NCBI GenBank assembly: GCA_037130265.1
Contig: JBAXTI010000001.1
Location: 235,086-299,085, forward strand
Length of the DNA: 64,000 nucleotides
From: a bacterium
GTDB lineage: Bacteria > Patescibacteriota > Minisyncoccia > Phycocordibacterales > JBBTRF01
Direction of reading: 5' to 3'
Shown: piece after piece, positions 1 to 64,000 of the stretch
Layout: each line of letters starts with the position of its first letter
Position numbering within the stretch: position 1 is the stretch's first letter
Program-made: the position numbers and the translations under genes
The notes under the pieces: generated by a model
Told to the model about the DNA's origin: nothing
The model's input: only the letters and a program-made list of their open reading frames with translations
The model's database searches: none

Positions 1-26
1 ACGATTGGGATGGGGCTCTGATAAAT

Positions 27-365
27 ATGCGTTCTTTCAAAAATGGGGTACTCGAACCGCCGAATTCCAATAGAATCAATTTGATTAAAAAGATCCCAGG
101 TTCAAATAATTTTCTTTTGATTGCTGCGGAGAAACAAAATGGCTTCTTTGTCGTCACGCATTTTGAGACGGTGACCGAAAATGGAAATGAACTAAAAAGT
201 CTCCTCGGACGAGGAGACTTGATAGGTCCGACTGGGACTCCCCTGGGTCCAGCAGACTTTCTTGTCGCTTCCTCGCCTGAGGCGTTTCTTCGGGGGGTTT
301 CAGGAAGCGGAGACCAAGACAATATATCAAAAAGCAGCAAAGAAATCAATCGTAAACGATTGTAG
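27..365 (+). CDS. hypothetical protein (small, Lys/Ser-rich C-terminus)
   Basis: ORF at the window edge with no recognisable motifs. Kept only because it has no competing overlap. Confidence 0.2.
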   Translation: MRSFKNGVLEPPNSNRINLIKKIPGSNNFLLIAAEKQNGFFVVTHFETVTENGNELKSLLGRGDLIGPTGTPLGPADFLVASSPEAFLRGVSGSGDQDNISKSSKEINRKRL

Positions 366-493
366 ATAATAAGTTTTTTGGCAACACAAAAGGCATTCAA
401 CTGGAGCCTACCGAGCGCGACTGGCGCGAGCTCGAGGAATTTTCTACCAAGAAAATATCCGTGCTCCAGGAGAATGCCTTTTGTGTTGGCTGC

Positions 494-1735
494 TTATTTC
501 TTATCTACGAACGCCAACGCCATCTTCTGCTCCCTCGGATCAAACAATGCGATCTTGAAGTTGTATGTCTTGCCGAGTTCGAGCTTTGCGCGGAGCTTGT
601 CCTCGCCACCGAATTCGCTGACGTGTACCAAGCCGGCAACACCTTCTTCAATAGAAGCGAGGGCACCGTGTCGGTTGAACTTGATGATCACGCCGCTCAC
701 CACATCGTCCTTCTTGTACTTCTTTGCCGCCTCTTTCCATGGGTTCTCCTTGAGAGCCTTGATAGAGAGAGAAATCTTGCCCTCCTTGATCTCGATGATC
801 TTCACGCGAACCTTCTGACCAGTCTTGAACATGGTTCGAGGATCTTCAACGAGTGACCAGTCGATCTCAGAGATGTGGACCAAGCCTTCGAGGCCATCCT
901 CCACCTTCACGAAGACGCCGAAGTCTACGATACCGGTGACAGTGCCTTCGAGCTCATCGCCCACATTGTATTTGCCAATGATCTCCTGCTTGTCTTTCTG
1001 GTCTGGATTCTTCTCAGAGAAGATGAGCTTGCCTTCCTTTGGAATAGCAGAGATCACGCAGACAGCAATGCGCTGACCGACGAGCTTCTTCAACTCATCC
1101 AAAATGCGGTCCTTGTCGCCATCGGCTACACGAGGGTAGTGCTCAGCTTTGAGCTGAGATGCTGGGAGGAATCCCATGATACCCTGCCACTCGATGATCA
1201 AACCACCCTTGTTGGCCTCCTTTACTGGCAATTCGTATACCTTTCGATCACGAATCGCGTCTTCGATCTCGCTCCAAATGAGAGCCTGTCGAGCCTCCTT
1301 GAGGGAGAGTTCGATGTAGCCGTTCTCATTTTCTGCATCCACAACCTTTGCAGCAACATTGTCGCCGATGTTGATCTTCTTGATCACATCTCGAGCGGCG
1401 ATGTACTCACGGCCGTAGATAATACCGGTACCATATGGAGGCAAGTCGATATACACACCGGTTTTGTCGATGTTGATGACCTTTCCTTCTACGACGTCGC
1501 CAACTACTGGGGTAACAGCAGTCTGCTCAAGGAACGAGTCCATGAGATGCGCCTTTTTTGGAGCAACTTTTTCTGCTTCCGCTTTTGCTGCTGCCTTCGC
1601 TGCTGCCTTGCCGGCTGCGCGAGGAGACTTCTTTGCTACTTCTGCAACCTCAGCTTTCGCCTCGGTCTTTGCTACTTTCTCTTCCTTTGCATCTACTGGC
1701 ACAGCTTTTGCCTTCTTGCCGATCTTGAATAACAT
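494..1735 (-). CDS. rpsA: 30S ribosomal protein S1, with repeated S1 RNA-binding domains and a Lys/Ala-rich N-terminal tail
   Basis: Several S1-domain repeats are visible in the translation: GDVVEGKVINIDKTGVYIDL, IGDNVAAKVVDAEN, VGQRIAVCVISAIPKEGKLIFS, VGDELEGTVTGIVDFGVFVKV...GLVHISEI, KTGQKVRVKIIEIKEGKISLS and GVIIKFNRHGALASIEEGVAGLVHVSE. An N-terminal KAKAEVAEVAKK/AAKAAAKAEAEK low-complexity tail is also present. Confidence 0.85.
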   Translation of the reverse strand: MLFKIGKKAKAVPVDAKEEKVAKTEAKAEVAEVAKKSPRAAGKAAAKAAAKAEAEKVAPKKAHLMDSFLEQTAVTPVVGDVVEGKVINIDKTGVYIDLPPYGTGIIYGREYIAARDVIKKINIGDNVAAKVVDAENENGYIELSLKEARQALIWSEIEDAIRDRKVYELPVKEANKGGLIIEWQGIMGFLPASQLKAEHYPRVADGDKDRILDELKKLVGQRIAVCVISAIPKEGKLIFSEKNPDQKDKQEIIGKYNVGDELEGTVTGIVDFGVFVKVEDGLEGLVHISEIDWSLVEDPRTMFKTGQKVRVKIIEIKEGKISLSIKALKENPWKEAAKKYKKDDVVSGVIIKFNRHGALASIEEGVAGLVHVSEFGGEDKLRAKLELGKTYNFKIALFDPREQKMALAFVDKK

Positions 1736-2001
1736 ATTGTATAGGTCGATCTCGTTTCCGCGCTACGCCATGAGGCCGGCCTGCCGAAACATCTTGCGAT
1801 GTTGTGTCGGCGGCTCCCTCGTGCGCCTTGTTGCGCGGGGCTATCGAGTCGAAATATGATAAAAGTACTTAAAAACCTCTAAATACAGCCCTTGACGAGC
1901 GTTGGGATAGTATATCGAAAAGTGGGGAAAAGGCAATAGCGGATGATCCAAACGGCCTATTTGCTTTAGCCCCAGCTCGGGTATGGTATACTTTTACCGC
2001 T

Positions 2002-2637
2002 ATGGTAATCACATATTTAGGCGGACAGTGTTTCAAGATGCAATTTGGCGACATGGTGATCGCTTTCAATCCGCCTGCCAAGGATTCTGAGCTGAAGTCT
2101 CCGCGTTTCGGTGCAGATATTGGTTTGGTGAGTTTGAACCATCCGGATTTTTCTGGTGCTGAGCAGCTCGAATTTGGCGAGAAGAAGCCGTTCATCGTTT
2201 CAGGTCCTGGCGAATATGAAGTGAAGGGCATTTTCATCAAAGGTTTTAAGTCGAAGTCTCAATACGGCGGCAAGGACAAGCTCAACACGATCTACACTCT
2301 CGGTCTCGACAGTATGAATATTTGTTTTCTTGGAGCAGTGAGCGAAGACCTCGATGTGGAGACAAACGAAGCGATCGATGACATCGATGTGCTCTTTGTG
2401 CCGATTGGCGGCGAAGGTGTGCTGTCACCATCAGCCGCATACAAGATGGCGGTGAAGCTCGAGCCGAAACTCATCATTCCAATGCATTTCGGTGCGATCG
2501 GAGGGAAGGATGCTCTCAAGGCCTTCTTGAAAGAGGCGGGCGAGACCTCTAAACCTGTGGACAAACTCACCATCAAAAAGAAAGATTTGGAAGGGAAGAG
2601 TGGTGAGGTGGTGGTGTTGGAGCCGGCAAATGCATAG
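2002..2637 (+). CDS. metallo-beta-lactamase-fold metal-dependent hydrolase (UPF0173-like)
   Basis: The N-terminus MVITYLGGQCFKMQFGDMVIAFNPP and overall layout resemble UPF0173 MBL-fold hydrolases. The length of about 210 aa fits. Confidence 0.55.
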   Translation: MVITYLGGQCFKMQFGDMVIAFNPPAKDSELKSPRFGADIGLVSLNHPDFSGAEQLEFGEKKPFIVSGPGEYEVKGIFIKGFKSKSQYGGKDKLNTIYTLGLDSMNICFLGAVSEDLDVETNEAIDDIDVLFVPIGGEGVLSPSAAYKMAVKLEPKLIIPMHFGAIGGKDALKAFLKEAGETSKPVDKLTIKKKDLEGKSGEVVVLEPANA

Positions 2638-2675
2638 AGCCACCGGCTGCGCGGGACACGTAACCAGCGACGCTA

Positions 2676-2681
2676 TATAAT
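2676..2681 (+). promoter_or_regulatory. candidate -10 box (TATAAT) 6 nt upstream of the ATG at 2688; possible leaderless transcript
   Basis: A TATAAT hexamer lies at 2676-2681 and the ORF's ATG is at 2688. No Shine-Dalgarno sequence fits in the gap. Confidence 0.3.
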
Positions 2682-2687
2682 AGATAC

Positions 2688-2987
2688 ATGGAACGATTCT
2701 TCTCCGAGTTGCGAAATAAGCCGTATCGACATCGAAGAAATATTGCACTTGGTGTGGCGGCCGGAGTGACACTTGTGATTTTCTCTGTGTGGATTGTGTC
2801 GACGAAAGAGCGTTTCGACGCGCGGCTAGACAGTATGGCGAAAAACACTTCCACTACCACTTCTGGAGTGGTCGTGGGTGCGGCGATCGAGCCAGCTAGT
2901 CCATTTGAAGCGATCTCCCAGACCATGAGTGAGGGCATCGATACCATACAAAAGCAGTTTGAGGAACTCTCCAAATTGGCAAAATAG
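2688..2987 (+). CDS. hypothetical small membrane protein
   Basis: One predicted TM helix (IALGVAAGVTLVIFSVWIV). The gene lies immediately upstream of gyrA on the same strand. Confidence 0.35.
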   Translation: MERFFSELRNKPYRHRRNIALGVAAGVTLVIFSVWIVSTKERFDARLDSMAKNTSTTTSGVVVGAAIEPASPFEAISQTMSEGIDTIQKQFEELSKLAK

Positions 2988-3029
2988 TGCTAGAATAGAG
3001 GCTCATTATTACACGCGTTTCATATCACG

Positions 3030-6000
3030 ATGTCATCTAAAGATTCAGACAAGAAGCCAAAGGGCGGCAGCGAGGGCAAAAGCGACAAGGGTGGAAAAGG
3101 CGGCGCATCAGAGGCGTCGGCTTTGCCTGCGCGAGAGAATGTGGTGAGTCGCAGTATCACGACTGAAATGCGCGACTCGTATTTGGACTACGCGATGTCC
3201 GTGATCACTGCGCGTGCTTTGCCAGATGTGCGCGATGGTTTGAAGCCGGTACACCGACGTATTTTGTACGCGATGCATGAAATGGGTCTCACCGCGAGCA
3301 CGAAGACACGAAAGTCGGCCGCGGTGGTGGGAGACGTACTCGGAAAGTATCACCCGCACGGCAACGTGGCGGTATATGAGTCGATGGTGAAGATGGCCCA
3401 GGATTTTTCGATTCGGTATCCGCTGATTATTGGGCAAGGTAACTTTGGTTGTTTTACAAAAGACACAAAAGTCCGATTGGCTGACGGCCGCAATCTCTCT
3501 TTTGGCGAGCTCATCGATGAGGATAAGAATGGTAAGAAAAATTACGCCTTCACTGTCTCAAAAGAAGGAAAGATTGAAATCGCTCAACTCACAAAACCGC
3601 GGCTCACTATCAAAGGCGCCGAAATTATGAAAGTGATTCTTGATAATGGCGAGGAAATTCGATGCACGCTGAATCATAAGTTCCTTTTGAAAAACCAGGA
3701 ATACAAAGAGGCGCAATATTTGAAACCGGGCGAATCATTGATGCCTCTTTACACTCGTCTTTCTACGAAAGGCGAAAGTGCACTCTCGGACATGGTGGGA
3801 TATGAAATGATCTACCAACCGCTTGAAAATACTTGGGAGTATGCACATTATTTGGCCGACGCTTTCAACATCTCGACTGGAAAGTATGCAAAATCAGCTG
3901 GCAAGGTGCGACATCATGTCGATTTCAATAAACTCAATAATAGCCCAGAAAACATCCAGCGAATGCAGTGGCTTGAGCATTGGCGCCTCCACTCTGAACT
4001 AACCGCGAGTCGTCATAAAAATGATCCTGAGTATGTAAAAAAGCTTGCTGAAGGCAGAAAGATTTTCCGTGCCAAGAGCGGCATAAAAGAGCAGTACAGC
4101 CAGAGGATGTCAAAGAGAAATAAGCAGAATTGGCAGAATCCTGAATATCGTGCACAGATGATCGAGACGCTCCGTCGAGTGAATCTTGAGTATATTGCTA
4201 CTCATCCTGAAAAGCGCCTAGAACTTTCAGCTCGCGCAACCAAGACGTTGAAGCGATTGTGGCAAGATGAGACGTATCGCCAAGAGATGCACGAACGAAT
4301 CGTCCGAGGGAATAAAAACCACACCACCAATAAGACCGGCAAGAAAAAGTTTGATACGGTCTGCAAGAAATTGATCGAAGTCGGAGTACCGATTTCTAAA
4401 GAGACCTACGATGAATTTCGTCCGAAGGTGTATCCATACAAAGCGGCTACTTCGTGGGAGGTCGGTTTCAGTAAATATTACAATGGCAATATTGAACAGT
4501 TGACCGTAGAGCTTGCAGGAAATCACAAAGTGTCCAGTGTCGAATTTTCTGGCGAACACGAGGATGTATACGATCTCACTTTGCCAATAAGTCACAACTT
4601 TGCGCTGGCGGCGGGCGTATTTGTGCACAACTCCATCGACGGTGACGGTGCGGCAGCAGAACGATACACCGAAGCGAAGATGGCGCGTGTGTCCTCGACC
4701 CTGCTTCAGGATATTGAGAAAGACACTGTTGACTTTCGTCCAAACTACGAAAATACTCGCAAGGAGCCGAGTGTGTTGCCGGCCGCTGTTCCGAACCTAC
4801 TGCTGAACGGCACCCTCGGTATCGCCGTCGGTATGGCGACCAACATCCCGCCGCACAACCTTGGCGAAGTGGTGGACGCAACAACTCATCTCATCGAAAA
4901 CCCCGACGCTTCGACCGAAGATCTTTTGCAATTTGTGAAGGGTCCCGATTTCCCGACCGGTGCGATGCTCTACGCTTCAGCAGAAATGAAACATGCATAT
5001 ACCACCGGTCGTGGTGGTGTGGTAGTACGTGGCGAGGCGGAAATTGTCGAGACAAAGACTGGTTCATTCCAGATTGTCATCACTTCGATCCCATATCGTG
5101 TAAATAAGGCCGACCTCATCCTCACCATTGCCGACCTTGTGCGAGAGAAGAAAATTGAAGGTATTAGAACGATGCGTGATGAATCGACCAAGGACATCCG
5201 TGTCGTAATCGACCTCAAACAAGGCGCTTTCCCTCAGGCTGTATTGAACTTTTTGTATAAACACACCCAGCTTGAAGACACCTTCCACTTCAACACTGTT
5301 GCCCTCGTGGACGGCGTGCCGCAGACACTTTCGCTGAAGAGTGTACTGGAGGAATTTGTGAAGCACCGACAGATCGTCGTGCGACGCCGAACAGAATTTG
5401 ACCTTCGCAAGGCCGAAGACCGCGAGCATATCTTGCTCGGCTTGAAAAAGGCGCTCGACCATATCGATGAGATCATTAAATTGATCAAAAAGTCGAAGGA
5501 CACTCCGGAGGCGCATCTCAATTTGATGAAGACCTTCAAATTCTCCGACCGCCAGGCGACTGCTATTTTGGAAATGAAGCTGTCACGACTTGCGGGTCTC
5601 GAGCGACAGAAGATTGAGGACGAGCTCAATGCTGTCCAGGCGCTCATCCGCGAGCTCAAGGATTTGCTCTCGAGTGCAAAGAAGATTTTGGCCGTGATTA
5701 AGAAAGAATTGCTCGAAGTTCGCGCGAAATACGGCGACGAACGACGCACTAAAGTCATCCGTGGCGGCGTGAAAGAATTCAAGCCGGAAGATACCATTCC
5801 TGATGTGGATTCTGTGCTCGTGCTCACCGCAGGTGGCTACATCAAGCGCACCTTGCCAGACGAATATCGCCGACAGAAGCGTGGCGGTGTGGGTGTTGTC
5901 GATCTCGATACCAAGGAAGAGGATTTCATCACCCATATTTTGAATGCGAACACGCATGCGGATATGTTGTTCTTCACGAACAAGGGCAAGGCGTACCAGA

Positions 6001-6782
6001 TCAAGATGTACGAGATTCCAGAAGGCAAGCGTGCTACAAAAGGTAAGTCTATTGTAAACTTCCTCGCGCTCGCCGATGATGAACGTGTCACCTCGATTCT
6101 CCCAATGCCAAAGGAGGTGAAGAAGAGTGGTCTCAGTCTCTTCATGGTCACCAAAAACGGCGTAGGCAAGAAGGTGAATGCTGAAACCTTCCATGATGTG
6201 CGCCGAAGTGGTCTCATTGCTATTGGCCTCGATGCAGGTGACAGTTTGGTGTCCGTACGATTTGTGGAGAAGGGCGACGAAGTGATCCTTGCGACGAGCG
6301 AAGGTCAGTCGATTCGATTCAAAGAAACTGATATTCGTGAGATGGGTCGTGCGGCGATGGGCGTTATCGCGATGCGTCTCGAAAAGGGCGACACGGTCAT
6401 TGGTGCCGACGTCGTGAAGAAAGATATGAAGAAGCCGGCATTGCTGGTGATCATGAGCAACGGCTATGGCAAGCAGACCGAGCTCTCCGAATACAAGGTC
6501 CAGAAGCGCGGCGGTTCCGGTATTTTGACTGCGAAGATCACCGACAAGACCGGCAAGGTGATCACCTCGAGTGTGGTGGATACTGCAGCTGCAAAGGATG
6601 GGAAAGATGCCAAGGAGGGCGAGGCGGAGCTGGAGATGAACGAGCTTGTAGCTATTTCAAAAAAGAGTCAGGTGATCCGGTGCGATATCGCGGAGATACC
6701 AGTGCTCGGCCGACAGACTCAGGGTGTGCGTATTATGCGTCTGCGTGATGGGGACTCTTTGGCGAGTGCGGTGTGTTTGTAG
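3030..6782 (+). CDS. gyrA: DNA gyrase subunit A interrupted by a 394-aa intein
   Basis: The N-extein carries canonical GyrA motifs ([48 protein letters not shown]). After the intein the sequence resumes with [20 protein letters not shown], which includes the catalytic Tyr in RYTEA. A long GyrA C-terminal beta-pinwheel region follows. Total length is 1250 aa against about 830-900 for an uninterrupted GyrA. Confidence 0.92.
3450..4631 (+). mobile_element. intein within gyrA (Cys1 ... His-Asn/Ser+1) carrying an HNH-type endonuclease module
   Basis: The insert starts with Cys directly after GNFG ([13 protein letters not shown], splicing block A). Block B is TLNHKFL. It ends [22 protein letters not shown] followed by S+1. 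The middle region contains [18 protein letters not shown] (His-His...Asn...Asn, an HNH signature) and three tandem motifs of about 20 aa ([42 protein letters not shown]). Confidence 0.8.
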
Positions 6783-6850
6783 GAAACTGAAAAATAGGTA
6801 GGACTGCAAAAGAAGCGAAGAAAAAAGCGGAAAAAATATGAAAAGAAAGA

Positions 6851-6886
6851 ACGCCCTCCGAGTGATTGGGGGCGTTTCGCTTTTCT
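6851..6886. terminator. bidirectional rho-independent terminator between convergent gyrA and the 6933-8093 gene
   Basis: Hairpin acgccctccgagtgattgggggcgt followed by ttcgcttttctt. Confidence 0.6.
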
Positions 6887-6932
6887 TGTGCACGGAAGGC
6901 GCACGAGAATTTGTAGAACTCTTCTGCAGCGT

Positions 6933-8093
6933 TCAGGGACGGCTTTGGGCGGCCTGCTGAATCACTCGGATGCGCCAGAATCGATTGCTCGACCCGACGC
7001 TGTTCACCGGCGTGGGGCAGAGGTAGTGGGCGATACCGCTCTGTGAGAGGGCGGGTAGCGTTACCTCTGTGGTCCACTGGACTGCGGGTCCAAAACCACC
7101 AGCGCTTTCGAGCACCACGAGGTCTCCGGGTTGTCCCACGATGCTCACCTTTGGCTTTCCGCTGACGAGCGAGACGCCGGTGACCATTGGATTCCCGATC
7201 GGTTGCCCGGTCGGTAGCCAATATCGCGGAAACGTGCCGTCCGCCGCTTCGAGAGCGAGGACTGCCGGAGTTCCGTTGGTTAGGAGCGAGAGGTGGATGC
7301 CGATGCGGCCGATGCCGTAGAGGCGGAGGAGTTTGACTCCGTCCGTATGTTCGTAGTCGCCGTAGGCCGACATATCGGCCTGAGTCCGGTCGATAATCGA
7401 ACTACCCCAGCCCTTACTTTGGACTTCGCTCACGCTGCCGTCTGGGTTACCCGTGAAGACTCGAGCATATGTTTTTCGCTCAAAGTAATACTGGAAATAC
7501 CAAGGCGGCGGAGGCAATTGGTCGAAATACTTCAGGTCCGGGAAGGACAAGAAGATGTAGGGTGAGAGGTAGACGGGAATCGTGTCGGCCATAGCGGTGT
7601 TCGGAAGTTTGAAGCCTCCGGAACCATTGGGGAGAATCGGGATGATTCCGTTGATACCCGCCATCTCCAACGTGGTCGTCGGAACATTATCCTGTGGGAA
7701 GATGCTCGTGATGCCCACCTCCTTCGCTGTGGCGATGAGGAGGAAGGTTGCATTCGTCGCGTTGTTGTTCGCTGATGGAAAGTTTGTTGCCAAACATGCC
7801 ACCTGAAAAGCAACTTCGCGTAGTTTGCTGACGACCGCATCTGGGCTGAGGCCTGCGGAGAAGGAGATATTGGTGAACAAGACAGGTGCTTCTTCTTGGA
7901 CCGCATAGTAGTCGTGTGGGGTCCGATAGAGCGATGCACTAATCGTATTCACTTTCGCAAGTTGTTGTGTGCGAATCTGGCTGATGGTGCTTGGGAGCAC
8001 ATCAGCTGCTCCAACCTCCACCGTGACCAGCTGGGTCAGGTAGGCGAGGGAACCGACAAGGGCGGCAAGCGCCCGATTGCGTAGGGCATTCAT
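6933..8093 (-). CDS. hypothetical secreted protein (N-terminal signal peptide)
   Basis: MNALRNRALAALVGSLAYLTQLVTV looks like a signal peptide. No recognisable catalytic motifs. It is convergent with gyrA. Confidence 0.45.
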   Translation of the reverse strand: MNALRNRALAALVGSLAYLTQLVTVEVGAADVLPSTISQIRTQQLAKVNTISASLYRTPHDYYAVQEEAPVLFTNISFSAGLSPDAVVSKLREVAFQVACLATNFPSANNNATNATFLLIATAKEVGITSIFPQDNVPTTTLEMAGINGIIPILPNGSGGFKLPNTAMADTIPVYLSPYIFLSFPDLKYFDQLPPPPWYFQYYFERKTYARVFTGNPDGSVSEVQSKGWGSSIIDRTQADMSAYGDYEHTDGVKLLRLYGIGRIGIHLSLLTNGTPAVLALEAADGTFPRYWLPTGQPIGNPMVTGVSLVSGKPKVSIVGQPGDLVVLESAGGFGPAVQWTTEVTLPALSQSGIAHYLCPTPVNSVGSSNRFWRIRVIQQAAQSRP

Positions 8094-8322
8094 AGGTAAA
8101 TTGCATGGACGGGGGTTGCGGTTGACCGTTGTTTGACTGCAGAAAAGTTGTCAAAGCCGTTATTAACACTACCTCTAAAAATATGAAAAGTCAAGAGTTA
8201 TCCACAGATGCTTAAAAAGCCCACTATCCAAGGATTTTGCAATCCACAGTGGTTTGATTTTGTCTTGAAAAAAAGTGATATACTTCAAAAGTACTCATTA
8301 ATTTGTTTCCATTTTTTTCACC

Positions 8323-9957
8323 ATGAAACACCTCTCCAAAACTCTCCTTGACATCGCCCGAGCCGCCACGTTACTTCTTGTGATCGGACTTGGCGCCAGC
8401 GTAGTGTCGGCGCAGTTTTCGACACCGCTGGTGCTGACGTCTTCATGGGTAGAAGCTCCCTCTAATGCTCCTGCAAATAATGCATCCGCGCCAATCAACG
8501 TCAGTGTGAATGCTCAGCGAAAGTCAGGTTCTCTTTTGCTCGGTACATCTGCAGTTTTGAACTACCCTCAAACGATCATGCTTGACGTCCTCGGCCTCGC
8601 CAGCACTACCGTCCTTTCCACCGACTACCTCCTTGTTGCCAAAGACTTCACCTATGCCAAAGGCAGTAACCTTGCCGGCAAGGTGTTGACATCGGATGCG
8701 TATGGGGTGGCGAGTTGGGCGGCGCCGGTGGCATCATCTTGTACCGCAGGGACTTCAGGTACGGATGCTTTCAGTAATCCAGGTACCTACACCTGGACAG
8801 TTCCATCAGGCGTCACTTCTATAAAGGTGAAGGTATGGGGTGCGGGTGGAAATGGTGGTAGTGGTGCGCCTTCATATGCAGCGGCGGGTGCAAATGGCGG
8901 TGGTGGTGGTGGAGGGGGTGGTGGTGGAGGATACGCTGAAAAAACCATCACGATTCCCGCTGGGACGACTAGCTATCAGGTGACGGTAGGTGCTCATGGT
9001 GTTACCGGATTTTCAGCCTTCGACACTTCTGCTGTGAAAGCGACAAACGGCAGTAATGGTGTGAATCATACTGACAACGGCTCTACGGGTAGCGCTGGTG
9101 GTGCTGGTGGTGCTCCAATCGGTACATACACAGCATCTCAAAATGGTACTGCTGGTTCTGTTGGACAATCTGGCGGATACACAAATTGTGGTGGCGGCTT
9201 TAGCTACGACGGTAGCGGTGGTAATGGTGGTGCCTCAGTTTCACCTTCTACTGCAGGTGCCGGAGGTATTATTGGTTCATGTAGTCAGTCTGGCGTTGCT
9301 GGCGGTGCTGGAACTGTCGGTGGCGGAGGTGGGGGTGGTTCTGGATACTCTGGTGCGGTGCTGAACGGTGGTGCTGGAGGGGACGGACGAGTAACTATTG
9401 AATACAGTACGGGTGGATCTTGTGCAGCAACACAGACCACTACTTCAACCACCGGTGCCACTATTGTTTGCGGTGGCTGGGATGTGAAATACAACTCCGG
9501 CTACGTTGCCGGATCAAATTGGGGATGTGCTGTGCCTGACACTACATCAGTGGCATGTCCTGCTGGTTATGACGATATTAAATCAAGCAAGGTGACGATC
9601 AGCTTGGCGGAGCAAACACATTTGTGCGTACTGCACGCATCTGGTGGTACGACCTCGACTGGAGCCATAAGCGTCCCTTCAGGTACTCATTGCGGTTATT
9701 TTTCAGGAGTGCTAGATACCAACAAACAATATACATTTGGCAGTCGTCAAACTACAGGACTCTGTCAATCAAAGGCGCTCGTATACTCAGATGCATATAG
9801 CGGATTTTCAACAATGGGCGCTGGTGCCACGCAAGCATCTCGAAATAGTTACTTCTGTCCGGCTGGCTTTTCTTTCCTTTATTACACATACGCACCAGAT
9901 TCTAACGGTGACACGTATCGAGGTGACAGTTTTACTGGCACTTGCATGAAAGACTAG
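8323..9957 (+). CDS. secreted glycine-rich surface protein with a poly-Gly tract and a Cys-rich C-terminal domain
   Basis: Signal peptide (MKHLSKTLLDIARAATLLLVIGLGASVVSAQF). A G12 run is encoded by a (GGT/GGN)n repeat at about 8881-8940. Many GGxGG repeats are present. The C-terminal roughly 180 aa contain more than 12 Cys. Confidence 0.6.
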   Translation: MKHLSKTLLDIARAATLLLVIGLGASVVSAQFSTPLVLTSSWVEAPSNAPANNASAPINVSVNAQRKSGSLLLGTSAVLNYPQTIMLDVLGLASTTVLSTDYLLVAKDFTYAKGSNLAGKVLTSDAYGVASWAAPVASSCTAGTSGTDAFSNPGTYTWTVPSGVTSIKVKVWGAGGNGGSGAPSYAAAGANGGGGGGGGGGGGYAEKTITIPAGTTSYQVTVGAHGVTGFSAFDTSAVKATNGSNGVNHTDNGSTGSAGGAGGAPIGTYTASQNGTAGSVGQSGGYTNCGGGFSYDGSGGNGGASVSPSTAGAGGIIGSCSQSGVAGGAGTVGGGGGGGSGYSGAVLNGGAGGDGRVTIEYSTGGSCAATQTTTSTTGATIVCGGWDVKYNSGYVAGSNWGCAVPDTTSVACPAGYDDIKSSKVTISLAEQTHLCVLHASGGTTSTGAISVPSGTHCGYFSGVLDTNKQYTFGSRQTTGLCQSKALVYSDAYSGFSTMGAGATQASRNSYFCPAGFSFLYYTYAPDSNGDTYRGDSFTGTCMKD

Positions 9958-9988
9958 CGATCAATCGCCCAACTTTGTGCTTTAAACC

Positions 9989-10516
9989 ATGTTCTCCCAT
10001 CCACACAAAAATACTGATCAGCTGGGGTTGATGCCTGGAATGAAGGTGGCGGATTTGGGTGCGGGCGTGGGGGCGTATGCGATCCCTGTGGCGCAGGCGG
10101 TGGGTGAAAAAGGACGAGTGTATGCGGTGGAGGTGCAGCAGGAGTTGGTCGCGAAGATCAAGGCGAATGTCGAACACGCTCGCTTGAAAAATGTCGAGTA
10201 TCTGTGGGGGAATATCGAACAGCGTGGTGGTACACATATTGGCGATGAGCTCGTGGACTTCGTGATTGTGGCGAATGTGTTGTTTCAGGCAGTCGACAAG
10301 GCGGGTTTGGTCGTGGAGGTGCGACGCATCTTGAAGAAAGGAGGCAAAGCCGTTGTGATCGATTGGAAAGAGTCTTTTGGTGGCATCGGCCCAGCAGTGC
10401 AGGAGGTGGTGAATGAATCGAAGGCGAAAGAATTGTTTACACAGCATGGCTTCCAGCATCTGCGGGGCATCTCAGCAGGGGATCATCATTACGGGCTTAT
10501 CTTCACAAAAATATGA
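9989..10516 (+). CDS. class I SAM-dependent methyltransferase
   Basis: Motif I VADLGAGVGAYAIPVA, then a post-I acidic residue (VYAVEV), then motif IV-like VIVANVLFQ. Confidence 0.65.
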   Translation: MFSHPHKNTDQLGLMPGMKVADLGAGVGAYAIPVAQAVGEKGRVYAVEVQQELVAKIKANVEHARLKNVEYLWGNIEQRGGTHIGDELVDFVIVANVLFQAVDKAGLVVEVRRILKKGGKAVVIDWKESFGGIGPAVQEVVNESKAKELFTQHGFQHLRGISAGDHHYGLIFTKI

Positions 10517-11811
10517 AAGGCATGAGTACATTTCAGATCGTCCTCACTGGCTTGTTTGCCGGAGCGACCCTCGTGGCGTTGGTCGTGTTTGCGACCTTCA
10601 AGGGTTCGGCGAGCAAAGATTTTCCAGCGATCGTGTTGTGGGGTACGCTGCCAGCTGCTGAGTTCTCTCAGGCAGTGTCTGCGGTGAATCAAACCTTACC
10701 GAAACGCTTGTCTGTCACCTATGTCGAGAAGAGGGAAAAGGATTTTGATCGCGACCTCACCGAAGCGCTCGCTTCTGGTGCTGGGCCTGATGCTGTTTTG
10801 TTGCCTCACACCAGTCTGTATCGCCAACAGAGTCGCATTCTGCCGATTCCGGAGGCGAGCCTGCCGCTGAGGACTTTTCGAGACACCTTCACCGACCAGG
10901 CTCGCCTCTATGAGACCGCCGGCGGCGTCTGGGCACTGCCATTTGTGAGTGATCCGCTCGTGATGTATTGGAACAAGGATATGTTCAATGCCGCTGGCCT
11001 CGCGAATCCGCCAAAATATTGGGATGAATTTCTCACCCTCGTTCCGCAGCTCACCAAAAAGGATGCGGCAGGCAATCTCACGCAAAGTGCGGTACCGTTT
11101 GGCGAAGTGGTGAATGTTGCCAATGCAAAGGATACCCTCTCGGCATTGCTCTTGCAGGCAGGAACACCGATTGTGCGAGTTGAACAGGATGGTAGAGCTT
11201 CCAGCGCTTTGTCCGATCGGGCTCAAGGTGCATCAGAAACCCCAGCGCCATCGGTGGTGGCTTTTTATACGCAATTCTCCAATCCATCGAAAACGACATT
11301 TACCTGGAATCGTGCGGTGGGCGACGCACAGAATTTCTTTTTGGCCGGCAATCTTGCAACTTATTTTGCTTTTGCAAGTGAAAATCAAGCCTTGTTGCGC
11401 AAGAATCCAAACCTCAATTTCGATATTGCCGCTCTGCCTCAGCCTCGGGATGTGAAGGTGCCGGTGGTATATGCCAAGCTGTATGGGTTTGCTTTAATGA
11501 AGGCAGGGAAGAATCCCGCTGGTACTTTTGAAACGCTCTCTGTGTTGTCGGGGAGTGCATTCGTGGATACGTTTGTGAAATTTGGCAGCGCATCGCCAGT
11601 GCGTCGCGACCTTCTTTCCATTGTGCCTACCGATCCGGCGCAGGTGGTGGCGTATCGAGCGGCGCTCGTCGCCCGCAGCTGGCTCGACCCAGAGCCTGTG
11701 GCGAGCGCCGCCATCTTCAAACGCATGATCGAAACCGTCACCTCAGGCAAGTATCGCCCAAGCGAGGCGGTGGGTGCTGCATCGCAAGAATTGCAGGCTC
11801 TGCTACAATAA
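10513..11811 (+). CDS. membrane-anchored extracellular solute-binding-protein-like protein
   Basis: An N-terminal TM anchor is followed by a periplasmic-binding-protein-like region (WALPFVSDPLVMYWNKDMFNAAGLANPPKYWDEF). The start overlaps the stop of the upstream gene by 4 nt. Confidence 0.4.
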   Translation: MKGMSTFQIVLTGLFAGATLVALVVFATFKGSASKDFPAIVLWGTLPAAEFSQAVSAVNQTLPKRLSVTYVEKREKDFDRDLTEALASGAGPDAVLLPHTSLYRQQSRILPIPEASLPLRTFRDTFTDQARLYETAGGVWALPFVSDPLVMYWNKDMFNAAGLANPPKYWDEFLTLVPQLTKKDAAGNLTQSAVPFGEVVNVANAKDTLSALLLQAGTPIVRVEQDGRASSALSDRAQGASETPAPSVVAFYTQFSNPSKTTFTWNRAVGDAQNFFLAGNLATYFAFASENQALLRKNPNLNFDIAALPQPRDVKVPVVYAKLYGFALMKAGKNPAGTFETLSVLSGSAFVDTFVKFGSASPVRRDLLSIVPTDPAQVVAYRAALVARSWLDPEPVASAAIFKRMIETVTSGKYRPSEAVGAASQELQALLQ

Positions 11812-11817
11812 AGACAC

Positions 11818-12315
11818 ATGCAAAATACCCAAACATTTTTTAGAACCAGTTTCGCCTCGCTGACCCTGTCGCTGCTCGTCACGTCCATTCTCCTGTTCGT
11901 TTTTTCCGCGGCCTTCTTACCAGTGACTGCGAACGCGGCAACCAGTGGCAGCTTCTTCGGCCTCCAGAAGCCCAACCTCATCGTCTGCGGGGATTTTGGC
12001 AATTCGGCCAACCCAACAGCCAATCATGAATGTACGTTCGCCGATGTGGTGACATTGGCGAAAAATCTCGTGAACTTTGCTTTCTATCTTTCCATTCCAG
12101 CGGTCATCCTGCTCCTCTCCTACGCTGGCTACCTCTACATGACCTCCGCAGGGGATGAGGGGAAAGTTGGGCAGGCCCACACGATCTTCACCAACGTCGC
12201 GATCGGCTTTTGTATTATTTTGGCGGCGTGGCTCATTGTGACCACTGTGTTGAAGGCCGTGTTGGATCAGACAGCCTACCCGATTTTGAATGGGGACAAG
12301 ATTGAGATAAAATAA
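11818..12315 (+). CDS. TrbC/VirB2-like (T4SS-pilin-like) small membrane protein, paralog 1 (signal peptide plus 2 TM hairpin)
   Basis: Cleavable-looking signal peptide (...PVTANA), a Cys-x15-Cys loop, then two hydrophobic helices flanking a GDEGKVGQAH loop. The YxGYLYxTSAGDExKV core is shared with the four downstream paralogs. Confidence 0.55.
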   Translation: MQNTQTFFRTSFASLTLSLLVTSILLFVFSAAFLPVTANAATSGSFFGLQKPNLIVCGDFGNSANPTANHECTFADVVTLAKNLVNFAFYLSIPAVILLLSYAGYLYMTSAGDEGKVGQAHTIFTNVAIGFCIILAAWLIVTTVLKAVLDQTAYPILNGDKIEIK

Positions 12316-12319
12316 AGAT

Positions 12320-12724
12320 ATGAAACATATTTCGCAGACAACACAACGATATCCAGCTCTAAGACGCATTGCCGCTCACTGCCTCGTCGCGATCGCGCTA
12401 TTTGCTGTGTCGGCGCCGCTGGTGCACGCACAGAGCTACAATTCACCAACGCCATTAGGCTTCTCCAACCCACTGAAAGCCACCTCGATTGAAGCTCTGC
12501 TTGCCGACATTCTCCAGCTAGTGAGCCGTCTCGGTGCAATCATTGCCGTCCTGTATTTCATCTACGGTGGCTTTCTGTATGTCACCGCACAGGGCGACGA
12601 GGACAAGGTGGGGAAGGCTCACGGCACGCTCAAATGGGCCGCGGTGGGTACAGCGGTATTGCTCAGTGCTGAGATCATCGCGCGCATCATCGAGAATACG
12701 GTGAGAAGCGTCAGTAATATATAA
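12320..12724 (+). CDS. TrbC/VirB2-like pilin-like small membrane protein, paralog 2
   Basis: Signal peptide (...PLVHAQ). The core is AIIAVLYFIYGGFLYVTAQGDEDKVGKAHGTLKWAAVGTAVLLSAEIIARII. Confidence 0.55.
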   Translation: MKHISQTTQRYPALRRIAAHCLVAIALFAVSAPLVHAQSYNSPTPLGFSNPLKATSIEALLADILQLVSRLGAIIAVLYFIYGGFLYVTAQGDEDKVGKAHGTLKWAAVGTAVLLSAEIIARIIENTVRSVSNI

Positions 12725-12729
12725 TCACC

Positions 12730-12996
12730 ATGCTCAACGGCGTCACCGATTTCAAAAGCCTCATCGATGTCTTCTATAACATCATCGGTGGAACACTAGC
12801 GCCACTTCTTTTTGCTACGGCGATCGTCGCCTTTCTCTACGGTGTACAAAAGTACATTTTGGCTGGCGCCAGCGAAGACAAGGTGAAGGAGGGGAGAGAC
12901 ATGATGATTTACGGTATCATTGGCCTAGCCGTGATGTTCTCTGTCTGGGGATTGGTGCGACTGGTGATCAGCACCTTCTTTACAGGACAGTTTTAG
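12730..12996 (+). CDS. TrbC/VirB2-like pilin-like small membrane protein, paralog 3 (no signal peptide)
   Basis: AIVAFLYGVQKYILAGASEDKVKEGRDMMIYGIIGLAVMFSVWGLVRLV has the same two-helix layout and the same G-x-x-E-D-K-V loop. Confidence 0.5.
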   Translation: MLNGVTDFKSLIDVFYNIIGGTLAPLLFATAIVAFLYGVQKYILAGASEDKVKEGRDMMIYGIIGLAVMFSVWGLVRLVISTFFTGQF

Positions 12997-13020
12997 GCGG
13001 GTTCTGTCCACAACCTCGAT

Positions 13021-13048
13021 TTGTCGCCATTTCTCAGGCTGGTATAAT
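13021..13048 (+). promoter_or_regulatory. sigma70-like promoter (TTGTCG-N16-TATAAT) inside the pilin-like array
   Basis: TTGTCG at 13021-13026, a 16-nt spacer and TATAAT at 13043-13048, which is about 60 nt upstream of the ATG at 13108. Confidence 0.45.
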
Positions 13049-13107
13049 GGAGCGAGGTAATATTTGCCTTTGTATCTATTACTTATTTATCAGGAGTTTA
13101 TTATATT

Positions 13108-13500
13108 TTGATTATGAAAACGTTTTTGCGCGGAATTTCAGCGGTTGGAGCAGCATTTTTTCCAGTGTTCGTTTTTGCTGCAGATGCAACCGCCCTCAAT
13201 TCTAATAAGGGGATTGGCGGTTTGGCTCGACTGTTCGGACAGATACTAGACTGGGCTGTTCCAACCCTCATTGCCTGTGCGGTGGTGTATTTCCTTTACG
13301 GTGTACTCCTGTATGTAATCATGGGAGATGACGAGGAGAAGAAGGAAAAAGCGAAGAGCACGATACTTTATGGCATTGTCGGCATTTTTGTCATGGTATC
13401 AGTTTTCGGCCTCGTTAAGTTGGTCCAGAACACTTTTACCGGTAGCATTGATTCGAATGCAAGCCTTACTCCTCCTAGCCTGTCTGGCCTAACTCCGTAA
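13108..13500 (+). CDS. TrbC/VirB2-like pilin-like small membrane protein, paralog 4 (signal peptide)
   Basis: Signal peptide (...FVFAADA). The core is ACAVVYFLYGVLLYVIMGDDEEKKEKAKSTILYGIVGIFVMVSVFGLVKLV. Confidence 0.55.
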   Translation: MIMKTFLRGISAVGAAFFPVFVFAADATALNSNKGIGGLARLFGQILDWAVPTLIACAVVYFLYGVLLYVIMGDDEEKKEKAKSTILYGIVGIFVMVSVFGLVKLVQNTFTGSIDSNASLTPPSLSGLTP

Positions 13501-13507
13501 AAAAGAC

Positions 13508-13774
13508 GTGGCCGCTGTCTCCAATGCTGGAAATACGTTGATCAATAAGCTTGCCGACGTCATCGTCAATCCGGTGCTCAAGCTCGCCTTCGCGATAGCC
13601 TTCCTAGCCTTCCTCTGGGGGGTCTTCCAGTATGTGAAGGGGGCGGACAATGAGGAGGCACGTGCTCTCGGGGTGAAACACATGACCTGGGGAGTGGTCG
13701 GGTTGGCGATCATGGTGACTGCTAAGGCCATTGTGAATCTCATTGGTGTGACGGTTGGGGTGTCGGTGTTCTAG
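13508..13774 (+). CDS. TrbC/VirB2-like pilin-like small membrane protein, paralog 5
   Basis: The core is AFAIAFLAFLWGVFQYVKGADNEEARALGVKHMTWGVVGLAIMVTAKAIVNLI. Confidence 0.5.
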   Translation: MAAVSNAGNTLINKLADVIVNPVLKLAFAIAFLAFLWGVFQYVKGADNEEARALGVKHMTWGVVGLAIMVTAKAIVNLIGVTVGVSVF

Positions 13775-13840
13775 TGTGATGCGCCACAAGGCGAATCTCT
13801 CGGGTCGGCAAAAATAAAGGCAAATAAAGGCAAAGAAAAA

Positions 13841-13884
13841 AGAGCGGGGACCGTGAGGTTCCCGCTCTTCGCGTTTTGTTTTTG
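13841..13884. terminator. bidirectional rho-independent terminator
   Basis: Hairpin agagcggggaccgtgaggttcccgctct followed by tcgcgttttgtttttg. It lies between the convergent pilin-like array and the 13900-14589 gene. It is preceded by the direct repeat aaataaaggcaaataaaggcaaag. Confidence 0.65.
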
Positions 13885-13899
13885 CGTTGTTACTTCTGC

Positions 13900-14589
13900 C
13901 TATCGAACGTGTTCGAGGCGGAAGGTGTAGGTCTGGCCATTCACTGCAAAGCTGCCGGTGAATAGGGTGTCGTTGATGAAGTTCCCGATGAACCTCCCTC
14001 GCATGTTTCTTTCGAGGTTCTCCACGATGCCTTCTGGCAAGCGTTGGTTCCACTCGTAGCGACTGTGCGATGTGATCCCTTCGTAGGGCGAGGGGACACT
14101 GAACATGAACCGAGGTTCCTGCCCTCTGACCCTCTCGAGGATTCTCACGTCGTCGGTCTTCCAGACCAATCTCCCAGTAGCGGCTTCCTGTTCGGAATAC
14201 CGCCAGACTTCTGGTGAGGCTGGGGACGGACTAGAGACGATGCTGGCCTGTATCAGTGTCATGCCATTCGACCACTTGTGCTTGTCGACGGCGTAGTAGA
14301 TACCGTAGAGGACACCGGCGATGAGGAGGAGCCAGGCAGCCTTCACTGCGAGCCACTTTATGGCGCGCCAGCAGGTTGCCAGGAAGCCTTTCTCTTTGTC
14401 GGCCGCTTTCTTTGCCGCGGCTTCTGCTTCAGCTTTCGCCTTGGCTTCTGCAGCGGCTTTGGCAGCCGGGTCGGTGGGGAGGGGCTCTGCCGGCTTCTCC
14501 TTCTTTTTTAGCGCCCATTGCCCGATTATTACGGCCAGCACAACCAATGCAATGGCCACGATTCCTACGATCACGATTGTTGTATCCAT
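13900..14589 (-). CDS. hypothetical membrane protein with a Lys/Ala-rich linker; possibly the partner protein of the upstream SPFH gene
   Basis: N-terminal TM segment (IVIVGIVAIALVVLAVIIG), a KPAEPLPTDPAAKAAAEAKAKAEAEAAAKKAADKEK low-complexity stretch, a second TM and a beta-rich C-terminus. It lies 12 nt downstream of the SPFH gene on the same strand. Confidence 0.4.
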   Translation of the reverse strand: MDTTIVIVGIVAIALVVLAVIIGQWALKKKEKPAEPLPTDPAAKAAAEAKAKAEAEAAAKKAADKEKGFLATCWRAIKWLAVKAAWLLLIAGVLYGIYYAVDKHKWSNGMTLIQASIVSSPSPASPEVWRYSEQEAATGRLVWKTDDVRILERVRGQEPRFMFSVPSPYEGITSHSRYEWNQRLPEGIVENLERNMRGRFIGNFINDTLFTGSFAVNGQTYTFRLEHVR

Positions 14590-14601
14590 AGGTGTTGTCT
14601 T

Positions 14602-16056
14602 TCAGGGTGTTGCTTGTGTGGTGTTTGGACTCGGTGCTGGAGGCCGTGCACTGTGAGAGGCTTGAGCGGTGAGGGTGAGACGTTTTGACGCGTCTTCTCC
14701 CAGGACCAGTGTTCCTCCCATTGTGCCGACTGATCTTGCGAACAGACCAGGAACGGCACCTGGGTTGTTGCTGTAGTGTTCAAGCTCGGCCTTAAGCCTT
14801 GCGTTGTCCGCCACGGCTTGTAATCTGGTAGCCTCAGCCTTCGCTGCTGCTTCCTTAATCACGCCTTTACCTTGAGCTTCTTTAACAGTCTCGGCCATCA
14901 TGGCGGTAGTCAGCTCCTGTCTTTGTGCCTCGAGTTTGTCATCGAGCTCAACGCTGAGGAATCGAATCTCGATCACCTTCACTCCGAGGATTTCGGTGAT
15001 GGACGGGTTACAGCCATCGCGCTCGTTGATGACGTTCATCACGCCTTCGACAATTTCCTGTCGCGCCTTCTTACAGGTTGCAACAGTTAGTTCCGTCGGT
15101 GCTGCTGATGTTTCGGGTGTGGTTACAACTCCGTCCTTCAGCAGATCGAAGTATCTGTGCTGAGCTACTCTCTCGCGAAGCTTGTCTTCGATTGCGCCAG
15201 TCGCTCGCTCCAGCCAGCTATTGCTGCCGGTCCGAAACTGCATGAGATAGATGTTGGTCGCCTCAAAGGTTACCAGTAGCTCTATCTTCACCGGGATGAC
15301 CTGGTTCTCCTTGCCAGCTGTTTCGAGTTCTTTAAACATCATGCCGACCGTGCTCTTATAGAAGATTGACCGAGCCTCGTCGCTTTTTGGGGTAAGGTGG
15401 TAGTCAATGCTTCCGGCCTTGCTGTCCGAGTTCTTCACAAACTTGTTGTAGGCTAATGGCCATGTCCTCAGCTGGAAGAACGGATAGATCCCGATCCATT
15501 GCATGTTGAACAGTGACATAAGGACCATGTCTCGCCAGTGGAGTAGTGACCACAGGCTTCTCTTCGAAGTCTCGTAGTCTTTCTCGTCTTCTTTTCGAAG
15601 AGCAACTTGCTCTGCAGTTGCTGTGGCGGGTAAGGGGTCAATTGGAATTTTCCGAACCTCCCCGATGCGATGACCTTCTTGCACGACATACATGTCTCTC
15701 ACGCCGGATATAAACCGATGAGGAAGATCACCCTTCATGATCGTGAAGAAGCCGTTCTCCTCTGCGAACATGAAGAATCGGTCACGTTTCGCTGCACCGT
15801 AGATGGCGAAGACGATCGTGGTAAGGCAAGCGATACATGCAATCACGACGAGTGTCCACACGACCGGATTCCAGTCGGGGAGCGTCCAATGAGGCAGCCA
15901 AGACATCAGATCGATGTCCTGCATACGGAATGATGTGGTGTTGGTCACGCTTGGCTTGGGTGCCTCTTTCGAGCCGCCGAAGCTTCGTATGACCACGATG
16001 ATGGCGAAGCTCAGCCCTGATAGGAGGGTGAGTGCGCCGATGATTTGGTGTTTCAT
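14602..16056 (-). CDS. SPFH/band-7 (stomatin/flotillin/HflC-like) membrane protein
   Basis: Two N-terminal TM segments, a core resembling an SPFH domain (QVIPVKIELLVTFEATNIYLMQF...) and a C-terminal Ala/Glu-rich coiled-coil (EAQRQELTTAMMAETVKEAQGKGVIKEAAAKAEATRLQAVADNARLKAE) typical of band-7 proteins. Confidence 0.5.
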   Translation of the reverse strand: MKHQIIGALTLLSGLSFAIIVVIRSFGGSKEAPKPSVTNTTSFRMQDIDLMSWLPHWTLPDWNPVVWTLVVIACIACLTTIVFAIYGAAKRDRFFMFAEENGFFTIMKGDLPHRFISGVRDMYVVQEGHRIGEVRKIPIDPLPATATAEQVALRKEDEKDYETSKRSLWSLLHWRDMVLMSLFNMQWIGIYPFFQLRTWPLAYNKFVKNSDSKAGSIDYHLTPKSDEARSIFYKSTVGMMFKELETAGKENQVIPVKIELLVTFEATNIYLMQFRTGSNSWLERATGAIEDKLRERVAQHRYFDLLKDGVVTTPETSAAPTELTVATCKKARQEIVEGVMNVINERDGCNPSITEILGVKVIEIRFLSVELDDKLEAQRQELTTAMMAETVKEAQGKGVIKEAAAKAEATRLQAVADNARLKAELEHYSNNPGAVPGLFARSVGTMGGTLVLGEDASKRLTLTAQASHSARPPAPSPNTTQATP

Positions 16057-16309
16057 AATACTTATTTGGTTGTCAGGGAAGCGGTTTGGCCGCTTCGGGC
16101 TATGGTTGAGGCGCTTGTTTTTGGTTGTTCAGCGCCGGTGGTACTGGTGTGAATGATAGCATAGAAAGATGTAAAAGTCAAGGGGTGGGAGCGGGGTGGC
16201 TGTTGTGTCGGAAATGGCCTATTGAAGGCACGGTTTTGGCGTGATGGAGGCAAAAGAAAACGCCCTCGGGTGGAGGGCGTTTGGGTATGGCCGATGCGGC
16301 TCGACGTGG

Positions 16310-16693
16310 CTAGCCTTTGATTGCCTCCACCAAGTGGGCTGTAGCGAAGGGTTTTTGGAGGAAGATGAGCTTCCTGGGGGACACCTTGGTCTGGGTGTCT
16401 TGAACCCTTTTCGGGTCTGCTCCGCCGCTCATCAAAATGAGCCTTGCGTCGGGGAACAGTTGTGCCGCCAACTGGAGGACGAAATCCCCGGTCCCGTTGA
16501 CGAGGTGGTAGTCGCTGATCACGACGTCCGGCCAGGTGCTTTTGTCGCCGCCTGCGATCGCCTGCATGGTGGTAGCGATTTCGAGTGCATCGGAGATCAC
16601 TACCACTTTTGCGTCAGAGATGAATCGGGGTAGTATCGACAACAACATTCGCCCGACTTCCGCGTTGTCTTCCGCAATTAGGATGAACATGGT
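16310..16693 (-). CDS. single-domain response regulator (CheY-like receiver, no output domain)
   Basis: MFILIAEDNAEVGRML...DVVISDYHLVNGTGDFVLQLAAQLFPDARLILMSGG shows the acidic pocket (ED), a phospho-acceptor Asp in VVISDYHL and the conserved MSG. The likely start is the internal Met at 16693; the longer ORF extension is probably not coding. Confidence 0.65.
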   Translation of the reverse strand, partial: TMFILIAEDNAEVGRMLLSILPRFISDAKVVVISDALEIATTMQAIAGGDKSTWPDVVISDYHLVNGTGDFVLQLAAQLFPDARLILMSGGADPKRVQDTQTKVSPRKLIFLQKPFATAHLVEAIKG

Positions 16694-16925
16694 TTTAAAG
16701 ACCGAATACCGAGTTGTGGTTGAGAACAGACCATACCATAGCACCAATTACACTCTTCGTCAAGTAGTGCGCGGGAGAGGCTTGGTCACGAGTTCTTCTC
16801 GCTCTGCTCGAAGCCTCTCGACCCCGCCTCAGAAAAGCTTCCCCGAAGCTTTTCTTCCGGCTTTCAAGTCCTCTCCGCTTGGGTATGAAAAACAGCCGAC
16901 AGGGAGTCGGCCATTTTTCATACGG

Positions 16926-17006
16926 TGCGCGGGAGAGGACTTGAACCTCCATGCCTTGCGGCACTTGCTCCTAAGGCAAGCGTGTCTGCCATTTCACCAC
17001 CCGCGC
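16926..17006 (-). tRNA. tRNA-Leu (anticodon TAG), type II with long variable arm
   Basis: Reverse complement GCGCGGGTGGTGAAATGGCAGACACGCTTGCCTTAGGAGCAAGTGCCGCAAGGCATGGAGGTTCAAGTCCTCTCCCGCGCA. Acceptor GCGCGGG/CCCGCGC, anticodon loop CTTAGGA, T-loop TTCAAGT. No encoded CCA. Confidence 0.85.
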
Positions 17007-17340
17007 ATAGGGGTATCGTAACATATTCGAGGAACATCGGCTTCGCCGATTGTGCAATGCTTGTGCACCCAGTAAGGCGGGTTGCGAAACGCAACACCGG
17101 GCCGCCTTGTCTGGTAAGGTGCGGCCCACCGGCCGCTCTATTTCTGTGCACCAATCTCCTCACTTTGCTTCGCTGCGTTCGTCGCTTGGTGCACCCAGTA
17201 GGATTCTCGGCTACCGCCGCGGGTGCTTTTCCATCTCATTTCGCTCCGCTCATTCGATAAGGAAAAGCCTTTCGAATCCTACCCGCAGGCACGCAGGTGC
17301 CTGCTTGGGTGCACTATTCGCTTCACTCCGTTTCGCTCTG

Positions 17341-17413
17341 TGCACCCAGTAGGATTCGAACCTACGACCTACCGCTTAAGAGGCGGATGCTCTACCAACT
17401 GAGCTATAGGTGC
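17341..17413 (-). tRNA. tRNA-Lys (anticodon CTT)
   Basis: Reverse complement GCACCTATAGCTCAGTTGGTAGAGCATCCGCCTCTTAAGCGGTAGGTCGTAGGTTCGAATCCTACTGGGTGCA. Acceptor GCACCTA/TGGGTGC, anticodon loop CTCTTAA, T-arm GTAGG-TTCGAAT-CCTAC. Confidence 0.85.
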
Positions 17414-17518
17414 ATGTCGGGAAAATATAACAGATTTCTGGCTTATTCGCAAGAAAAAAGAACCACCGTCGCTGTGAGCGCCGGTGGTGGTGGGGATACT
17501 CGCTATCGACGTGACGTT

Positions 17519-18145
17519 CTACATAGAGCACCTGTTTATTTCCTGGAAGTGAACGAGGCACTTAAAGGCGTCCCTTGAGAATGCGCATATGGATAGTCGA
17601 AAATCAATCGTGCCATCCGGATTGGTGGTTTGATGGCACGTGTAGGAGAGGTGCCGTGCGTTCACTCCCAACACGAAACAGTGCTGGCTCAGTCCGTCGA
17701 TAATCGTATTCATTTGTGATCGGACTTGCTTGGGAACCGATTCAAACGCGATGTGGTCCGAGCTGATACGGGACTTTTTTGGAGCGACGAAGTATTCGAG
17801 CGCGTCCACAACTCTGTCTGAAAGGAACAGCCGATATCCTTCCGTCCAATTGTCGCTAAACGTTTTTGCGACATTGCGTGCGAGACAGAGGGCGGCGTAA
17901 AACTCTGGACAGAGAAGTGGCGTCCAGGGATTCAGCCGCAATGAAGCGTAGGTGGCGGCGATATCCGTCTGCAGCAACAGGCAAGCAGAGAGTAGCGATG
18001 TAGAGAAGGCGAGGAAGTGCGGTCGGACCACTTTCCATTCCTTTTTCCAACCCTCCATTTCTGCAAGGAAGCTGTCGTGAGTGCGTTGTTCGAGCAATGA
18101 AACAAACAGGCTGAGTAATGTTGGGTGCATGGTGTGTGGCAACAA
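17519..18145 (-). CDS. hypothetical protein between tRNA-Lys and tRNA-Leu(TAA)
   Basis: ORF of 208 aa with no recognisable motifs, flanked by tRNAs on the same strand. Confidence 0.3.
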   Translation of the reverse strand: MLPHTMHPTLLSLFVSLLEQRTHDSFLAEMEGWKKEWKVVRPHFLAFSTSLLSACLLLQTDIAATYASLRLNPWTPLLCPEFYAALCLARNVAKTFSDNWTEGYRLFLSDRVVDALEYFVAPKKSRISSDHIAFESVPKQVRSQMNTIIDGLSQHCFVLGVNARHLSYTCHQTTNPDGTIDFRLSICAFSRDAFKCLVHFQEINRCSM

Positions 18146-18247
18146 TGAGCCGTGTCCCCTGTGCCCTCCGAAGGATAGCGAAAATCAGGGTCTGAGCGCA
18201 TTGTATCCTCAGAGTCAGGGGTGGTCAAAGGAAAACTGTATTTTTTG

Positions 18248-18330
18248 TGCCCGGGGTGGGAATCGAACCCACATTCCTTTTGAGAACACCATTTTAAGTG
18301 GTGCGCGGCTACCAATTACGCCACCCGGGC
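18248..18330 (-). tRNA. tRNA-Leu (anticodon TAA), type II
   Basis: Reverse complement GCCCGGGTGGCGTAATTGGTAGCCGCGCACCACTTAAAATGGTGTTCTCAAAAGGAATGTGGGTTCGATTCCCACCCCGGGCA. Anticodon stem CACCA/TGGTG, loop CTTAAAA, long variable arm. Confidence 0.85.
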
Positions 18331-18370
18331 AGGTATTATTTCACTTACTTAATTCTAACAGAGAAATTTG

Positions 18371-18447
18371 TGGAGGCGTAGGCCGGGATCGAACCGGCGC
18401 ATAGCAGTTTTGCAGACTGCCGCGTTGACCAACTTCGCCACTACGCC
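18371..18447 (-). tRNA. tRNA-Cys (anticodon GCA), CCA encoded
   Basis: Reverse complement GGCGTAGTGGCGAAGTTGGTCAACGCGGCAGTCTGCAAAACTGCTATGCGCCGGTTCGATCCCGGCCTACGCCTCCA. Anticodon loop CTGCAAA, T-arm GCCGG-TTCGATC-CCGGC. Confidence 0.85.
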
Positions 18448-18514
18448 ATTGTGCCGCGGGACGCTGCGCCATGTAGGACGGCCGTTCCAGTCTAGCACGA
18501 CGGCTTTTGACGCG

Positions 18515-18832
18515 CTACCGCATCAACTCATCAATGCGCTGTCGGTGCTTCTCGCCTTTATCCACAGCGAAGTCGAAGAGGGGAACGCGGCCGATGCGGG
18601 ACTTTTCGCGGACGTACGACTGGAAGTCGCCACGCTTGCGGACGAGGAATTCTACGACAGCATGCTCCTTGTCGACAGGTAATACAGTGAAATACACGGT
18701 GGCACGACGGCCCTGATCGCCCATCTCCACGTCGGTGACGGTGACCATCGAAGAACCGTTTGATTCGCGCTGCAAAAAGTCGCCTGCTAAGGCTTTCACA
18801 ATCTCGCGTGCTTTTTCGTCTTTTCGGTGCAT
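18515..18832 (-). CDS. rbfA: ribosome-binding factor A
   Basis: MVTVTDVEMGDQGRRATVYFTVL is a RbfA-like core. The gene is immediately downstream of infB, which is the conserved infB-rbfA order. Confidence 0.7.
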   Translation of the reverse strand: MHRKDEKAREIVKALAGDFLQRESNGSSMVTVTDVEMGDQGRRATVYFTVLPVDKEHAVVEFLVRKRGDFQSYVREKSRIGRVPLFDFAVDKGEKHRQRIDELMR

Positions 18833-18869
18833 GGGGTGGGGAGCGGCCGCTGAAAGACGGCCGCGGGAA

Positions 18870-20450
18870 TTATTTCGTAACTAATGAATAACACTCGATC
18901 TGGTCGCCTGGCGCGATCTCTATCTTCGATTCGATCATGGTGCCAAACTCGCTGTCTTTGTTGACCTCGCTGACTTTTTCTTTCTTCTGCTGGAGTTCGC
19001 GGATCTTGCCCTTGCCGATCTCGCTGTCGCGACGCATGATGCGCACGTCTGCGCCAATGTTCACAATGCCACCGAGTACTCGACCGCCGACAACCTGCTT
19101 GTCCTTGGTCTTGCTAAAGATTTTGAGAATCTTCGCGGTGCCAGTGACTTCTTCGGCGGTGACCTTCGGTACATTTTTTGCGACTACTGCCTCAATCCAT
19201 TCAATGAGCTTGTAGATGATGTCGAACGAATACATTTCGACGTTTAAACGTTCTCCCATCATCCTAGCCTGAGTGTCGATCGCCACGTTGAAACCGAGAA
19301 TCTTGGTGCCTGGCTGGACAACGGCCATCTTTACGTCCGCTTCGGTGATCGTGCCGACGCCCGACTGCACGAGCTTGATCTGTACTTTGTCGTTTTTGAT
19401 CTTGGCAATTTCATGCTGGATTGCTTCCATGGTGCCGGACACATCGGCTTTGATGATGAGAGTGATGGTCACTTTTTCATTTGCGTCGATGGCACCGCTG
19501 CCATTTTTTGCAACCGTCTTTGCTGCCATCTTTTTTGCCACGGCCACTGCGACCACTGCTTCAGCATCACGCTTGTTGTCGAAGACACGGAAGATTTCGC
19601 CAATGGTGGGAGTGGAGTCGAACCCGAGCAGCTTCACTGGGCTAGAAAAATGCGCCTCCTCTATGCGTGCGCCAGTGAAATCCTCAATCGCTCGCACTGG
19701 GGTGAGGCTGGTGTCACAAACCACAAAGGTGCCTTTTTTCAAAGTGCCGTCTTTGATAATGAGAGTGCCAGAAATACCTTTGCGTGGATCGAGCTTGCTT
19801 TCGATGACAATTCCTTCCGCCTTTTTCGAAAGATCTCCCTTGAGTTCCGCCAATTCGGCAGTGAGGAGGATGAGGTCGAGCAACTCGGGAACACCCTCGC
19901 CGGTTTTGCCAGAAATACCTACCCAAGAGATCTGGCCACCGTAGCCTTCGATGTAGATCTCATGTTCAGCAAGGCTTTGTTTGGTGCGTTCGAGGTTGGC
20001 CTTCGGTGAATCCATTTTGTTGATACCGACGATGTATGGAATACCGGCTTCTTTAATGCAGTTGAGTGCTTCGACGGTTTGCGGCTTCACCCCCTCTTCT
20101 GCAGAAACAATGAGGATGGCGATATCGGCGACATTAGCGCCACGAACACGGATACCCTTGAAGGCGGCGTGGCCGGGGGTGTCGAGGAAGGTAATGAAAT
20201 TCTTTTTCGTGCCACGCGTGTGACAGACCTCGTATGCAGCGATGTGTTGGGTGATGCCGCCGGCTTCTTTGGCGCAGGTATTGGTCTTACGGATATAATC
20301 GAGCAAGGTCGATTTGCCGTGGTCGATGTGCCCCATAACAGCGACGACTGGTGGTCGCTCAATGATCGTCGCTGAAATTGCTGGGGTTTTTTTAGACATG
20401 GAAATTGGGGTGTTGTTTTGAGGGTGGTGACAGCCTTCGGCGTGTCGCAC
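18870..20450 (-). CDS. infB: translation initiation factor IF-2 (short form, G-domain onward)
   Basis: P-loop VAVMGHIDHGKSTLLD, DTPGHAAF, NKMD, and C-terminal beta-barrel domains (GTAKILKIFS..., IRELQQKKEKV). Confidence 0.9.
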   Translation of the reverse strand: MRHAEGCHHPQNNTPISMSKKTPAISATIIERPPVVAVMGHIDHGKSTLLDYIRKTNTCAKEAGGITQHIAAYEVCHTRGTKKNFITFLDTPGHAAFKGIRVRGANVADIAILIVSAEEGVKPQTVEALNCIKEAGIPYIVGINKMDSPKANLERTKQSLAEHEIYIEGYGGQISWVGISGKTGEGVPELLDLILLTAELAELKGDLSKKAEGIVIESKLDPRKGISGTLIIKDGTLKKGTFVVCDTSLTPVRAIEDFTGARIEEAHFSSPVKLLGFDSTPTIGEIFRVFDNKRDAEAVVAVAVAKKMAAKTVAKNGSGAIDANEKVTITLIIKADVSGTMEAIQHEIAKIKNDKVQIKLVQSGVGTITEADVKMAVVQPGTKILGFNVAIDTQARMMGERLNVEMYSFDIIYKLIEWIEAVVAKNVPKVTAEEVTGTAKILKIFSKTKDKQVVGGRVLGGIVNIGADVRIMRRDSEIGKGKIRELQQKKEKVSEVNKDSEFGTMIESKIEIAPGDQIECYSLVTK

Positions 20451-20456
20451 GCTCTC

Positions 20457-20942
20457 TTATTGAATTGTCAGCGCGTGTTTTGCTTTGGAGATAGCCTCCT
20501 CTTCTTCCGGTGAGAGCTCGAATTCGGAAATGAAATTCTTAAGGGGCTTCGCGAAGATGCCGAGGCGGTCTCGGGCATTGAGAGTGGAGATCACGACGCC
20601 ATCACCTTTTTCGTTGAGGTAGGCTGTCGCGAAGCTCATGTTGCCACCCGCGCCGATGCCTTTGAAGGCGTTGAAACGCACGGTCTCAACGGCGCGGGTG
20701 CTTCTCGCGAGGCGTCGCTCCACAAGTGTGAGATACTTCTCCATCTCTTGCTGAAACTCCTCACTTTCCTCCAACCCTTTTTTGATATGGAGTACAGTGT
20801 CTTCGAGACTCTTGGCGTTTTTGCCGACAAGTAATCGATGGACGCGGACTTCCAAGTGGACAATGAGCACAATGAGTATCAGGGCAATGCCGGAAACTGC
20901 GTACAAAAGCAGGTTCAAAGGAATTGAACTAACATCAAAAGT
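20457..20942 (-). CDS. DUF4446-like membrane protein
   Basis: An N-terminal TM segment (LLLYAVSGIALILIVLIVHL) is followed by a region resembling DUF4446 proteins. The probable start is the internal Met (MTFDVSS) at 20942. Confidence 0.45.
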   Translation of the reverse strand, partial: TFDVSSIPLNLLLYAVSGIALILIVLIVHLEVRVHRLLVGKNAKSLEDTVLHIKKGLEESEEFQQEMEKYLTLVERRLARSTRAVETVRFNAFKGIGAGGNMSFATAYLNEKGDGVVISTLNARDRLGIFAKPLKNFISEFELSPEEEEAISKAKHALTIQ

Positions 20943-20991
20943 CATCTCGATACTATACCTCTTTTGTTGACTTTTTGCAAAAAGCGACGTT

Positions 20992-22395
20992 GTGGGATAC
21001 CATCTTGGTATGTTGGATTTCCTCAATAGATTGGCCAAAAAAGGTAAGATGAGAGGTGTTCCGACATTTCTCAATCGTCGCGTATATTTGGATTATGCTG
21101 CACTGACGCCACCAGATGTCCGTGTGTCGCGCGAAGTGGCGCAGACTGTGCAGCGATATTTTGCCAACCCGTCGGCTATTCATGCTGATGGTGTCCAGGC
21201 TCGAAAAGCGCTGGCGAGTGCCCGTTCTCGTGTTGCCAAAGTGTTGGGTGCACAGGCCGACGAGGTGTTGTTTGTCGCCACGGGTACCGAGGCGAACAAT
21301 CTCGCGATCTTTGGTTTGTTCAAAAAATTGGTGATGCCTAAAATACTCGGTGGCTTCGGCCTCAAGCCGAGTGACTTGCATTGTCTCGTGTCCGAGATCG
21401 AGCATGCTTCGGTGCTGGAATCAGCTCGACATCTCGCGGAGGTTGGCGTGAATGTTGAATATGTCTCGATCGATGCCTCGGGTCGCATTGATGTTGCGGA
21501 ATTGCGCAAGAAACTTCGGCCGAATACGTTTTTGGTATCCGTGATGTCGGCAAACAATGAGATAGGTACCATCCAGCCGGTCGATGAGGTGGCGAAAGCA
21601 GTGCGCAAGGCACGAAAAGAAAATGTGCTCGCGGGAATGGTCACGGGTGCTGTTGGTGAGACAGGTCACGCTGCATCGGCGCCGATGTTTCCGTTGTTGC
21701 ATTGCGATGCAAGTCAATCGCCACTGTATATGAAGCTGTCGACACCAGGATTTGGTGCAGACATGATCACGCTCGATAGTCACAAGGTCTGTGGACCGCG
21801 AAGTGTCGGTGTGTTGTGGGTGCGACGCGGCATTGAGCTAATGTCGATCCTCTATGGTGGCGGACAGGAGCATGGCGTGCGTTCGGGTACCGAAAATGTG
21901 CCAGGGGTGACGGGGATGGCGAAAGCGCTCGAGCTTGCCGAAGGCTTGCGAGAGCGCGAGGTGGAGAGACTCACTGAATTGCGAAGTTATTTCATTGTGC
22001 GCGCGCAAGAAATGATCGCCGAAAAAGCTTCACACGTCAAAATGTTTCTCAATGGTTCGTCCAATGTCGATGCACTGCATCAGTCGCCACATATTGTGAG
22101 CTTTTCGTTTGAAAAAACAGAGGGTATGATTGATCACGAGTTTTTGTTGTTGAAATTGGATGCGCGCGGCGTTGCGTGCTCCACCAAGAGCGCTTGTCTT
22201 CGCGACGAGGACGAGTCCTACGTGATCCGCGCGCTCCGCCGCGCCCAAGCTGCCGCAATCGCCAACGGCACCTTGTCTGCCGCCACTGTTCCATCGACCC
22301 CGCATGCTCTCCGTTTTTCCTTTGGCCGCTGGACGACCAAGCGAGAAATCGACCGTGCTCTCACTGCGCTTGTTGAGTCGCTTCGTTCTATTTGA
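20992..22395 (+). CDS. cysteine desulfurase (class V aminotransferase, NifS/IscS/SufS family)
   Basis: VYLDYAALTPP, ATGTEANNLAIFG, SHKVCGPRSVGVLWVRRG (PLP-Lys region) and a GGGQEHGVRSGTENVPGVTGM active-site loop. The true start may be an internal Met (MRGVPTF...). Confidence 0.8.
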   Translation: MGYHLGMLDFLNRLAKKGKMRGVPTFLNRRVYLDYAALTPPDVRVSREVAQTVQRYFANPSAIHADGVQARKALASARSRVAKVLGAQADEVLFVATGTEANNLAIFGLFKKLVMPKILGGFGLKPSDLHCLVSEIEHASVLESARHLAEVGVNVEYVSIDASGRIDVAELRKKLRPNTFLVSVMSANNEIGTIQPVDEVAKAVRKARKENVLAGMVTGAVGETGHAASAPMFPLLHCDASQSPLYMKLSTPGFGADMITLDSHKVCGPRSVGVLWVRRGIELMSILYGGGQEHGVRSGTENVPGVTGMAKALELAEGLREREVERLTELRSYFIVRAQEMIAEKASHVKMFLNGSSNVDALHQSPHIVSFSFEKTEGMIDHEFLLLKLDARGVACSTKSACLRDEDESYVIRALRRAQAAAIANGTLSAATVPSTPHALRFSFGRWTTKREIDRALTALVESLRSI

Positions 22396-22408
22396 TACAA
22401 TACAAGAC

Positions 22409-23194
22409 ATGGAAGAGCTTTCGAAACACCAAATCGTCCTCGTGACGCTATTGGTGAGTTTCATTACCTCGGTAGCCACTGGCATCGTGACGGTTTCTCT
22501 TGTCGAGCAAGCACCCCAGGGTGTGACGCAGACCATCAATCGTGTTATCGAACGTACGGTGGAGAAGGTGGTGCCGGGTGGTATGCCAGCGACAGTGATC
22601 ATTTCTCAAGATGGCAGTCGGGCTAATGCGGAAGATCTCGTTGTTTCAGCAGTAGAGAAGAATGCCAAGAGTTTGGTGCGCATCAAAGGTACGGTCAATG
22701 CCGATCCGCCAACATTCGCTGGCCTGGGTCTCGTGGTCTCAAAAGATTGGATTGTTGCCGACAAGAGTATCGTCGTGGAGGGCGGCTCGTATCTCGCAGT
22801 GATGTCGGATGGCAAAATCCTCGACCTTGATCTTGTTGCTCGCAACGAAGTGATCAAGATCGCGGTGTTCAAGGCACGTCTCGATCCGAAGCTCGACTAT
22901 CAGTTGAAGCCGATTAAAATGGGGGACTCCAATTCGGTGAAGATCGGCCAGGATGTGATTGTGCTCGCTGGAGCCGAACGAAACGTCATCTCTCGCAGTA
23001 CCATCACTGGTCTCATCACCAATTCCGACGGCACCCCTTCGAACATCGAGACTGACTCGCTGCTCAACTATAGTGCTGAGCCACTCATCGCCCTCAATGG
23101 TGAGGTGGTGGGTATCAAGACTCGTCGCGAGGGCGTCAATCCAGCCGACTTTCTTCCGATCAATAGTTTGGCTGATATGTTGAAAGGTCTTTGA
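22409..23194 (+). CDS. membrane-anchored trypsin-like (HtrA/S1C-like) domain protein, apparently catalytically inactive
   Basis: A TM anchor (IVLVTLLVSFITSVATGIVTVSLV) is followed by an HtrA-like domain. GLGLVVSKDWIVADKSIV aligns with GSGFIISxDGYILTNNHVV, with the His position as Lys. SAEPLIALNGEVVGIKT aligns with GNSGGPLVNxxGEVIGINT, with the Ser position as Ala. Confidence 0.45.
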   Translation: MEELSKHQIVLVTLLVSFITSVATGIVTVSLVEQAPQGVTQTINRVIERTVEKVVPGGMPATVIISQDGSRANAEDLVVSAVEKNAKSLVRIKGTVNADPPTFAGLGLVVSKDWIVADKSIVVEGGSYLAVMSDGKILDLDLVARNEVIKIAVFKARLDPKLDYQLKPIKMGDSNSVKIGQDVIVLAGAERNVISRSTITGLITNSDGTPSNIETDSLLNYSAEPLIALNGEVVGIKTRREGVNPADFLPINSLADMLKGL

Positions 23195-23227
23195 CTTGCC
23201 GTCGGAAGGCGAATATAGTTACCACAT

Positions 23228-26026
23228 ATGCCTCCACTCAACCATTTCACTACCAAAGCCAAAGAAGCCATCCGGCGAGCTCATGAGCTCGCTATTGAGC
23301 GCGGACAGAATCATGTAAACCCGATACACCTCCTCATTTCTCTCGTGTTGCAAGAGGAGAGCATGGTGATTTCAATTTTGGATAAATTGGAGGTGGACAC
23401 GGTGCTTTTGACCGATTCTTTGCTCGATGCGATCGAGTCTCCTGATGGCGCCCCAGTGCTTGCGCCGTCATATCAGCTGTATCTCACTCCGGAATTGGCC
23501 CAGGCGATAGAGTCGTCGAGCAAAGTCGCGGCGGCATTGAAGGATGATTTTGTTTCGACTGAACATTTGTTCATCGCGTTACTCGAAGTGCAGGGGACGG
23601 TGAGGGAGATTATTGCAAAGTTCCGTATCGAGAAGGCTGCGGTATTGAAGGTGCTCGAAGAATTGAAGGCGACGAAGCCGAATGAATCGCATGGCCCGAA
23701 GAAGAATAAATTTATTCCTAAATACACTCGCAGCCTCACCAAGCTCGCAGCAGAGAACAAGCTCGATCCAGTAATTGGCCGAGATACTGAGACTTCGCGC
23801 CTGATTCAGATTTTGTCTCGACGTACGAAAAACAACCCGATTTTGATCGGCGAGTCTGGCGTGGGGAAGACCGCGATTGCAGAGGGGCTGGCGTTGCGCA
23901 TGGCGAGCGGGGATGTTCCAGAGTCACTCAAGGACAAGGAGCTCGTGTCGCTTGATCTCGGCTTACTTATCGCCGGTACAAAATACCGAGGTGAATTTGA
24001 AGAGCGTTTGAAGAATATTATGAAGGAGGTGGAGAAGTCGGCTGGGAAGATCATTTTGTTCATCGATGAGATCCACACTATTGTGGGTGCCGGTGCAGCG
24101 GAAGGTTCGATGGATGCATCGAACATGCTAAAGCCCGCGCTCGCTCGCGGCGAGCTTCGCGCGATCGGCGCCACCACGCTCCGCGAGTTTCAGAAACACA
24201 TCGAGAAGGACCCCGCGCTCACGCGACGCTTCCAGCCGGTGTTTGTGAGCGAGCCGAGCGCGGAGGACGCCGTGGCCATTTTGCGTGGACTGAAAGAAAA
24301 ATACGAGATCTTCCACGGCGTCAAAATCAGCGACGAAGCTATCCTCGCGTCGGTCAATTTGAGTACTCGATATATCACCGATCGTTTTTTGCCGGACAAA
24401 GCAATCGACCTCATCGACGAAGCCGCTTCACAGCTGAAAATTTCTCTCGAAAACATGCCACCGGTGCTCGAAGAGACGCGTCGAAAAATCATGCGTTTGC
24501 AGATCGAGCATGAGGCATTGAAGGGCGAAGCAAAGACCAAAAAGACCGCGAAGGCACGATTGAAGGAGATCGACAAAGAGATTGCTGACCTACGTGAGAC
24601 GACTTCGGAATTGGAATTGAAGTGGAAGAATGAAAAGGAAATCATCACTGGCATTAAGACCGCGAAGCACGAGCTCGAAGCATTGCGTCTCGAGGCAGAG
24701 CAGGCAGAGGCGCGTGCCGACCTCGCAAAAGCGGCAGAGATTCGCTATGGCAAAATCCCAGCTGTCGAGAAGGAGCTCGAAAACAAGAGCAAGCGTCTGA
24801 AAAAGCTTCAGACCGGACGACGTATTTTGAAAGAGGAGATTACTGAGTCAGATATCGCTGACATCGTGTCGCGCTGGACGGGTATTCCAGTGAACCGCAT
24901 GCTCGAAGAAGAGATGAAGAAGCTCGCGCGTATGGAGGAGTTTTTGCACAAGCGAATCATCGGCCAGGATGAGGCGGTGAAGAAAATCTCGGACACTATT
25001 AAGCGTTCGCGTGTCGGCATTGCCGATCCCAATCGTCCGATCGGTTCATTCATCTTCCTCGGACCGACCGGTGTGGGCAAGACCGAGCTCACCAAGGCAC
25101 TCGCAGAGTTTATGTTCGACGACGAAAAGGCGTTGCTCCGCGTGGACATGTCTGAATACATGGAAAAGCATTCCGTTTCGAAGATTATCGGCGCACCACC
25201 AGGCTATGTTGGTCACGATGAGGCCAATAGCTTTGCTGAGCAGGTGCGACATCGTCCGTACTCGGTGGTTCTGTTTGATGAAATCGAGAAGGCCCATCCG
25301 GATGTGTTCAATATTTTGCTCCAAGTGCTCGACAATGGGCGACTCACTGACACTAAGGGACGCGTGATCAATTTCAAAAATACGATCATCATCATGACCT
25401 CGAACATCGGCGCGCAATTCATCGACAAGATGGAGCGTATCGGTTTTAGCGGCGGCACTACCGAGAAGCAGCAGTATGAAGACGTGAAGGAAAAAGTGAT
25501 GACGAGCTTGAAGGATTATTTCCGACCAGAATTTTTGAATCGTCTCGATGACGTGTTGGTGTTCGATGTACTTTCACAGGCAGCGATTGGCGACATTGTG
25601 AATATCCAGGTGGAGGTTGTGAAGAAGCGTTTGGCGGAGAAGGAGATCAAGCTCGAGCTCTCGCCGGATGTGTTCGCAGTGCTCGCGAAGGAGGGATACA
25701 ATCCGCAGTATGGCGCGCGTCCATTGAAGCGCTTGATTCAAACCAAGATTTTGACGCCGATTGCATCACTTATGATCGCGCATAACATGATGCGTGGCGG
25801 GACGGTGTTGGTGAAGCTGGTGAGTGGTGCGAGTGCGGGAGCGGCTACGAACAGCACGAAGCCCTCAGCGGAGATTGCTGGCGCTGGCACCGCAACAGCT
25901 GCTATAAGCGAGTTTACGTTTGAGGTGAAGCCGTCGGCTGAAAGTGCGAAGAAGGCGCGCAAGAGCGGGGTGGTGGTTTCTGGAGGCGCCGCTACGCCAG
26001 CAGGGAAGGAGAAGATGGGGGCGTAG
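23228..26026 (+). CDS. clpB: ATP-dependent chaperone ClpB (Hsp100: two AAA+ modules plus a middle coiled-coil) with a low-complexity C-terminal tail
   Basis: Clp N-domain, D1 Walker [16 protein letters not shown], an M-domain coiled-coil ([43 protein letters not shown]), D2 Walker [18 protein letters not shown], and sensor-2 GARPLKR. Confidence 0.9.
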
Positions 26027-26073
26027 TAGAGTGGTTAATTGCGAGAAAAGACTCGAGAGAATATAATTCTCTC

Positions 26074-26865
26074 ATGGCTCGTAAGTGGACAACTGAAGAA
26101 GAAAGCAACCATCGACACGAGCTGAGCGAGTTGTACGAACACGGTAACTTATCTATTGGACAGATCGCAAAGCGGCTCGGCATTGCTCAGCAGACCATTT
26201 TCAAGCGCATTCGTCGGCTCGGTCTCGTGCCTCACCCTGAGCGAAAGTCGAAGTATAGAAATACGCGGAATGACATCCATATCCCAGAAGAATATTCCGA
26301 TGAACTGGCGGAATTTATCGGGATCATGCTTGGGGACGGTCACCTGTCGCACTTTCAGGCGGTGGTTACATTGGGAACGAAAGAGGTTCCCTATGCTCGG
26401 TATGTCCGTAGGCTCATCACGAAGCTTTTTAAAGCAGAGGCGTCAATCTCGATTCGTGCTGACGGATATCGAGATGTATATCTCAGCTCGGTTGTGGTGA
26501 CAAAATGGCTACGGACACACGGTCTCGTTTCAAATAAAGTATTGGGTCAAGTCGCTCCACCAAAATGGATTTTTACGAAGCCTTCTTTCAAAGAGGCTTT
26601 TATAAGGGGAGTGTTCGATACTGATGGGTCCGTATACAAACTTCGTTTTGGCGTGCAAGTCTCATTTTCCAATCGATCCAGGCCGCTGCTCCGGTCTTTA
26701 CAATTAGCCTTAAGGCAATTACAATACACACCATCTGAGATCAGTGGATACCAGTTGTATCTCACGAAGAATTCAGACCTCAGACGCTTTCTGAAGGAGA
26801 TTTGTCCGAGGAATCCGAAGCATGTTCGTCGGTTCAGGCTCTTTCTGAAATCAGTAAAGAAGTAA
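26074..26865 (+). CDS. free-standing HTH plus double-motif LAGLIDADG homing-endonuclease-like protein
   Basis: Two LAGLIDADG motifs are present (AEFIGIMLGDGHLS and FIRGVFDTDGSVYK). The N-terminal HTH is LSIGQIAKRLGIAQQTIFKRIRRLG. The stop at 26865 is 13 nt before the tRNA-Tyr 5' end. Confidence 0.75.
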   Translation: MARKWTTEEESNHRHELSELYEHGNLSIGQIAKRLGIAQQTIFKRIRRLGLVPHPERKSKYRNTRNDIHIPEEYSDELAEFIGIMLGDGHLSHFQAVVTLGTKEVPYARYVRRLITKLFKAEASISIRADGYRDVYLSSVVVTKWLRTHGLVSNKVLGQVAPPKWIFTKPSFKEAFIRGVFDTDGSVYKLRFGVQVSFSNRSRPLLRSLQLALRQLQYTPSEISGYQLYLTKNSDLRRFLKEICPRNPKHVRRFRLFLKSVKK

Positions 26866-26878
26866 GCAGAGAACAGAA

Positions 26879-26963
26879 TGCGCAGGTACTCAAGCGGTCA
26901 ACGAGGACCGGCTGTAAACCGGTTGGCTACGCCTACGGGGGTTCGAGTCCCTCCCTGCGCACC
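26879..26963 (+). tRNA. tRNA-Tyr (anticodon GTA), long variable arm, CCA encoded
   Basis: GCGCAGGTACTCAAGCGGTCAACGAGGACCGGCTGTAAACCGGTTGGCTACGCCTACGGGGGTTCGAGTCCCTCCCTGCGCACCA. Anticodon loop CTGTAAA. Confidence 0.9.
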
Positions 26964-26974
26964 AAAATACAGCA

Positions 26975-26999
26975 AAAAAGCCCTAAAATAGGGCTTTTT
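26975..26999 (+). terminator. rho-independent terminator after tRNA-Tyr
   Basis: aaaagccctaaaatagggcttttttg. Confidence 0.7.
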
Positions 27000-27038
27000 T
27001 GCTGCGTCAGTTCAAGTTATTGAACCATTACGGCTCTA

Positions 27039-27066
27039 TTGACAAATGACATGAAGGTGATATAAT
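27039..27066 (+). promoter_or_regulatory. consensus sigma70-like promoter TTGACA-N16-TATAAT
   Basis: ttgaca at 27039-27044 and tataat at 27061-27066. The spacer is exactly 16 nt. It lies upstream of the 27167/27473 gene pair. Confidence 0.55.
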
Positions 27067-27166
27067 ACACAACAGTTAACTCGAGAAACGGGCACAACGC
27101 CCAATTCTGTTTTAGAGAGCCGTCGCTCTTTGAAATCGGTCAAATTGCAGTCAAAAACTCCTATCT

Positions 27167-27472
27167 ATGAGCGCACACCGTCCGTCAGTTCAGCCAGAAA
27201 AGGTCAAGGACTGGGTCCTTTTCCTCGGTTTCGTGTCGTTAGCTGCCGGCCTTGCCGTCAGCTGCTACATCTTCGGATTCGGAACCTCGCCGTCCGCTTC
27301 TGCGGCCGGTAAGAAGTCGCCCATTGTGCCTGTTCGCGAAATGCGTCAGGCACAGCCGTCGCCGGATCAAGCCGGTGACTTCGTGTCACGCTCAAACAGC
27401 GCGAACCGCGATACGGATCTGCCGATCGAAGTGAAGTCCACCCTGAGTGGCACACTTCAACGGCCGCAGTGA
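27167..27472 (+). CDS. hypothetical small membrane protein
   Basis: One TM helix (WVLFLGFVSLAAGLAVSCYIFGF). It is directly upstream of the 27473 gene and abuts it. Confidence 0.3.
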   Translation: MSAHRPSVQPEKVKDWVLFLGFVSLAAGLAVSCYIFGFGTSPSASAAGKKSPIVPVREMRQAQPSPDQAGDFVSRSNSANRDTDLPIEVKSTLSGTLQRPQ

Positions 27473-28651
27473 ATGTCGGTGAAATTGAACAAAAAACAAC
27501 GCAAGAAAACACAAAAAACAACCGCAACTCAGAAACGCAACTCAGAAATCCAGAAACGCATGAAAAAGTCCAGTCTCTGTCTCCTGTCCCTCGTCCTCAT
27601 CGCGCTCATCGCTACTTCGGCCCTCGCAGGTCAGAGTGTGCGGCCAGCTCCGCCGAACCTCGGCATGATCAAGTCGGCAGCGCTCCTCTGGAGCTACGCC
27701 GACTCGCAAGCCACGGAAGGCAACTTCCAGGCCTATGGCGACACCGTCCTCAACGACTGGGGCCGCACAATGGTGACAGCCAAGCTGTTGTCGCCGGAAA
27801 GCGAAACCTTTGTTGGCGACGCCGAAAAGGTGCTCGCGTTAATCAACGAGCAGAGCCTGTATTTCAGGGTGTCCTCGGCCATCGGCAAGTTCTACTACTA
27901 CGGCTCGATCAACAACGCGAAGGGTCGCCAGCTCTTCTATACGGGCGGCGAAACCAAGCTGGTTCCTGATCGCTATGGCGACTACGAGCTCGCTGACAAT
28001 GCGCGCTACTCCGTCTGGGGATTGGTGCCGGTGGTGCCGATTGCCTTCGATGGCTTGCAGTCTGCGAAAGTGGTCGTGCAAGACGCCTCTGGCAACGTGC
28101 AGACGAGCCCGCTCGAAGTGAACGACGGTTATCTCATGTTCCCGACCAACCTCGTGGACCGTGCTGGTGACCTGATCCTCACACGCACTGTGGAAGGTCA
28201 AGAGCAGCCGGAAACGCTGGCTTACGACCTCCATACAGCGAAGCCGAAGCCGCTCAGCTACGTCTACGGCGCTTCCCGTGGGCAGCTCGAAAAGCTGTTC
28301 AAGATGAACATCCAGAGCGGCGAGCCGTCCTGGAAGTTTGATGGCTGGGGCATCGGCAACACGGACTTCGTGCTGATCTTCGATGTGCAGTCTCCTCGCT
28401 CAGACCTATGGTCCCTCGAGGTCAACAAGCTCAACGATGCAAACGGCCAAGTTGCCGTGGGTGTCGTTGTCCGCTCGGCCGCAGACAGTGGCTTCGAGAA
28501 AGCGGTATATTTGCCGTTTGACGAGAAGAACAACTTCTCCAACCCGGTGAAAATCGGGTTGCCGGAAGGGAAATGGCACGTGATTCCGATCTGGCCCAGT
28601 GACCCATACCGCTATCTCTACCTTCAGTGGTGGGGCGGCGGCAAGGGCTGA
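27473..28651 (+). CDS. hypothetical secreted protein
   Basis: A signal peptide (MKKSSLCLLSLVLIALIATSALAGQ) is present after a Lys-rich leader. No recognisable catalytic motif. Confidence 0.5.
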   Translation: MSVKLNKKQRKKTQKTTATQKRNSEIQKRMKKSSLCLLSLVLIALIATSALAGQSVRPAPPNLGMIKSAALLWSYADSQATEGNFQAYGDTVLNDWGRTMVTAKLLSPESETFVGDAEKVLALINEQSLYFRVSSAIGKFYYYGSINNAKGRQLFYTGGETKLVPDRYGDYELADNARYSVWGLVPVVPIAFDGLQSAKVVVQDASGNVQTSPLEVNDGYLMFPTNLVDRAGDLILTRTVEGQEQPETLAYDLHTAKPKPLSYVYGASRGQLEKLFKMNIQSGEPSWKFDGWGIGNTDFVLIFDVQSPRSDLWSLEVNKLNDANGQVAVGVVVRSAADSGFEKAVYLPFDEKNNFSNPVKIGLPEGKWHVIPIWPSDPYRYLYLQWWGGGKG

Positions 28652-28696
28652 ACAGGCCGACTGCAATTGACTCGATTGATTCGCAGTTACAGTAAG

Positions 28697-28727
28697 CAGC
28701 GCACTCCAAGGGGTGCGCTGTTTTTTC
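28697..28727. terminator. rho-independent terminator (convergent with alr)
   Basis: cagcgcactccaaggggtgcgctg followed by ttttttc. Confidence 0.65.
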
Positions 28728-28777
28728 TTGCCTGCGCATGACTTCTCGCGGTATATCCTCCCGGCGTCGTTCGTTCT

Positions 28778-30004
28778 CTAGCCTCTCACCACTCTCCTCA
28801 ACCCCTCCGGAATATGTACGAGTAATTCGTATGGCGAAGCGTTGGCGCGGTCGGCCATTTGCAGGATCGAGTTGGTGTCGCGTGAGTCTGCACTGATCAG
28901 GGTGACTGGTGTACCGATTTTCATCAAATGTGCGGGGAGGTGCGAAATGTCGATGGTCGTAATATTCATACTCACGCGGCCGACAATGCGGCAGACAAAT
29001 TGCGCGACCTTCACGGTACCTTCATTGGAGAGCCGTCGGTCGATGCCTTCGTTGTATCCTGCCGGGATGGTGGCGATGGTCATATCTTTTGGCGCTTCAA
29101 AGGTGCCGTTGTATCCAAGAAGCGCGCCGCGCGGCACTTTTTTGGTAGAGCTAATGAGCGAGGTCATTTCGAGGACGGGTTTCAAACCGAGGCGGGCATC
29201 GCGCGGCGCACTCGTCGGGATCCCATACAATCCAAGACCAAGGCGCATCACATTGGCCTGAATCGTGCCGGCGTGAAAGAGGCCACTCGTCGCTGAGAGA
29301 TGAAAGAAGGCGAGTTGAGGGAAGGAGCTCGGCGACGCTTTTTGTTTTTCTTTTGTTGACGTCACTAGACTGTTCCACAGCATGATTTGCTTTCGAGTGT
29401 ATTCGGCATCGTCATTTTCACCATCTGCGAGATGTGAGCAGAGACCTTCGAGGCGGAGCATTTGGCGACCGTCTTCGTCCTTGGTCTGGCAGGTGAGGGC
29501 GAGTGCCTCGTCGAGCTCTTTTGGGTGGATGCCCTGGCGATGCATGCCGGTGTCGATTTTGATGTGGAAAGAAGTTGGGCGCGCGAGCGTCGGCGCGAGC
29601 GCGCGGAGTTGCTCCATGCTCGAAATAGTGAAGGCGACATTCTTCAGCCGATTGCGCACGATATTTTCATTGGCCGAAAAACCGATAATAAGCAGCGGCG
29701 TCACAACCCCTTCGTTGCGCAGGATCAACGCCTCGTGATATGAGTCTACCACCATGAAAGGCGCGGGCACGGGCGCCCCGGCCAACACTCCGGCCACCTC
29801 CAGCAAGCCGTGCCCATACGCATTGCTTTTGAGCACAGGCGCCACTGGCAGCTGGCTCGCCACTCGATATATTTCCAGATTGTGCAGCAAATGCTTCTTG
29901 AAGATCGCCACTTCCACCAGTGGGGTGTAGCGATTGCGATATGAGCGAAATCGTTTCAAGCCGGGCCGGAGCAAGGCCGTCAGTGCCGATAGGGTGAGAT
30001 TCAT
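28778..30004 (-). CDS. alr: alanine racemase
   Basis: PLP-binding motif VAPVLKSNAYGHG, with a downstream TIM-barrel plus C-terminal beta-domain layout. The start is placed at the internal Met (MNLTLSAL...) at 30004. The tracker's longer ORF begins with TTG and would overlap rpmG, so it is unlikely to be real. Confidence 0.75.
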   Translation of the reverse strand: MNLTLSALTALLRPGLKRFRSYRNRYTPLVEVAIFKKHLLHNLEIYRVASQLPVAPVLKSNAYGHGLLEVAGVLAGAPVPAPFMVVDSYHEALILRNEGVVTPLLIIGFSANENIVRNRLKNVAFTISSMEQLRALAPTLARPTSFHIKIDTGMHRQGIHPKELDEALALTCQTKDEDGRQMLRLEGLCSHLADGENDDAEYTRKQIMLWNSLVTSTKEKQKASPSSFPQLAFFHLSATSGLFHAGTIQANVMRLGLGLYGIPTSAPRDARLGLKPVLEMTSLISSTKKVPRGALLGYNGTFEAPKDMTIATIPAGYNEGIDRRLSNEGTVKVAQFVCRIVGRVSMNITTIDISHLPAHLMKIGTPVTLISADSRDTNSILQMADRANASPYELLVHIPEGLRRVVRG

Positions 30005-30137
30005 GTAGGGGAATGATAGCAGAAGGGGGCGGGAGAAGCTATACATGAGGCCAATTGGTCCGAAAAGGTCGATTTTACAGCAATTCATTGACAAAATAGG
30101 CCCATTTGAGCTATATTTGACGTCTAAACAACTACCC

Positions 30138-30293
30138 ATGTCACAAGAACGATTGATCCAACTCAAGAACAAGTCCACCGGCGAGGTGTATTGGAGCCGC
30201 AAGAACAAGAAGAAAGTCGAGCGCAAGATCGAGCTTTCGAAGTACAGCAAGAAGCTCCGCAAGCACGTGGTGTTCAAGGAGGCGAAGAAGTAG
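30138..30293 (+). CDS. rpmG: 50S ribosomal protein L33
   Basis: MSQERLIQLKNKSTGEVYWSRKNKKKVERKIELSKYSKKLRKHVVFKEAKK is a good match to L33 (STGxxYxTxKNKKNxPEKLELKKYDPxxRKHVLFKE). The ATG is at 30138 inside the listed 30045 ORF. Confidence 0.8.
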   Translation: MSQERLIQLKNKSTGEVYWSRKNKKKVERKIELSKYSKKLRKHVVFKEAKK

Positions 30294-30317
30294 TCTCGAA
30301 TTCAGGGATATTGAGAG

Positions 30318-30341
30318 AGCCGCCGTAAGGCGGTTTTCTTC
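30318..30341 (+). terminator. rho-independent terminator after rpmG
   Basis: gagccgccgtaaggcggttttcttctt. Confidence 0.6.
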
Positions 30342-30357
30342 TTGGTATAATTGAATA

Positions 30358-31019
30358 GTGAAGAAGAAAACTGAGCAACAAAAAGCGGCCCGAATCTTGC
30401 GAAAAAAGGGGTATTCGATGTCGGAGATCGCTGTCAAATTAATGGTGTCGCAAAGCTCTATATCTCTATGGACAAAGGACATTATGCTTTCTCCGGTGGC
30501 GCAAAAGAGAATCCATTCCATTGTCCTTTCAAGAAGAGAGACCGTGTCGAACACATTAAGAAGGAAGAAAAGGAATCGACTGGAACTAGCTGATAGTGTT
30601 GCAGCTGGGGAAATGCACCTTGGGGTATCTTCTTTGCGTCCGAATATGTTTTCGGTACTCGCCATGATCTATTTTTGTGAAGGAAATAAAATGATAGTAA
30701 TGTTGGTTTCACTAATTCTGATCCGGAATTAATGCGACTTTTCATTCAGTTATTGAGAAAATGTTTCTCTTTGGATGAGTCGAAGTTCAGGGCCTGTCTG
30801 CACGCTCATGACTATCATGATATCGAAAGGCAGAAAGCGTTTTGGTCTGAGGTGACGAATATTCCGCTGAAACAGTTTACAAAAACCTATAACAAGAAAA
30901 GCGCTCACGTATTCAAAAAACCAGGATATCAAGGGTGTCTGAGGATAAATTACTACGACGCGCACGTGGCGCGCGTGCTTCTGGCGTTTGCAAAAAAGCT
31001 CATGAAACACTATAGTTAA
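30358..31019 (+). pseudogene. frameshifted paralog of the HTH plus LAGLIDADG-like endonuclease family (same family as 46144-46854)
   Basis: Two ORFs (30358-30732 and 30732-31019) in adjacent frames together align along the full length of the 46144 protein. The HTH GYSMSEIAVKLMVSQSSISLWTKD matches TYSEILEAVPVARSTLSLWLRG. MIYFCEGNK matches LYWAEGSK. NDSNVGFTNSDPELMRLFIQLL matches NPGSGTYFSNTDLRMLQVF. YDAHVARVLLAF matches YYGCLRVKV. The frame switch maps to the A-rich run ggaaataaaatg at about 30685-30695. Confidence 0.65.
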
Positions 31020-31027
31020 TCCTCGAA

Positions 31028-31101
31028 GGGCGATTAGGTAAGTGGTATACCGGCGGACTCCAAACCCGCATTCGGAGGTCCGATTCCTCCATCGCCCGCC
31101 A
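31028..31101 (+). tRNA. tRNA-Trp (anticodon CCA), CCA encoded; slightly atypical T-loop (TCCGATT)
   Basis: GGGCGATTAGGTAAGTGGTATACCGGCGGACTCCAAACCCGCATTCGGAGGTCCGATTCCTCCATCGCCCGCCA. Acceptor GGGCGAT/ATCGCCC, D-stem GGTA/TACC, anticodon loop CTCCAAA, T-arm GGAGG-TCCGATT-CCTCC. It begins 8 nt after the pseudogene's stop. Confidence 0.7.
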
Positions 31102-31106
31102 ACTTA

Positions 31107-31961
31107 GTGGAAGAAATACTCCAGCAAAAGATCTTGCAATTTAAGCAGCCTCATCGCCAGGCTTTTTCGCGACGATACCCACTCCTGCTCCCGCTGATTA
31201 TTTTTGTGAAAAGGCTGCTGAAGCGGGCGAAAAATTGGCGGACGATTGGTCGGCCGCTCAAAAAAGCCGACTACTTGCCCTGCGTGGCCGCGCGACACTC
31301 ATCGCTACTGTACCGCAAGCTCGGCAGCTCTGATCCGGCGTTGCAGATCGGCAAGGTGCACAATCTGAAGCTGGCTGTGGCACGGATAGATCGCATCGTG
31401 ATTCGGCCCGGCAAGACCTTTTCGTTTTGGCATCAGATTGGTTCGACTGGTAAGCGACAAGGATATGTCGATGGTCTTGTGTTGTCGAACGGTATTGCGG
31501 GAAAAGGAGTTGGCGGCGGTCTCTGTCAGCTTGCCAACTTCCTCTATTGGATCGTCCTGCACACGGATGTTGAAATCGTCGAAAGACATCACCATTCCAT
31601 TGATGCCTTTCCGGACTCCGGTCGCACGCTTCCATTTGGTAGTGGTGCGACCGTCTTCCACAATTACATCGATCTGCAAATAAAAAATGTGTCGCAACAC
31701 CCGCTCCAGATCAAGCTATGGTTCACCGACGAATGTCTGAAGGGTCAGATCCTTTCGGACGTGCCGCAGGAAAAGAAATTTCATGTTATCGAAAAGAATC
31801 ACTGTTTCGTGCGCTCTGGCACCGATGTGTTTCGGTACAACGAGTTGTATCGCGAGACTCGCGTGAAGGGCGAATTGGTGAAGGAAGAACAGATTGTGGT
31901 GAACTTTGCGCCGGTGAAGTACGCACTCTCTACTTCAGAAAACGTGATACAGATTTCATAA
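31107..31961 (+). CDS. VanW-like domain protein
   Basis: GKTFSFWHQIGSTGKRQGYVDGLVLSNGIAGKGVGGGLCQLANFLYW is the conserved VanW-domain core. Confidence 0.65.
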   Translation: MEEILQQKILQFKQPHRQAFSRRYPLLLPLIIFVKRLLKRAKNWRTIGRPLKKADYLPCVAARHSSLLYRKLGSSDPALQIGKVHNLKLAVARIDRIVIRPGKTFSFWHQIGSTGKRQGYVDGLVLSNGIAGKGVGGGLCQLANFLYWIVLHTDVEIVERHHHSIDAFPDSGRTLPFGSGATVFHNYIDLQIKNVSQHPLQIKLWFTDECLKGQILSDVPQEKKFHVIEKNHCFVRSGTDVFRYNELYRETRVKGELVKEEQIVVNFAPVKYALSTSENVIQIS

Positions 31962-32883
31962 TTTCTTCGTCCGTTCCACTCCCAAACCACTGAATCCGCT
32001 TGTTCCGCTTGAACCACGCGAGCTGACGTTTGGCGTAATGCCAGATCTCGAAGCCTAGACGTTCGATCATCTCTTCTCGAGTGATCTTTTGCTGGAGAAA
32101 AAGTGCAAGGTAGCGATATTCGAGACCGAGTTCTTCCATCCGTTTCCATGAAAGGTTGGCGACTCCGGTGGAGCTAGCGGTTGCGCCATCATGCAGCTTC
32201 TGTGCCTCTTCAGTCATGCCTTGTTTCTCGATACGGTCGGTGAGTCGGGTCTGAATTTTTGCGCGCAATGTCTCGGCGTCGGGATTGATACCGATGAAGA
32301 GTGGGTCGTATGGCGAGGAATCAACAGAGCCATCGGCGTTCTTAGTAGTGGAAAGCTCAGGCACTTTTCCCAGTGCGCTCGCAATCTCGATTGCACGAAT
32401 CACTCGGCGCAGGTTGTGCGGGTCAATCGCTTCGGCGCGCTCCGGGTCGAGTGCTTTTAGTTGGGTCACCAACGCCGCAGGATCTTTTTTGCCAATCTTG
32501 GCGAGCTCGGCACGCAATGTTGGATTTGGTGGTACATCGGGAAACACGATACCATCCACGAGTGCGTCGATATAGAAGCCGGTACCGCCGCAAATAATCG
32601 GCAGTTTGCCTCGCTTCGCGATGTCTGCGATCGCCCTAGCCGCCAATTTCTTGTATCGCTCCACTGTGAACTTCCGCAACGGGGAAGCGACATCGAGTAG
32701 ATGGTGCGGCACGTCCTGCATTTCGGTGAGCGTTATTTTGCCGGTGCCCACATCGAGCCCTTTGTACACTTGTCGTGAATCTGCAGAGATCACTTCGCCA
32801 TTAAACTGCTTCGCCAGGCGCACCGCTAGATCGCTCTTGCCAGAAGCGGTTGGGCCGACGACCACGAGAATCTTTACTGTCAT
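31930..32883 (-). CDS. miaA: tRNA dimethylallyltransferase (i6A37 synthase)
   Basis: P-loop MTVKILVVVGPTASGKSDLAVRLAK, then ISADSRQVYKGLDVGTGKIT. The start is placed at the Met (ATG at 32881-32883) immediately after the tRNA-Leu(CAA) 3' end. The listed ORF's first 10 codons are actually tRNA sequence. Confidence 0.85.
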   Translation of the reverse strand: MTVKILVVVGPTASGKSDLAVRLAKQFNGEVISADSRQVYKGLDVGTGKITLTEMQDVPHHLLDVASPLRKFTVERYKKLAARAIADIAKRGKLPIICGGTGFYIDALVDGIVFPDVPPNPTLRAELAKIGKKDPAALVTQLKALDPERAEAIDPHNLRRVIRAIEIASALGKVPELSTTKNADGSVDSSPYDPLFIGINPDAETLRAKIQTRLTDRIEKQGMTEEAQKLHDGATASSTGVANLSWKRMEELGLEYRYLALFLQQKITREEMIERLGFEIWHYAKRQLAWFKRNKRIQWFGSGTDEEIMKSVSRFLK

Positions 32884-32967
32884 TGGTGCCAGGGGGGAGA
32901 CTTGAACTCCCATGCCTTACGGCGGTCGATTTTGAGTCGACTACGTATACCATTTCGTCACCCTGGC
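32884..32967 (-). tRNA. tRNA-Leu (anticodon CAA), type II, CCA encoded
   Basis: Reverse complement GCCAGGGTGACGAAATGGTATACGTAGTCGACTCAAAATCGACCGCCGTAAGGCATGGGAGTTCAAGTCTCCCCCCTGGCACCA. Anticodon stem GTCGA/TCGAC, loop CTCAAAA, T-arm GGGAG-TTCAAGT-CTCCC. Confidence 0.8.
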
Positions 32968-33101
32968 GAATATTCCAACCCGTCCAAATGTGCGTCTGAA
33001 AAACCTAGCCCAGTGTAGCAATTTTGGCCAAAAAATCAATTTTCCTCGATATTCACACGGGCAACCATCATTCGCTACCGCTCCATGTTAGAATACCTCA
33101 C

Positions 33102-34160
33102 ATGACCCCTCCCGCATCACAATTCTTCAGCGACTCCATTTTCTGGATCGACATCGACAAGGTAAGTCCGAACCCGTTTCAGCCACGAAAGGAGTTCGAC
33201 GAGTTGCGTCTCAAAGACCTTGCCGAATCTATCCGCATGTACGGCATTCTCCAACCGCTCGTGGTCACCCGCAAAGAGGTCGTGAAGGCCGATGGGGGCC
33301 TCTCCACCGAATACGAGCTCATCTCTGGTGAGCGCCGTCTCCGTGCCTCAAAGCTTGCGGGCCTCAGCCAGGTGCCGACCCTCATTCGTGCATCAGAAGA
33401 GAGTGACCGTGTGAAGCTCGAGCTTGCGATCATCGAAAACCTCCAGCGCGAAGACCTCAACGCTGTCGACCGCGCTCGCGCTTTCCAGCGTCTTGTTGAA
33501 GAGTTCAAATTTAAGCACGGCCAAATCGCCGAGAAGATGGGGAAGAGTCGCGAGTATGTCACCAACACCCTTCGCCTCCTTTCAATGCCACCAGACTTGC
33601 TTGAGGCGCTTTCGATGGGGCGTATTTCCGAGGGTCATGCCCGACCGCTCATGATGCTCAATGATCGTCCCGAGGAGCAGACCGTTTTGTTTAAGGAAAT
33701 CATTTTGAAGAAGCTCACTGTACGTGAAGCCGAGGCTATTGCCCGACGCGTTGCCTTTGACAAGATCCGCAAGAAGGAGCGGATGATTGCTCCAGATATT
33801 ATCGAGATGGAAGAGAAGCTCACCGAGACTCTTGGCACTCGCGTGCACATCGAACAGCGCGACAAGGGTGGCAAGATTACCATCGACTACTTCGGACCAG
33901 ACGATCTTCGTACGCTCATGGAATTGATACACAAGAAGACATTGGCCGGGGTGATTTCTGTCGCACCTGTGGCGGCACGTGCGGCGCCGATTGTGCCTGT
34001 CACACCGGTTCTTGGTGCTGCTGAGGCTGTGAATACCGAAGCTGTAGTCTCTGATGCTGTCACTGAGCCAGAAGCTCCGCTCGACGATCGTAGTGTCGAT
34101 GAAAAGAAAGCCGATGAAAATGACGAAAACTTGTACTCGGTAAATAACTTTGTTGTATAG
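33102..34160 (+). CDS. parB: chromosome partitioning protein ParB/Spo0J
   Basis: ParB box ILQPLVV...ELISGERRLRASKLAGL, then an HTH (GQIAEKMGKSREYVTNTLRLL) and a C-terminal dimerisation region with an Ala/Val-rich tail. The start is chosen at the internal Met (MTPPAS). Confidence 0.8.
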   Translation: MTPPASQFFSDSIFWIDIDKVSPNPFQPRKEFDELRLKDLAESIRMYGILQPLVVTRKEVVKADGGLSTEYELISGERRLRASKLAGLSQVPTLIRASEESDRVKLELAIIENLQREDLNAVDRARAFQRLVEEFKFKHGQIAEKMGKSREYVTNTLRLLSMPPDLLEALSMGRISEGHARPLMMLNDRPEEQTVLFKEIILKKLTVREAEAIARRVAFDKIRKKERMIAPDIIEMEEKLTETLGTRVHIEQRDKGGKITIDYFGPDDLRTLMELIHKKTLAGVISVAPVAARAAPIVPVTPVLGAAEAVNTEAVVSDAVTEPEAPLDDRSVDEKKADENDENLYSVNNFVV

Positions 34161-34172
34161 AGGCTTGCGCCG

Positions 34173-36554
34173 CTATACCAACTTGTGCGGATTGTGATTT
34201 GGACAAGTCTTGTCTGAGCAGCGTTCAGGGATGGTCTTCGTGCCGGCCATCATGAGGGCTCCACAAGGGGTGAGACCTTTGCCATCGCCTTTGTCACGGC
34301 CATGTGCACAGATATTGCCAGTCGGCTTGGCTTTGATCGCATTCTTGCACTTCGGATAGTTCGAACAGCTGTAGAAGAGTCCAAAGCGGCCGCGGCGCTC
34401 GGTCATCATGCCGGTGCCACACATTGGGCAGGCGACGCCAGTAGAGTTTTGGCGTTCGAGCTCGGCGTCTTTCTTGATAAACTTGCACTTCGGATACAGG
34501 TTGCAACAAATAAATTTGCCGAAGCGACCCTCGCGCTCGATGAGCTTGCCCTTGCCACATTCCGGACACGCCTCGCCGGTTTCTTTTGGACCCGCGAGCT
34601 CCTTGCCTTCGAAGGTGCGCGCGCCCGTACATTCTGGGAACTTTGCACAACTCAAAAACTTGCCGGTTCGTCCGAGTTTGATGATCATGTCGCCGCCGCA
34701 GATCGGACACTTGAATTCTGCCGGTGCATCGCCGAGGTTGGTAACCTTCGCGGTCTTTTCTTTCGCTTTGATATCTTTTTGAAACGGCGTATAGAAATTC
34801 TTTAGCGTTTTTTCATACTCCGCCTTGCCGAGTGCGATGTCGTCGAGCTTGTCTTCCATGTCGGCAGTGAAGGTGTCGCTGATGTATTCAGCAAAGTTTT
34901 CTTCGAGGAACGAGCTCACCACGTCGCCAGTGTCAGTCGGCTTCAAGGCTTTTTGCTCCTTCACGACGTACTCGCGCTCTTCGATGGTCTTGATGATGGA
35001 TGCGTAGGTCGATGGTCGGCCGATGCCGCGCTTCTCGAGCTCCTTCACAAGGCCCGCTTCAGAATATCGGCCCGGTGGTTCGGTAGTCTTGGCGTCGGTC
35101 TTCATGGCGATGAGTGAAAGCGCCTCGTCTTTCGCAACCTTCGGCACTTCGACATCCTCACCACGTGCTTCAGGATCCGCCGCAATCCAGCCGGGGAACA
35201 ACACACGTGAGCCGTTGATGGTGAAGTCCGGAATCTCCTTTGCGCCGAGCTTCGCAAGTACCTCCGCCGTAATATTGGCCGTGACCTTGGTGCGCATGAT
35301 GCGTGCGTCCGACATTTGTGAGGCGACAGTGCGCTGCCAGATCAGTTCATACAAAGCCTCCTGCTCGGGTGCTGAGCCGGCGGTGCGCTGGCCGATGTTT
35401 GTCGGTCGAATCGCCTCGTGCGCTTCCTGTGCATTCTTGCTCTTGGTCGTGAAGACACGCGGACTGAGATATTCCTTGCCCCAAGTGCTTTCGATGGTCG
35501 AATAGATCTGCGTCAAGGCCTGCTGACTAAGATTGGTACTGTCGGTACGCATGTAGCTGATATGTCCGGCCTCGTACAGCTTCTGCGCGATACCCATGGT
35601 ACGGGAAGGAGCGTAGCCGAGACGAGAGCTCGCGGCCTGTTGAAGTGTCGAAGTAATGAACGGTGCTTTCGGTGAACGCTTGGTGTCGGTCTCGGAAATA
35701 TCGGAAATGTACCAGCCATTTTGCTCGCCAGCTTTAGTGCCGACATCAACAATTCGCTCCATTTCTTTTTGATCGCGAGGCTCTTCGACGCAGGTCACGG
35801 TGAAGGCGGGAGCAGCGGCACTCGATGTGCCAGAGGATTTCTTGCCCGCACCGTTTGTGCTCACGCCCGTCGGCTGTACTTCGGCACTAATCACCCAAAA
35901 TGCTTCCGGGATGAAGGCGCGGATTTCGCGTTCGCGTTCCATGATGATTCGCAAGGCAGGGGATTGCACACGGCCGGCAGAGAGACCGTAGCGGACCTTC
36001 TTCCAGATGAGGCCAGAGAGGTCGTATCCCACGAGTCGGTCGAGTACGCGGCGGGCTTCCTGGGCACGGCGGAGATTTTCATCGATCTCACGCGGATGTT
36101 CCATCGCCTCTTTTACGGCGTCCTTGGTGATTTCGTGAAAGACGATACGCTTTGGGTTTTTTAATTTCAACGCCTCCTTAATGTGCCAAGCGATAGCCTC
36201 ACCCTCTCGATCGGGGTCGGTTGCAAGGAGTACTTCTGAAGCTGTTTCGGCAAGTTCGGTCAATTCCGCGATTACTTTTTCCTTGCCTTTGGAAATTTCA
36301 TAGTGGGGAATGAAGCCGCCGGGGATGTCGATCGCTTTCTTGTTATTCTTCGGCAGGTCGCGAACATGTCCGACCGATGCACGCACGGTGTACTCGCCAT
36401 CGAGGTACTTTGAAATCGTTTTCGCTTTCGCCGGAGACTCGACGATGAGCAATTTCTTCCCGGTTTTTCGAGAAAAGCCTCGTGTTGCTGGCGCGTCTTC
36501 CGCCGCGACTTTTATTTTTCCGGAAGATTTTTTTGTTGAAACTTTTTGTGCCAT
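34173..36554 (-). CDS. topA: DNA topoisomerase I with C-terminal Zn-ribbon repeats
   Basis: TOPRIM LLIVESPAKAKTISKYLG...VGHVRDL, the active-site Tyr region GHISYMRTDS, and four or more CxxC...CxxC zinc ribbons at the C-terminus. Confidence 0.9.
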   Translation of the reverse strand: MAQKVSTKKSSGKIKVAAEDAPATRGFSRKTGKKLLIVESPAKAKTISKYLDGEYTVRASVGHVRDLPKNNKKAIDIPGGFIPHYEISKGKEKVIAELTELAETASEVLLATDPDREGEAIAWHIKEALKLKNPKRIVFHEITKDAVKEAMEHPREIDENLRRAQEARRVLDRLVGYDLSGLIWKKVRYGLSAGRVQSPALRIIMEREREIRAFIPEAFWVISAEVQPTGVSTNGAGKKSSGTSSAAAPAFTVTCVEEPRDQKEMERIVDVGTKAGEQNGWYISDISETDTKRSPKAPFITSTLQQAASSRLGYAPSRTMGIAQKLYEAGHISYMRTDSTNLSQQALTQIYSTIESTWGKEYLSPRVFTTKSKNAQEAHEAIRPTNIGQRTAGSAPEQEALYELIWQRTVASQMSDARIMRTKVTANITAEVLAKLGAKEIPDFTINGSRVLFPGWIAADPEARGEDVEVPKVAKDEALSLIAMKTDAKTTEPPGRYSEAGLVKELEKRGIGRPSTYASIIKTIEEREYVVKEQKALKPTDTGDVVSSFLEENFAEYISDTFTADMEDKLDDIALGKAEYEKTLKNFYTPFQKDIKAKEKTAKVTNLGDAPAEFKCPICGGDMIIKLGRTGKFLSCAKFPECTGARTFEGKELAGPKETGEACPECGKGKLIEREGRFGKFICCNLYPKCKFIKKDAELERQNSTGVACPMCGTGMMTERRGRFGLFYSCSNYPKCKNAIKAKPTGNICAHGRDKGDGKGLTPCGALMMAGTKTIPERCSDKTCPNHNPHKLV

Positions 36555-36748
36555 TGGTGCTAAGTATTACATTAAGGAGCGGAACGTGGCAAGTTTGTGT
36601 CTGATAAAAGTGGGGGCGAGGTATCTCACGATGTTTTTCAGTACCTGCGGATTTGTCATACTTTCCTCATACTTTCGTATGACAAATCCGCAGGTACTTT
36701 TTTTTTGCTTCGTCGCCACCATCCTGAATTTTTCTTGAGCATTGCCGA

Positions 36749-37756
36749 TCATTTTTTACGAATTTCATTGAAGCCGGCAACGACTAATTTCTTTATTTCG
36801 AGCAGCGATATCGTGACATTGGTCTCCGAAGCACTCCAGCCGAGCTCTTCGATAAGGCGGTCTCGGGTCTTGGGATGGCTGAGGCAATTTAGAAGGCGGT
36901 TTTCCGCTATGGTGAGGTCGGCGGGCTTCACGCGAGTGCTTGCACGAGCTTTTCCTCGAATCTTCTCGACCTCAAATCCAAGCGCGACCAACACCTCGTG
37001 TGCACAGGTTACCGGGGCCGCACCTTTCGAGATGAGAAAGTGTGGGCCGGCTGCGTGCTCTGAGAAGATCGAGCCGGGTACGGCGAGAATGTCACGATTT
37101 TGATCGGTGGCGAGCTGGCTAGTGATGAGGGTGCCGCTGGGGCGCTTGGCTTCGATCACGAGCGTGGCGTGCGACAGTCCGGACATGATGCGATTGCGTG
37201 CGGGAAAATGATACGGAGCAGGGCGGGTGCCAGGAGGGTTTTCCGATACGAGGCAGCCGCCCTCGGCGAGGATGCGGCGCGCGATATGTTGATTTGAGGC
37301 GGGGTAGATAGAGTCGTCGTCGAGACCTGAGCCGAGGACAGCGACGGTCTTCAGACCGGCGAGTATGGCGGCTTCATGGGCAATGCCGTCGATGCCAAGG
37401 GCGAGGCCGGAGACTATGGTGATGGGGTAGCCGCGAAGTCCTGCGATGATCATTTCGCAGGCTTCGCGGCCATATGGTGTGTATTGTCGCGAGCCGATCA
37501 CGCAGAGGAGCTTTCGGCCACCAATCATGCTGCCCGAGCCGATCATACTGCCCATACCGCTCATGCTGCCAACACAACCCTCGGCATATCCATGAAGTAG
37601 ACTCTCGTCCCCTCTACTATAGAGTCGTTTTGGTCGGCCGGTGATCTCCTTGAGCTGGCGGGGCAGTTTGTCGGCAGAAAGCTCCTCGATTGGGTATTTT
37701 GGCGAAATTTCGTGTTCCATTCCAGAATTGTACGATTTCTGATATGATGAAAACAA
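36749..37756 (-). CDS. dprA: DNA processing protein DprA (Smf)
   Basis: Rossmann-like core GSRQYTPYGREACEMIIAGLRGYPITIVSGLALGIDGIAHEAAILAGLKTVAVLGSGLD. Confidence 0.8.
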   Translation of the reverse strand: MFSSYQKSYNSGMEHEISPKYPIEELSADKLPRQLKEITGRPKRLYSRGDESLLHGYAEGCVGSMSGMGSMIGSGSMIGGRKLLCVIGSRQYTPYGREACEMIIAGLRGYPITIVSGLALGIDGIAHEAAILAGLKTVAVLGSGLDDDSIYPASNQHIARRILAEGGCLVSENPPGTRPAPYHFPARNRIMSGLSHATLVIEAKRPSGTLITSQLATDQNRDILAVPGSIFSEHAAGPHFLISKGAAPVTCAHEVLVALGFEVEKIRGKARASTRVKPADLTIAENRLLNCLSHPKTRDRLIEELGWSASETNVTISLLEIKKLVVAGFNEIRKK

Positions 37757-37782
37757 GTAAAAACTTCATTTTTTCTTGAACA

Positions 37783-39081
37783 ATGCTTGATATTAAATTC
37801 ATCAGGGAGAATACCGAGCTTATACAGCTTGCTGCAAAGCGGAAATCAGTACCATTCGATGTCACTGCATTGATCAGTGTTGATGACAAGCGCCGTGAGC
37901 TCATGACCTCGCTCGAAAAGAAGCGTGCGGAGCAAAACGCGTACAACGAGCGCATTGTGAAGGCTGCGACTTCGGCTGACCCGAATGAACGCGCCACCCT
38001 CATTGCACAGATGAAGACGCTCAAGGACAGCATGCAGGCCGAGGAAGAGGCGCTCAAGGTGGTGATGAAAGAGTGGCAGGCGCTAATGGTACAGGTGCCA
38101 AATATTCCGGATATGTCTGTGCCGGACGGCAACAGTGATGCGGAGAACAAAGAGGTGAAGGCTTGGGGCGAGATTCCAAAGTTTGATTTTGCGCCAAAGA
38201 GCCATATCGAGCTCATGGAGGCGCTCAATCTCTGTGATTTTGACCGCGGTACTAAATTGGCCGGCTTCCGAGGCTATGTTTTGAAGAATGATGCGGTACT
38301 TCTCAATTTTGCTCTCTGGCAATTTGTGCTTGAGATGTATACCAAAAAAGGTTTCTCTCCAGCCATGGTGCCATCACTTGTGAACAAGAATCTGCTCATG
38401 GGCACCGGCTATCTCCCACAGGGTGAGGAGGATTTATACAAAACACAAGACACTACCTATCTCGCAGGCACTGGTGAGGTGGCGGCGATGGGATATCACA
38501 TGGATGAAGTACTCGACAAGTCTCAGCTCCCAGAAAAAACACTCGCTTTTTCTCCGTGTTTCCGACGCGAAGCTGGTGCACATAGCAAAGACACCAAGGG
38601 CGTGAAACGTGTGCATGAATTTTTCAAATTTGAACAAGTGATCCTCTGCGAGGCGAGCCACGAGACTAGCGTCGCACTTCATGAAGAGCTTCTCGCCAAT
38701 GTCGAGGAGATGATGCAGGCGCTCAATATTCCATACCACGTCGTACTCAACTGTGCCGGCGACCTCGGTCTTGGCCAGGTGAAGAAATACGATGTCGAAG
38801 CGTGGGTACCGTCCCAGAAGGCGTGGTGTGAGACACATTCATGTTCATATTTCCATGACTTCCAGACCCGCCGACTCAATATTCGATACAAGGATGCGGA
38901 GGGCAAAATGCGATTTGTGCACTCGCTCAACAACACAGCGCTCGCCAGCCCACGAATCCTCATCCCAATTCTCGAAAACAATCAACAGGCCGACGGATCG
39001 ATCAAGATTCCGCAGGTTCTCCAGAAATATATGGGCGGTCGCACTGTCATTCCTGCCACGCCAGCTAACGGGAATAACTAA
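37783..39081 (+). CDS. serS: serine--tRNA ligase
   Basis: MLDIKFIREN is the typical SerS N-terminus with a coiled-coil arm. Class II motifs are present (FRREAGAHSKDTKGVKRVHEFFKFEQV and GSIKIPQVLQKYMGG at the C-terminus). Confidence 0.9.
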   Translation: MLDIKFIRENTELIQLAAKRKSVPFDVTALISVDDKRRELMTSLEKKRAEQNAYNERIVKAATSADPNERATLIAQMKTLKDSMQAEEEALKVVMKEWQALMVQVPNIPDMSVPDGNSDAENKEVKAWGEIPKFDFAPKSHIELMEALNLCDFDRGTKLAGFRGYVLKNDAVLLNFALWQFVLEMYTKKGFSPAMVPSLVNKNLLMGTGYLPQGEEDLYKTQDTTYLAGTGEVAAMGYHMDEVLDKSQLPEKTLAFSPCFRREAGAHSKDTKGVKRVHEFFKFEQVILCEASHETSVALHEELLANVEEMMQALNIPYHVVLNCAGDLGLGQVKKYDVEAWVPSQKAWCETHSCSYFHDFQTRRLNIRYKDAEGKMRFVHSLNNTALASPRILIPILENNQQADGSIKIPQVLQKYMGGRTVIPATPANGNN

Positions 39082-39956
39082 TGGCGATCGGGCGTTCATC
39101 GAACCTCACCTCACCGCAGTATGCTCGACGGCAACACGAGCAGAAGATTCGCAAGGCAATCGTGGCGAGTGTTTCGTTGCTGATTATTCTCGCGTGCGTG
39201 ATCATCGTCGCTCGGTTGCGTATTTTTCAGATTCAATCGGTCCGGGTGGAGGGGAATTCGGTGACTGCGACGGGCGATGTGCAGGCGAAGGTTGTCGATC
39301 TCACCGCTGGCAATTATCTTTTTGTATTTCCGAAGACCAACGTACTCCTGTATCCAAAGCGAGTCATTCTCACTGCTCTCAAAAAAGAATGGTTCCGCAT
39401 CGATACTGTCTCGGCAGAATTGAATGGTCAGTGGCGAGGCCGGGCTGAACTCACGATACAGATGAGTGAGCGCAAGCCGATGTACGTGTGGTGCGGAAGT
39501 GTACCCCTGGCGGTTGTTTTGCCGGGTTCTGGCAGCGAAGATTGTCTTTATTCCGACGAAACTGGCTATCTCTACGCAACCGCTGCATCCTTTTCAGGGA
39601 CTCCATATGTGAAGCTGTATGGCGGTGTTGCAAACGATCTTTCACCGCTCGGTGCGCATTTTCTCGCTTCTTCGACACCGAATGCATTTGGCAGCGCTCT
39701 CTCTTTTGTCTCCGCGATTGGTGGTGTGGAATTCTTCGGTGCTTCGTTTAAGCCGATGGCCCTCATCGCCAAAGAGAACAATGAGTTTGAAGTGGTGGCT
39801 GCCGGCGGTACGCGCATTTTCTTCACCCTGAATCAAGATATCCAACGTTCCATCGAGGCGTTTCGCCGAGTGGTTGATTCAGAACATCTCATCACTGTAC
39901 CCGTGGAGTATATTGATCTGCGCTATGGGAACAAGGTGTATTACAAAAACCGCTAG
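39081..39956 (+). CDS. FtsQ/DivIB-like cell-division protein (POTRA-containing)
   Basis: A single TM segment (IVASVSLLIILACVIIVA) is followed by a POTRA-like pattern IQSVRVEGNSVTATGDVQAKVVDL...LLYPKRVILTAL...IDTVSAELNGQWRGRAELTIQMSERKP. Confidence 0.45.
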   Translation: MAIGRSSNLTSPQYARRQHEQKIRKAIVASVSLLIILACVIIVARLRIFQIQSVRVEGNSVTATGDVQAKVVDLTAGNYLFVFPKTNVLLYPKRVILTALKKEWFRIDTVSAELNGQWRGRAELTIQMSERKPMYVWCGSVPLAVVLPGSGSEDCLYSDETGYLYATAASFSGTPYVKLYGGVANDLSPLGAHFLASSTPNAFGSALSFVSAIGGVEFFGASFKPMALIAKENNEFEVVAAGGTRIFFTLNQDIQRSIEAFRRVVDSEHLITVPVEYIDLRYGNKVYYKNR

Positions 39957-39974
39957 CTGCGGTATACTATTGAG

Positions 39975-40364
39975 GTGAAAGCTCTGACTCTCTCGTGGCA
40001 GTATTTGCGATGGCACTACTCTCGGGCATTTGCCGAAATGTTCCGCATCATTGGGCGGGCATATTGGTTCGAGTATCACTTTTTTTCAGTCGGGATTCTG
40101 TTGAGGTCGTTTTTTGAGCCTTGGAAGCGTCTTGGCGAGGAAAAGGGAGAAACATTCAAGCTCGATGAGTGGCTACAGGCGACAGTGATCAATACATTGA
40201 TGCGACTCATCGGCATGTCACTACGCGCAGTCATTCTCATTTTTGCGCTGATCGTATGTGTGGTCACGACGGTGGTCGTGGCTTTGTTTGTGGCGATGTG
40301 GTGCTTGCTGCCGTTTATTATTCTCGCGCTGATCGTGAGAGGGATTCAGTTGGCGATTCAGTAG
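39975..40364 (+). CDS. hypothetical small membrane protein
   Basis: Three predicted TM segments. It lies directly upstream of the Clp-like ATPase gene. Confidence 0.35.
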   Translation: MKALTLSWQYLRWHYSRAFAEMFRIIGRAYWFEYHFFSVGILLRSFFEPWKRLGEEKGETFKLDEWLQATVINTLMRLIGMSLRAVILIFALIVCVVTTVVVALFVAMWCLLPFIILALIVRGIQLAIQ

Positions 40365-40383
40365 TGTGTATTTTTAATATGTA

Positions 40384-42834
40384 TTGACCATGGACTCCTC
40401 ACTCATCCAAAAAAAGATTCAAGCATTCCAACCGGCCTTGGCACTCGATGCTTTGGTTGGTTCAGCAAAGCGCCGGACGACGCGTCAGGTCTGGGCGACC
40501 GTGTTCGTGTCGCTTTTGGCGGTGGTGCTCGCCGGAAAGGGGGGCAATCTTGCGCTCGGACTTTTCTGCATTTCCTTTGCAATCGTGTTGAAGGTGTATG
40601 CGATCGAATTTTTCTTCAATTCATATGCGCATAGTCGTGATGCCGACTCTTCGTACATGCTCGCTTCGATGCTGTATCGCTGTACGACATTGCATCCGAC
40701 TGCTGTGTTTATCCTTTCGCCTTTTGGCCGCTGGACATTGAATCGGTGTGGTGTCGGCCGCCTCCCAGCACAGGCATTTTTGACACAAATGACCCATTCG
40801 GCGCAGCCGTTGCCATTGGACCTTTCGGAGGTGCGCACGTTTGCGCAGTTTGTTGAAGAATTGCTCCATGTTGATACGGCGTTTGCACAGTTTTTGCGAG
40901 AATCTGGGGTGGAGAAGAGTGCGTGTATCGGCGCGGCGGAGTGGTGTGAGATTCGCGAGAAGGCTCGTATTGCACAGGCGCGCTGGTGGAGTCATGAAAG
41001 TCTCGCGCGTATTCCGGGATTGGCGAAAGATTGGGCGTATGGCAAAACATATCATTTGGATCGTTTTGGCCGGGATGTGATTGTTGATGCACGTCGACAT
41101 TCGGCTTTGTCGTCTCCTGCGGCTTCGACATTGAGCCTGAATCCTGAATCGTCTTTCCGCCGTGCCGAAATGGTGGCGGTGGAGAAGGTCTTGGTACGAG
41201 ATGGTGCGGGCAGTGCTCTGTTGGTGGGCGACAAGGCGAATGGGGTAATGGATGTGATTCATGGAATCGCCCGGATGATTGATCTCGGTATTGCATACCC
41301 AGAAATCGAGCACAAGCGTTTGATTCGTCTTGATACCCCTTCGATCATGGCGTCGGTGAAGGATCGTGGTTCTTGCGAGGCGTTACTCATTTCTATTTTC
41401 AATGAAGTGGTGAAGGCGGGGAATGTGATTGTGGTGATCGATGAGTTTGCGCTGTTTGTACGCGACACTGCCGCCCTCGGAATCGAAGTACAGTCGCTCC
41501 TTGCCCCGTATCTGTCCTCGGGCGGCGTCCAGCTCATCGCGGTCTCCGACGTGCATTCGTTCCATCAGGTGTTGGAGCCAAAAGCTGAGCTTATGCGATT
41601 TTTTGAAAAGATTCTCCTTGCGCCGATCGACTCCCGTGTGCTTGTGGAGCTGTTGGAGTCGGAAATCGAGCGTGTGGAGCGTCGCAACGGTGTTTTCTTC
41701 ACCTTTCCGGCCATGAAGGAGGTGGTGGAAAGTGCAGAGCGGTATTTTTCACAGGGTTCAAGTATCGACAAGGCACATGACCTCATTGCCGAGATTGCGC
41801 CTTTTGTGCGCGGGCAGAAGCGCAATGTGGTGGAGCGGGCAGATGTGCTCAGTGTGGTGAGCACCAAGACAGGTATTCCACTTGGCGAAGCGTCGGCGGG
41901 CGAGAAGGATGTACTTTTGAAACTTGAAAGTATCTTGCATCAGCGGATTGTTGGGCAGGCGGCGGGTATTCAAGCGATCAGCAACGCAATGCGACGTGCG
42001 CGTTCCGGCGTGAACAATCCAAAGCGTCCGATGGGCTCCTTCCTCTTTATCGGACCAACGGGTGTGGGTAAGACGGAGATGACGAAGGCTCTGGCGAGTG
42101 TATTTTTTGGCAGCGAAGATCGGATCATGCGTTTCGATATGTCGGAATATCGCACGCCGGATGCGCTTGAGCGACTCATCGGCTCGGCGAGTGGTGGGGC
42201 GCCTGGCTTGTTGGCTTCACATTTGCGCGACCAACAATATGGCGTGCTTTTGCTCGATGAATTCGAGAAAACAAACTCCACCGTGCACGATCTGTTTTTG
42301 CAGATCTTGGACGAAGGTTTTTTCACTGATGCGAGTGGTGAGCGGGTGAATGCGCGAAACACTATTATTATTGCGACCTCGAATGCGGGGAGTGATGTGA
42401 TTTGGAAGTTGCTCGGCAATATGAGCGGCAGTGCGGCGGGTGCCAGTGTTGGTGGCGCGACGGGCACATCGATCGCAGATAAAAAATCTGAGATTATCGA
42501 CTCGATCGTTGAGCGCGCAATTTTCAAACCGGAATTGTTGAATCGTTTTGATGATGTGGTGTTGTTCCAGCCGCTTTCGCCGAACGACATGGAGAAGGTC
42601 GGGCGACTCATGTTGGCAAAGCTGAACAAGCGCCTCGATGAAAAGGGGGTGAGTGTCGAAGTTACCGACGAATTGGTGGCGTATTTGGTGAAGGAGGGGT
42701 GTGACCAGAAGTTTGGGGCACGAGCGATGAATCGAGCCATTCAGGAGAAGGTGGAGCAGGCCGTGGCGAAGGCACTTTTGAAAGGTGAGGCAAAACCTGG
42801 TACAGTGCTGCACATCCGACCGGAGGAGCTGTAG
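40384..42834 (+). CDS. membrane-anchored Clp/Hsp100-family ATPase with degenerate D1 and intact D2
   Basis: About 100 N-terminal aa contain two hydrophobic helices. A D1-like region follows with Walker A replaced (LLVGDKANGVMDVIHGIARMI where ClpA/B has LIGEPGVGKTAIxEGLA), although IVVIDEF and PDKAIDL-like elements (IDKAHDLIAE) are retained. A canonical D2 follows ([77 protein letters not shown], sensor GARAMNR). Confidence 0.7.
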   Translation: MTMDSSLIQKKIQAFQPALALDALVGSAKRRTTRQVWATVFVSLLAVVLAGKGGNLALGLFCISFAIVLKVYAIEFFFNSYAHSRDADSSYMLASMLYRCTTLHPTAVFILSPFGRWTLNRCGVGRLPAQAFLTQMTHSAQPLPLDLSEVRTFAQFVEELLHVDTAFAQFLRESGVEKSACIGAAEWCEIREKARIAQARWWSHESLARIPGLAKDWAYGKTYHLDRFGRDVIVDARRHSALSSPAASTLSLNPESSFRRAEMVAVEKVLVRDGAGSALLVGDKANGVMDVIHGIARMIDLGIAYPEIEHKRLIRLDTPSIMASVKDRGSCEALLISIFNEVVKAGNVIVVIDEFALFVRDTAALGIEVQSLLAPYLSSGGVQLIAVSDVHSFHQVLEPKAELMRFFEKILLAPIDSRVLVELLESEIERVERRNGVFFTFPAMKEVVESAERYFSQGSSIDKAHDLIAEIAPFVRGQKRNVVERADVLSVVSTKTGIPLGEASAGEKDVLLKLESILHQRIVGQAAGIQAISNAMRRARSGVNNPKRPMGSFLFIGPTGVGKTEMTKALASVFFGSEDRIMRFDMSEYRTPDALERLIGSASGGAPGLLASHLRDQQYGVLLLDEFEKTNSTVHDLFLQILDEGFFTDASGERVNARNTIIIATSNAGSDVIWKLLGNMSGSAAGASVGGATGTSIADKKSEIIDSIVERAIFKPELLNRFDDVVLFQPLSPNDMEKVGRLMLAKLNKRLDEKGVSVEVTDELVAYLVKEGCDQKFGARAMNRAIQEKVEQAVAKALLKGEAKPGTVLHIRPEEL

Positions 42835-44154
42835 GTGGGGGAGGGGCCAATCTGGTACGTGGCGATTTATATGAATTTTTTTCAGAAAACACGAGACATA
42901 TTTAGCGATACTTTTGGCCACCTTTTTTCTGCTGATGTAGAGCGGGGGGATTTGTGGTATCGATTGAAGCAGGCGAAAGCGGGTCTGGAGGCTGGCAAGG
43001 CGGGTGAGAAGCCGGCCGAGCCAATTTTCGTGTTGGCACCGATGGCAGATGTGACCGATGCGGCGTTCCGAAAGATTATTGCGAAGTACAGCCGGATGGG
43101 CGCGCGAGCGCAGGGGGCGCCGGATGAGCGGGTGGCTGGCGGCCCGGACGCAATGTGGACGGAATTTGTGTCGGCGGACGGACTCGCTCGCGCGCCCAAA
43201 ATCGGCCGAGACAAATTGTTGCGAGATTTGTTGTATAGCGAAGGGGAGCGGCCGATCATCGCACAGTTTTTCACTTCGAATCCGGCTCATATGGAGCTGG
43301 CCGCTGAACTCGCGGTGGAGATGGGGTTTGATGGGATCGATATTAATATGGGCTGTCCGGACAAAAGTATTGAGAAGCAGGGGGCGGGGGCGTCGATGAT
43401 CAAAAGTCCACGAGTTGCGCGCCGAGTACTTCGAGCGGCTCTGCGCGGTGCTGCGAATGGTGCAAAGAAGTACGGCAAGCCCGTCCCGGCAGTCTCCGTG
43501 AAGACGCGTATTGGGTATGGAAAAAACGAATTGGCGACATGGTTGCCGGCATTGCTCGCGGAGCGTCCCGCATTGATTACTGTCCATGCTCGTAATCGCA
43601 AAGAACTTTCTTTGGTACCAGCGCGTTGGGAACATGTGCGCGAAGCGGTGGAGATCCGGGATCGAGTGCAAGCGAATTTGCCGATCGAAAAGCGCACGCT
43701 CATTTTTGGTAATGGTGATGCACGAAATCTTGCTGATGCTCGAGAAAAAGCGCGCATGAGTGGTGCTGATGGGGTGATGCTTGGCCGTGCCATCTTCGGC
43801 AACCCATGGCTTTTCGACGAAAGCGCCTATATGCATGTGGATACGAATGCTGGTGGCAAGGGTGTTGATGCGGCGAGCGGGCACGCAATTGGTTTTGGTG
43901 GGGCGGTGTTGGGCGTTGATCATTTTTATAACAAAGCTCAGATCGAAGAACGCCTCCGAGTGATGGTGGAGCATACGGAACTCTTTGAAAAACTGCTTGG
44001 TGACCTAAAGAACTTCTCGATTATGAAGAAGCATTACAAGGCGTATGTGCATGGTTGGGAAGGGGCGAAGGAGCTGCGTGCACTGCTCATGCAGACCAAC
44101 TCAGCAGGGGAGGCGAAGGGGGTTGTGGACAACTATTTGACTAAAACAAGCTAG
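42835..44154 (+). CDS. dus: tRNA-dihydrouridine synthase (Dus family) with an N-terminal extension
   Basis: VLAPMADVTDAAFRKI, GFDGIDINMGCPDKSIEKQGAGASMI (catalytic Cys) and VSVKTRIGY. Confidence 0.8.
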   Translation: MGEGPIWYVAIYMNFFQKTRDIFSDTFGHLFSADVERGDLWYRLKQAKAGLEAGKAGEKPAEPIFVLAPMADVTDAAFRKIIAKYSRMGARAQGAPDERVAGGPDAMWTEFVSADGLARAPKIGRDKLLRDLLYSEGERPIIAQFFTSNPAHMELAAELAVEMGFDGIDINMGCPDKSIEKQGAGASMIKSPRVARRVLRAALRGAANGAKKYGKPVPAVSVKTRIGYGKNELATWLPALLAERPALITVHARNRKELSLVPARWEHVREAVEIRDRVQANLPIEKRTLIFGNGDARNLADAREKARMSGADGVMLGRAIFGNPWLFDESAYMHVDTNAGGKGVDAASGHAIGFGGAVLGVDHFYNKAQIEERLRVMVEHTELFEKLLGDLKNFSIMKKHYKAYVHGWEGAKELRALLMQTNSAGEAKGVVDNYLTKTS

Positions 44155-44722
44155 CGTGCTATAATAGCAAATAGATGTTGAGTGGGATTGCAATGGATTG
44201 CGCGCAAGCAATATGTCCTATGGCCCAGCTCACTTCCACGGTGGCAAATCCTCGCAAGAGGGAATTCGTGTGCAAAATGAATTATTTCGCTGCCGTAGCC
44301 CTTTCCCGCCACCCCTCTCCGCACTGTAGTGCTCGGGGTGGCGGTTTTCTTTTGTGAAAAATTACACACTTGAGTTGGCTTTATTAAAAAACAGGTATAC
44401 AATTATCTAGGGTTGAGGTCATAACAATTCAGTCGATTGAGCGCGACCAGCTCACAAAAAAGATCGATTGATACAAGACGGAAGGAACCAAACAATGCGA
44501 CCACATACGATAGTCATCGCAACGGGAGTCGAAGCAAGTGCGTGCCATCAAGAGTGCAACGCCGGTGCTCGCGGCTCGTCTTTCCTTGTTCATGAACTCG
44601 TCTGCGCCTCTGGTGGGCGCTAAAGGAGGTGATCATTCATCTCGAGGGCGGCCAGGCTCGTTTGCTGGTTTAGCGTAATGCTGACACTCAAGTGAGTGCG
44701 TCCTCGTCACTTTTTTGGTTGT

Positions 44723-44752
44723 GGTTTCGGTTTGGTTTGGTTTGGTTTGGTT
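44723..44752. repeat. simple tandem repeat (GGTTT/GGTTTC)x6
   Basis: ggtttcggtttggtttggtttggtttggtt lies inside the 750-nt noncoding region upstream of dnaX. Confidence 0.8.
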
Positions 44753-44906
44753 ACGGTCTCGGTTCTGTGTTGGTTTGTGTTTCGCGAAGACTGTTTGCTT
44801 CGCGTTCTGGTGGTTAGCGGGTCCGGTTGAAGGGAGCGACACCTTCAGCCGGGCCTTTTTTGTTTGCCAATTATTTCTTCCTGTCTTTTTCTGCTATACT
44901 TTCCGC

Positions 44907-46124
44907 ATGAAAGCCGAGGAAAAGAGCAAGAAAGGGGCCGACGGAGCAGCCGGGACGATGGCTGTCAAGGAGGTGAGCGCAGCCCGCACCGCTTCCCACA
45001 GCGCTTTGTACCGCAAATACCGCCCTGCGAGCTTTGCCGACGTGCTTGGACAGGAGCAGGTGGTGAAGGCGCTCGAGGGGGCGATTGGTGCCGGTAAAAA
45101 TACCGCGGGCAAAAGCGGCACTTCGACCACCGGCCGGCCGAACATTTCCCACGCCTACCTCTTCTCCGGCTCACGTGGCACGGGCAAGACCTCAGTGGCA
45201 CGCATTTTTGCACAGGCAATCGGTACGTCGGCCAATGACCTCTACGAGATCGATGCGGCATCGAATCGTGGCATCGACGATGTGCGCGAGCTTCGCGAGG
45301 CGGTGAACACATTGCCTTTTGAGTCGCCATACAAGGTGTACATCATCGACGAGGTGCACATGCTCACCAAGGAGGCCTTCAACGCGCTCTTGAAGACGCT
45401 TGAGGAGCCGCCTGCGCATGTTGTGTTTATTTTGGCGACGACGGATCCGGAAAAGCTTCCGCAGACGGTGGTGTCGCGCTGTCAGACGTTTGTGTTCAAG
45501 AAACCGGGGACGGAGCTACTCAAGGAGAGTGTGTTGCGTGTGTCGAAAGCAGAAGGATTCAAGGTTGCAGATGAGGCCGCTGAGCTCATCGCCTTGCTTG
45601 GCGACGGATCGTATCGCGACACGCTCGGTGCGCTTCAGAAGGTGCTGGGGGCGGTGGGGGGAGGTGAGGCCGGTAGCGCGAAGGGTGCAAAAAGTAGCGG
45701 TGCGACGGAGGTGACCCTCGAAGACGTCGAGCGCGTCACTTCGGCGCCGCGTTCGAAGCTGGTGCAAGACTTCATTCTCGGTCTTGGCGAGGGGTCGGCG
45801 GGCGGTGCTGAAAAAGCGTTGGCGGTGATCCGACAGACGCAGGAGCACGGTGTCGACATGCGTGTGTTTGTGACGATGGTGTTGCAGAAAGTCCGCTTCA
45901 TCTTGCTCATGCGTATGTCGGCAGAAATGGAGAAGATTGCAAAGGAGCAATTTTCCGAGGCGGAATTTGTGTTTCTGAAGAAATGTGCGGGGGATGGTTC
46001 CGGCACAAAGATTAATTCAAAAGTGGTGCTCGAATTGCTTGCCGCACTTGAGCAGACAGGCAGTTCGCCGATTCCGCAATTGCCGCTCGAGCTTGCGGTT
46101 TTGCGGTTGACCCAAGAGAAATAA
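44907..46124 (+). CDS. dnaX: DNA polymerase III subunit gamma/tau (short form)
   Basis: YRKYRPASFADVLGQEQV, Walker A HAYLFSGSRGTGKTSVARIFA, YKVYIIDEVHML, and EEPPAHVVFILATTDPEKLPQTVVSRCQ. The start is placed at the ATG at 44907 (MKAEEKSKK). The upstream in-frame extension is hydrophobic and low-complexity and is unlikely to be real. Confidence 0.85.
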   Translation: MKAEEKSKKGADGAAGTMAVKEVSAARTASHSALYRKYRPASFADVLGQEQVVKALEGAIGAGKNTAGKSGTSTTGRPNISHAYLFSGSRGTGKTSVARIFAQAIGTSANDLYEIDAASNRGIDDVRELREAVNTLPFESPYKVYIIDEVHMLTKEAFNALLKTLEEPPAHVVFILATTDPEKLPQTVVSRCQTFVFKKPGTELLKESVLRVSKAEGFKVADEAAELIALLGDGSYRDTLGALQKVLGAVGGGEAGSAKGAKSSGATEVTLEDVERVTSAPRSKLVQDFILGLGEGSAGGAEKALAVIRQTQEHGVDMRVFVTMVLQKVRFILLMRMSAEMEKIAKEQFSEAEFVFLKKCAGDGSGTKINSKVVLELLAALEQTGSSPIPQLPLELAVLRLTQEK

Positions 46125-46143
46125 TTTTTGATATAATTGACGA

Positions 46144-46854
46144 ATGCACAATGCGGCATCGTATCCTCTGTTCAAGACGAGGGCCGTGCAGCTTCGTCTG
46201 GAAGGAAAAACATATAGTGAAATCCTAGAGGCTGTGCCTGTGGCAAGGTCGACACTTTCGCTTTGGCTAAGAGGCACTTCTTTGGCGGAACCGCAGAAGC
46301 AAAGATATACCGAAAAGAAGCGCCTAGCCGCTTTGAGAGGCGGACAAAAAAGAAAGCAGGACCGGATCGATATCACCAAGACTATTTTTGAAAAGTGCCG
46401 CAGCGATATTTCCATGATCACGACGAGAGAGCTATGGCTCATCGGGATTTCGCTGTATTGGGCAGAAGGGTCGAAGCAAAAAGAGTACAATCCCGGCTCA
46501 GGTACATATTTTTCTAATACTGATTTGAGAATGTTGCAAGTATTTGTCGCTTGGTTGGAGCGATGCGTTGGTATCCAATCTGAGGATATTTCTTACGACC
46601 TTTTCTTACACGAGACTGCGCGGAAAAAGTTGCTCGAAGTCGAAACGTATTGGAGAAGCGGACTGAATATTACGCGAGATCAGCAGTTCAGTGTGTATTG
46701 GAAACGGACTCAGATACGGACGAGCAGGCGCAACATTGGCGACTTGTATTATGGGTGTCTTCGGGTTAAAGTAAGGGCGAGTTCGTCGTTGAATCGAGCA
46801 CTTGCCGGCTGGGCTGATGCGATTACTGGTGCTGTCTGTTGTCACGAGATATAG
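46144..46854 (+). CDS. HTH plus LAGLIDADG-like (single degenerate motif) endonuclease-like protein
   Basis: The N-terminal HTH is TYSEILEAVPVARSTLSLWLRG. WLIGISLYWAEGSK resembles a LAGLIDADG helix, with Glu at the acidic position. It is paralogous to the 30358-31019 pseudogene. The stop at 46854 is 14 nt before tRNA-Gln. Confidence 0.55.
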   Translation: MHNAASYPLFKTRAVQLRLEGKTYSEILEAVPVARSTLSLWLRGTSLAEPQKQRYTEKKRLAALRGGQKRKQDRIDITKTIFEKCRSDISMITTRELWLIGISLYWAEGSKQKEYNPGSGTYFSNTDLRMLQVFVAWLERCVGIQSEDISYDLFLHETARKKLLEVETYWRSGLNITRDQQFSVYWKRTQIRTSRRNIGDLYYGCLRVKVRASSSLNRALAGWADAITGAVCCHEI

Positions 46855-46868
46855 TGTTTCCAATTTTT

Positions 46869-46939
46869 TGGGGGATCGTCTAATGGTAGGACATCAGGTT
46901 TTGGTCCTGAGTATCGGGGTTCGAGTCCCTGTCCCCCAG
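46869..46939 (+). tRNA. tRNA-Gln (anticodon TTG)
   Basis: TGGGGGATCGTCTAATGGTAGGACATCAGGTTTTGGTCCTGAGTATCGGGGTTCGAGTCCCTGTCCCCCAG. U1-A72 and G73 match the bacterial Gln identity set. Anticodon loop TTTTGGT. Confidence 0.85.
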
Positions 46940-47024
46940 CAGTCTAGTTTAGTTCTGAACGACCAAGAGGGGTCAGAACAAACAGATATCTATACCGTCA
47001 TCGCATACCTGCTGAGAGCAGTAT

Positions 47025-47052
47025 TCAAGACAAAAAATCACCGATACAAGTC
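47025..47052 (+). terminator. rho-independent terminator downstream of tRNA-Gln
   Basis: aatcaccgatacaagtcggtgatt followed by ttttg. Confidence 0.65.
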
Positions 47053-47093
47053 GGTGATTTTTTGTTAAGATAAGATGGATTAATTGATTATGT

Positions 47094-47675
47094 ATGTCAG
47101 AAAATACCTGGAAAGAATACTTCGAAAGAACAAAAGATAGTAAACCTAGACCTCTACTTGTTAAGGCAGTGGATTTGGTGGTGGACAAAAATGAAGCACT
47201 TGATTTGGGCTCGGGTGCTTTTAATGATGTTAGATACTTGGTTTCGAAAGGTTTTAAACATATTACAGCTGTAGACAGTAAACCGATAGCTCAAGGTATC
47301 ATTCAGAATTTTCCGACAGAAATTGTCTCATATATTATCAGTTCTTTTGAGAATTTTGATTTTGTTGAAAACAAATATGATCTTATAAATGCTCAATACT
47401 CTCTACCATTTAACCCAGAGAATACTCTTGAAAGAGTTTTCAAATCAATCACTTCTTCTCTTAAAGATGGAGGGATACTCACAGGTCAATTTTTTGGAAC
47501 TAAAGATGAATGGAATGTTGAAGGCCATAAAATGAATTTTCAAACTCGCGAACAAGCAGAAAAATTACTAAGTGGTTTAGAAGTTATTGATTTTCAAGAA
47601 GAGGAGGAAGATAGAAAAACAGCAAAGGGAGATATGAAGCATTGGCACGTTTTCCATTTTATAATAAAAAAATAA
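47094..47675 (+). CDS. class I SAM-dependent methyltransferase (island cargo)
   Basis: Motif I ALDLGSGAFNDVRYLVSKGFKHITAVD. Small MTase fold, possibly TehB-like. Confidence 0.55.
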   Translation: MSENTWKEYFERTKDSKPRPLLVKAVDLVVDKNEALDLGSGAFNDVRYLVSKGFKHITAVDSKPIAQGIIQNFPTEIVSYIISSFENFDFVENKYDLINAQYSLPFNPENTLERVFKSITSSLKDGGILTGQFFGTKDEWNVEGHKMNFQTREQAEKLLSGLEVIDFQEEEEDRKTAKGDMKHWHVFHFIIKK

Positions 47676-47676
47676 T

Positions 47677-48171
47677 ATGGAAATAAAAACTCAAATAACA
47701 AATAGTAGAGGAAAAGTTTTCGATACTATATATAAAGATGGAGATCCTGAAACAGATTTAGAAAATAGTGTTATACACGGTGTTCATTCATTTTGCTTTT
47801 ATAAAGATAAGATGGTTATAGTTTCAAATTCAAGAAAAGAGTGGACTCCTCCTGGTGGCGGTATTGAACCTGGAGAGAATTATAAAGAAGCATCTATCCG
47901 TGAAATAAAAGAGGAAGCAAACATGAAAGTTCTTCACCAAGAGTGCATTGGTTACCAAGACGTTTGGATATCGGATGAAAACAGGATGGTAAGGCAGGTA
48001 CGAATGTTTTGTATAGTTGAACCATATGGAGATTTTGAGAAAGATCCTGATGGAGATATTTTAGAAATAAAACTGATTGATCCAAAAGATTATAAAGAAT
48101 ATATAAAATGGGGAGAAATCGGAGATCATTTGATGGGAAGAGCTTTAGAGCTTAGTCAAAAAATAAAATGA
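47677..48171 (+). CDS. NUDIX hydrolase (island cargo)
   Basis: Nudix box GGGIEPGENYKEASIREIKEEANM (Gx5Ex7REUxEExGU). Confidence 0.75.
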   Translation: MEIKTQITNSRGKVFDTIYKDGDPETDLENSVIHGVHSFCFYKDKMVIVSNSRKEWTPPGGGIEPGENYKEASIREIKEEANMKVLHQECIGYQDVWISDENRMVRQVRMFCIVEPYGDFEKDPDGDILEIKLIDPKDYKEYIKWGEIGDHLMGRALELSQKIK

Positions 48172-48812
48172 AACTTATTTTTCAATATAATAAAGAAAAA
48201 GATATTTGGTGCATCCTTAACAAAGGAAAAAGTTCTAATAATTCTCCAATTCCTACTAAAGTATATGAAGAACTTGTGGCAACATGCGGAGAAAATCCTT
48301 CGGCGGATTCCACATCTTCTTTTGTAAATAAATACTTTTTAGATAAAAACATAAAAGTAAATGAATATATAGAAAAATATCAGAGGGACTGGTATAGCAT
48401 TACAGAGAAATATCAAAAAAGAGCAGAGTCAGTGTTTGGAGTTTCATTACCGAGCGACATTGTTGTGTATCTTACGATTAATAATAGATGTCCATACAAC
48501 ATAGAAGATAATTACTTTTTTGTGACAATTCCTGCTTCTTCAGTTAGAAGAACAATAATGCACGAATTGTGGCATTTCTATATGTGGTACGGGCTAGGAG
48601 CAGATCAAGAAGAAAAATTAGGAAAGCAAAAGTATAATGATTTAAAAGAGGCTTTGACTGTATTGCTCAACGTGGAATGTAAAGATTTACTGCCAGAAGG
48701 GGTATATGATGGCGGTTATCCACAACATAAGGAAGTGAGAGAAGAAATTTTAGAATATTGGTCAAAAAATAAAAATATCAAGGATCTTTGGAAATATTTA
48801 CAGACAAAATAA
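48168..48812 (+). CDS. hypothetical protein with an HExxH motif (island cargo)
   Basis: IMHELWHFYMW contains HExxH. There is no other recognisable similarity. Confidence 0.35.
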   Translation: MKLIFQYNKEKDIWCILNKGKSSNNSPIPTKVYEELVATCGENPSADSTSSFVNKYFLDKNIKVNEYIEKYQRDWYSITEKYQKRAESVFGVSLPSDIVVYLTINNRCPYNIEDNYFFVTIPASSVRRTIMHELWHFYMWYGLGADQEEKLGKQKYNDLKEALTVLLNVECKDLLPEGVYDGGYPQHKEVREEILEYWSKNKNIKDLWKYLQTK

Positions 48813-48813
48813 T

Positions 48814-49581
48814 ATGGACATCGATAAACACAAAAAACAATTCGGTAATCAAGCAGAAAACTATACTAAGTATAGAAAACCATATACTGAAAAGTTATAT
48901 GAGCTTCTTTTCTCCTTAGCTCCTGGAAAAAAGATTCTAGATATAGCTTGTGGTACAGGTAAATCTACAGAACCGATGGTCAGAAGCGGAACGGAAGTTA
49001 TAGGATGTGATCACGATCCACTGATGATTGCAGAAGCTATTAAGCAGGCTGAGATTAAAAGCTCACCTATTAAATACATTGTTGCAGATGTTGAACATTT
49101 ACCATTTGAAGATTCAAACTTTGATGTAGTAACTGTAGGCACGGCATTTCATTGGTTTGTAAATGAAAAGTCTGTTACAGAAATAAAACGAGTACTTAAG
49201 GAAAAGGGTTTATTTTTTATTTTTTGGACTCTTACCACTAAAGATGTACCTGAAGAAGATTCCATCCCAGGAAGTTTCTATAAAACATTCAATTGGGATA
49301 AAGTTCCACCTGAATTAAGAAATTTAGATTATATTTCAAATTTCTTCAAAGAGCAGGGATTCCAGAATGTTAACACCGCAAGAATTCCATTTAGTCACAA
49401 TGATACCGTCGAAGAACAAGTAGGACTAATGAAAACAGCTTCAAGTTACGAGATTCTATCAGATAGTGAAAAAGAACGATTTATCAGAGAGTTAACTGAA
49501 CTTCTTACAACTAAATTAGGTAATAGACCCTACTTCACTTACGAAGAGGAAATACAGGTGTGTTATGGGTTCAAGAAATAA
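48814..49581 (+). CDS. class I SAM-dependent methyltransferase (island cargo)
   Basis: Motif I ILDIACGTGKSTEPM, then post-I GCDHD, then VTVGTAFHWF. Confidence 0.65.
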   Translation: MDIDKHKKQFGNQAENYTKYRKPYTEKLYELLFSLAPGKKILDIACGTGKSTEPMVRSGTEVIGCDHDPLMIAEAIKQAEIKSSPIKYIVADVEHLPFEDSNFDVVTVGTAFHWFVNEKSVTEIKRVLKEKGLFFIFWTLTTKDVPEEDSIPGSFYKTFNWDKVPPELRNLDYISNFFKEQGFQNVNTARIPFSHNDTVEEQVGLMKTASSYEILSDSEKERFIRELTELLTTKLGNRPYFTYEEEIQVCYGFKK

Positions 49582-49598
49582 TCATATAAAGTAATTAT

Positions 49599-50585
49599 AT
49601 GGAGTCAGTTTTACAAAAAATAACGGAAGAATATAACCTCAATTTTAAAGTTCTTGATAAGGTTACTCAAGGTTTTTTAAGTGATAATTATATTCTTGCT
49701 GATGGTCAAAAGAAGTATTTTCTTAAGAAATATAGGTTTAAAAATAAAGAACGAATGAGTGAGGTACATTCTGCGAAAAGATATTTCTTCGAAGGTGGTA
49801 TTCCAGTAATTATGCCCTTGCTCACAGATTCAGATGAAAGCTTTTTTGAACATAATGGGAGTTTTTATGCCCTCTTTCCTTTCATATTAGACCATCAACT
49901 TAAACCAGATGAAATCACTAAAGACGCGATTGTTTCTCTTGGAGAAACTCTTGCTCGACTACATCTTCGAGGAAAAGAAAGTAAACTTAAAATAAATGAA
50001 TTTTTCAGACCATGGGATAAAGAAGAGCGAATGAGAGGAATCAATCAAATTCTCGAAAAGATCTCACTCATAGAAAACAAAACCGATTTTGATATTCAAG
50101 CCGAAAAGAACATCTTGCTCAAGAAATCAGTTATTGAATCAAATAATCGAACATATGAATCTTTTAACTTTCTTAATGATCACCTCATTCACGGCGATTA
50201 CATGATAGGAAATGTATTTTTTGATGACCAGAACAATGTATCCAATGTGTTTGATTTTGAAAAAACAGAATATGCACCTAGATTTTTTGAGCTGTTTCGT
50301 TCAATGATATATACAACTTTCTTTGATGAAAATATTACGGAAGAGACTTTGGCTAATACAAAACTCTATCTCGATTCATATTTGAATATATATCCTATGT
50401 CAAAAGAGGAATTGGATGATGCTTTTACAGCATATTATATCAACAGATCTCACTCTTACTGGGTGGAAGCTGAGCATTATCTTAGAGGGAATACGAGAGC
50501 TGATGAACTTCTTGAAAGTGATATTGCACGCATGAATTATTTTTCAGAGAATTTTGAAGTATTAAAGAAGTATCTTATAGAATAG
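49599..50585 (+). CDS. aminoglycoside-phosphotransferase/choline-kinase-fold (APH-like) kinase (island cargo)
   Basis: Brenner motif HGDYMIGNVFFDD and a downstream DFE (VFDFEKTEYAP) are present. Length and layout fit small-molecule kinases of the APH/ChoK/HSK-II family. Confidence 0.6.
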   Translation: MESVLQKITEEYNLNFKVLDKVTQGFLSDNYILADGQKKYFLKKYRFKNKERMSEVHSAKRYFFEGGIPVIMPLLTDSDESFFEHNGSFYALFPFILDHQLKPDEITKDAIVSLGETLARLHLRGKESKLKINEFFRPWDKEERMRGINQILEKISLIENKTDFDIQAEKNILLKKSVIESNNRTYESFNFLNDHLIHGDYMIGNVFFDDQNNVSNVFDFEKTEYAPRFFELFRSMIYTTFFDENITEETLANTKLYLDSYLNIYPMSKEELDDAFTAYYINRSHSYWVEAEHYLRGNTRADELLESDIARMNYFSENFEVLKKYLIE

Positions 50586-51918
50586 TAATAAGTTTCTCTT
50601 TCAGAATAATCTTACTCTTTAAACATCCCAGTAAATCTCTTTTTTCAAATATTGATCCTTCGGTTAGTAAATACCTAGCGTAGTTTCTAATGTCAGCATC
50701 TTTCGCTTGATAGTTTTCTTCAGTCTTACCCATTATTCCAGAATGAAATTTCTTATGTCTCTCTATTTCGATTTCCAACTTCTTTTTAAGACCAGATTTG
50801 TCTAGATCAATCCTATCTATCATTTCTAGTAATTGTGATATTAAAACTTTTTCTTCAATGTAGCCTTCTTTGCAATGAATATTTTTAGATCGAGTACAAC
50901 CATAGTATATATACTTTGCTATCGTTCCATCTTTTAGATTCTTATACTTTTCCTGTGCAGTTACTCCTGATCCACATACTCCACAAGTAAGCATCCGAGT
51001 AAATGCAAACTCTTTATTTTTTTCAGTCGATTTTATTTGTAAATGTAATTGTTTTTGTGCCGCATCAAACAAATCTTTTGATATGAGTGGAGTATGTTTA
51101 CCTTGAAACCATCTACCACTTAATTTTGGGTATTCAAAAGTGCCATGATAAAAGTGATTATCTAAAATAGTGTAGACATTACTTAGGGTTAGAGGCTTTC
51201 CATTTCTGGATAGGAATTTAATCTCTCGTAACCATTTATATACTTTTCTGCCACTCCAACTCTCATATCCGACTTTCGTAAACATTTCTTTGATAATTGA
51301 GCTTCTGTCTGGATCTACTAATACTACGCCCGGCTTGTCTCTGTCTTTAGAATTTAAGTAGCCAGTAGGAGCGACACTCGGCCAAAGTCCCATTTCACAT
51401 TTTGTTTTGAGTCCTCGTTTTACATTAATGCTTTTATTGTCGTTCTCAAGTTTGGCTTGTGATCCGAGAATCATGAGTAGAAATTTCTCATTTGGATTGT
51501 TTGTAAATCTTTGGCTATGAGTCCGTATCTCAATTAACTTTTTCTGATCTAGTAAGTCTACTAATGATCCAAGATCTCCAGCATTTCTGCTTAAACGATC
51601 TGGATGCCACACAAGTATTCCATCAAACTTTCCATTCCTAATATCTGTAAGAAGTTTGTTGTATACCGGTCTTTGCCCGCAATCTTTTGCTGAATGGGAT
51701 TCTCTATAAATCTCTAGAATATTGAGGTTATCCCTTTGGGCAATGTTGAGCATCTCTTTAACCTGAGAATCTACTGACAAAGCCTGCCTTTCCTCGGCTT
51801 CGCTTGATTTACGGGCATACTCATTAACAGATGAGTCTCTACCAAATGAAAAAAGATTCAGCAAAAACTGTCCTGTGCTACGGAGACTCAAACACGTGGG
51901 GTTCAAAATAATCTTCAT
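50575..51918 (-). CDS. large serine recombinase (resolvase/invertase catalytic domain, recombinase domain and Zn-ribbon)
   Basis: N-terminal ARKSSEAEERQALSVDSQ (catalytic Ser region), GILVWHPDRLSRN, then a recombinase domain and CGVCGS...YYGCTRSK...HC zinc ribbon. Confidence 0.75.
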   Translation of the reverse strand: MKIILNPTCLSLRSTGQFLLNLFSFGRDSSVNEYARKSSEAEERQALSVDSQVKEMLNIAQRDNLNILEIYRESHSAKDCGQRPVYNKLLTDIRNGKFDGILVWHPDRLSRNAGDLGSLVDLLDQKKLIEIRTHSQRFTNNPNEKFLLMILGSQAKLENDNKSINVKRGLKTKCEMGLWPSVAPTGYLNSKDRDKPGVVLVDPDRSSIIKEMFTKVGYESWSGRKVYKWLREIKFLSRNGKPLTLSNVYTILDNHFYHGTFEYPKLSGRWFQGKHTPLISKDLFDAAQKQLHLQIKSTEKNKEFAFTRMLTCGVCGSGVTAQEKYKNLKDGTIAKYIYYGCTRSKNIHCKEGYIEEKVLISQLLEMIDRIDLDKSGLKKKLEIEIERHKKFHSGIMGKTEENYQAKDADIRNYARYLLTEGSIFEKRDLLGCLKSKIILKEKLITIL

Positions 51919-51972
51919 GAAGGATTCGATAGTGCCTTGCCCAGTGAACCATCGTTCACCTATAATAGGTGA

Positions 51973-53250
51973 GTGAATCAGTCGACGAAAAATGCCGCGT
52001 CCGCGACTGCGCCAAAAATTGCCGTCTCAAAAACCCTCCTCCACATCGACGGGGATGCGTTTTTTGTGGGCGTTGAGGTGGCGAAGAATCCGAAGCTCAA
52101 AGGTCTGCCGGTGGTGACTGGCGAGGAGCGCGGGATCGTATCGGCGCTGTCGTACGAAGCCAAGGCGCTCGGGGTTATTCGTGGCATGCCAATTTTCAGG
52201 CTGAAAAAAGAATTTCCGCAGGTCATCATCCTGCCCGGCGACTACGCGTCGTATGTGCGGTATTCGCAGCTGATGTTCGACATCGTCCGCCGATACGCCG
52301 ATGATGTCGAGGAATACAGTATCGATGAATGCTTCGCCGACCTCACTGGCCTGGATCGACCGCTGAAAATGACGTATTTGCAAATGGCCCAGCGGATCAA
52401 GAAAGAGATCACCGAAGAGCTCGGCCTGTCGGTGTCTATTGGCCTCGCGCCCACCAAGGTGCTCGCGAAAGTCGCGTCGAAATGGGTGAAGCCCAATGGT
52501 CTCACTGTGATTGGCTGTGAGACAGCGCCCGACTTCCTCGAAAATACGCCGATAGAAAAAATCTGGGGGATTGGGCCGCGAACCTCCGAGCTTTTGAAAC
52601 GAAAGGGAATACACACCGCCGGTGATTTTGCTCGCAAAGAATTGTCGTGGTTGCAAGTGCATCTGTCGAAGCCGTATCTGACTATTTGGCAGGAACTGAA
52701 TGGTATTTCCGTCGTACCCATCGACCCGGAGAAAAAGACCACCTATTCCTCGATACAAAAGACGAGGTCGTTTCATCCGAGCACCAACGACACAACATTT
52801 CTCATCTCGCAGCTCTCGAAACACATCGAGGATGCCTGTGCAAAAGCTCGGCACTTCAAGCTTGCACCGAAGAAGGTATCTTTTTTCCTGAAGTCGAAAG
52901 ATTTTGTGTATTCCAATCACACCGTCACGCTCGCATCGCCGACCAATGCACCGGAAATCATCGTGTCGCTAGCCGTGAAGGAATTTCAAAAGATCTACGC
53001 CAAACGAACCCTGTATCGCACCACCGGAGTGACGCTTCACGACTTGGTACCGTCGGGTGCGCATCAAGCAGACTTGTTTGGTGGGAGTGAGATGGCCAAC
53101 AAGCTCGAGGCGATTCATGGCCGGATCGACATGCTCGAAGACAAATTCGGCAAACGCACCGTGTATTTGGCTTCGACCCACAACGCACTCCAACAAAAGG
53201 CGGGTGGTACCGATGCGGATGATTTGGATCGGGATTTGTTGTTTTTGTAA
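51973..53250 (+). CDS. dinB: DNA polymerase IV (Y-family)
   Basis: LLHIDGDAFFVGVEV, SIDECFADLTG, LSVSIGLAPTKVLAKVAS, IWGIGPRTSELLKRKGIHTAGD. Confidence 0.8.
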   Translation: MNQSTKNAASATAPKIAVSKTLLHIDGDAFFVGVEVAKNPKLKGLPVVTGEERGIVSALSYEAKALGVIRGMPIFRLKKEFPQVIILPGDYASYVRYSQLMFDIVRRYADDVEEYSIDECFADLTGLDRPLKMTYLQMAQRIKKEITEELGLSVSIGLAPTKVLAKVASKWVKPNGLTVIGCETAPDFLENTPIEKIWGIGPRTSELLKRKGIHTAGDFARKELSWLQVHLSKPYLTIWQELNGISVVPIDPEKKTTYSSIQKTRSFHPSTNDTTFLISQLSKHIEDACAKARHFKLAPKKVSFFLKSKDFVYSNHTVTLASPTNAPEIIVSLAVKEFQKIYAKRTLYRTTGVTLHDLVPSGAHQADLFGGSEMANKLEAIHGRIDMLEDKFGKRTVYLASTHNALQQKAGGTDADDLDRDLLFL

Positions 53251-53293
53251 TTGGTGAAAGGTCACGTCCGACGAATTTTGTTATACTGCCTAA

Positions 53294-53911
53294 ATGCTAA
53301 AGATATATGTTGCCCGACATGGACAGAATGTAGATAACCTAAAGGGTATATTGAATGGACACAGGGATGAGCCTCTGACTGAAAAAGGCGTTGAGCAAGC
53401 GCATGAAGTTGCGGATAAGATAAAAGAATTCGCTATTATTTTTAATGCTATCTATAGCTCACCGCTGATCAGAGCTCTTGAGACCGCAAAAATAATATCC
53501 GGGACGTTGGGAATGTCGTCGCCGCAAAAAGAGAATCTGCTCATTGAAAGAAATTTCGGCATTATGACCGGAAGAATGATTTCTGAAATCGAGACTATGT
53601 GTGAGCCACATATTATTAAGACAGATACAATCACTTATTTTCTCAACCCAGAAGGAGCAGAGACGTTCCCAGACATGATGAATAGGGCTGAGGTGCTTTT
53701 GAATAAAATTAAAAGTGTACATCAAAGTGGAAGCATCTTGCTGGTTTGTCATGGCGATATCGGAAAGATGATTTACGCAACATACTATGGTTTAGATTGG
53801 AAAACAGTCCTCACCCAGTTTCATTTTGGTAATTGTGACCTACTTCTTCTCTCAGAGGACTCTCCGGCAGAAGAGGCACATGTTTTTAAGTTTGAACAAC
53901 ATAATCATTAG
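53294..53911 (+). CDS. histidine phosphatase superfamily protein (phosphoglycerate-mutase-like)
   Basis: The RHG catalytic motif is present in IYVARHGQNVDN, and the second His is in LLVCHGDIGK. GC content is lower than the neighbouring genes. Confidence 0.7.
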   Translation: MLKIYVARHGQNVDNLKGILNGHRDEPLTEKGVEQAHEVADKIKEFAIIFNAIYSSPLIRALETAKIISGTLGMSSPQKENLLIERNFGIMTGRMISEIETMCEPHIIKTDTITYFLNPEGAETFPDMMNRAEVLLNKIKSVHQSGSILLVCHGDIGKMIYATYYGLDWKTVLTQFHFGNCDLLLLSEDSPAEEAHVFKFEQHNH

Positions 53912-53933
53912 CTAGAATAGTTCCAATCTTGTC

Positions 53934-54553
53934 TTGTTTATTGACCCCATGAACTCCGCAATCCACGAATTCCTCCTCTTCGGTCTAAAACAAGCTCGGG
54001 CCTGCGTCTTCGTGGGGTCGTTCTTCGTACTTCTGTTTCTGTCCAACCACATTCCGCTGTTCGGTCTCGCTCGATACGACTTTCTGTTTATCGCGGCGGT
54101 GGGGAGCTATATCAGCCAAGCGTGGAAAATCATGAAGTTTCGGCTGAGCGATTACGAGCACTACGCGGCGAGTGCGGTGCTCTGCTTTCTCATCTATCTC
54201 AACTTTTTCACCAATCACTACATCTACGACTTCCGATACTTTTTGATCGCCGCTGTCTTCGCTTTTTTCTGGAAGACCCGGGTGTATTTCACGGTCTCTA
54301 GCAAGGAGCGCTACATGCCAATGAACATCGGCTTCCTACTCATCGCCTCTTTCATTTGGGTAGCAGAAAATATCTCCACCTACCTCGGTGCTTGGAAGTA
54401 CCCCGACCAGGTCCACATGTGTGGAGCGTGGTCTCCACCGGTAAAATCACCTCGTGGTTCCTGATGGTCATCATTAGCTTTATTCTGGTGGCGTATCTGA
54501 AGCATTTTAAGAGGGAAATGAGGGGTTCTGGTTCCATAGCGCAAGTCCGCTAG
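53934..54553 (+). pseudogene. DUF817-like polytopic membrane protein, apparently frameshifted near 54415
   Basis: Frame 1 (53934-54464) ends ...WKYPDQVHMCGAWSPPVKSPRGS. The adjacent frame (54356-54553) continues with a hydrophobic membrane-like sequence WSVVSTGKITSWFLMVIISFILVAYL. There is no homopolymer at the switch point. Confidence 0.4.
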
Positions 54554-54669
54554 GCTCGCGCGCGTTCTTCATTTATTGTCCACACGCTACTTTCTTTCGA
54601 GGCTGTACAATAAACAGTATTTTTCGGTTACTGTTTTTTTATTATCAATAAACACAAACCCATCACTCC

Positions 54670-55993
54670 ATGAACACCTCTTGCTTTAGTCGCCGCGGTA
54701 TATTGAGTCCCGTTACTATCTTTGGTTCACTACTACTCGCGATACTCTCCGCATCTTTTTTCTGCCTCTTCGGTTTCTGCCGCTACGACCATCTCTACCG
54801 ACATCGTCACTGGCGGGACTATTAGTTCTGGTAATATTAATTCGACTGGCACCATTGCTGCATCTTCTACGATCAACACGAGCGGTACTACTGGTGGTTA
54901 CAAGATAGATGGCAATTTGATCTTGCAAGCATCGAGTTCGAGGGCCACCTTGGGCACAGGATATCAGACACTGCTGTCCAACATTTCCGGTGCATACTCA
55001 AATGCGTACGGCCTACAGGCGCTCCAAAGCAATACTACTGGTTCGTACAACAACGCCTTTGGTTACCAGGCACTCAATGCCAACACGACCGGAAGTTTTA
55101 ATACCGCCTTTGGCGATCGCGCTCTCAGCCTCGGAACTACTGGCTCGCGAAATACCGCGGTCGGTTATTTATCTCTCATCAACAACACTGCTTCGTATAA
55201 CACGTCTGTAGGCTGGCAATCCCTCCGGGCCAATACCAGCGGTAGTAGTAACGCGGCCTTCGGTCTTTCTGCGATGGATGATAACACTACTGGTAGCTAC
55301 AATACTGCTGTGGGTGCCCAAGCGATGCAGCACAGTACCACCGCTTCGTATAATACTGCCGTGGGCACGAATGTGATGCTTAACAACACTTCTGGCGATT
55401 CCAATACTGCAATCGGACATCAGGCGCTTCTCGCAAATACTACCGGTTATGGCAATAATGCAATGGGTGTTGGTGCTATGGAGTACAACACTACTGGTTC
55501 GTACAACAATGTTATCGGATTGTTGTCTATGTATCAAAATACTACTGGTTCTTACAATACCGTCCTCGGATATCAGGCTGGATACATGGTGACAACTGGT
55601 AGCAACAATCTTATTCTTTCGAGCGCGACCTCTTCTCTGTCCAATGCCAACCTCACGACGGGCAATCAGAATATCATCATTGGAAACAATATTTCTTTCC
55701 CAAGCGCCACGGCAAACGGCCAACTTAACATTGGCAACATTATTTATGGCACGAGTATCACAGGCACCGGCTCGAATCTCTCTAATGGAAATATTGGCAT
55801 TGGCACTACCACTCCGGCTACCAAGCTCCATGTTTCTTCTGGAGCGAGTGCGACCACTACTGTTAGTGTAGGTGAACTCGGCCTCACTTCAAGCAAAGCA
55901 TGTGTGAATATGAATCGAGCGGACGGTGGGGCAGGCAGCTTCTACATCAATGCTTCGGGTGCGCTTGTTTCAGAAGCTAACTATTGCCGCTAA
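54670..55993 (+). CDS. secreted tandem-repeat surface protein (about 14-aa N-T-x-G-S-x-N-T-A-x-G-x-x-A-L repeats); signal peptide and body are in different frames, separated by a T6 tract
   Basis: The ATG at 54670 encodes MNTSCFSRRGILSPVTIFGSLLLAILSAS (signal-peptide-like) and then runs into a stop at 54825. The main ORF (54722-55993, TTG start, no signal peptide) is in the +1 frame, and the two frames meet at gcatcTTTTTTctg (54756-54761). The body has at least 18 tandem repeats such as ANTTGSYNTAVGAQAMQHSTTASYNTAVGTNVMLNNTSGDSNTAIGHQALL. Confidence 0.6.
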
Positions 55994-56005
55994 AAGCCAG
56001 TTTGT

Positions 56006-56755
56006 ATGAGAAAATATCTCACTCTTATCCTGTCGGTAGCCGTATTTGCTCCCTATGTGGCATTCGCTGCTTATAATGATGTGACACTCACCACAGATGC
56101 GCTTATTGGCGTGGCCGGCTACACGTTGAATATCACCGGTTCGAGTGCCGCCATACAATCGATCGTGGTAAATGATTCAAACTTCCAGGTCAGTATTTCT
56201 TCCGGTTCCTCTATTCAGATCACCTCACCGACCCAGCAAGAGTTGTCGGTTGATATCAGTTCCTTCACCACTAGCAATGTCTGCGTAACAGGGACTTCTG
56301 TCCTCACTCTCGCTTCAAGTGGTGCCTCGGGGACAGTCACCGTCACTCCGAGTTCGACGGTGTGTACGACGCCAGCTTCCAGCAATAGTGTGGCGATCGG
56401 CAACGGTCCGATTGTGGGTAGTATTGTGGGTAGTGGTTTCTATCGTCCTGCTTCCTCATCGGGTGTGTCTGTTCAGGCGCAGGCGACATCGTCTGTGTCG
56501 GTTGCGAAAGACAAGAAACAGCAATTCAGCAAAGACCTTTTTTTGGGAAAGACGGATCCAGAAGTCTTGGAGCTGCAGCGGTTTTTGAACAATAATGGCT
56601 TTGTCGTGTCTGTCAGCGGGATGGGGTCAAAGGGAGGGGAAACTACGTATTTTGGTGCAGCTACTCGAGCCGCTCTCATTCGATTTCAAAAGGCTCGGAA
56701 GATCTCTCCTGCTCAGGGATATTTCGGTTCTGTTACGCGCAAAGCTTTGAAGTAG
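56006..56755 (+). CDS. secreted Thr/Ser-rich protein with a C-terminal peptidoglycan-binding (PG_binding_1-like) domain
   Basis: Signal peptide MRKYLTLILSVAVFAPYVAFAAY. The C-terminus is DLFLGKTDPEVLELQRFLNNNGFVVSVSGMGSKGGETTYFGAATRAALIRFQKARKISPAQGYFGSVTRKAL. Confidence 0.65.
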   Translation: MRKYLTLILSVAVFAPYVAFAAYNDVTLTTDALIGVAGYTLNITGSSAAIQSIVVNDSNFQVSISSGSSIQITSPTQQELSVDISSFTTSNVCVTGTSVLTLASSGASGTVTVTPSSTVCTTPASSNSVAIGNGPIVGSIVGSGFYRPASSSGVSVQAQATSSVSVAKDKKQQFSKDLFLGKTDPEVLELQRFLNNNGFVVSVSGMGSKGGETTYFGAATRAALIRFQKARKISPAQGYFGSVTRKALK

Positions 56756-56855
56756 TCTTGAGTTAAGGTTCATGTCTAACAAGCGCATATCTTTTTCACA
56801 TTTTTTCTGTATAATAAGCGAATAAGCCTTTATTTCATTTTCAACACACATTCAC

Positions 56856-56963
56856 ATGGCAAAACGAGTAGCCCAGGATATTAAGAACAAGACCTCACGT
56901 TCACGCAAGACTGCGAAGCGTCGAGCGGCGAAGAGTGCGAAGCGAGCAGCACGAAGCAAGTAA
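56856..56963 (+). CDS. candidate 35-aa highly basic protein (MAKRVAQDIKNKTSRSRKTAKRRAAKSAKRAARSK)
   Basis: ATG at 56856 and TAA at 56961. A perfect palindrome aggggcatttcatgcccct follows the stop. It is below the ORF-track size cutoff and I recognise no family. Confidence 0.3.
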   Translation: MAKRVAQDIKNKTSRSRKTAKRRAAKSAKRAARSK

Positions 56964-57139
56964 GGGGCATTTCATGCCCCTTGTCACGACGGCGCTCGGA
57001 TGCTGTGCGAATGAGGACATTCTCACGCAATCCTCGCTTGTCGTGATAAACCCCTCGCTATTTTCCACGATATGGTGTATACTAGTTGGGAAACCGAGTC
57101 GAGTTTTGCAGCTAATAGAAAAACAAAAAACAACACAAA

Positions 57140-57337
57140 ATGAAAGGAACAATCAAGACTTTGACCGACCGAGGATTTGGTTTCATTGCTCGCGATGGCG
57201 AAGCAAAGGACCTCTTCTTCCACTCAAAGGAGTTGGTAGGAGTCATGTTTGATCAGTTGAAGGTGGGAGATGTTCTCACTTTCGAAGTGGTACAGGGAGA
57301 CAAGGGTCCTTCTGCAACACAGGTATCTCGAGCGTAA
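57140..57337 (+). CDS. cspA: cold-shock protein (CspA family)
   Basis: MKGTIKTLTDRGFGFIARDGEAKDLFFH carries the RNP1 and RNP2 motifs of a cold-shock domain. Confidence 0.9.
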   Translation: MKGTIKTLTDRGFGFIARDGEAKDLFFHSKELVGVMFDQLKVGDVLTFEVVQGDKGPSATQVSRA

Positions 57338-57365
57338 GCTTAAGACCTCTGAAAGACAACAAAAA

Positions 57366-57395
57366 ACCGCAGCCCGAAAGGGTCGCGGTTTTTTG
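57366..57395. terminator. bidirectional rho-independent terminator (cspA / msrAB convergent)
   Basis: aaccgcagcccgaaagggtcgcggtt followed by ttttg. Confidence 0.7.
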
Positions 57396-57420
57396 TTGGT
57401 GGTGCGTGTTGTGTCGAGGG

Positions 57421-58641
57421 TTACTGAAATAGCTTCAAGTACTCTCCCAACCCCTGCTTCACGAGATCCTCTTTTGGAACAAAGCGCAGCGAAGCGGAGT
57501 TCATGCAATATCGCAGGCCCGTCGGTGCGGGGCCGTCGGTGAAGACGTGTCCAAGATGGGAGTTGGCATATCGGGAACGAACCTCGGTGCGTTTGGTAAA
57601 CCAGCCGTTGTCCTCGTGCAAAGTCACGACATCGGATGCGATTGGCTTGGTGAACGAGGGCCAGCCGGTACCAGAGTCGTATTTGTCGGTCGAAGAATAC
57701 AATGGCTCACCAGAGACGATGTCGACGTAGATACCAGCGCGCTTGTTCTCGTTGTATTTGTTTTCAAATGGCTTTTCGGTGCCCGCTTGCTGGGTCACTT
57801 CATACTGAAGAGGAGTAAGTCGAGCGCGCAAGGTGGCATCGTCTGGTTTGGTGAAGGCAGTTTTTGCGGCAAAAATGTCTGATGCCGCCGAAGTTTTCAC
57901 TGTAGTGCTTGGGACGCCGAAAAGATTGTCATATTTCCCGCCGCCCCAAATCAACTTAGAAAAAGCATCGCGTCCAGAAGCTTTGCGATAGTATTCGTAT
58001 CGAGTAGTGTTTTTCTTGTAGAAATCCTGATGATAGTCTTCGGCAATCCAGAATTCGCCGACTGGTTCGATGACTGTTGCGATGGGCTTTGGAAATATCT
58101 TTAGCTTAGACACTTCCGCAATCACCTTCTCGGCGATCAGCTTTTCGGCATCGGTTTGGTAGTACACCGCGGAAGTATACTGGTGGCCACGATCATAGAA
58201 GGAGCCCGTTGCGTCGGTGGGGTCGCTGTGGCGAAGAAGCCAAAATACTAGCTGGGCATAGGTGACCTTTTGCGGATCGTACTCCACCTTCACGCTTTCT
58301 CGATGACCAGTCGCCCCTTTCGAAACCTCAGCGTAGGTTGGACCGTCTATTCCTGTGGTACCGCCGGTGTAGCCTGATACTGCTTCTACTACACCTGGGA
58401 GCTTCTCGAAGTCACTTTCGACGCACCAAAAACAGCCACCAGCGAAATAGGCGAGAGCGGTAGTGGTGCTGGTTGGCAATGGCGAAGTGCTGAGTGTTGG
58501 TCCGGTCGATTGGGCCGACTCATCGAGTACGCTTGGTGCAAAATGGCCTTGATACCATCCATAGCCCCATTGTACTGCCGCTGCCACGAAGGCAATGGCC
58601 GCGACTGCTCCGACGATTGTCCAAATACGTTGTGTGTTCAT
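57421..58641 (-). CDS. msrAB: exported bifunctional peptide-methionine sulfoxide reductase MsrA-MsrB
   Basis: An N-terminal TM/signal segment is followed by the MsrA active site [12 protein letters not shown], and then a C-terminal MsrB (SelR) domain ([15 protein letters not shown]...[11 protein letters not shown]). Confidence 0.85.
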
Positions 58642-58705
58642 CGCTCTATTCTATCACCGCCCTCTGTATTTTTATCTTCGCTACAATGTTTGCTACACTA
58701 TTCGT

Positions 58706-59074
58706 ATGAAATTAAAAGAACTTTTCAAATTGACCGGTTTGCCAGTGTTGGCTGCATCCTTGTGTTGTCTGAGCCCGCTTATTCTCGTCGCGTTCGGCTT
58801 GTCCACCGCCACTTTTTCGGCGTCGCTCGCCGATAGTCTTTACGGCGACTATCGCTGGGCATTCCGTGTTGTTGGTCTCATGCTGCTCGCATGGAGTCTC
58901 GTCTTGTATTTCCGTCGTCAGAAGGGGATTTGTACGCTCGATGAAGTAAAGAAGCGAAGACAGGAGATTGTGAACGTCACACTTCTTGCGCTCATTGTGG
59001 CGATTGTTGGTTACAGCATCTTCCTCTACGTCGTGGTGCATTATGCGGGGTTGCCATTTGGGATTTGGGAGTAG
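58706..59074 (+). CDS. MerT-like small membrane protein with vicinal Cys pair in TM1
   Basis: PVLAASLCCLSPLILVAFG has the CC in the first TM helix as in MerT. Two further TM helices follow. The start is taken at the internal ATG at 58706 (MKLKELF). The gene lies upstream of a P1B-type ATPase. Confidence 0.45.
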   Translation: MKLKELFKLTGLPVLAASLCCLSPLILVAFGLSTATFSASLADSLYGDYRWAFRVVGLMLLAWSLVLYFRRQKGICTLDEVKKRRQEIVNVTLLALIVAIVGYSIFLYVVVHYAGLPFGIWE

Positions 59075-59180
59075 TTCTGCGCTGAGTACCTCTCTGCTTA
59101 AATAGCTATCAAAGGGGGCTGGTAGCGGTCCCAGAGGGGGTATGGTATGATAGCTCGCATAAGTAATTAATATAATCAAT

Positions 59181-59459
59181 ATGCCAAAAGCAGCAAAACC
59201 AGCAGCAAAGAAAGTCAATTCAGCATTCATGAAGCCAATGACTGTCAGCGCAGACCTCGCCGCTGTCGTGGGAAAGGGACCAATGCCTCGATCTGAGGTG
59301 GTGAAGGCTCTCTGGGCATACATCAAGAAGAATAAGCTCCAGGATGAGAAGAACAAGCGAAATATCAACGCTGACGCTTCTTTGAAAAAGGTGTTCGGTG
59401 GCAAGGCTACTGTGAACATGTTTGAAATGACTAGCTTGGTTTCAAAGCACCTTTCATAA
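59181..59459 (+). CDS. SWIB/MDM2-domain protein
   Basis: A basic N-terminus is followed by MKPMTVSADLAAVVGKGPMPRSEVVKALWAYIKKNKLQDEKNKRNINADASLKKVFG, the canonical SWIB fold sequence. Confidence 0.75.
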   Translation: MPKAAKPAAKKVNSAFMKPMTVSADLAAVVGKGPMPRSEVVKALWAYIKKNKLQDEKNKRNINADASLKKVFGGKATVNMFEMTSLVSKHLS

Positions 59460-59462
59460 TTT

Positions 59463-61361
59463 TTGAAGAGGATTGATCCGAAAGGGTCGATGAAACAAAA
59501 ACGCCGGCCCGATGGCCGGCGTTTTTGTTTCTGGAAACGTTCGCCACTTTTCGGCGGCCGCGGTGTAGTCGTGATACAATATTTTTCTATGCAAACCCAT
59601 TTCATTGTGCCGGGCCTCGTACTTGTTTGTTTAATTCTCGGCATTTTTCATGTCCCGTACGTATTTTTGTTGGCTGTCTGTATTGGTCTCTTCAAAATAG
59701 TCACAAAATCGTACGAAGAGATCCGTGAGGGCCGATACAGTCTCGACTACGTAGCATTTCTCGCGATGGTGGTTTCGATCGTCTCTCACGAATATCTTGC
59801 TGGCGGGGTGATCGCTCTGATGTATACCGGTGGAGAGGCACTTGAAGCCTTTGCGAATGGTCGAGCGTACGCAGCGTTGAAGTCGCTCGGCGATACGATT
59901 CCAAAATACTGTCTCGTAGCGACTGGTCCAGCAGGTGATGGTGGCTATGACAGTGTGGCGATTCAAGAGGTGGAGGATGGTGACCGTGTCTTGATCAAAC
60001 GCGGGGAGATTGTACCCCTCGACGGTACGGTGGTCTCGACTGGCGGCGCGGTGCTCAGTATGGCCAATCTCACGGGCGAATCCGACCCTGTTTCTTTAAA
60101 AAAAGGGACCTTTGTGAAAAGCGGCGCTGTGAACGCTGGAGAAAGCTTCGATCTCGATGTGGTTGGAGATTTTTCTTCCTCGACGTATCACAAGATCGCG
60201 CAGCTCGTAGAGGAAGCAAAGGCGAATCCCGCACCCCTCGTGCGAATGTCATCTCGAGCGAATGCATATTTCACCTTCGCGACGTTTTTGTTTGCCGGGA
60301 TTGCGTATGTGGTGAGTGACGAGATTACTCGGGCGCTTGCGGTGTTGGTGATTGCGACACCGTGCCCGCTCATTATTGCTGCGCCTGCCGCCTTTATCGG
60401 TGGAATGTCGCGCCTTGCTCGGTCGGGTATCATTTTGCGGAAGTCTGCAGCATTTGAAGGACTCCAGAAGGCGAAGAAAATCTTTTTCGACAAGACTGGC
60501 ACGCTCACAATGGGCGAGCCGTCTTTGCGACAGGTTCATTTGTTACATCATCAATTAAAGGACGAGGCGGAAGCTTTGGCGATTGCAGCAGCGATCGAGA
60601 TTCACTCACTGCATCCGCTGGCGCAGGCTTTGGTGGTCGAGGCGCGCCGGCGCGGGGTGGAGTACACGCCGGCGCTGAATGTCGCGGAGAAGATTGGCGA
60701 AGGGATCTCCGGGGAGATTTCTGGACAGGTATTTTCGTTGAAGCGCGCCAGCGCTATTGATGATGAAGATACTTCAGGGATTATTCTCGCTTTGTCGGCA
60801 AATGGTGTGGAGCTCGCCCATTTTATTTTTGCGGACGAGTTGAAGGCCGGTGTCGGCACGTTGTTTTCAAATCTGTCTGCTCGTGGAGCTGAAATTGAGA
60901 TCATCACTGGAGATAGCAAGGCGAATGCGGAAGCTGTGTTTGCTGGTTTTGGTGTCACGGTGCGGGCCAATGTCTCACCGGAGGACAAATATCGCCTGGT
61001 GGAGGCGGCGCATAAACAAGGTCAGGGTGTGGTGATGATTGGCGATGGATTGAATGATGCTCCGGCGCTCGCACGAGCCGATGTTGGTGTGGTGTTTTCT
61101 GGATCGGAGAATGGTGCGTCGATTGAGGTGTCGGATGTGGTGATCCTCGACCACCGAATTGAGAAATTGGACGAATTGTTTGCTGCGGCCGAAAAAACGG
61201 TGCGTGTGGCACGGCAGAGTATTTACGGCGGCATTGCATTGTCGGTGATTGGGATGGCTTTCGCTGCTTTTGGATATATTCCGCCGGTCACCGGTGCCTT
61301 TATTCAGGAGGGGATTGATATTATTGTCATCTTAAATGCGCTGCGAACATTGCGGGCGTAG
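59463..61361 (+). CDS. P1B-type heavy-metal-translocating P-type ATPase lacking an N-terminal metal-binding domain (P1B-4-like)
   Basis: TGES-like region GEIVPLDG, a transmembrane xPC motif (ATPCPLIIAAP), DKTGTLT, and GDGLNDAPALARADVG. A size of about 630 aa and the absence of an HMA domain fit the P1B-4 subgroup. The true start is probably an internal Met. Confidence 0.8.
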   Translation: MKRIDPKGSMKQKRRPDGRRFCFWKRSPLFGGRGVVVIQYFSMQTHFIVPGLVLVCLILGIFHVPYVFLLAVCIGLFKIVTKSYEEIREGRYSLDYVAFLAMVVSIVSHEYLAGGVIALMYTGGEALEAFANGRAYAALKSLGDTIPKYCLVATGPAGDGGYDSVAIQEVEDGDRVLIKRGEIVPLDGTVVSTGGAVLSMANLTGESDPVSLKKGTFVKSGAVNAGESFDLDVVGDFSSSTYHKIAQLVEEAKANPAPLVRMSSRANAYFTFATFLFAGIAYVVSDEITRALAVLVIATPCPLIIAAPAAFIGGMSRLARSGIILRKSAAFEGLQKAKKIFFDKTGTLTMGEPSLRQVHLLHHQLKDEAEALAIAAAIEIHSLHPLAQALVVEARRRGVEYTPALNVAEKIGEGISGEISGQVFSLKRASAIDDEDTSGIILALSANGVELAHFIFADELKAGVGTLFSNLSARGAEIEIITGDSKANAEAVFAGFGVTVRANVSPEDKYRLVEAAHKQGQGVVMIGDGLNDAPALARADVGVVFSGSENGASIEVSDVVILDHRIEKLDELFAAAEKTVRVARQSIYGGIALSVIGMAFAAFGYIPPVTGAFIQEGIDIIVILNALRTLRA

Positions 61362-62242
61362 TGGTCGCAGGATACAATAGTCTGGCAATGGCGAAAGACA
61401 AGTACAGCGCGGTGTGGGTGTCGCACTCCTCGATGGGAGATTTTTTGAAGTGTCCGCGTGCGTACTATTTGCATAACATATACAAAGATCCAAAGACTCG
61501 CCGCAAGATGAGCGTGGTTGGTCCTGCGCTCTCTCTCGGTACGGCCGTGCATGGGGTGGTGGAGGGATTGGCGGATTTCAAGGCCGAAGAGCGATTTACT
61601 GGACGAGACCTATTGGCTGAATACGAGAAGCAGTGGGCAAAGGTTTCAGGTGAAAAAGGCGGTTTCAAGAGTGTTGAAGATGAGGCTGAGTGGAAGGCGC
61701 GTGGAGAAGTGATGATCGAGCGAGTGATTGCACATCCAGGACCGTTGGTGAAGAAGGCGTTGAAGCTGAAGGGTGGGCAGAATGATATGCTGCCGAATTA
61801 CTTTTTGTCTGAGGATGAGAATATTATTTTGTGCGGGAAGATTGATTGGCTTGAATATGTGCCGGAGGATGACAGTGTTCGCGTGCTCGATTTCAAGACG
61901 GGGAAACGGGAGGAGGAGGGCGAGTCGCTGCAGCTGCCGATCTATTTGCTGTTGTTGAACGAATTGCAGAAGCGCAAAGTGAGTGGTGCAAGCTATTGGT
62001 ATTTGGATCGAGACGATGAGCCGAAGTTGGTGGAGCTGCCCTCGTTGGAGGTCGCGCGAGAAAAAGTGCTCACCGTGGCTCGGGCAGTGAAGGCCGCCCG
62101 CGAGAAGGGCGTGTTTGAGTGTCCACGCGTTCTCGCGGGCGGCTCCTCTTGTTTCGCCTGCGCACCATACGAAGCAATTCTGCGTGGTGAAGCCAAGTCC
62201 CTCGGTGTGGGGGAATATAATCAAGATTTGTTTCTTGTTTAA
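61361..62242 (+). CDS. PD-(D/E)XK nuclease superfamily protein (Cas4/RecB-nuclease-like with 4-Cys cluster)
   Basis: One Cys lies in the N-terminal FLKCPRAYYL. The core is ILCGKIDWLEY...VRVLDFKTGK (D...D/E-x-K). A C-terminal CPRVLAGGSSCFACAPYE supplies three more Cys, an Fe-S-like arrangement as in Cas4/AddB nucleases. Confidence 0.55.
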   Translation: MVAGYNSLAMAKDKYSAVWVSHSSMGDFLKCPRAYYLHNIYKDPKTRRKMSVVGPALSLGTAVHGVVEGLADFKAEERFTGRDLLAEYEKQWAKVSGEKGGFKSVEDEAEWKARGEVMIERVIAHPGPLVKKALKLKGGQNDMLPNYFLSEDENIILCGKIDWLEYVPEDDSVRVLDFKTGKREEEGESLQLPIYLLLLNELQKRKVSGASYWYLDRDDEPKLVELPSLEVAREKVLTVARAVKAAREKGVFECPRVLAGGSSCFACAPYEAILRGEAKSLGVGEYNQDLFLV

Positions 62243-62342
62243 ATCGGGCGAAATTTGTCGGTTGAGAATCAGTCGTGGAGCTGCGCCAGGCTGGGAGGGC
62301 GGTGTCTGTGGTGGTGTTCAAGAGGGGTGGTGAAGTAAAAAT

Positions 62343-62401
62343 AGTACCCTCGGATTTTGCATACAAAAGTATGAAGAAAGTATGCAAAATCCGAGGGTAC
62401 T
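62343..62401. repeat. perfect 21-bp inverted repeat with a 17-nt loop
   Basis: agtaccctcggattttgcata (62343-62363) is the exact reverse complement of tatgcaaaatccgagggtact (62381-62401). No U-tract follows. Confidence 0.9.
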
Positions 62402-62469
62402 CAGAAATGTTGACGGACACCTCTGCTATACTTTTTCCTGCTATACTATTTGGCACACAAGATATCGAT

Positions 62470-63246
62470 ATGACAAGGAAACCACAAAAACCCCGAACGC
62501 TCAAAGACCTCGTGCGCGAGCTGAGGGCGAACGCCAACGCCAAGAAGGCGGAGCAGCTTGCTGGCTATTTTAAAACTGGGCTAGGTGAATATGGCGCGGG
62601 CGATCGCTTCCTTGGCTTGACCGTGCCTCAACAGCGAACGATCGCCCGCGCTTACTCCCACCTTTCTTTCGCCGATCTCACCACTCTCGCAAAAAACCCA
62701 ATTCACGAACACCGCTTCACCTGCACAGAAATCTTGAACCAGAAAATGGTTATTGCGATGCGGTCGCCAAACGGTGCTGCTGCAAAATTACCCCAGCCAC
62801 TTGTTGATCAGGAGCAGATCGCGAAGTGGTATATCGAACACGCTCGCTGTTTCAACAATTGGGACCTCGTAGACAACTCCGCCCGGGACATCCTCGGTGC
62901 CTATCTGCATCAAAAAGGGAACACGGCCATTCTCGATCGCTTGGCACGATCAGCCAATTTATGGGAGCGGCGTATTGCAGTCATCGCTACACACTTTTTC
63001 ATTCAGAAAGGCGAATTTGCCGATACCCTCCGCATCTGCGAGACGCTCATAGGCGACGACCACGACCTCATTCACAAGGCTTGCGGCTGGATGCTTCGCG
63101 AGACAGGGAAACGTTCTCCAGAGGGCCTAAAAGCCCTCAAGAGCTTCCTAGGTATGCATGCTGTGTCCATGCCGAGGACGATGCTTCGATACGCCATTGA
63201 GCGATTTTCGGCCTCCCAGCGAGCGAAGTATCTCAAGATGGCCTAA
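62470..63246 (+). CDS. DNA alkylation repair protein (AlkD/AlkC-like HEAT-repeat glycosylase family)
   Basis: LRANANAKKAEQLAGYFKTGLGEYGAGDRFLGLTVPQQRTIAR resembles the N-terminus of the DNA_alkylation family. Length is about 258 aa from the internal ATG at 62470. Confidence 0.55.
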   Translation: MTRKPQKPRTLKDLVRELRANANAKKAEQLAGYFKTGLGEYGAGDRFLGLTVPQQRTIARAYSHLSFADLTTLAKNPIHEHRFTCTEILNQKMVIAMRSPNGAAAKLPQPLVDQEQIAKWYIEHARCFNNWDLVDNSARDILGAYLHQKGNTAILDRLARSANLWERRIAVIATHFFIQKGEFADTLRICETLIGDDHDLIHKACGWMLRETGKRSPEGLKALKSFLGMHAVSMPRTMLRYAIERFSASQRAKYLKMA

Positions 63247-63314
63247 CCACGGCCCCCTATGGAAAATGGTCAAAAAACATGGCCAAAAAGGCTATTTTGT
63301 GGTAGTGTTCGTGG

Positions 63315-64000
63315 ATGAAAAAAGCGATCAACGTCGCCGTCGTTTTAGGCCTTAGCGTGAGCATTTTGGCCGGTTTTGCACCCTTCGCTCAGGCGCAGGT
63401 GCTTGCGCCCGTCTACGACCCTCGACCATTCGGCTCTACTCTCGAAGTGCATGTAAACGACAACGGCTCGGTCTCTGTCCAGGGTGCTCGCGTTGAACAG
63501 GTTTCCGGTACCACGATCTTCTGCAAGGTGTATTGGGGTGTTTCGTTTATTCGCCTCACTGTTCGTACCAACGATAAGACCATTTTTGAGAAGCGGTTTG
63601 GACAGGCCGTTACTGTGAAGGAGATTTCCGTCGGCGATTTCATTTCAGTCAACGGAGACCTTTTCGAAGGCTCAAACTCTCTCGACGTAGTGGCAAAGAA
63701 GGTGAAGAATTGGTCGTTACAGACATTGGAGGAAGGTTTTTCCGGCACGATTACCGATCTCGGCACGAGTACCCCGACGCAATTGGCCTACGTTCTTAAT
63801 TCAAAGACCCGAGGCAAGATTACGCTGTTGGTAGCTTCATCGACTCCGGTGAACAAGGGTACTTTGGTGCTGAGCACGAGTGTCCTGGGTGTCGGCTCGA
63901 AAATTACTTCCGCAACCGGTGTATACAACAATCTCCAAAAAACACTCGAGGTGCAGACGATCCGCATCTATCAAGATATGTCGATTTTCAAGCCACGAAA
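63315..64000 (+). CDS. secreted hypothetical protein (5' part; continues past the window end)
   Basis: ATG at 63315. Signal peptide MKKAINVAVVLGLSVSILAGFAPFAQAQV. The frame is open to the end of the window. It is not in the ORF track because no stop falls inside the window. Confidence 0.5.
   Translation, partial: MKKAINVAVVLGLSVSILAGFAPFAQAQVLAPVYDPRPFGSTLEVHVNDNGSVSVQGARVEQVSGTTIFCKVYWGVSFIRLTVRTNDKTIFEKRFGQAVTVKEISVGDFISVNGDLFEGSNSLDVVAKKVKNWSLQTLEEGFSGTITDLGTSTPTQLAYVLNSKTRGKITLLVASSTPVNKGTLVLSTSVLGVGSKITSATGVYNNLQKTLEVQTIRIYQDMSIFKPR

Follow-up and report, generated by a model that had tools for sequence, protein, structure and literature searches.

The gyrA gene of an uncultured bacterium, in the 64-kb stretch of DNA that was analysed (the window), is interrupted by an insert which we read, with a probability of about 0.88, as a class-1 intein that bears an HNH homing endonuclease, lies at the position equivalent to Gly110/Ser111 of Escherichia coli GyrA and belongs to a large mobile family of inteins inserted at this same site. 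The intein is real but ordinary, because the same insert occupies the same spot in well over a hundred bacterial and archaeal species. The gene, the intein and its parts are listed in Table 1.

Table 1. Positions in the window of the gyrA gene, its exteins and the parts of its intein (a slash marks a splice junction).
Feature	Position	Strand	Residues	Description
gyrA ORF	3030..6782	+		Includes the stop codon; 1250-aa precursor, 856-aa mature GyrA if spliced
N-extein	3030..3449	+	aa 1-140	Ends ...IIGQGNFG; last residue equals E. coli GyrA Gly110
Intein	3450..4631	+	Precursor aa 141-534	394 aa, in frame; Cys1 ... His393-Asn394; junctions GQGNFG/C...VHN/SIDGD
HINT N-lobe	3450..3749	+	Intein aa 1-100	Block A Cys1, block B T73-L-N-H76; TIGR01445 intein_Nterm over aa 1-79
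HNH (His-Me finger) nuclease core	3786..4022	+	Intein aa 113-191	Beta hairpin and helix, then beta-beta-alpha unit
Basic helical repeat array	4023..4316	+	Intein aa 192-289	Presumed DNA-binding arm
Small C-terminal helical subdomain of the nuclease region	4338..4514	+	Intein aa 297-355	Four short helices in AF2 models
HINT C-lobe	4521..4631	+	Intein aa 358-394	Blocks F and G, NHKV...EDVYDLT...; TIGR01443 intein_Cterm over aa 372-394
C-extein	4632..6779	+		Begins with Ser+1 (precursor Ser535)

The precursor was recognized as GyrA by Pfam (DNA_topoisoIV, 1.7e-147, and six DNA_gyraseA_C blades), and exactly the same 1250-aa protein was also found on the ENA contig ERZ4222710 NODE_1 (368 kb). When a profile of the intein family was compared with E. 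coli GyrA chains (6rks_A and others), the match stopped at chain residue 110, and excision of the intein in silico restored GQGNFG-SIDGD. The catalytic Tyr (precursor residue 546, nt 4665-4667) is located 12 residues past the splice junction, so that the distance of 13 residues upstream of the classic Tyr/Thr site given in a preliminary description of this DNA has to be corrected to 12. No second intein was present at the classic RY/TE site of this gyrA, where RY-TEAK was read directly as unbroken, tblastn with the intein detected no further copies in the rest of the window, and scanning the window for Rfam families and tRNAs yielded nothing relevant. A pseudogene or an assembly artefact, or else a fixed domain insertion that does not splice, would be an extremely improbable explanation of the insert: the 1250-aa ORF runs without frameshifts or stops on a 368-kb contig, every splicing nucleophile and assisting residue is present, and the insertion interrupts a motif adjoining the active-site Tyr which is contiguous in solved GyrA structures.

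Judged by its sequence and its predicted structure, the insert is a canonical class-1 intein with a HINT fold. It was matched by Pfam Intein_splicing (3e-20) and by the NCBIfam models intein_Nterm (4.2e-10) and intein_Cterm (8.6e-5), both NCBIfam scores being above cut-off, and the set of class-1 residues is complete: Cys1 (precursor Cys141), T73-x-x-H76, H393-N394 and Ser+1. Conservation was measured on a family alignment of 35 relatives with 32-63% identity, in which T73 and H76 of the N-lobe were invariant and C72 nearly invariant; in the C-lobe, N358, H359, V373, N383, F384, F391, V392 and N394 were invariant, and H393 was nearly so (at least 90%). The AF2 model of the intein had a mean pLDDT of 87.7, with both HINT lobes above 90, and Foldseek matched the predicted lobes to the solved inteins DnaE, DnaB, RecA, NrdJ-1 and RadA (E 1e-6 to 1e-4). 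The full model retrieved HINT domains and inteins from the PDB and nothing else, and when PDB chains were searched by sequence and by profile, only inteins and GyrA exteins matched. The GC content of the intein was 44.6% vs 52.5% in the extein, and its GC3 was 0.49 vs 0.62, a difference that stays inside roughly 1 SD for the long ORFs of the window. The preliminary description had placed a GyrA intein between GNFG and SIDGD and had considered splicing blocks A, B and G to be intact, and both statements were confirmed by these results.

With this set of residues, the 394-aa intein would be expected to splice out of GyrA. Following translation of the 1250-aa precursor, Cys1 would perform an N-S acyl shift, helped by T73 and H76 of block B, and the thioester would be attacked by Ser+1; cyclisation of Asn394, helped by His393, would then free the intein, and an O-N shift would yield the 856-aa GyrA, with its two exteins rejoined beside the catalytic Tyr.

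The nuclease embedded in the intein is, on its motif and predicted fold, an HNH-family homing endonuclease. The HNH motif reads H155-H156-x-D158 ... N163-N164-x-P166-x-N168 ... H177 ... H181, with an 18-residue HNH string at intein residues 153-170, and the AF2 models predict a beta-beta-alpha unit made of strands 153-156 and 169-172 and helix 174-191. H156, N163, N164, P166, H177 and H181 were invariant in the 35-sequence alignment, and H155 and N168 were invariant or nearly so. PHROG 7545, named 'HNH endonuclease', matched intein residues 113-191 (2.4e-7), followed by PHROGs 21964 and 15471 (about 1e-3); Pfam HNH_3 stayed below its gathering score in the intein itself (13.7 vs 24.8 bits, E 0.049) and matched 13 of the 35 homologous inteins (best 2.6e-7). 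A Foldseek search of BFVD retrieved many phage HNH and homing endonucleases, as well as a Hint-domain protein of Bacillus phage SP-15 (5e-8). Neither a LAGLIDADG motif nor a Pfam LAGLIDADG match was detected in the intein, supporting the earlier claim that its endonuclease is of the HNH and not of the LAGLIDADG type. Foldseek with the nuclease domain alone gave nothing significant in the PDB (best HNH-related match E=5), and a nuclease-only family profile found no sequence relative among PDB chains. The nuclease module was present in 782 clusters at 50% identity, and isolated phages contributed four weak relatives and no more. No solved structure was found for any of the family's nuclease modules, and no published activity was found in the literature for any member of the intein family.

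The PHROG and BFVD matches suggest a likeness to phage homing endonucleases of the I-HmuI/HNH_3 type, which likewise have an HNH beta-beta-alpha-metal core, a small beta element before it and helical DNA-binding extensions after it. I-HmuI nicks DNA. Enzymes of this type are free-standing or intron-encoded, whereas the nuclease described here is embedded in a HINT domain. The freed 394-aa intein would nick or cut an intein-less gyrA around GGGCAAGGTAACTTTGGT/TCCATCGACGGTGACGGT (the intein-less junction sequence would be ...GGGCAAGGTAACTTTGGTTCCATCGACGGTGACGGT...), both the cleavage and its target being predictions. His156 would act as the general base, N164/N168 and H177/H181 would have roles in structure and metal binding, and an extended DNA site would be held by the basic repeat arm and the small C-terminal helical subdomain; the intein would then be copied into the cut allele via recombinational repair.

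When one genome from each GTDB species was scanned for the junction, the same intein family was seen at the identical GyrA site in at least 120 species (120 of the 120 matches listed), and it also occupied this site in the majority of the 120 best protein clusters. The family is large and horizontally mobile, and is present at exactly the GyrA Gly110/Ser111 site in many bacteria and archaea: carriers include the cultured Oscillochloris trichoides DG6 (L003) and Thiocystis minor DSM 178, many CPR bacteria, DPANN archaea, and MAGs labelled Saccharibacteria, Woesearchaeota and Nanoarchaeota. In these same-site relatives, for example those of O. trichoides and of Parcubacteria bacterium GW2011_GWA2_49_9 (P0002), the allele reads GQGNxG/S(I/V/L/M)DGD; they share the CFTxDTK start, the (V/I)FVHN/S end and the HNH motif, and are 44-64% identical to the present intein over 100% of the query, that is, diverged by at least 36%. 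Some differ from it by expanded repeat arrays (to 528 aa), by deletions (P0024, P0029 and P0031 are partly deleted), by reduction to minis or by extra inteins in the gene. Among the matches listed, 81 copies were complete, with both ends; a length of 390-396 aa was the commonest full-length class (42/81), the HNH motif was kept in 58 of the 81, minis under 220 aa without HNH accounted for 14 of them, and a further class exceeded 400 aa. Such length classes fit a cycle of homing in which inteins invade a site, decay and are lost. Very recent homing is not apparent, the nearest relative of the intein being only about 63-64% identical, and no trace of co-conversion was detected, the flanking third codon positions showing no conservation beyond protein constraint. 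Mobility is supported by the presence of the same intein family in GyrB, RadA, dCTP deaminase, peptidase C1 and phage-like proteins, by the 782 clusters that contain the nuclease module, by an intein identity to archaeal copies (51-55%) that equalled or exceeded that of the C-extein (44-51%), and by the lower GC3 of the intein.

The decayed copies bear on a possible, though clearly less probable, reading of the intein as a vertically inherited passenger heading for a mini-intein, in which splicing is functional, as it must still be because gyrA is essential, and the nuclease is dead. The HNH-less minis and the several partly deleted copies at this site would fit such a history, as would the distance to the nearest relative and the sub-threshold HNH_3 score; however, all the family-invariant HNH positions are intact in this intein, in length and architecture it belongs to the commonest full-length class, and its ORF is unbroken, all of which speak against a dead nuclease.

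The literature that was found names the mycobacterial Tyr/Thr site only, and neither a paper on the Gly110/Ser111 allele nor a table of GyrA sites was found, which would favor a gyrA insertion site and an intein type that are out of the ordinary and may be uncatalogued. This is nevertheless highly improbable in view of the breadth of the species scan, with cultured genomes among the carriers, of the name that NCBI gives to such proteins ('intein-containing DNA gyrase subunit A', P0052), and of the 50 GyrA inteins, including those of Chloroflexi and Proteobacteria, counted by Novikova et al. 2016 (PMC4760082). The Gly110/Ser111 allele is abundant and already known, as evidenced by public annotation and genome records, and the rarity of the site and allele implied in the preliminary description does not hold, being refuted by the very condition which that description had set.

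Two other groups of gyrase inteins can be compared with this one. The mycobacterial GyrA inteins (Mxe GyrA) are likewise class-1 and occupy the same catalytic-Tyr loop of the same host protein, but their site lies 12 residues downstream (RY/C...N/TE) and their full-length forms carry LAGLIDADG, unlike this intein. Three relatives (P0007, P0014 and P0023) carry inteins at Gly110/Ser111 and at the classic site side by side in one gene, and the two are therefore separate alleles. The GyrB inteins of the same family, found in cyanobacteria and elsewhere, for example in Cyanothece sp. SIO2G6 (P0067), Nostoc sp. CHAB 5715 (P0117) and Omnitrophica (P0066), are 33-48% identical to the GyrA intein, with a CF(S/H)GDT start and a VFVHN/S end, and are inserted at a different site (...GDSAGG/C...N/SAKQGRDR). 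Full-length GyrB copies (P0058 and P0066) have the same HNH core and W-x-x-P-E-Y-K/R repeats, whereas the 259-aa intein of P0067 ends inside the HNH motif and is without repeats. We take this GyrB group to contain the Ssp GyrB intein, known from split-intein engineering and as an early-reported HNH-containing intein. One further relative, P0086, is a GyrA/GyrB chimera and probably an assembly artefact; nothing specific speaks for an artefact at the locus studied here.

The array that follows the HNH core consists, in the AF2 models, of five helices (193-208, 212-229, 231-251, 254-271 and 274-286), with three [DN][PE][ET]Y (PEYR-type) motifs at intein residues 192, 230 and 273. The helices with PEYR motifs alternate with a second helix type (z vs shuffles of 6.5 for C-E, 3.1 for A-C and 3.8 for B-D). 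The preliminary description had reported three tandem repeats of about 20 aa: the repeated helical segment and its three motifs were recovered, but the motifs are spaced by 38 and 43 aa, and the length of about 20 aa is correct as the base unit of the family only (about 17-21 aa, with W-motif spacing modes of 17, 21 and 43). The 111-aa segment around the array (residues 186-296) contains 27 K/R vs 13 D/E, and the array, which had no match in Pfam and no sequence match in the PDB, may serve in DNA binding. Its copy number differs among same-site alleles, from about five helices in inteins of 391-394 aa to well over ten in those of 520-528 aa.

These repeats are unlikely to be NUMOD3-type modules, which are the nuclease-associated helices with which I-TevI-like enzymes bind DNA. 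The string P-E-Y-R-x-K-M-S-E..K is loosely like the NUMOD3 consensus S-x-E-T-K-x-K-I-S, and the repeat segment is basic and helical; in I-TevI homologues, NUMOD3-like G-x-x-H-S-x-E-T-K-x-K-I-S strings were recognized by eye, the Pfam search having been run on I-TevI alone. However, no Pfam NUMOD1, NUMOD3 or NUMOD4 match was obtained for the intein, its 35 relatives or three isolated repeat arrays at E<=10, using a NUMOD3 model that is itself weak (I-TevI reaches just 19.3 bits); at this threshold the isolated arrays returned sub-threshold GerD and other noise. An HMM built from 217 repeat units gave I-TevI and three of the homologues with NUMOD3-like strings scores that did not exceed those of 200 shuffled versions of each protein. 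NUMOD membership, which the preliminary description had suggested looking for, was rejected because there was no Pfam NUMOD match and the HMM scores did not rise above the shuffles. The W-x-(D/N)-P-E-Y-R-x-K-M-S helical repeat might instead form a modular array for DNA binding that is nuclease-specific and has not been described before, a tentative proposal that is itself rather doubtful. A low-confidence linker (residues 284-295) leads to the small C-terminal helical subdomain, which is possibly HTH-like, by analogy with the HTH-looking string ...IRGAA(K/R)LLGC... carried at the equivalent position by P0085 and P0109.

The discovery value of this intein is small, given that gyrase inteins, HNH-bearing inteins and this exact site are already abundant in public genomes. 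Its practical value is modest: a family with relatives among the GyrB inteins known from cyanobacteria and from other lineages gains one more member that is full-length, looks intact and has a confidently predicted structure. The spread of the family across CPR bacteria and DPANN archaea and its variable repeat arm are the sole aspects that might merit more work; should each repeat unit recognize a short DNA segment, the family would amount to a naturally occurring series of nucleases whose recognition arms can be extended.

The 1250-aa ORF was assigned to GyrA by a Pfam DNA_topoisoIV match (1.7e-147) and six C-terminal beta-propeller blades, and the intein boundaries of the preliminary description agreed exactly with the translation, in which the intein ends in AAGVFVHN before the C-extein. 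The best extein matches were CPR/Patescibacteria MAGs (71-78% identity), and an identical precursor was also found on a 368-kb ENA metagenome contig, in an ordinary neighbourhood (proteins with an S1 domain and with an MBL fold). The match of the family profile to solved E. coli GyrA chains stops at residue 110, which, together with the catalytic Tyr122, places the intein at Gly110|Ser111 (E. coli numbering), 12 residues upstream of the classic Tyr|Thr site, and not 13 as previously counted. The ORF that directly follows gyrA is encoded on the other strand, has no Pfam family on record and lies in a local GC-rich patch (58-62%). Besides the clustered tRNAs, four more are scattered elsewhere in the window; Rfam and tRNA scans of the window detected no rRNA and no other Rfam family.

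Coordinates of the gyrA intein and accompanying features in the window
Feature	Position (nt)	Strand	Description	Basis
gyrA ORF	3030-6782	+	1250 aa	ORF call and Pfam
Intein	3450-4631	+	precursor residues 141-534, 394 aa	translation
ORF downstream of gyrA	6933-8093	-	386 aa	
tRNA cluster	16924-18447	-	Leu-tag, Lys-ctt, Leu-taa, Cys-gca (n = 4)	

The insert is a genuine class-1 intein. The Pfam Intein_splicing model (3e-20) matched this GyrA above threshold, as did the NCBIfam models for the N and C termini of inteins. An alignment of 35 relatives of the intein (32-63% identity) revealed invariant splicing-region columns at D65, T73 and H76 (the TxxH of block B), L97-M98-P99, N358-H359, V373, N383-F384, F391-V392 and N394, with C72 and H393 nearly invariant; all these conserved positions, plus Cys1 and Ser+1, are present in the window's intein, in line with the intact splicing blocks A, B and G of the preliminary description. 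The AlphaFold2 model built on this alignment reached a mean pLDDT of 87.7 and exceeded 90 in both HINT lobes, which Foldseek matched to the solved DnaE, DnaB, RecA, NrdJ-1 and RadA inteins. Since the host gene is essential and its product is interrupted in the loop beside the catalytic Tyr, the intein is probably splicing-competent. Cys72 (window 3663-3665), immediately before the block B Thr, was conserved in at least 90% of the relatives; redox control of splicing by this second Cys near Cys1 is possible in principle, as pure speculation.

The HNH string (29 residues) spans intein residues 153-181. Pfam HNH_3 was sub-threshold on the window's intein (E 0.049, 13.7 bits vs a 24.8-bit cut-off); it was found in 13 of the 35 homologous inteins (best 2.6e-7), and a PHROG HNH-endonuclease family matched residues 113-191 (2.4e-7). 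H156, N163, N164, P166, H177 and H181 were invariant in the alignment, and H155, D158 and N168 nearly so. In the AlphaFold2 models, the second of which covered residues 100-358 (pLDDT 92.3), a beta-beta-alpha unit (strands 153-156 and 169-172, helix 174-191) precedes five helices (193-286); four short helices (297-355) come after a low-confidence linker. Foldseek gave no significant PDB match for the nuclease domain, and sequence and profile searches of PDB chains gave no solved relative supporting the HNH assignment; the viral structure library returned a Hint-domain protein of Bacillus phage SP-15 (5e-8) and many phage HNH and homing endonucleases (probability ~1). Because profiles, conservation and predicted fold agree, the HNH module claimed earlier is well supported, and the homing endonuclease looks intact.

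The gyrA insertion site is heavily populated and this kind of intein is already known. Of the 205 proteins recovered with the intein as query, the best 120 were mostly GyrA fragments carrying GQGN(F/W/M/Y)G|CFTxDTK and reading VHN|S(I/V/L/M)DGD where the C-terminal end was present. A degenerate DNA pattern specific to the junction, scanned against one genome per GTDB species, yielded at least 120 matches, and 120 of the 120 listed were true GyrA|intein junctions of the same family, ruling out an unusual site. The rarity implied by the preliminary description gave way to a well-populated gyrA allele with the same endonuclease type. Among the matches listed, bacterial carriers included many CPR groups, Chloroflexota, Omnitrophota, Planctomycetia, Elusimicrobiota, Armatimonadota, Acidobacteriota and Gammaproteobacteria, two of them cultured (Oscillochloris trichoides DG6, 520 aa; Thiocystis minor DSM 178, a 148-aa mini), and archaeal carriers included Woese-, Nano-, Pace- and Micrarchaeota, Diapherotrites, Methanoperedens, Bathyarchaeia, Nitrosotalea and Thermoplasmatales. 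Among the 81 listed copies with both ends, 42 measured 390-396 aa (39 matching the canonical HNH regex), 22 exceeded 400 aa through repeat expansion, three were intermediate (220-380 aa) and 14 were minis below 220 aa without HNH. NCBI annotation already uses 'intein-containing DNA gyrase subunit A' for proteins of this type; 50 GyrA inteins were reported from Actinobacteria, Aquificae, Chloroflexi and Proteobacteria (Novikova et al. 2016, PMC4760082), and 23 intein-containing archaeal GyrA sequences were dropped from another dataset (Villain et al. 2022, PMC9348778).

Three relatives (P0007, P0014 and P0023) carried two inteins in one GyrA, separated by the 12 residues S(V/I)DGDS(A/P)AAMRY; the downstream intein, at the classic AAMRY|C site, has LAGLIDADG-like motifs, whereas its neighbour is an HNH intein of the window's kind. 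Another relative, P0045, had a third intein (LAGLIDADG_3) further upstream, making three insertion sites within ~50 residues of the GyrA active-site region.

The same intein and nuclease module also occurred in GyrB, dCTP deaminase, papain-like peptidases and phage-like proteins, and the module alone in 782 50%-identity clusters (E<=1e-3). Against archaeal copies, intein identity (51-55%) equalled or exceeded C-extein identity (44-51%), whereas within CPR the extein was the more similar; the nearest relative of the intein was ~63-64% identical. GC was 44.6% in the intein vs 52.5% in the host gene (3030-3449 and 4632-6779), and GC3 0.49 vs 0.62, a GC offset compatible with foreign origin but within ~1 SD of the long ORFs in the window. 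Third codon positions flanking the insertion showed no extra conservation. The host range, clusters, archaeal identities and composition fit horizontal spread by homing, and the minis and partial deletions (P0024, P0029, P0031) a decay cycle, recent activity not being proved. RadA copies seen in full (P0093, P0100, P0107) were minis of ~150 aa without the nuclease. On a 2311-bp ENA contig, one predicted protein (P0086) joined a GyrA N-extein to a GyrB C-extein (VHN|SSKMARDK, then Toprim and GyrB_C) through a 166-aa mini-intein of the same family; its likeliest origin is a misassembly of the metagenome across near-identical intein copies in the gyrA and gyrB of one genome.

Three tandem repeats of about 20 aa had been described alongside the HNH signature: the three PEYR-type motifs were recovered (intein residues 192, 230 and 273), at spacings of 38 and 43 residues instead. 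Two types alternate along the five helices, A/C/E and B/D (similarity vs shuffles: C-E z=6.5, A-C z=3.1, B-D z=3.8). Successive W-x-(D/N)-P-x-Y-R motifs across the family had spacing modes of 17, 21 and 43 residues, so the base unit is ~17-21 aa; of the ~5 units in the window's intein, three retain the signature. Pfam NUMOD matched neither the intein, nor the 35 relatives, nor three isolated repeat arrays (searched to E<=10), and an HMM of 217 repeat units scored I-TevI and three homologues, in which NUMOD3-like strings are visible by eye, no better than their own shuffles; the NUMOD membership suggested earlier is thus not supported. A functional analogy is possible, because the Pfam NUMOD3 model is weak (I-TevI itself scores only 19.3 bits). 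Repeat arrays (intein residues 186-296, P0028 and the Oscillochloris locus L003) gave recurrent sub-threshold matches to the Pfam GerD central core (best E 1.3e-4, 22 bits vs a 29.5-bit cut-off), itself a helical repeat protein, probably reflecting compositional or coiled-helix similarity.

The repeat segment (residues 186-296, 111 aa) is strongly basic (27 K/R vs 13 D/E), which fits a putative DNA-binding arm. Repeat number varies widely at the one gyrA site (L003, two further scan loci, L057 and L118, and the relatives P0028 and P0053), intein length ranging from 391 to 528 aa, and the large arrays look like tandem expansions of this presumed arm. The variable, family-specific repeat arm, which has neither a Pfam family nor a relative of characterised structure, is the sole thread with some novelty.

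Follow-up and report, generated by a model that had tools for sequence, protein, structure and literature searches.

A fixed, ordered set of five VirB2/TrbC-superfamily pilin genes next to a solute-binding protein gene in a member of the Paceibacteria

A large part of uncultured bacterial diversity is patescibacterial, and the Patescibacteria cultured so far grow attached to host cells. Tandem arrays of divergent pilin genes in these bacteria have already been published and are annotated automatically. A survey of the phylum recorded 441 arrays of 2–11 VirB2-like genes, with a mean identity of ~25 % and a maximum of 54 % (Quinonero-Coronel et al., 2025, Microb Genom, PMC12102498). In its passage on the arrays, this survey calls them highly variable and proposes versatility in host range as their role; a conserved order of the paralogues is not mentioned there. 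VirB4 was found in 2,417 out of 3,035 Patescibacteria assemblies (~80 %), and among the 1,948 assemblies with both virB4 and a pilin gene, the two lie near each other in 1,135 (PMC12102498). In Southlakia epibionticum ML1, the six-pilin array SEML1_0014–0019 was essential for epibiotic growth by Tn-seq (Wang et al., 2023, Cell, PMC10633639). Tandem, divergent virB2 copies are also reported for the host-dependent bacteria Bartonella and Anaplasma phagocytophilum (cited in PMC12102498). [quoted passage not shown]

In the one Patescibacteria species open to such a test, both the T4SS and the pilin array proved essential. Since such arrays have been catalogued in the Patescibacteria, the locus described here is not a new kind of system. 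What is new, for one large class, is that the pilin paralogues form a fixed, ordered and individually conserved set, and that this set is encoded together with an anchored sugar-binding protein (in 60 out of 61 loci) for which the DNA covered here has no ABC transporter genes. Two leads follow, the identity of the major subunit among the paralogues and the coupling of glycan recognition to a pilus.

Five tandem pilin genes of the VirB2/TrbC superfamily

The window analysed here, a stretch of 64,000 nt, is chromosomal DNA from the metagenome-assembled genome (MAG) of a patescibacterium of the Paceibacteria (Parcubacteria). It carries housekeeping genes, and the context is not that of a prophage. 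Relatives and orthologous loci were found in Zambryski-, Kaiser- and Taylorbacteria, in Paceibacteria, and in 'Patescibacteria group' MAGs, and identical or orthologous proteins from the last of these bear out the CPR host that had been guessed from the letters of the window.

ORF calling placed five consecutive genes, P1 to P5, on the plus strand at 11818–13774; published arrays have 2–11 pilin genes, in tandem or one gene apart. P1 (11818–12315) encodes 165 aa, with a long predicted signal peptide followed by a conserved 'LIVC...C' Cys-loop segment and then a two-helix hairpin. P2 (12320–12724; 134 aa) and P4 also encode proteins with predicted signal peptides. P4 (13108/13114–13500) gives 130 aa from a TTG at 13108 or 128 aa from an ATG at 13114, the latter being the public gene call. 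The two short paralogues, P3 (12730–12996) and P5 (13508–13774; GTG start), encode 88 aa each without a signal peptide; neither can be extended upstream, since each is preceded by a stop codon.

All five proteins match the Pfam family T4SS_pilin (PF18895; gathering score 26.6 bits) far above chance, with profile search scores of 43.4, 48.5, 34.6, 37.5 and 39.4 bits for P1 to P5, respectively, and E-values of 2e-8 to 9e-13. The TrbC/VirB2 family (PF04956; gathering score 27.9 bits) is matched above threshold by P2 (28.8 bits) and below it by P5 (20.7 bits, E = 4.8e-4). These searches, proposed in the initial annotation, agree with its reading of the genes as T4SS-pilin-like (TrbC/VirB2), and the NCBI annotation already names P2 'pilin'. 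All five proteins also align over nearly the whole of NF045849, the Mbov_0395/MMCAP2_0565 model (E = 5e-6 to 5e-4), but because they score 20–26 bits against a cut-off of 40 they are not members of that family. No solved pilin was matched when a profile of the five paralogues was compared with PDB sequences, even at E = 10. P1–P5 are pilins of the VirB2/TrbC superfamily, of the family that is typical of Patescibacteria.

It is extremely improbable that these are instead small membrane proteins of a generic kind (holins, or other proteins with two TM segments) whose likeness to pilins is one of composition only; this is effectively refuted. Weak, sub-threshold Pfam matches to other membrane families do occur beside the pilin matches, but the five PF18895 matches and the one to PF04956 are above threshold, all five proteins match the conjugal pilin-like NF045849 model, and the context is chromosomal. 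A holin-type family had been named beforehand as the competing assignment. In the PHROGs, four of the proteins have no match and P4 has one, to a function-unassigned family at E = 0.0065; no holin family was found, leaving P1–P5 without a holin or other accepted phage-family match.

Much of what the initial annotation had said of the proteins stands, including the five consecutive same-strand genes, the shared two-helix hairpin, the signal peptides in three genes and not in two, the Cys–Cys loop in the first, and the divergence of the remaining sequence. The two hydrophobic segments of a hairpin are present in all five, joined by a short charged loop with a conserved [DSN]-E-x-K, and the AF2 model of P2 (moderate confidence, pLDDT 70.8) has a leader helix followed by a hairpin (H57–89/H94–132). 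P1, P2 and P4 have an additional N-terminal hydrophobic segment, a predicted leader with an A-x-A-like end (TANA/AT, VHA/QS, and VFA/AD, respectively); P3 and P5 consist of the hairpin helices alone. In P1, Cys57 and Cys72 lie ahead of helix 1. A conserved loop is present as had been described, but the spacing of the proposed motif, Y-x-G-x-x-Y-x-x-x-x-G-D/A-x-E-x-K-V/A, is one residue too long to fit P1 and P2; alignment of the five gives Y-x4-[GAD]-[DSN]-E-x-K-[VK]. Besides the start Met, only Y107, E114, and G130 (P1 numbering) are invariant across P1–P5. Pairwise identity among the paralogues is 17–43 %, and the mean of 27.5 % and maximum of 43 % lie close to the ~25 % mean and below the 54 % upper limit of published arrays.

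Each pilin would enter the membrane as a hairpin of two helices, its charged loop on the cytoplasmic side and its two termini on the outer side. Cleavable leaders would be used by P1, P2 and P4, and P3 and P5 would insert leaderless. The variable N- and C-termini would face outward; for the C-terminus, a Gracilibacteria homologue in which the pilin domain is fused to C-terminal PKD repeats is counted in favour of this orientation.

Upstream partner genes, transcription and T4SS context

Two plus-strand genes precede the array. The first (9989–10516) encodes a small class I SAM-dependent methyltransferase of 175 aa (Pfam Methyltransf_31/11/25), and its stop overlaps the start of the next gene by 4 nt. 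This second gene (10513–11811), which ends 6 nt before P1, encodes a membrane-anchored, MalE-like (family 1) oligosaccharide-type solute-binding protein (SBP) of 432 aa. It matches SBP_bac_1 with 56.9 bits (threshold 26), and its AF2 model (pLDDT 91.4) has an N-terminal TM helix at residues 6–31. The best Foldseek matches of the model are oligosaccharide-binding proteins (E ~1e-21), and the best PDB sequence match is 4r9f, a mannobiose-binding protein (E = 6.8e-21).

Comparisons were made with ~60 related species, comprising 61 loci. In 60 of these, the gene directly preceding the array is an SBP-like homologue, at a median gap of −2 nt, and the same pairing is present in two loci sampled by the SBP, L071, from which gyrA is absent, and L072. 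In 32–40 of ~61 related loci, a methyltransferase homologue is found with gyrA on one side and the SBP-like gene on the other, and one is also present in L071; the methyltransferase gene is probably the first conserved gene of the transcription unit. The initial annotation had correctly seen a solute-binding-like membrane protein here, but had it as merely flanking, when gene order across the relatives points to a conserved operon partner of the pilin array. As a caveat, gyrA is also syntenic, in 49 out of 61 loci, which shows that genes in this clade keep their order even where no functional link exists. The roles suggested for the SBP-like protein and for the individual paralogues are drawn from conservation and gene order only. 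There is no BPD_transp or ABC_tran match, for an ABC permease or ATPase, in the 64 kb window, and no ORF with both LSGGQ and Walker A, the ABC ATPase signature, in any of ~70 loci.

The methyltransferase and SBP genes overlap by 4 nt (−4 nt), and the junctions that follow are 6 nt (SBP/P1), 4 nt (P1/P2), 5 nt (P2/P3), 111 nt (P3/P4), and 7 nt (P4/P5). The tight junctions argue for co-expression of P1–P3 and for co-expression of P4–P5. Within the 111 nt gap is a candidate sigma-70-like promoter (13021..13048, plus strand; TTGTCG-16 nt-TATAAT, with TG before the second hexamer), which agrees with the consensus at 10/12 positions and is the best-scoring site in 11400–14200. The same hexamers and spacing are present in relatives L006 and L010, and distant loci have a similar TTGnnn-16/17-TATnAT at a similar distance. 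A gap before the penultimate gene is conserved across the relatives (median 103.5 nt, compared with 8 nt at other junctions), and its motifs exceed shuffled controls modestly (mean best score 8.32 vs 7.90). These observations support the internal promoter that had been proposed at this site, from which P4–P5 may receive extra or separate transcription. No terminator-like hairpin was detected in the P3–P4 gap. A strong intrinsic-terminator-like hairpin with a 13 bp stem, 8 G-C pairs, and a T-run after it is present at 13840..13869, where it separates the array from the minus-strand genes that converge on it. For a proximal promoter, no plus-strand consensus match of at least 9/12 was found in 7900–11900. 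An Rfam search of the array, including the P3–P4 gap, gave nothing credible, the only match being L20_leader at E = 0.13, on the opposite strand beyond P5.

Other neighbours are less constant. The minus-strand ORF at 14602–16056 had been taken for an SPFH protein, but its Band_7 match is below threshold (E = 0.33; 11.4 vs 23.6 bits), it has no PDB relative, and the assignment is not upheld. This gene and its supposed partner are without a significant family match, and were seen in few of the ~67 listed loci (u229 in 9 and u484 in 6, counts that include duplicates and fall to 4 and 3 loci after de-duplication). As these two genes are kept only in the closest relatives, they are not part of the unit. 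The orphan receiver domain that had been reported nearby does have a Pfam match, but below threshold, at 26.6 vs 30.2 bits.

Profile searches of the large ORFs in the 64 kb window found no VirB4, VirB6, or VirD4, and in ~60 relatives the 10 kb around the array contain no conserved ATPase of VirB4 size; the absence of these genes nearby had been reported correctly for the window. Two large Walker-A ORFs near distant arrays were considered as VirB4 and rejected, one being UvrB (L066) and the other an EGF-repeat protein (L067).

This separation from VirB4-like genes, in the window and in the relatives, would be expected if the sugar-binding protein and the five hairpins made up a membrane or surface device of their own, such as a fibre that binds glycans, or a complex for adhesion or non-ABC uptake, that was derived from VirB2 and is no longer dependent on VirB4. 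The near-invariable neighbour is an SBP without nearby ABC partners, which also fits such a device, as does the contrast with the Saccharimonadia array, which is inside a T4SS cluster and has no SBP. Against it, we know of no demonstration that VirB2-type pilins polymerize without a VirB4-type machine, and gene order is conserved here even for unrelated genes such as gyrA. VirB4 is, moreover, present in ~80 % of Patescibacteria assemblies (PMC12102498). Pilins lie apart from virB4 in ~40 % of the assemblies with both genes, so that distance by itself carries little weight as evidence. A T4SS-independent device is judged to be unlikely.

A further idea, put forward tentatively and considered rather doubtful, is that the Paceibacteria pilins have been uncoupled from the T4SS cluster and joined to an ABC-less SBP that serves as a receptor or adhesin for host cell-wall glycans, or that captures host oligosaccharides for import via the pilin/T4SS conduit. 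If this is true, the SBP–pilin structure would not be a conjugation pilus but an organelle for contact with the host or for acquiring nutrients.

Ordered paralogue classes under purifying selection

Nearly all of the ~60 related loci have 4–7 tandem pilins. Positions of the paralogue classes were counted in ~54 distant species. The P1 class occupies the first array position only (38/38 distant loci possessing this class), the P2 class is second (42) or first (14), and the P5 class closes the array in 46 of 54 distant arrays. In comparisons with orthologues, dN/dS is 0.008–0.21 (P2, 0.047; P3, 0.008; P5, 0.13), and P3 is 99 % identical to that of the closest strain. Among close orthologues each hairpin core is invariant and variation is restricted to leaders and termini, with the mature part of P1 near-invariant. 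The P2 hairpin motif, FIYGGFLYVTAQG..AH..L....GTAV, is invariant down to 38–43 % overall identity. P4 has only 64–66 % identity to its close orthologues, with every difference in the signal peptide and termini and the hairpin invariant; dS for P4 is saturated or undefined, and because the divergence in the alignment is confined to the leader and tails, positive selection is not claimed. The hairpin cores are invariant within each class and different between classes. The paralogues are therefore ancient, distinct classes that have been kept by position, each under purifying selection, and not recent copies. P2 is the most TrbC/VirB2-like and most conserved member, and is a candidate for the major subunit.

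These patterns bear on the suggestion that the array is a cassette of interchangeable major-pilin variants for antigenic, phage-escape, or host-range variation, a role that has been put forward for Patescibacteria arrays (PMC12102498). Low identity between the paralogues (17–43 %) fits this suggestion, the exposed tails of P4 differ between strains in which P2 and P3 are 97–99 % identical, and a separate distal promoter could permit differential expression. However, position and architecture (leader, Cys loop) of the classes are kept across ~54 distant species, the cores are constant within classes and differ between them, dN/dS is well below 1, and the tight junctions favour co-expression within P1–P3 and within P4–P5. 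With at most 43 % protein identity shared by the paralogues, little DNA similarity is left for cassette exchange. It is unlikely that these are recent antigenic-variation copies, and a variation cassette is on the whole a quite improbable explanation; a fixed, ordered, individually conserved set of paralogues argues for a multi-component structure over interchangeable variants.

The explanation preferred here, and thought fairly likely, is that P1–P5 are non-redundant subunits of a T4SS pilus or channel, the machinery of which is encoded elsewhere, and that their genes are co-transcribed with the SBP-like partner. Of this genome the analysis covered the window, and it is published work that ties the pilins to a T4SS. 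In this explanation the pilins would be taken up by a VirB4-dependent, monoderm-type T4SS, common to most Patescibacteria, and built into a pilus or envelope-spanning conduit of non-redundant parts. P2 would probably be the major subunit, with P1 (carrying the Cys loop), P3, P4, and P5 minor or specialized. The spacing of the genes suggests that the pilins are co-transcribed with the methyltransferase and the anchored MalE-like protein, which could plausibly give glycan recognition at the host interface.

Comparison with described pilin systems

VirB2 (Ti), TrbC (RP4), and TraA (F) are, like P1–P5, small two-helix hairpins with a charged loop, and have a long leader, as is predicted for P1, P2, and P4. 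They are encoded by single genes in diderm T4SS operons, adjoining virB3/virB4, and some are cyclized, whereas here there are five paralogues in a monoderm-type host, two of them leaderless, without adjoining T4SS genes. Mbov_0395/MMCAP2_0565 of the Mycoplasma ICEs (NF045849) is likewise a hairpin, of 80 residues, and belongs to the conjugation system of a wall-less monoderm, but it is the product of a lone gene carried by a mobile element, unlike the five-gene array. The Bartonella and Anaplasma arrays have been proposed to serve antigenic variation or host range; in the present array order and class are conserved across many species and dN/dS is low.

The Southlakia epibionticum array is the closest in composition, with six divergent tandem PF18895 pilins, one of which is annotated 'pilin' and two of which also match TrbC. 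It belongs to the Saccharimonadia, and is located within a T4SS cluster directly after VirB6, with no SBP. In contrast, in this member of the Paceibacteria no T4SS gene occurs within 12 kb of the array on one side or within 50 kb on the other, and the array appears to be joined in an operon with the SBP-like gene.

The arrays of the Patescibacteria survey share with this locus the tandem, same-strand PF18895/PF04956 genes and the host phylum (PMC12102498). The survey was centred on virB4 neighbourhoods, and its main text makes no mention of a solute-binding partner or of gyrA. Its arrays are described as variable; here, the paralogue classes keep their positions and are subject to purifying selection.

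Family membership of the five pilin genes

The five consecutive same-strand genes reported in the initial annotation are present on the + strand at 11818-13774. These are P1 (11818-12315, 165 aa), P2 (12320-12724, 134 aa), P3 (12730-12996, 88 aa), P4 (13108-13500, 130 aa from a TTG start, or 128 aa from the ATG at 13114 in public gene calls), and P5 (13508-13774, 88 aa, GTG start), spaced by 4, 5, 111, and 7 nt. Each of the five exceeds the gathering score of Pfam PF18895 (T4SS_pilin), with 34.6-48.5 bits against 26.6; P2 also passes the threshold of PF04956 (TrbC/VirB2), to which P5 has a match at E = 4.8e-4. Membership in the VirB2/TrbC pilin family is near certain, and the pilin-like reading first given to the array was the correct interpretation. 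P1-P5 also all align to NCBIfam NF045849, a model from Mycoplasma ICEs named 'pilin-like conjugal transfer protein', with E-values of 5e-6 to 5e-4 and scores under its cut-off, a hint that monoderm conjugation systems can include pilin-like hairpin proteins. That the genes encode generic membrane proteins or holins is extremely improbable, being refuted by PF18895 in five out of five, by the NF045849 matches, and by the lack of any PHROG holin family among the matches. An identical P2 protein from an NCBI MAG is on public record as 'MAG: pilin [bacterium]', with orthologs from 'Patescibacteria group' MAGs.

As had been noted, the paralogs are strongly diverged (mean pairwise identity 27.5 %, range 17-43 %), three have a signal-peptide-like N-terminus, and the first contains a cysteine pair. 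The extra N-terminal hydrophobic segment, with an A-x-A-like end, is in P1, P2, and P4, and in P1 Cys57 and Cys72 precede helix 1. P3 and P5 consist of the two hairpin helices only; there is a stop codon directly 5′ of each and therefore longer forms are excluded. The loop consensus, Y-x4-[GAD]-[DSN]-E-x-K-[VK], is near to the motif originally proposed, although one residue shorter in P1 and P2. In the AF2 model of P2 (15-sequence alignment, pLDDT 70.8), residues 12-35 form a leader helix, followed by a long hairpin of helices 57-89 and 94-132. In a Gracilibacteria MAG, an 889-aa protein (L065, 9845-12514) combines a PF18895 domain (residues 68-137) with several C-terminal PKD repeats, adjoined by a second pilin gene. 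From its domains, this fusion looks like a pilin-anchored adhesin, and it fits a pilin C-terminus outside the cell.

An ordered paralog set in related genomes

A scan of GTDB species representatives with P2-specific motifs retrieved 60 related loci, so that P2 is present in them by virtue of the search. They are labelled as Candidatus Zambryski-, Kaiser-, Taylorbacteria, Paceibacteria or Parcubacteria, and many TPA assemblies among them carry the label 'uncultured Candidatus Saccharibacteria'. When the ORFs of about 60 loci were searched with a profile of the five window paralogs, nearly every locus had four to seven tandem same-strand pilin genes. Genes were assigned to classes by best-matching window paralog in 54 distant arrays with four or more genes, duplicates excluded. 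P1-class genes are at the first position only (38 out of 38), P2-class genes are second in 42 arrays and first in 14 where P1 is missing, P3- or P4-like genes fill the middle, and 46 of the 54 arrays end with a P5-class gene. The hallmark of the P1 class is a conserved 'LIVC...C' cysteine pair ahead of helix 1, absent from arrays with a P2-class gene first.

The P2 hairpin, FIYGGFLYVTAQG..AH..L....GTAV, stays unchanged at overall identities as low as 38-43 %. Among close orthologs the P1 mature region and the P4 hairpin are invariant; overall identity for P4 is 64-66 %, with differences in the signal peptide and the N- and C-terminal tails. Against the closest strain (L070), dN/dS is 0.008 for P3, 0.047 for P2, 0.13 for P5, 0.21 for P1, and 0.11 for the upstream solute-binding protein (SBP)-like gene, ratios that are rough because dS is high (0.36-0.90). 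These values indicate purifying selection on the pilin paralogs. Judged from sequence, the paralogs form five ancient classes of fixed order, and the data agree with a long-established set of non-redundant subunits that vary at their exposed termini. It is quite unlikely that the genes are antigenic or host-range variant cassettes, given the conserved positions across arrays, the invariant cores specific to each class, and the low dN/dS. Neither a recent amplification nor a set of interchangeable variants is consistent with the data.

Operon-like spacing joins the pilins to an anchored sugar-binding protein

The SBP-like gene (10513-11811, 432 aa) stops 6 nt before P1, and its start overlaps the stop of the small methyltransferase gene by 4 nt. 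Of 61 de-duplicated loci, 60 have a homolog (28-43 % identity) directly 5′ of the array, at a median gap of -2 nt; further upstream, gyrA is present in 49 of the 61, with the methyltransferase between them in 32-40. Genes downstream of the array are variable. In reverse sampling, two SBP homologs (L071 and L072) were picked without regard to pilins, and in both a pilin array follows, headed by a divergent pilin gene that does not reach the Pfam threshold. Because L071 is without gyrA, the link between SBP and pilins is independent of gyrA synteny. The AF2 model of the protein is two-lobed and MalE-like (pLDDT 91.4), and residues 6-31 form a membrane anchor at the N-terminus. Its closest structural matches are oligosaccharide-binding proteins (E ~1e-21), with cyclic maltosyl-maltose, maltodextrin, sucrose or maltotriose, and arabino- or manno-oligosaccharides as ligands, and by sequence a mannobiose-binding protein is its top match in the PDB. 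In 41 homologs, several Trp, Tyr, and Phe positions do not vary, as would be typical of sugar-stacking sites. Neither the window nor any related locus yielded an ABC permease or ATPase gene.

In 58 arrays, the pilin genes are spaced most widely ahead of the penultimate one: the median there is 103.5 nt versus 8 nt at all other junctions, and this gap is the largest in 43 of the 58. In one distant relative (L008), a small GIY-YIG endonuclease gene (1628-1882) lies inside the array in this gap. The internal sigma70-like promoter of the initial annotation (13021-13048, +; TTGTCG, 16 nt, TG-TATAAT; 10/12) is the top + strand match within 11400-14200. Two relatives (L006 and L010) have the same hexamers at the same spacing, and in many distant loci TTGnnn-16/17-TATnAT lies ~50-75 nt 5′ of the start codon. 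The excess over shuffled sequences is modest: the mean best score in the gap is 8.32 versus 7.90 (highest shuffle mean 8.2), and seven sites score at least 10/12 versus a shuffle mean of 1.9 (maximum 6). An internal promoter ahead of P4-P5 is plausible, not proven. Based on the gap and motif data across arrays, a two-block layout, [methyltransferase-SBP-P1-P2-P3] and [P4-P5], is conserved. A terminator-like hairpin (13 bp, G+C-rich, followed by a T-run) is 3′ of P5 at 13840-13869; none was found in the P3-P4 gap, nor any promoter-like site for the proximal block, and an Rfam search of the region gave no fitting family.

Chromosomal setting, proposed assembly, and known systems

In ENA assembly ERZ4222710 the window corresponds to about 134,507-198,506 of contig NODE_1 (368,215 bp). 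Outside the array it consists of ordinary chromosomal DNA, encoding ribosomal protein S1, GyrA with an intein, IF-2, ClpB, alanine racemase, topoisomerase I, DprA, SerRS, DnaX, and ParB. The intein (Intein_splicing, residues 150-534) of the 1,250-aa GyrA (3030-6782) is retained in close relatives, whose GyrA has 1,248-1,251 aa; in most distant relatives GyrA is ~820 aa long and intein-free. Just upstream of the operon, a 544-aa glycine-rich protein (8323-9957, Gly_rich_2) with an N-terminal hydrophobic segment is hypervariable, at 38 % identity to the counterpart in the closest strain versus 90-99 % for neighbouring genes; other relatives have 429-763-aa versions. A free-standing HTH and LAGLIDADG_3 gene (26074-26865), homing-endonuclease-like, is just before tRNA-Tyr (26880-26964). 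A second Clp/Hsp100-like ATPase (40384-42834, 816 aa) matches Pfam in its second AAA module only (AAA_2 and ClpB_D2-small, residues 548-810), with no family match in the first ~530 residues. A low-GC island (46869-52000; 32-41 % versus ~52 % elsewhere) extends from tRNA-Gln (46869-46940) to the gene for a large serine recombinase on the minus strand (50575-51918). It is probably a mobile element that has integrated, with two methyltransferases, a NUDIX hydrolase, an APH-type phosphotransferase, and one unknown gene as its cargo. For the convergent minus-strand pair at 13900-16056 (229 and 484 aa), annotated as an SPFH protein plus partner, family and PDB searches gave nothing significant (Band_7 E = 0.33), so that assignment is not supported; the pair is conserved in the closest relatives only and is therefore outside the pilin unit.

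As was first observed, VirB4, VirB6, and VirD4 are not nearby: neither these nor relaxase families match among window ORFs of at least 150 aa. Pilin hairpins would insert in the membrane with both termini outside, to be extracted and assembled by a VirB4-type T4SS encoded elsewhere. P2 may be the major subunit, P1, P3, P4, and P5 may have initiating, capping, adaptor or anchoring roles, and the SBP-like protein would provide glycan recognition at host contact. This mechanism as a whole is considered probable, T4SS dependence and the division of labour being its uncertain parts. A T4SS-independent SBP-pilin device is unlikely; throughout the clade the operon lacks linkage to virB4, but pilins unlinked from virB4 are common elsewhere too.

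Quinonero-Coronel et al. (2025; PMC12102498) report a search of 3,035 Patescibacteria genomes with the same Pfam models, with VirB4 in 2,417 assemblies, VirB2-like pilins and VirB4 both in 1,948 (pilins near virB4 in 1,135 of these), and 441 arrays of 2-11 pilin genes at 25 % mean identity; the T4SS of Paceibacteria is reported near dnaA/dnaN. Patescibacteria systems have been reviewed as unique among monoderms in their potential for making conjugative pili (2025 review). In Southlakia epibionticum, Tn-seq showed that epibiotic growth requires the T4SS cluster, which holds six PF18895 pilins, SEML1_0014-0019, right after VirB6 (Wang et al., 2023; PMC10633639). Because such arrays are already known, the present array is a further case of a described kind, in which automatic annotation already labels the pilin correctly. 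The main text of the 2025 survey does not mention an SBP or gyrA, and a full-text literature search returned nothing on the combination of SBP and pilin array. The S. epibionticum array is within its T4SS cluster and has no SBP-like partner, whereas the array here is without T4SS genes in the window and has such a partner directly upstream. Three features go modestly beyond the literature found and offer testable leads: the fixed order and individual conservation of the paralogs, the invariable presence of a sugar-binding partner without neighbouring ABC genes, and the conservation of the internal gap.

Follow-up and report, generated by a model that had tools for sequence, protein, structure and literature searches.

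Nuclease-like genes directly upstream of three tRNA genes

The window, i.e. the whole 64,000-nt (64-kb) stretch of DNA that was analysed, comes from an ultra-small bacterium of the Patescibacteria and contains three tRNA genes that each have a nuclease-like ORF directly on their 5′ side (ORFs A, B and C; Table 1). The tRNAs are uninterrupted, ordinary and high-scoring with ARAGORN and Rfam, and each of them was seen once in the readable stretches (the 64 kb here and at most ~3 kb on each side of the gene in GTDB relatives). A search of the whole 64-kb window with Rfam at gathering thresholds recovered tRNAs only, with no group I/II intron and no other structured RNA. In the preliminary description, the first gene ended 13 nt before tRNA-Tyr; the adjacency holds, and the measured gap is 14 nt, since the stop codon of ORF A ends at 26865. 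The strong terminator described behind this tRNA was recovered as a terminator-like hairpin, which could terminate in both directions because it is flanked by A and T runs, and the same layout was confirmed at tRNA-Trp and tRNA-Gln. A fourth unit at tRNA-Lys was considered and rejected, as the upstream ORF (17519–18145, minus strand) is not nuclease-like; the window survey yielded three units only. ORFs A, B and C have in common the arrangement of a TATAAT hexamer, 6 nt and the start codon. For ORF B, the promoter scan returned no −35 box matching the −10, and the −10 of ORF C begins 8 nt past the stop codon of the upstream gene dnaX.

Table 1 Features of the three gene–tRNA units in the window
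Feature	Position	Strand	Description
Ghost	26017–26043	+	Truncated remnant of the 5′ region of an earlier tRNA-Tyr gene, with acceptor-like GGGGGCG followed by the D-arm TAGAGTGGTTAATTGC; read from sequence
Promoter-like site of ORF A	26039–26067	+	−35 TTGCGA (26039–26044), 17-nt spacer, −10 TATAAT (26062–26067); 10/12 consensus matches
ORF A	26074–26865	+	HTH and double-motif LAGLIDADG endonuclease-like protein, 263 aa
Promoter-like element in ORF A	26697–26725	+	TTTACA, 17 nt, TACAAT; codons S208-L209-Q210 and L216-Q217-Y218
tRNA-Tyr (GTA)	26880–26964	+	Complete, CCA encoded; ARAGORN; Rfam 53.9 bits
Terminator-like hairpin	26969–27005	.	17-bp stem between A and T runs
−10 of ORF B	30346–30351	+	TATAAT, 6 nt 5′ of GTG; read from sequence
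ORF B	30358–31019	+	GTG start; 8-nt gap to tRNA-Trp
Promoter-like site near tRNA-Trp	30988–31016	+	TTGCAA, 17 nt, TATAGT; last codons of ORF B, ends 11 nt before tRNA-Trp
tRNA-Trp (CCA)	31028–31101	+	ARAGORN, Rfam
−10 of ORF C	46132–46137	+	TATAAT, 6 nt 5′ of ATG; read from sequence
ORF C	46144–46854	+	ATG start, 236 aa; 14-nt gap to tRNA-Gln
tRNA-Gln (TTG)	46869–46940	+	ARAGORN, Rfam

Two protein families

ORF A carries two LAGLIDADG motifs and domains in agreement with a pseudo-dimeric alpha-beta-beta-alpha-beta-beta-alpha fold, and its acidic residues D88 (in MLGDG) and D184 (in DTDG) are invariant in 29/29 aligned homologues. It has its own start codon, no extein context and no Rfam intron, so that its first description as a free-standing HTH plus double-LAGLIDADG gene outside any intron or intein is upheld. 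By fold and catalytic residues, ORF A is predicted to belong to the LAGLIDADG homing endonuclease family and to cleave DNA. WhiA is a LAGLIDADG-derived transcription factor that has a C-terminal HTH and has lost the catalytic acidic residues, and ORF A could alternatively be a domesticated, immobile regulator of this kind, which would bind the tRNA gene or the tRNA remnant and −35 box upstream and control both itself and tRNA-Tyr. The HTH domain of ORF A, its strong purifying selection (dN/dS 0.086/1.86, about 0.05, against the L001 homologue) and its constant length across classes would suit such a role. However, its HTH is N-terminal, it keeps both Asp residues, and the WhiA model TIGR00647 reached 14.3 bits, below its cut-off of 44.1, with the Pfam WhiA models likewise under theirs. 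Considering these together with the distribution described below, we regard a WhiA-like regulator as unlikely.

Members of the ORF A family are 47–58% identical, are spread over several Patescibacteria classes and always occupy one site, and this conservation would fit an old vertically inherited insertion with a host function too. Among the best 80 loci, in a sample that is biased towards intact genes, a decayed copy was found in L066 only. A scan of IMG/VR with the ORF A alignment returned generic LAGLIDADG genes at 23–30% identity and zero members of the ORF A family; with no such gene on phage contigs, a phage origin of ORF A was rejected.

ORFs B and C represent a different, large family with an HTH and a domain, here termed YWAEG, for which Pfam has no model; its signature is YFCEGNK in ORF B and LYWAEGSK in ORF C. 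Placing A and C in one family was tried and discarded, as the profile–profile comparison aligned the HTH alone. ORF B is split by a −1 frameshift within a run of A residues (30688–30691) into ORFs 30358–30732 and 30732–31019; its 93% identical homologue in L225 has A5 in place of A4 and an intact ORF of 220 aa, and intact homologues measure 216–222 aa. Its dN/dS (0.066/0.735, about 0.09) indicates purifying selection. The repaired ORF B aligned with the ORF C family in hhalign at a probability of 99.6% (E 4.5e-24). In the ORF C family, which numbers 5,642 cluster representatives at E ≤1e-3, residues Y105, W106, A107, E108, G109 and K111 are invariant.

No significant match to the Pfam LAGLIDADG models was obtained for ORFs B and C, and weak scores appeared in 1/27 members of their family (E 0.13) and in a tRNA-Tyr-linked relative (E 0.049). 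The hhalign comparison of the ORF C domain with domain 2 of ORF A was non-significant (E 0.026) yet gave a sensible alignment, in which YWAEGS is paired with FDTDGS and FSNSD..MI..WL with FTNxSxPLL..ML. Foldseek and hmmsearch against PDB with the YWAEG family found nothing. These resemblances weakly suggest a LAGLIDADG nature for ORFs B and C, and the YWAEG domain is possibly a single divergent LAGLIDADG-like domain that acts as a dimer. Because of the missing Pfam match, endonuclease is a putative name for these two ORFs. The profile searches suggested in the preliminary description supported a LAGLIDADG assignment for ORF A and gave no significant match for ORFs B and C. Of the three endonuclease-then-tRNA units, the first stands as described, the second and third contain members of the other family with an inferred nuclease label, and the second is frameshifted in the assembly.

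tRNA partners, tRNA-Tyr remnants and promoters in related loci

In other genomes, tRNA-Tyr lies directly 3′ of ORF A in 78 of the 80 best-matching loci, the remaining 2 being cut by a contig end, and the association extends over at least 300 species genomes. The stop codon of ORF A falls within tRNA-Tyr in 63/78 loci, and in 28/78 it is a UAA formed by the anticodon bases U35 and A36 plus A37. The family of ORF C is followed by tRNA-Gln in 3/3 relatives examined, with 42/120 ORF C homologues ending in a peptide encoded by the 5′ end of tRNA-Gln, and the family of ORF B is followed by tRNA-Trp in L005, L149, L151 and L225. The pairing of protein family with tRNA identity is strict, i.e. A with Tyr, B with Trp and C with Gln. 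Both the conserved gene-then-tRNA layout in relatives and an adjacency beyond chance, on which the preliminary description depended, were thus borne out at all 78 testable ORF A loci and by the family-specific tRNA partners. In compact Patescibacteria genomes, ordinary genes also abut tRNAs (miaA, rbfA and genes for small membrane proteins), and the three units might accordingly be unrelated HTH genes brought before tRNAs by chance or by an ordinary operon neighbourhood. The survey of related loci refutes this explanation and leaves it a negligible probability, given the constant adjacency with family-specific tRNAs, the overlap of ORF and tRNA, and the tRNA remnant and synonymous constraint described below.

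Other nuclease genes were found at the same position in relatives. PD-(D/E)XK genes of PF11645 (I-Ssp6803I family) lie 3–9 nt before tRNA-Tyr in 4 loci, and in L164 a GIY-YIG gene overlaps tRNA-Tyr and is accompanied by a perfect 16-nt ghost. Another LAGLIDADG_3 gene occurs at tRNA-Cys, HNH genes at tRNA-Leu and tRNA-Thr, and a DUF559 gene at tRNA-Lys. A function at the RNA level, as a maturase or processing factor for the adjacent pre-tRNA or as a tRNA-acting nuclease, would explain the linkage by action in cis; each family is bound to one tRNA identity, the ORF overlaps the tRNA on a shared transcript, and some LAGLIDADG proteins are RNA maturases. We consider this very improbable, because the tRNAs are uninterrupted and ordinary, the same tRNAs are made in most related genomes without these genes, the PD-(D/E)XK, GIY-YIG and HNH families at this position are DNA nucleases, and the ghost is a scar of rearrangement at the DNA level.

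Within the ghost upstream of ORF A, the preceding ClpB-like gene has its stop codon (26024–26026). The ghost motif, GAGTGGTCAATTGCA, corresponds to positions about 8–26 of nuclease-free tRNA-Tyr genes and was found 5′ of ORF A in 43/78 loci, against 0.1 expected (≤3 mismatches), usually 29–32 nt before the ATG and with a fixed junction; the insertion junction and the ghost are alike in distant lineages. The −35 box of ORF A (TTGCGA) sits inside the ghost D-arm, a 9-bp inverted repeat (26054–26074) brackets the −10, and a −10-like hexamer ends 6–7 nt before the start codon in 56/78 related ORF A loci. As the ATG lies only 6 nt past the −10, the ORF A mRNA, judged from this predicted transcription start, looks leaderless. 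Outside the ORF A units, the ghost was seen at the GIY-YIG locus L164 and, as a borderline case, in L145; none rose above background at the B, C or PD-(D/E)XK units. Beside nuclease-free tRNA-Tyr genes no ghost scar was found, and the few motif matches there fall in the ClpB coding sequence. No 3′ tRNA remnant was found downstream of the A-linked tRNA-Tyr in 76 loci. A whole tRNA as cassette cargo was therefore rejected, the duplication being of the 5′ part only, as was an integrase-type integrative element, for which a recombinase between ghost and tRNA-Tyr is also missing.

The tRNA-Tyr gene in the window has the D-arm CTCAAGCGGTCAACGAG, which differs from that of the ghost. The ghost-type D-arm is carried by 52/75 nuclease-free tRNA-Tyr genes and by 5/78 A-linked ones; within a matched acceptor class the latter proportion is 2/34 (Fisher p = 2e-10, with kinship ignored). 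The D-arm TACTCAAG, found beside ORF A in the window and in nine other loci, is also present in 14 nuclease-free loci. A ghost-type tRNA-Tyr allele is found, for example, in L173 or L193 (GCGTCGGTGGTAGAGCGGTCAATTAC...). Of the two ideas in the preliminary description, a tRNA-targeting selfish element is favoured over a domesticated nuclease or maturase because a 5′ fragment of an older tRNA-Tyr lies upstream and the functional tRNA has a different D-arm; the suggestion that the element carries its own tRNA copy has to be narrowed to the 5′ part of the tRNA.

The promoter-like element inside ORF A lies 154 nt upstream of tRNA-Tyr. At the same codon positions, 65/78 ORF A loci have a site with ≥9/12 matches, 115–155 nt before tRNA-Tyr, and the codon for Leu209 is TTA in 61/62 loci, compared with 11–21 of ~75 at other conserved Leu positions. 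This synonymous-codon constraint suggests that the element is a probable promoter for tRNA-Tyr. A tRNA-proximal promoter was detected in 22/98 nuclease-free loci against 6/78 A-positive loci, and in the latter it is apparently replaced by the constrained site within the ORF, an arrangement that would minimise the cost of the insertion. At the second unit, the promoter-like stretch 30988–31016 is 100% conserved in L225, in an alignment that is 93% identical overall. With these promoter-like elements in ORF A and before tRNA-Trp, expression of the tRNAs is probably independent of the nuclease promoter, and the proposed co-transcription of gene and tRNA stands only in part.

ORF A was present at 1/85 independently sampled tRNA-Tyr loci, a sample that comprises genes with the acceptor GCGTCGGT among the first 120 matches listed. 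Empty sites with the synteny of the window (ClpB, then tRNA-Tyr) were found in L106, L173 and L193, so that this site exists both with and without the gene, in a patchy spread, as is typical of a mobile gene. On a tree of a 300-aa ClpB segment, loci with ORF A are intermingled with loci lacking it (24 Fitch changes, null mean 29); a Mantel test on the same segment gave a weak but significant correlation between ORF A and ClpB divergence (r = 0.28), which holds at short range. This co-divergence would be in line with the WhiA-like regulator introduced above, as would the conservation of the ghost D-arm beyond the −35 hexamer, reminiscent of an operator, and the tRNA promoter within the ORF, which implies long co-adaptation. 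On the other hand, ORF A is absent at 84/85 of the sampled loci among the matches listed, including close ClpB relatives, and hence is not needed for the expression of tRNA-Tyr; moreover, four or five unrelated nuclease families share the position, which a regulator model does not predict.

A single early entry into tRNA-Tyr of Patescibacteria, followed by vertical descent with many losses and no homing today, could likewise account for the identical junction and ghost in distant lineages, the constant locus with ClpB synteny in A-positive and A-negative loci alike, the correlated divergence and the lack of phage-borne copies in IMG/VR. A gene that no longer homes should decay, however, and the low dN/dS (~0.05), the invariant catalytic residues and the intactness of nearly all copies argue otherwise, as do the near-random spread on the ClpB tree and the independent arrival of several other nuclease families in this niche. 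Such a relic of an ancient invasion is, in our estimation, improbable.

A putative homing cassette on the 5′ side of tRNA genes

The three units are best explained as free-standing homing-endonuclease cassettes that reside 5′ of tRNA genes on the chromosome and are, or were until recently, active, and we hold this explanation with moderate confidence. For ORF A, DNA cleavage at the proposed target, immunity of the carrier, recombinational homing and tRNA release by RNase P are inferred, as are the transcription start sites. The nuclease would recognise a nuclease-free tRNA-Tyr gene with the D-arm GAGTGGTCAATTGC and cut it near position 25–27, and repair templated by a cassette-bearing copy would insert the cassette, i.e. 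a spacer with the −10, the nuclease ORF, the embedded tRNA promoter and the first ~26 positions of the tRNA in recoded form. The left-hand homology available for such repair is ~25 nt, which is short for RecA-type repair. The old 5′ part would stay upstream as the ghost, a half-site that is no longer cleavable and whose TTGCRA would provide the nuclease gene with its −35 box. The rebuilt tRNA-Tyr, having a different D-arm, would be immune to the nuclease. RNase P would free the tRNA by 5′ processing from a long leader of nuclease coding sequence, and since ordinary processing removes this leader, the host would suffer no loss; leader processing would take the role that splicing has for intron-borne nucleases. 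In the second and third units, the other family would have docked likewise before tRNA-Trp and tRNA-Gln, without a ghost.

More tentatively, and with somewhat less than even confidence, the 5′ flank and leader of tRNAs in Patescibacteria may be a general refuge, previously unrecognised, of homing endonuclease genes, where the cut tRNA is rebuilt with a recoded immune 5′ segment, the tRNA promoter is hidden in coding sequence, RNase P stands in for splicing, and the stop codon is borrowed from the tRNA, often as the Tyr-anticodon UAA with A37. If so, the same transcript would be subject to competition between nuclease translation and tRNA maturation, and the HTH–YWAEG family of 5,600 clusters would be a new homing-endonuclease family, possibly of very divergent single-domain LAGLIDADG proteins.

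A literature search found no paper on a nuclease-gene-then-tRNA layout. The statement that no system with this layout had been described is upheld to that extent, and has to be qualified by a conceptual precedent, SegB of phage T4, a free-standing homing endonuclease that is encoded in a tRNA gene cluster, recognises tRNA gene sequence and is co-inherited with flanking tRNA markers (PMC2330249). SegB is the closest precedent for the three units, as in both cases a free-standing nuclease ORF lies among tRNA genes. For free-standing homing endonucleases it is generally accepted that carriers are immune through differences in the target sequence, and this logic matches the D-arm contrast between A-linked and nuclease-free tRNA-Tyr. 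SegB, however, is a phage-borne GIY-YIG enzyme, whereas the units here are located on bacterial chromosomes and contain an HTH plus LAGLIDADG protein as the main enzyme, beside a novel second family. Unlike SegB, the ORF here lies against or overlaps with a particular tRNA, a truncated tRNA 5′ ghost upstream is reused as the −35, the tRNA promoter lies inside the ORF, and the association spans at least 300 species genomes.

Homing endonucleases are also known from introns, for example I-Ssp6803I (PF11645) in a tRNA-fMet intron and LAGLIDADG enzymes in rRNA introns of CPR bacteria. Intron-borne enzymes of tRNA and rRNA genes share with the window units their families (LAGLIDADG, PD-(D/E)XK, HNH and GIY-YIG), target class and phylum, as well as the logic of exploiting a conserved gene that is essential without burdening the host. 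They differ in that the units here have no intron or ribozyme by Rfam and leave the tRNAs uninterrupted, and their neutrality would stem from the rebuilt tRNA 5′ part and 5′-leader processing instead of splicing. Integrase islands and prophages resemble the ORF A unit in tRNA gene insertion, partial tRNA duplication and the functional tRNA left behind. These elements duplicate the 3′ end of the tRNA, are bounded by att repeats and use tyrosine or serine recombinases, whereas the ORF A unit duplicates the 5′ part and carries a single nuclease gene as cargo. A 2026 survey of tRNA introns in Patescibacteria describes HNH genes inside introns, and nuclease genes lying 5′ of tRNAs go unmentioned in the searched passages of that survey (PMC13011429).

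The unit layout seems to be an undescribed arrangement in which selfish homing nuclease genes reside next to an essential gene and not within an intron. The persistence of homing endonucleases is usually ascribed to their hiding in inteins or self-splicing introns or, in phages, in intergenic gaps; the proposed cassettes would represent a third strategy on bacterial chromosomes, namely docking 5′ of a tRNA, rebuilding it and relying on leader processing to remove the cost. If this is true, a large nuclease-like family without a Pfam model would be defined, and it would offer candidate rare-cutting enzymes whose natural tRNA targets can be read from filled and empty alleles. It would also bear on gene exchange in reduced, episymbiotic bacteria, and the embedded constrained promoter would be a clean natural case of dual-use coding sequence. 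Hundreds of Patescibacteria genomes contain genes annotated as "LAGLIDADG family homing endonuclease" or as "hypothetical protein", and a class of these annotations would be accounted for as well. As a separate observation on annotation, gene-calling programs routinely prolong these ORFs so that they reach into the tRNA.

Gene-tRNA units in the window and their conservation

Eight tRNAs were identified by ARAGORN in the window, a segment of a Patescibacteria (CPR) chromosome, and three of the eight have a same-strand ORF starting with an HTH directly upstream. ORF A, an HTH plus double-motif LAGLIDADG endonuclease-like gene, precedes tRNA-Tyr, while ORFs B and C, which combine an HTH with a YWAEG domain, precede tRNA-Trp and tRNA-Gln. 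The preliminary description had proposed this layout of three ORF-then-tRNA units, which stands; the gap of 13 nt that it gave between ORF A and tRNA-Tyr is corrected in the table below. All three ORFs share a TATAAT located 6 nt before the start codon; the promoter scan placed a -35 box (TTGCGA) with a 17-nt spacer before ORF A, and a terminator-like hairpin of 17 bp lies 3' of tRNA-Tyr. The window contains no intron, since an Rfam search of it returned tRNAs only; a maturase role is considered very unlikely.

Features in the window (window coordinates)
Feature	Position	Downstream tRNA	Gap	Remark
tRNA-Lys(CTT) 3'-end repeats	17050-17420			minus strand
ClpB-like AAA+ gene	23228-26026			last codons and stop inside the tRNA-Tyr fragment
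Truncated tRNA-Tyr 5' fragment ("ghost")	26017-26043			contains the ClpB stop codon
9-bp inverted repeat	26054-26074
ORF A	26074-26865	tRNA-Tyr from 26880	14 nt
Promoter-like site inside ORF A	26697-26725
ORF of 392 aa	27473-28651			immediately downstream of the tRNA-Tyr unit; no Pfam match at E ≤1e-5
ORF B	30358-31019	tRNA-Trp from 31028	8 nt
ORF C	46144-46854	tRNA-Gln from 46869	14 nt
Low-GC stretch	47000-52000			right after the tRNA-Gln unit

Homologues of ORF A were found in Paceibacteria, Kaiser-, Nomura-, Brenner- and Woesebacteria and similar MAGs. When one genome per GTDB species was scanned with a sequence pattern, at least 300 genomes proved to have an ORF A relative, and in 78 of the best 80 loci tRNA-Tyr(GTA) lies directly downstream on the same strand, the remaining two ending at a contig edge; chance is barely conceivable as an explanation. 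The family usually has no stop codon of its own: the stop falls within tRNA-Tyr in 63/78 loci, and 28 of those 63 ORFs terminate at a UAA that consists of U35 and A36 of the anticodon together with A37. The unusual but conserved C termini of annotated homologues (...DSGYSRRL, ...RRYPSG and ...QAVNEDRL) are thereby accounted for. In several genomes the gene sits between tRNA-Thr(TGT) and tRNA-Tyr, which form a gene cluster in many bacteria. In the three ORF C relatives examined, tRNA-Gln follows the gene after 4-5 nt, and dnaX lies upstream in two of the three, as in the window; a C-terminal ...W/C-G-I/V-V, the translated 5' end of tRNA-Gln, ends 42 of 120 ORF C homologues. Relatives of ORF B abut or overlap tRNA-Trp (L005, L149, L151 and L225). 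Among public proteins of the A and C families, gene callers run the ORFs into the tRNA, and many database entries carry tRNA-Tyr or tRNA-Gln 5' translations as C-terminal peptides (RRSDSGYSRRL, RRYPSG and YWGIV); some ORF A homologues are named WhiA.

A tRNA-Tyr fragment and predicted promoters

The motif (G)TAGAGTGGTCAATTGCAA occurs upstream of ORF A family genes in 43/78 loci (≤3 mismatches), whereas shuffling gave an expectation of 0.1; between its 3' end and the ATG there are typically 29-32 nt. In L028, L044 and L063 it continues leftwards into GCGTCGG, the usual tRNA-Tyr acceptor strand, and its similarity to nuclease-free tRNA-Tyr genes covers about position 8 to about position 26, where the D-arm ends, and goes no further. 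The motif is a truncated 5' fragment of tRNA-Tyr, here called the ghost, and is read as a scar left by insertion. A 3' tRNA remnant was looked for downstream of the intact A-linked tRNA-Tyr and not found, and the duplication is therefore limited to the 5' part. The TTGCRA of the ghost is the predicted -35 box for the nuclease gene. In 56/78 loci a -10-like hexamer is separated from the start codon by 6-7 nt, which implies leaderless mRNAs for the ORF A family. In the window, a 9-bp inverted repeat (GAGAGAAT-ATA-ATTCTCTC) flanks the -10 box and reaches the ORF A ATG. The repeat recurs in the closest relative (L001), is missing from less closely related loci, and may be an operator specific to this lineage.

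Promoters were predicted by consensus, and the one inside ORF A is also backed by codon constraint. A promoter-like site ending 9-11 nt upstream was found at 22/98 nuclease-free tRNA-Tyr genes versus 2 in controls, and at just 6/78 A-linked ones. Inside 65 of the 78 ORF A family genes lies TTTACA, 17 nt and TA(G/C)(A/G)AT, coinciding with the fixed codons S208-L209-Q210 and L216-x-Y218, and its -10 ends 115-155 nt before the tRNA. The Leu209 codon is TTA in 61/62, whereas at ten other conserved Leu positions TTA accounts for 11-21 of about 75; the third base of codon 208 is T in 68/78, and Leu216 is xTA in 69/75. Such constrained synonymous sites are best explained by a functional tRNA promoter embedded in the nuclease ORF. 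In ORF B, TTGCAA, 17 nt and TATAGT stop 11 nt short of tRNA-Trp, and L225 has this site without any change. The linked tRNAs thus probably owe their transcription both to read-through and to the predicted inner promoters; either route would give the tRNA a 5' leader of nuclease coding sequence, presumably removed by RNase P.

Occupancy of tRNA-Tyr genes and origin of the units

JGI metagenome contigs were scanned for tRNA-Tyr genes that have the acceptor GCGTCGGT, whatever genes lay next to them, yielding at least 120 loci; occupancy counts cover the 85 listed loci with ≥850 nt upstream and refer to this single acceptor type. Among these listed matches, the ORF A family is present at 1/85, a B/C-type gene abuts tRNA-Tyr in 3/85 (a fourth, L123, is slightly under the 850-nt cut-off), a PD-(D/E)XK gene of PF11645, the family that includes intron-encoded I-Ssp6803I, lies 3-9 nt upstream in 4/85 (L108, L134, L136 and L222), and a GIY-YIG gene overlaps tRNA-Tyr in 1/85 (L164) and has upstream of it a ghost that matches the tRNA 5' end perfectly over 16 nt. 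A wider survey, covering every tRNA of the fetched loci (395 in total), revealed an HTH-less LAGLIDADG_3 gene overlapping tRNA-Cys (L175), HNH genes at tRNA-Leu(TAA) and tRNA-Thr(CGT) (L145 and L148), and a DUF559 endonuclease at tRNA-Lys (L212). Empty sites with the window synteny, in which ClpB is followed after 10-56 nt by tRNA-Tyr, occur in the nuclease-free L106, L173 and L193. The D-arm of the ghost is exact in 52/75 nuclease-free tRNA-Tyr genes among the matches listed versus 5/78 A-linked ones; within the same acceptor class it is found in 2/34 A-linked genes (Fisher p = 2e-10, a statistic that ignores kinship).

Linkage of ClpB to tRNA-Tyr extends over about 90 loci, A-positive and A-negative, across many Patescibacteria; the ClpB gene either immediately precedes the tRNA on its strand or lies on the other strand, about 1-4 kb downstream. 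In the ClpB tree (trees were built on about 300 aa), A-positive and A-negative loci are intermixed, with 24 parsimony changes versus a null mean of 29, and ORF A and ClpB divergence correlate only weakly (r = 0.28); repeated homing and a single early gain followed by numerous losses both fit these data. The dN/dS of ORF A (about 0.05) indicates strong purifying selection. As rival readings, a domesticated WhiA-like regulator and a vertically inherited relic of one old invasion both appear unlikely. The simplest account, which we favour with some reserve, would be a free-standing homing-endonuclease cassette aimed at the tRNA gene itself. It would explain the intact LAGLIDADG catalytic residues, the fixed junction inside tRNA-Tyr and the old half-site left, the rebuilt tRNA with a different D-arm, the empty alleles and patchy occurrence, as well as the strong purifying selection and the fact that no fewer than four other nuclease families occupy this position.

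The closest precedent is SegB of T4, a free-standing homing endonuclease of the GIY-YIG type that is encoded in a phage tRNA cluster and recognises tRNA gene sequence (PMC2330249). The intron-borne nucleases of bacterial tRNA and CPR rRNA genes belong to the same nuclease families as those here, but need a ribozyme. Upstream nuclease genes are not reported in the searched passages of a 2026 survey of Patescibacteria tRNA introns (PMC13011429), and a full-text literature search found no description of a nuclease gene docked upstream of a tRNA. The units are therefore viewed as probable free-standing homing endonucleases, a known kind of enzyme, that occupy a new niche and show new features: the predicted reuse of the ghost as a -35 box, the putative embedded tRNA promoter, the tRNA-borrowed stop codon and a large new family.

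ORFs B and C and the 3' side of the tRNAs

ORFs B and C represent a family distinct from ORF A. With one A restored in the run at 30688-30691, ORF B aligns to the C family with a probability of 99.6%. Its relative L225, 93% identical and likewise neighboured by tRNA-Trp and VanW, has an A5 run and an intact 220-aa ORF, so that ORF B is either a pseudogene of very recent date or a product of faulty assembly; a dN/dS of 0.09 shows that selection acted on the gene until recently. The C family comprises 5,642 clusters at 50% identity, has no Pfam model and carries an invariant LYWAEGxK motif at a helix end. The LAGLIDADG-like nature earlier ascribed to ORFs B and C is thus a hypothesis, not a result. 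Six B/C-superfamily proteins (P0288, P0289, P0308, P0311, P0313 and P0374) are 420-576 aa long with 2-4 profile matches each, and are either fused tandem copies or merged gene calls. LAGLIDADG enzymes have followed a homodimer-to-monomer route, which fused tandem copies would echo. A third B/C (YWAEG) branch abuts or overlaps tRNA-Tyr in L123, L177, L194 and L218; in two of these loci the UAA of the anticodon loop again serves as the stop of the ORF, and the linked tRNA-Tyr has the D-arm TACCCAAG or TACTCAAG, not the ghost type.

Right after the tRNA-Gln unit, GC falls from about 0.53 to 0.32-0.41, and the first ORF of this low-GC stretch is a methyltransferase. In relatives with an identical C protein, the DNA 3' of tRNA-Gln differs between samples and often carries a large serine recombinase; this tRNA thus seems to have a hot spot for integration on its 3' side, with the nuclease-like gene on its 5' side. 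The 3' end of tRNA-Lys(CTT) (AATCCTACTGGGTGCAC) is repeated twice more within about 300 nt downstream. These repeats resemble a stack of att-type remnants, left by elements that had inserted at this end of the tRNA.
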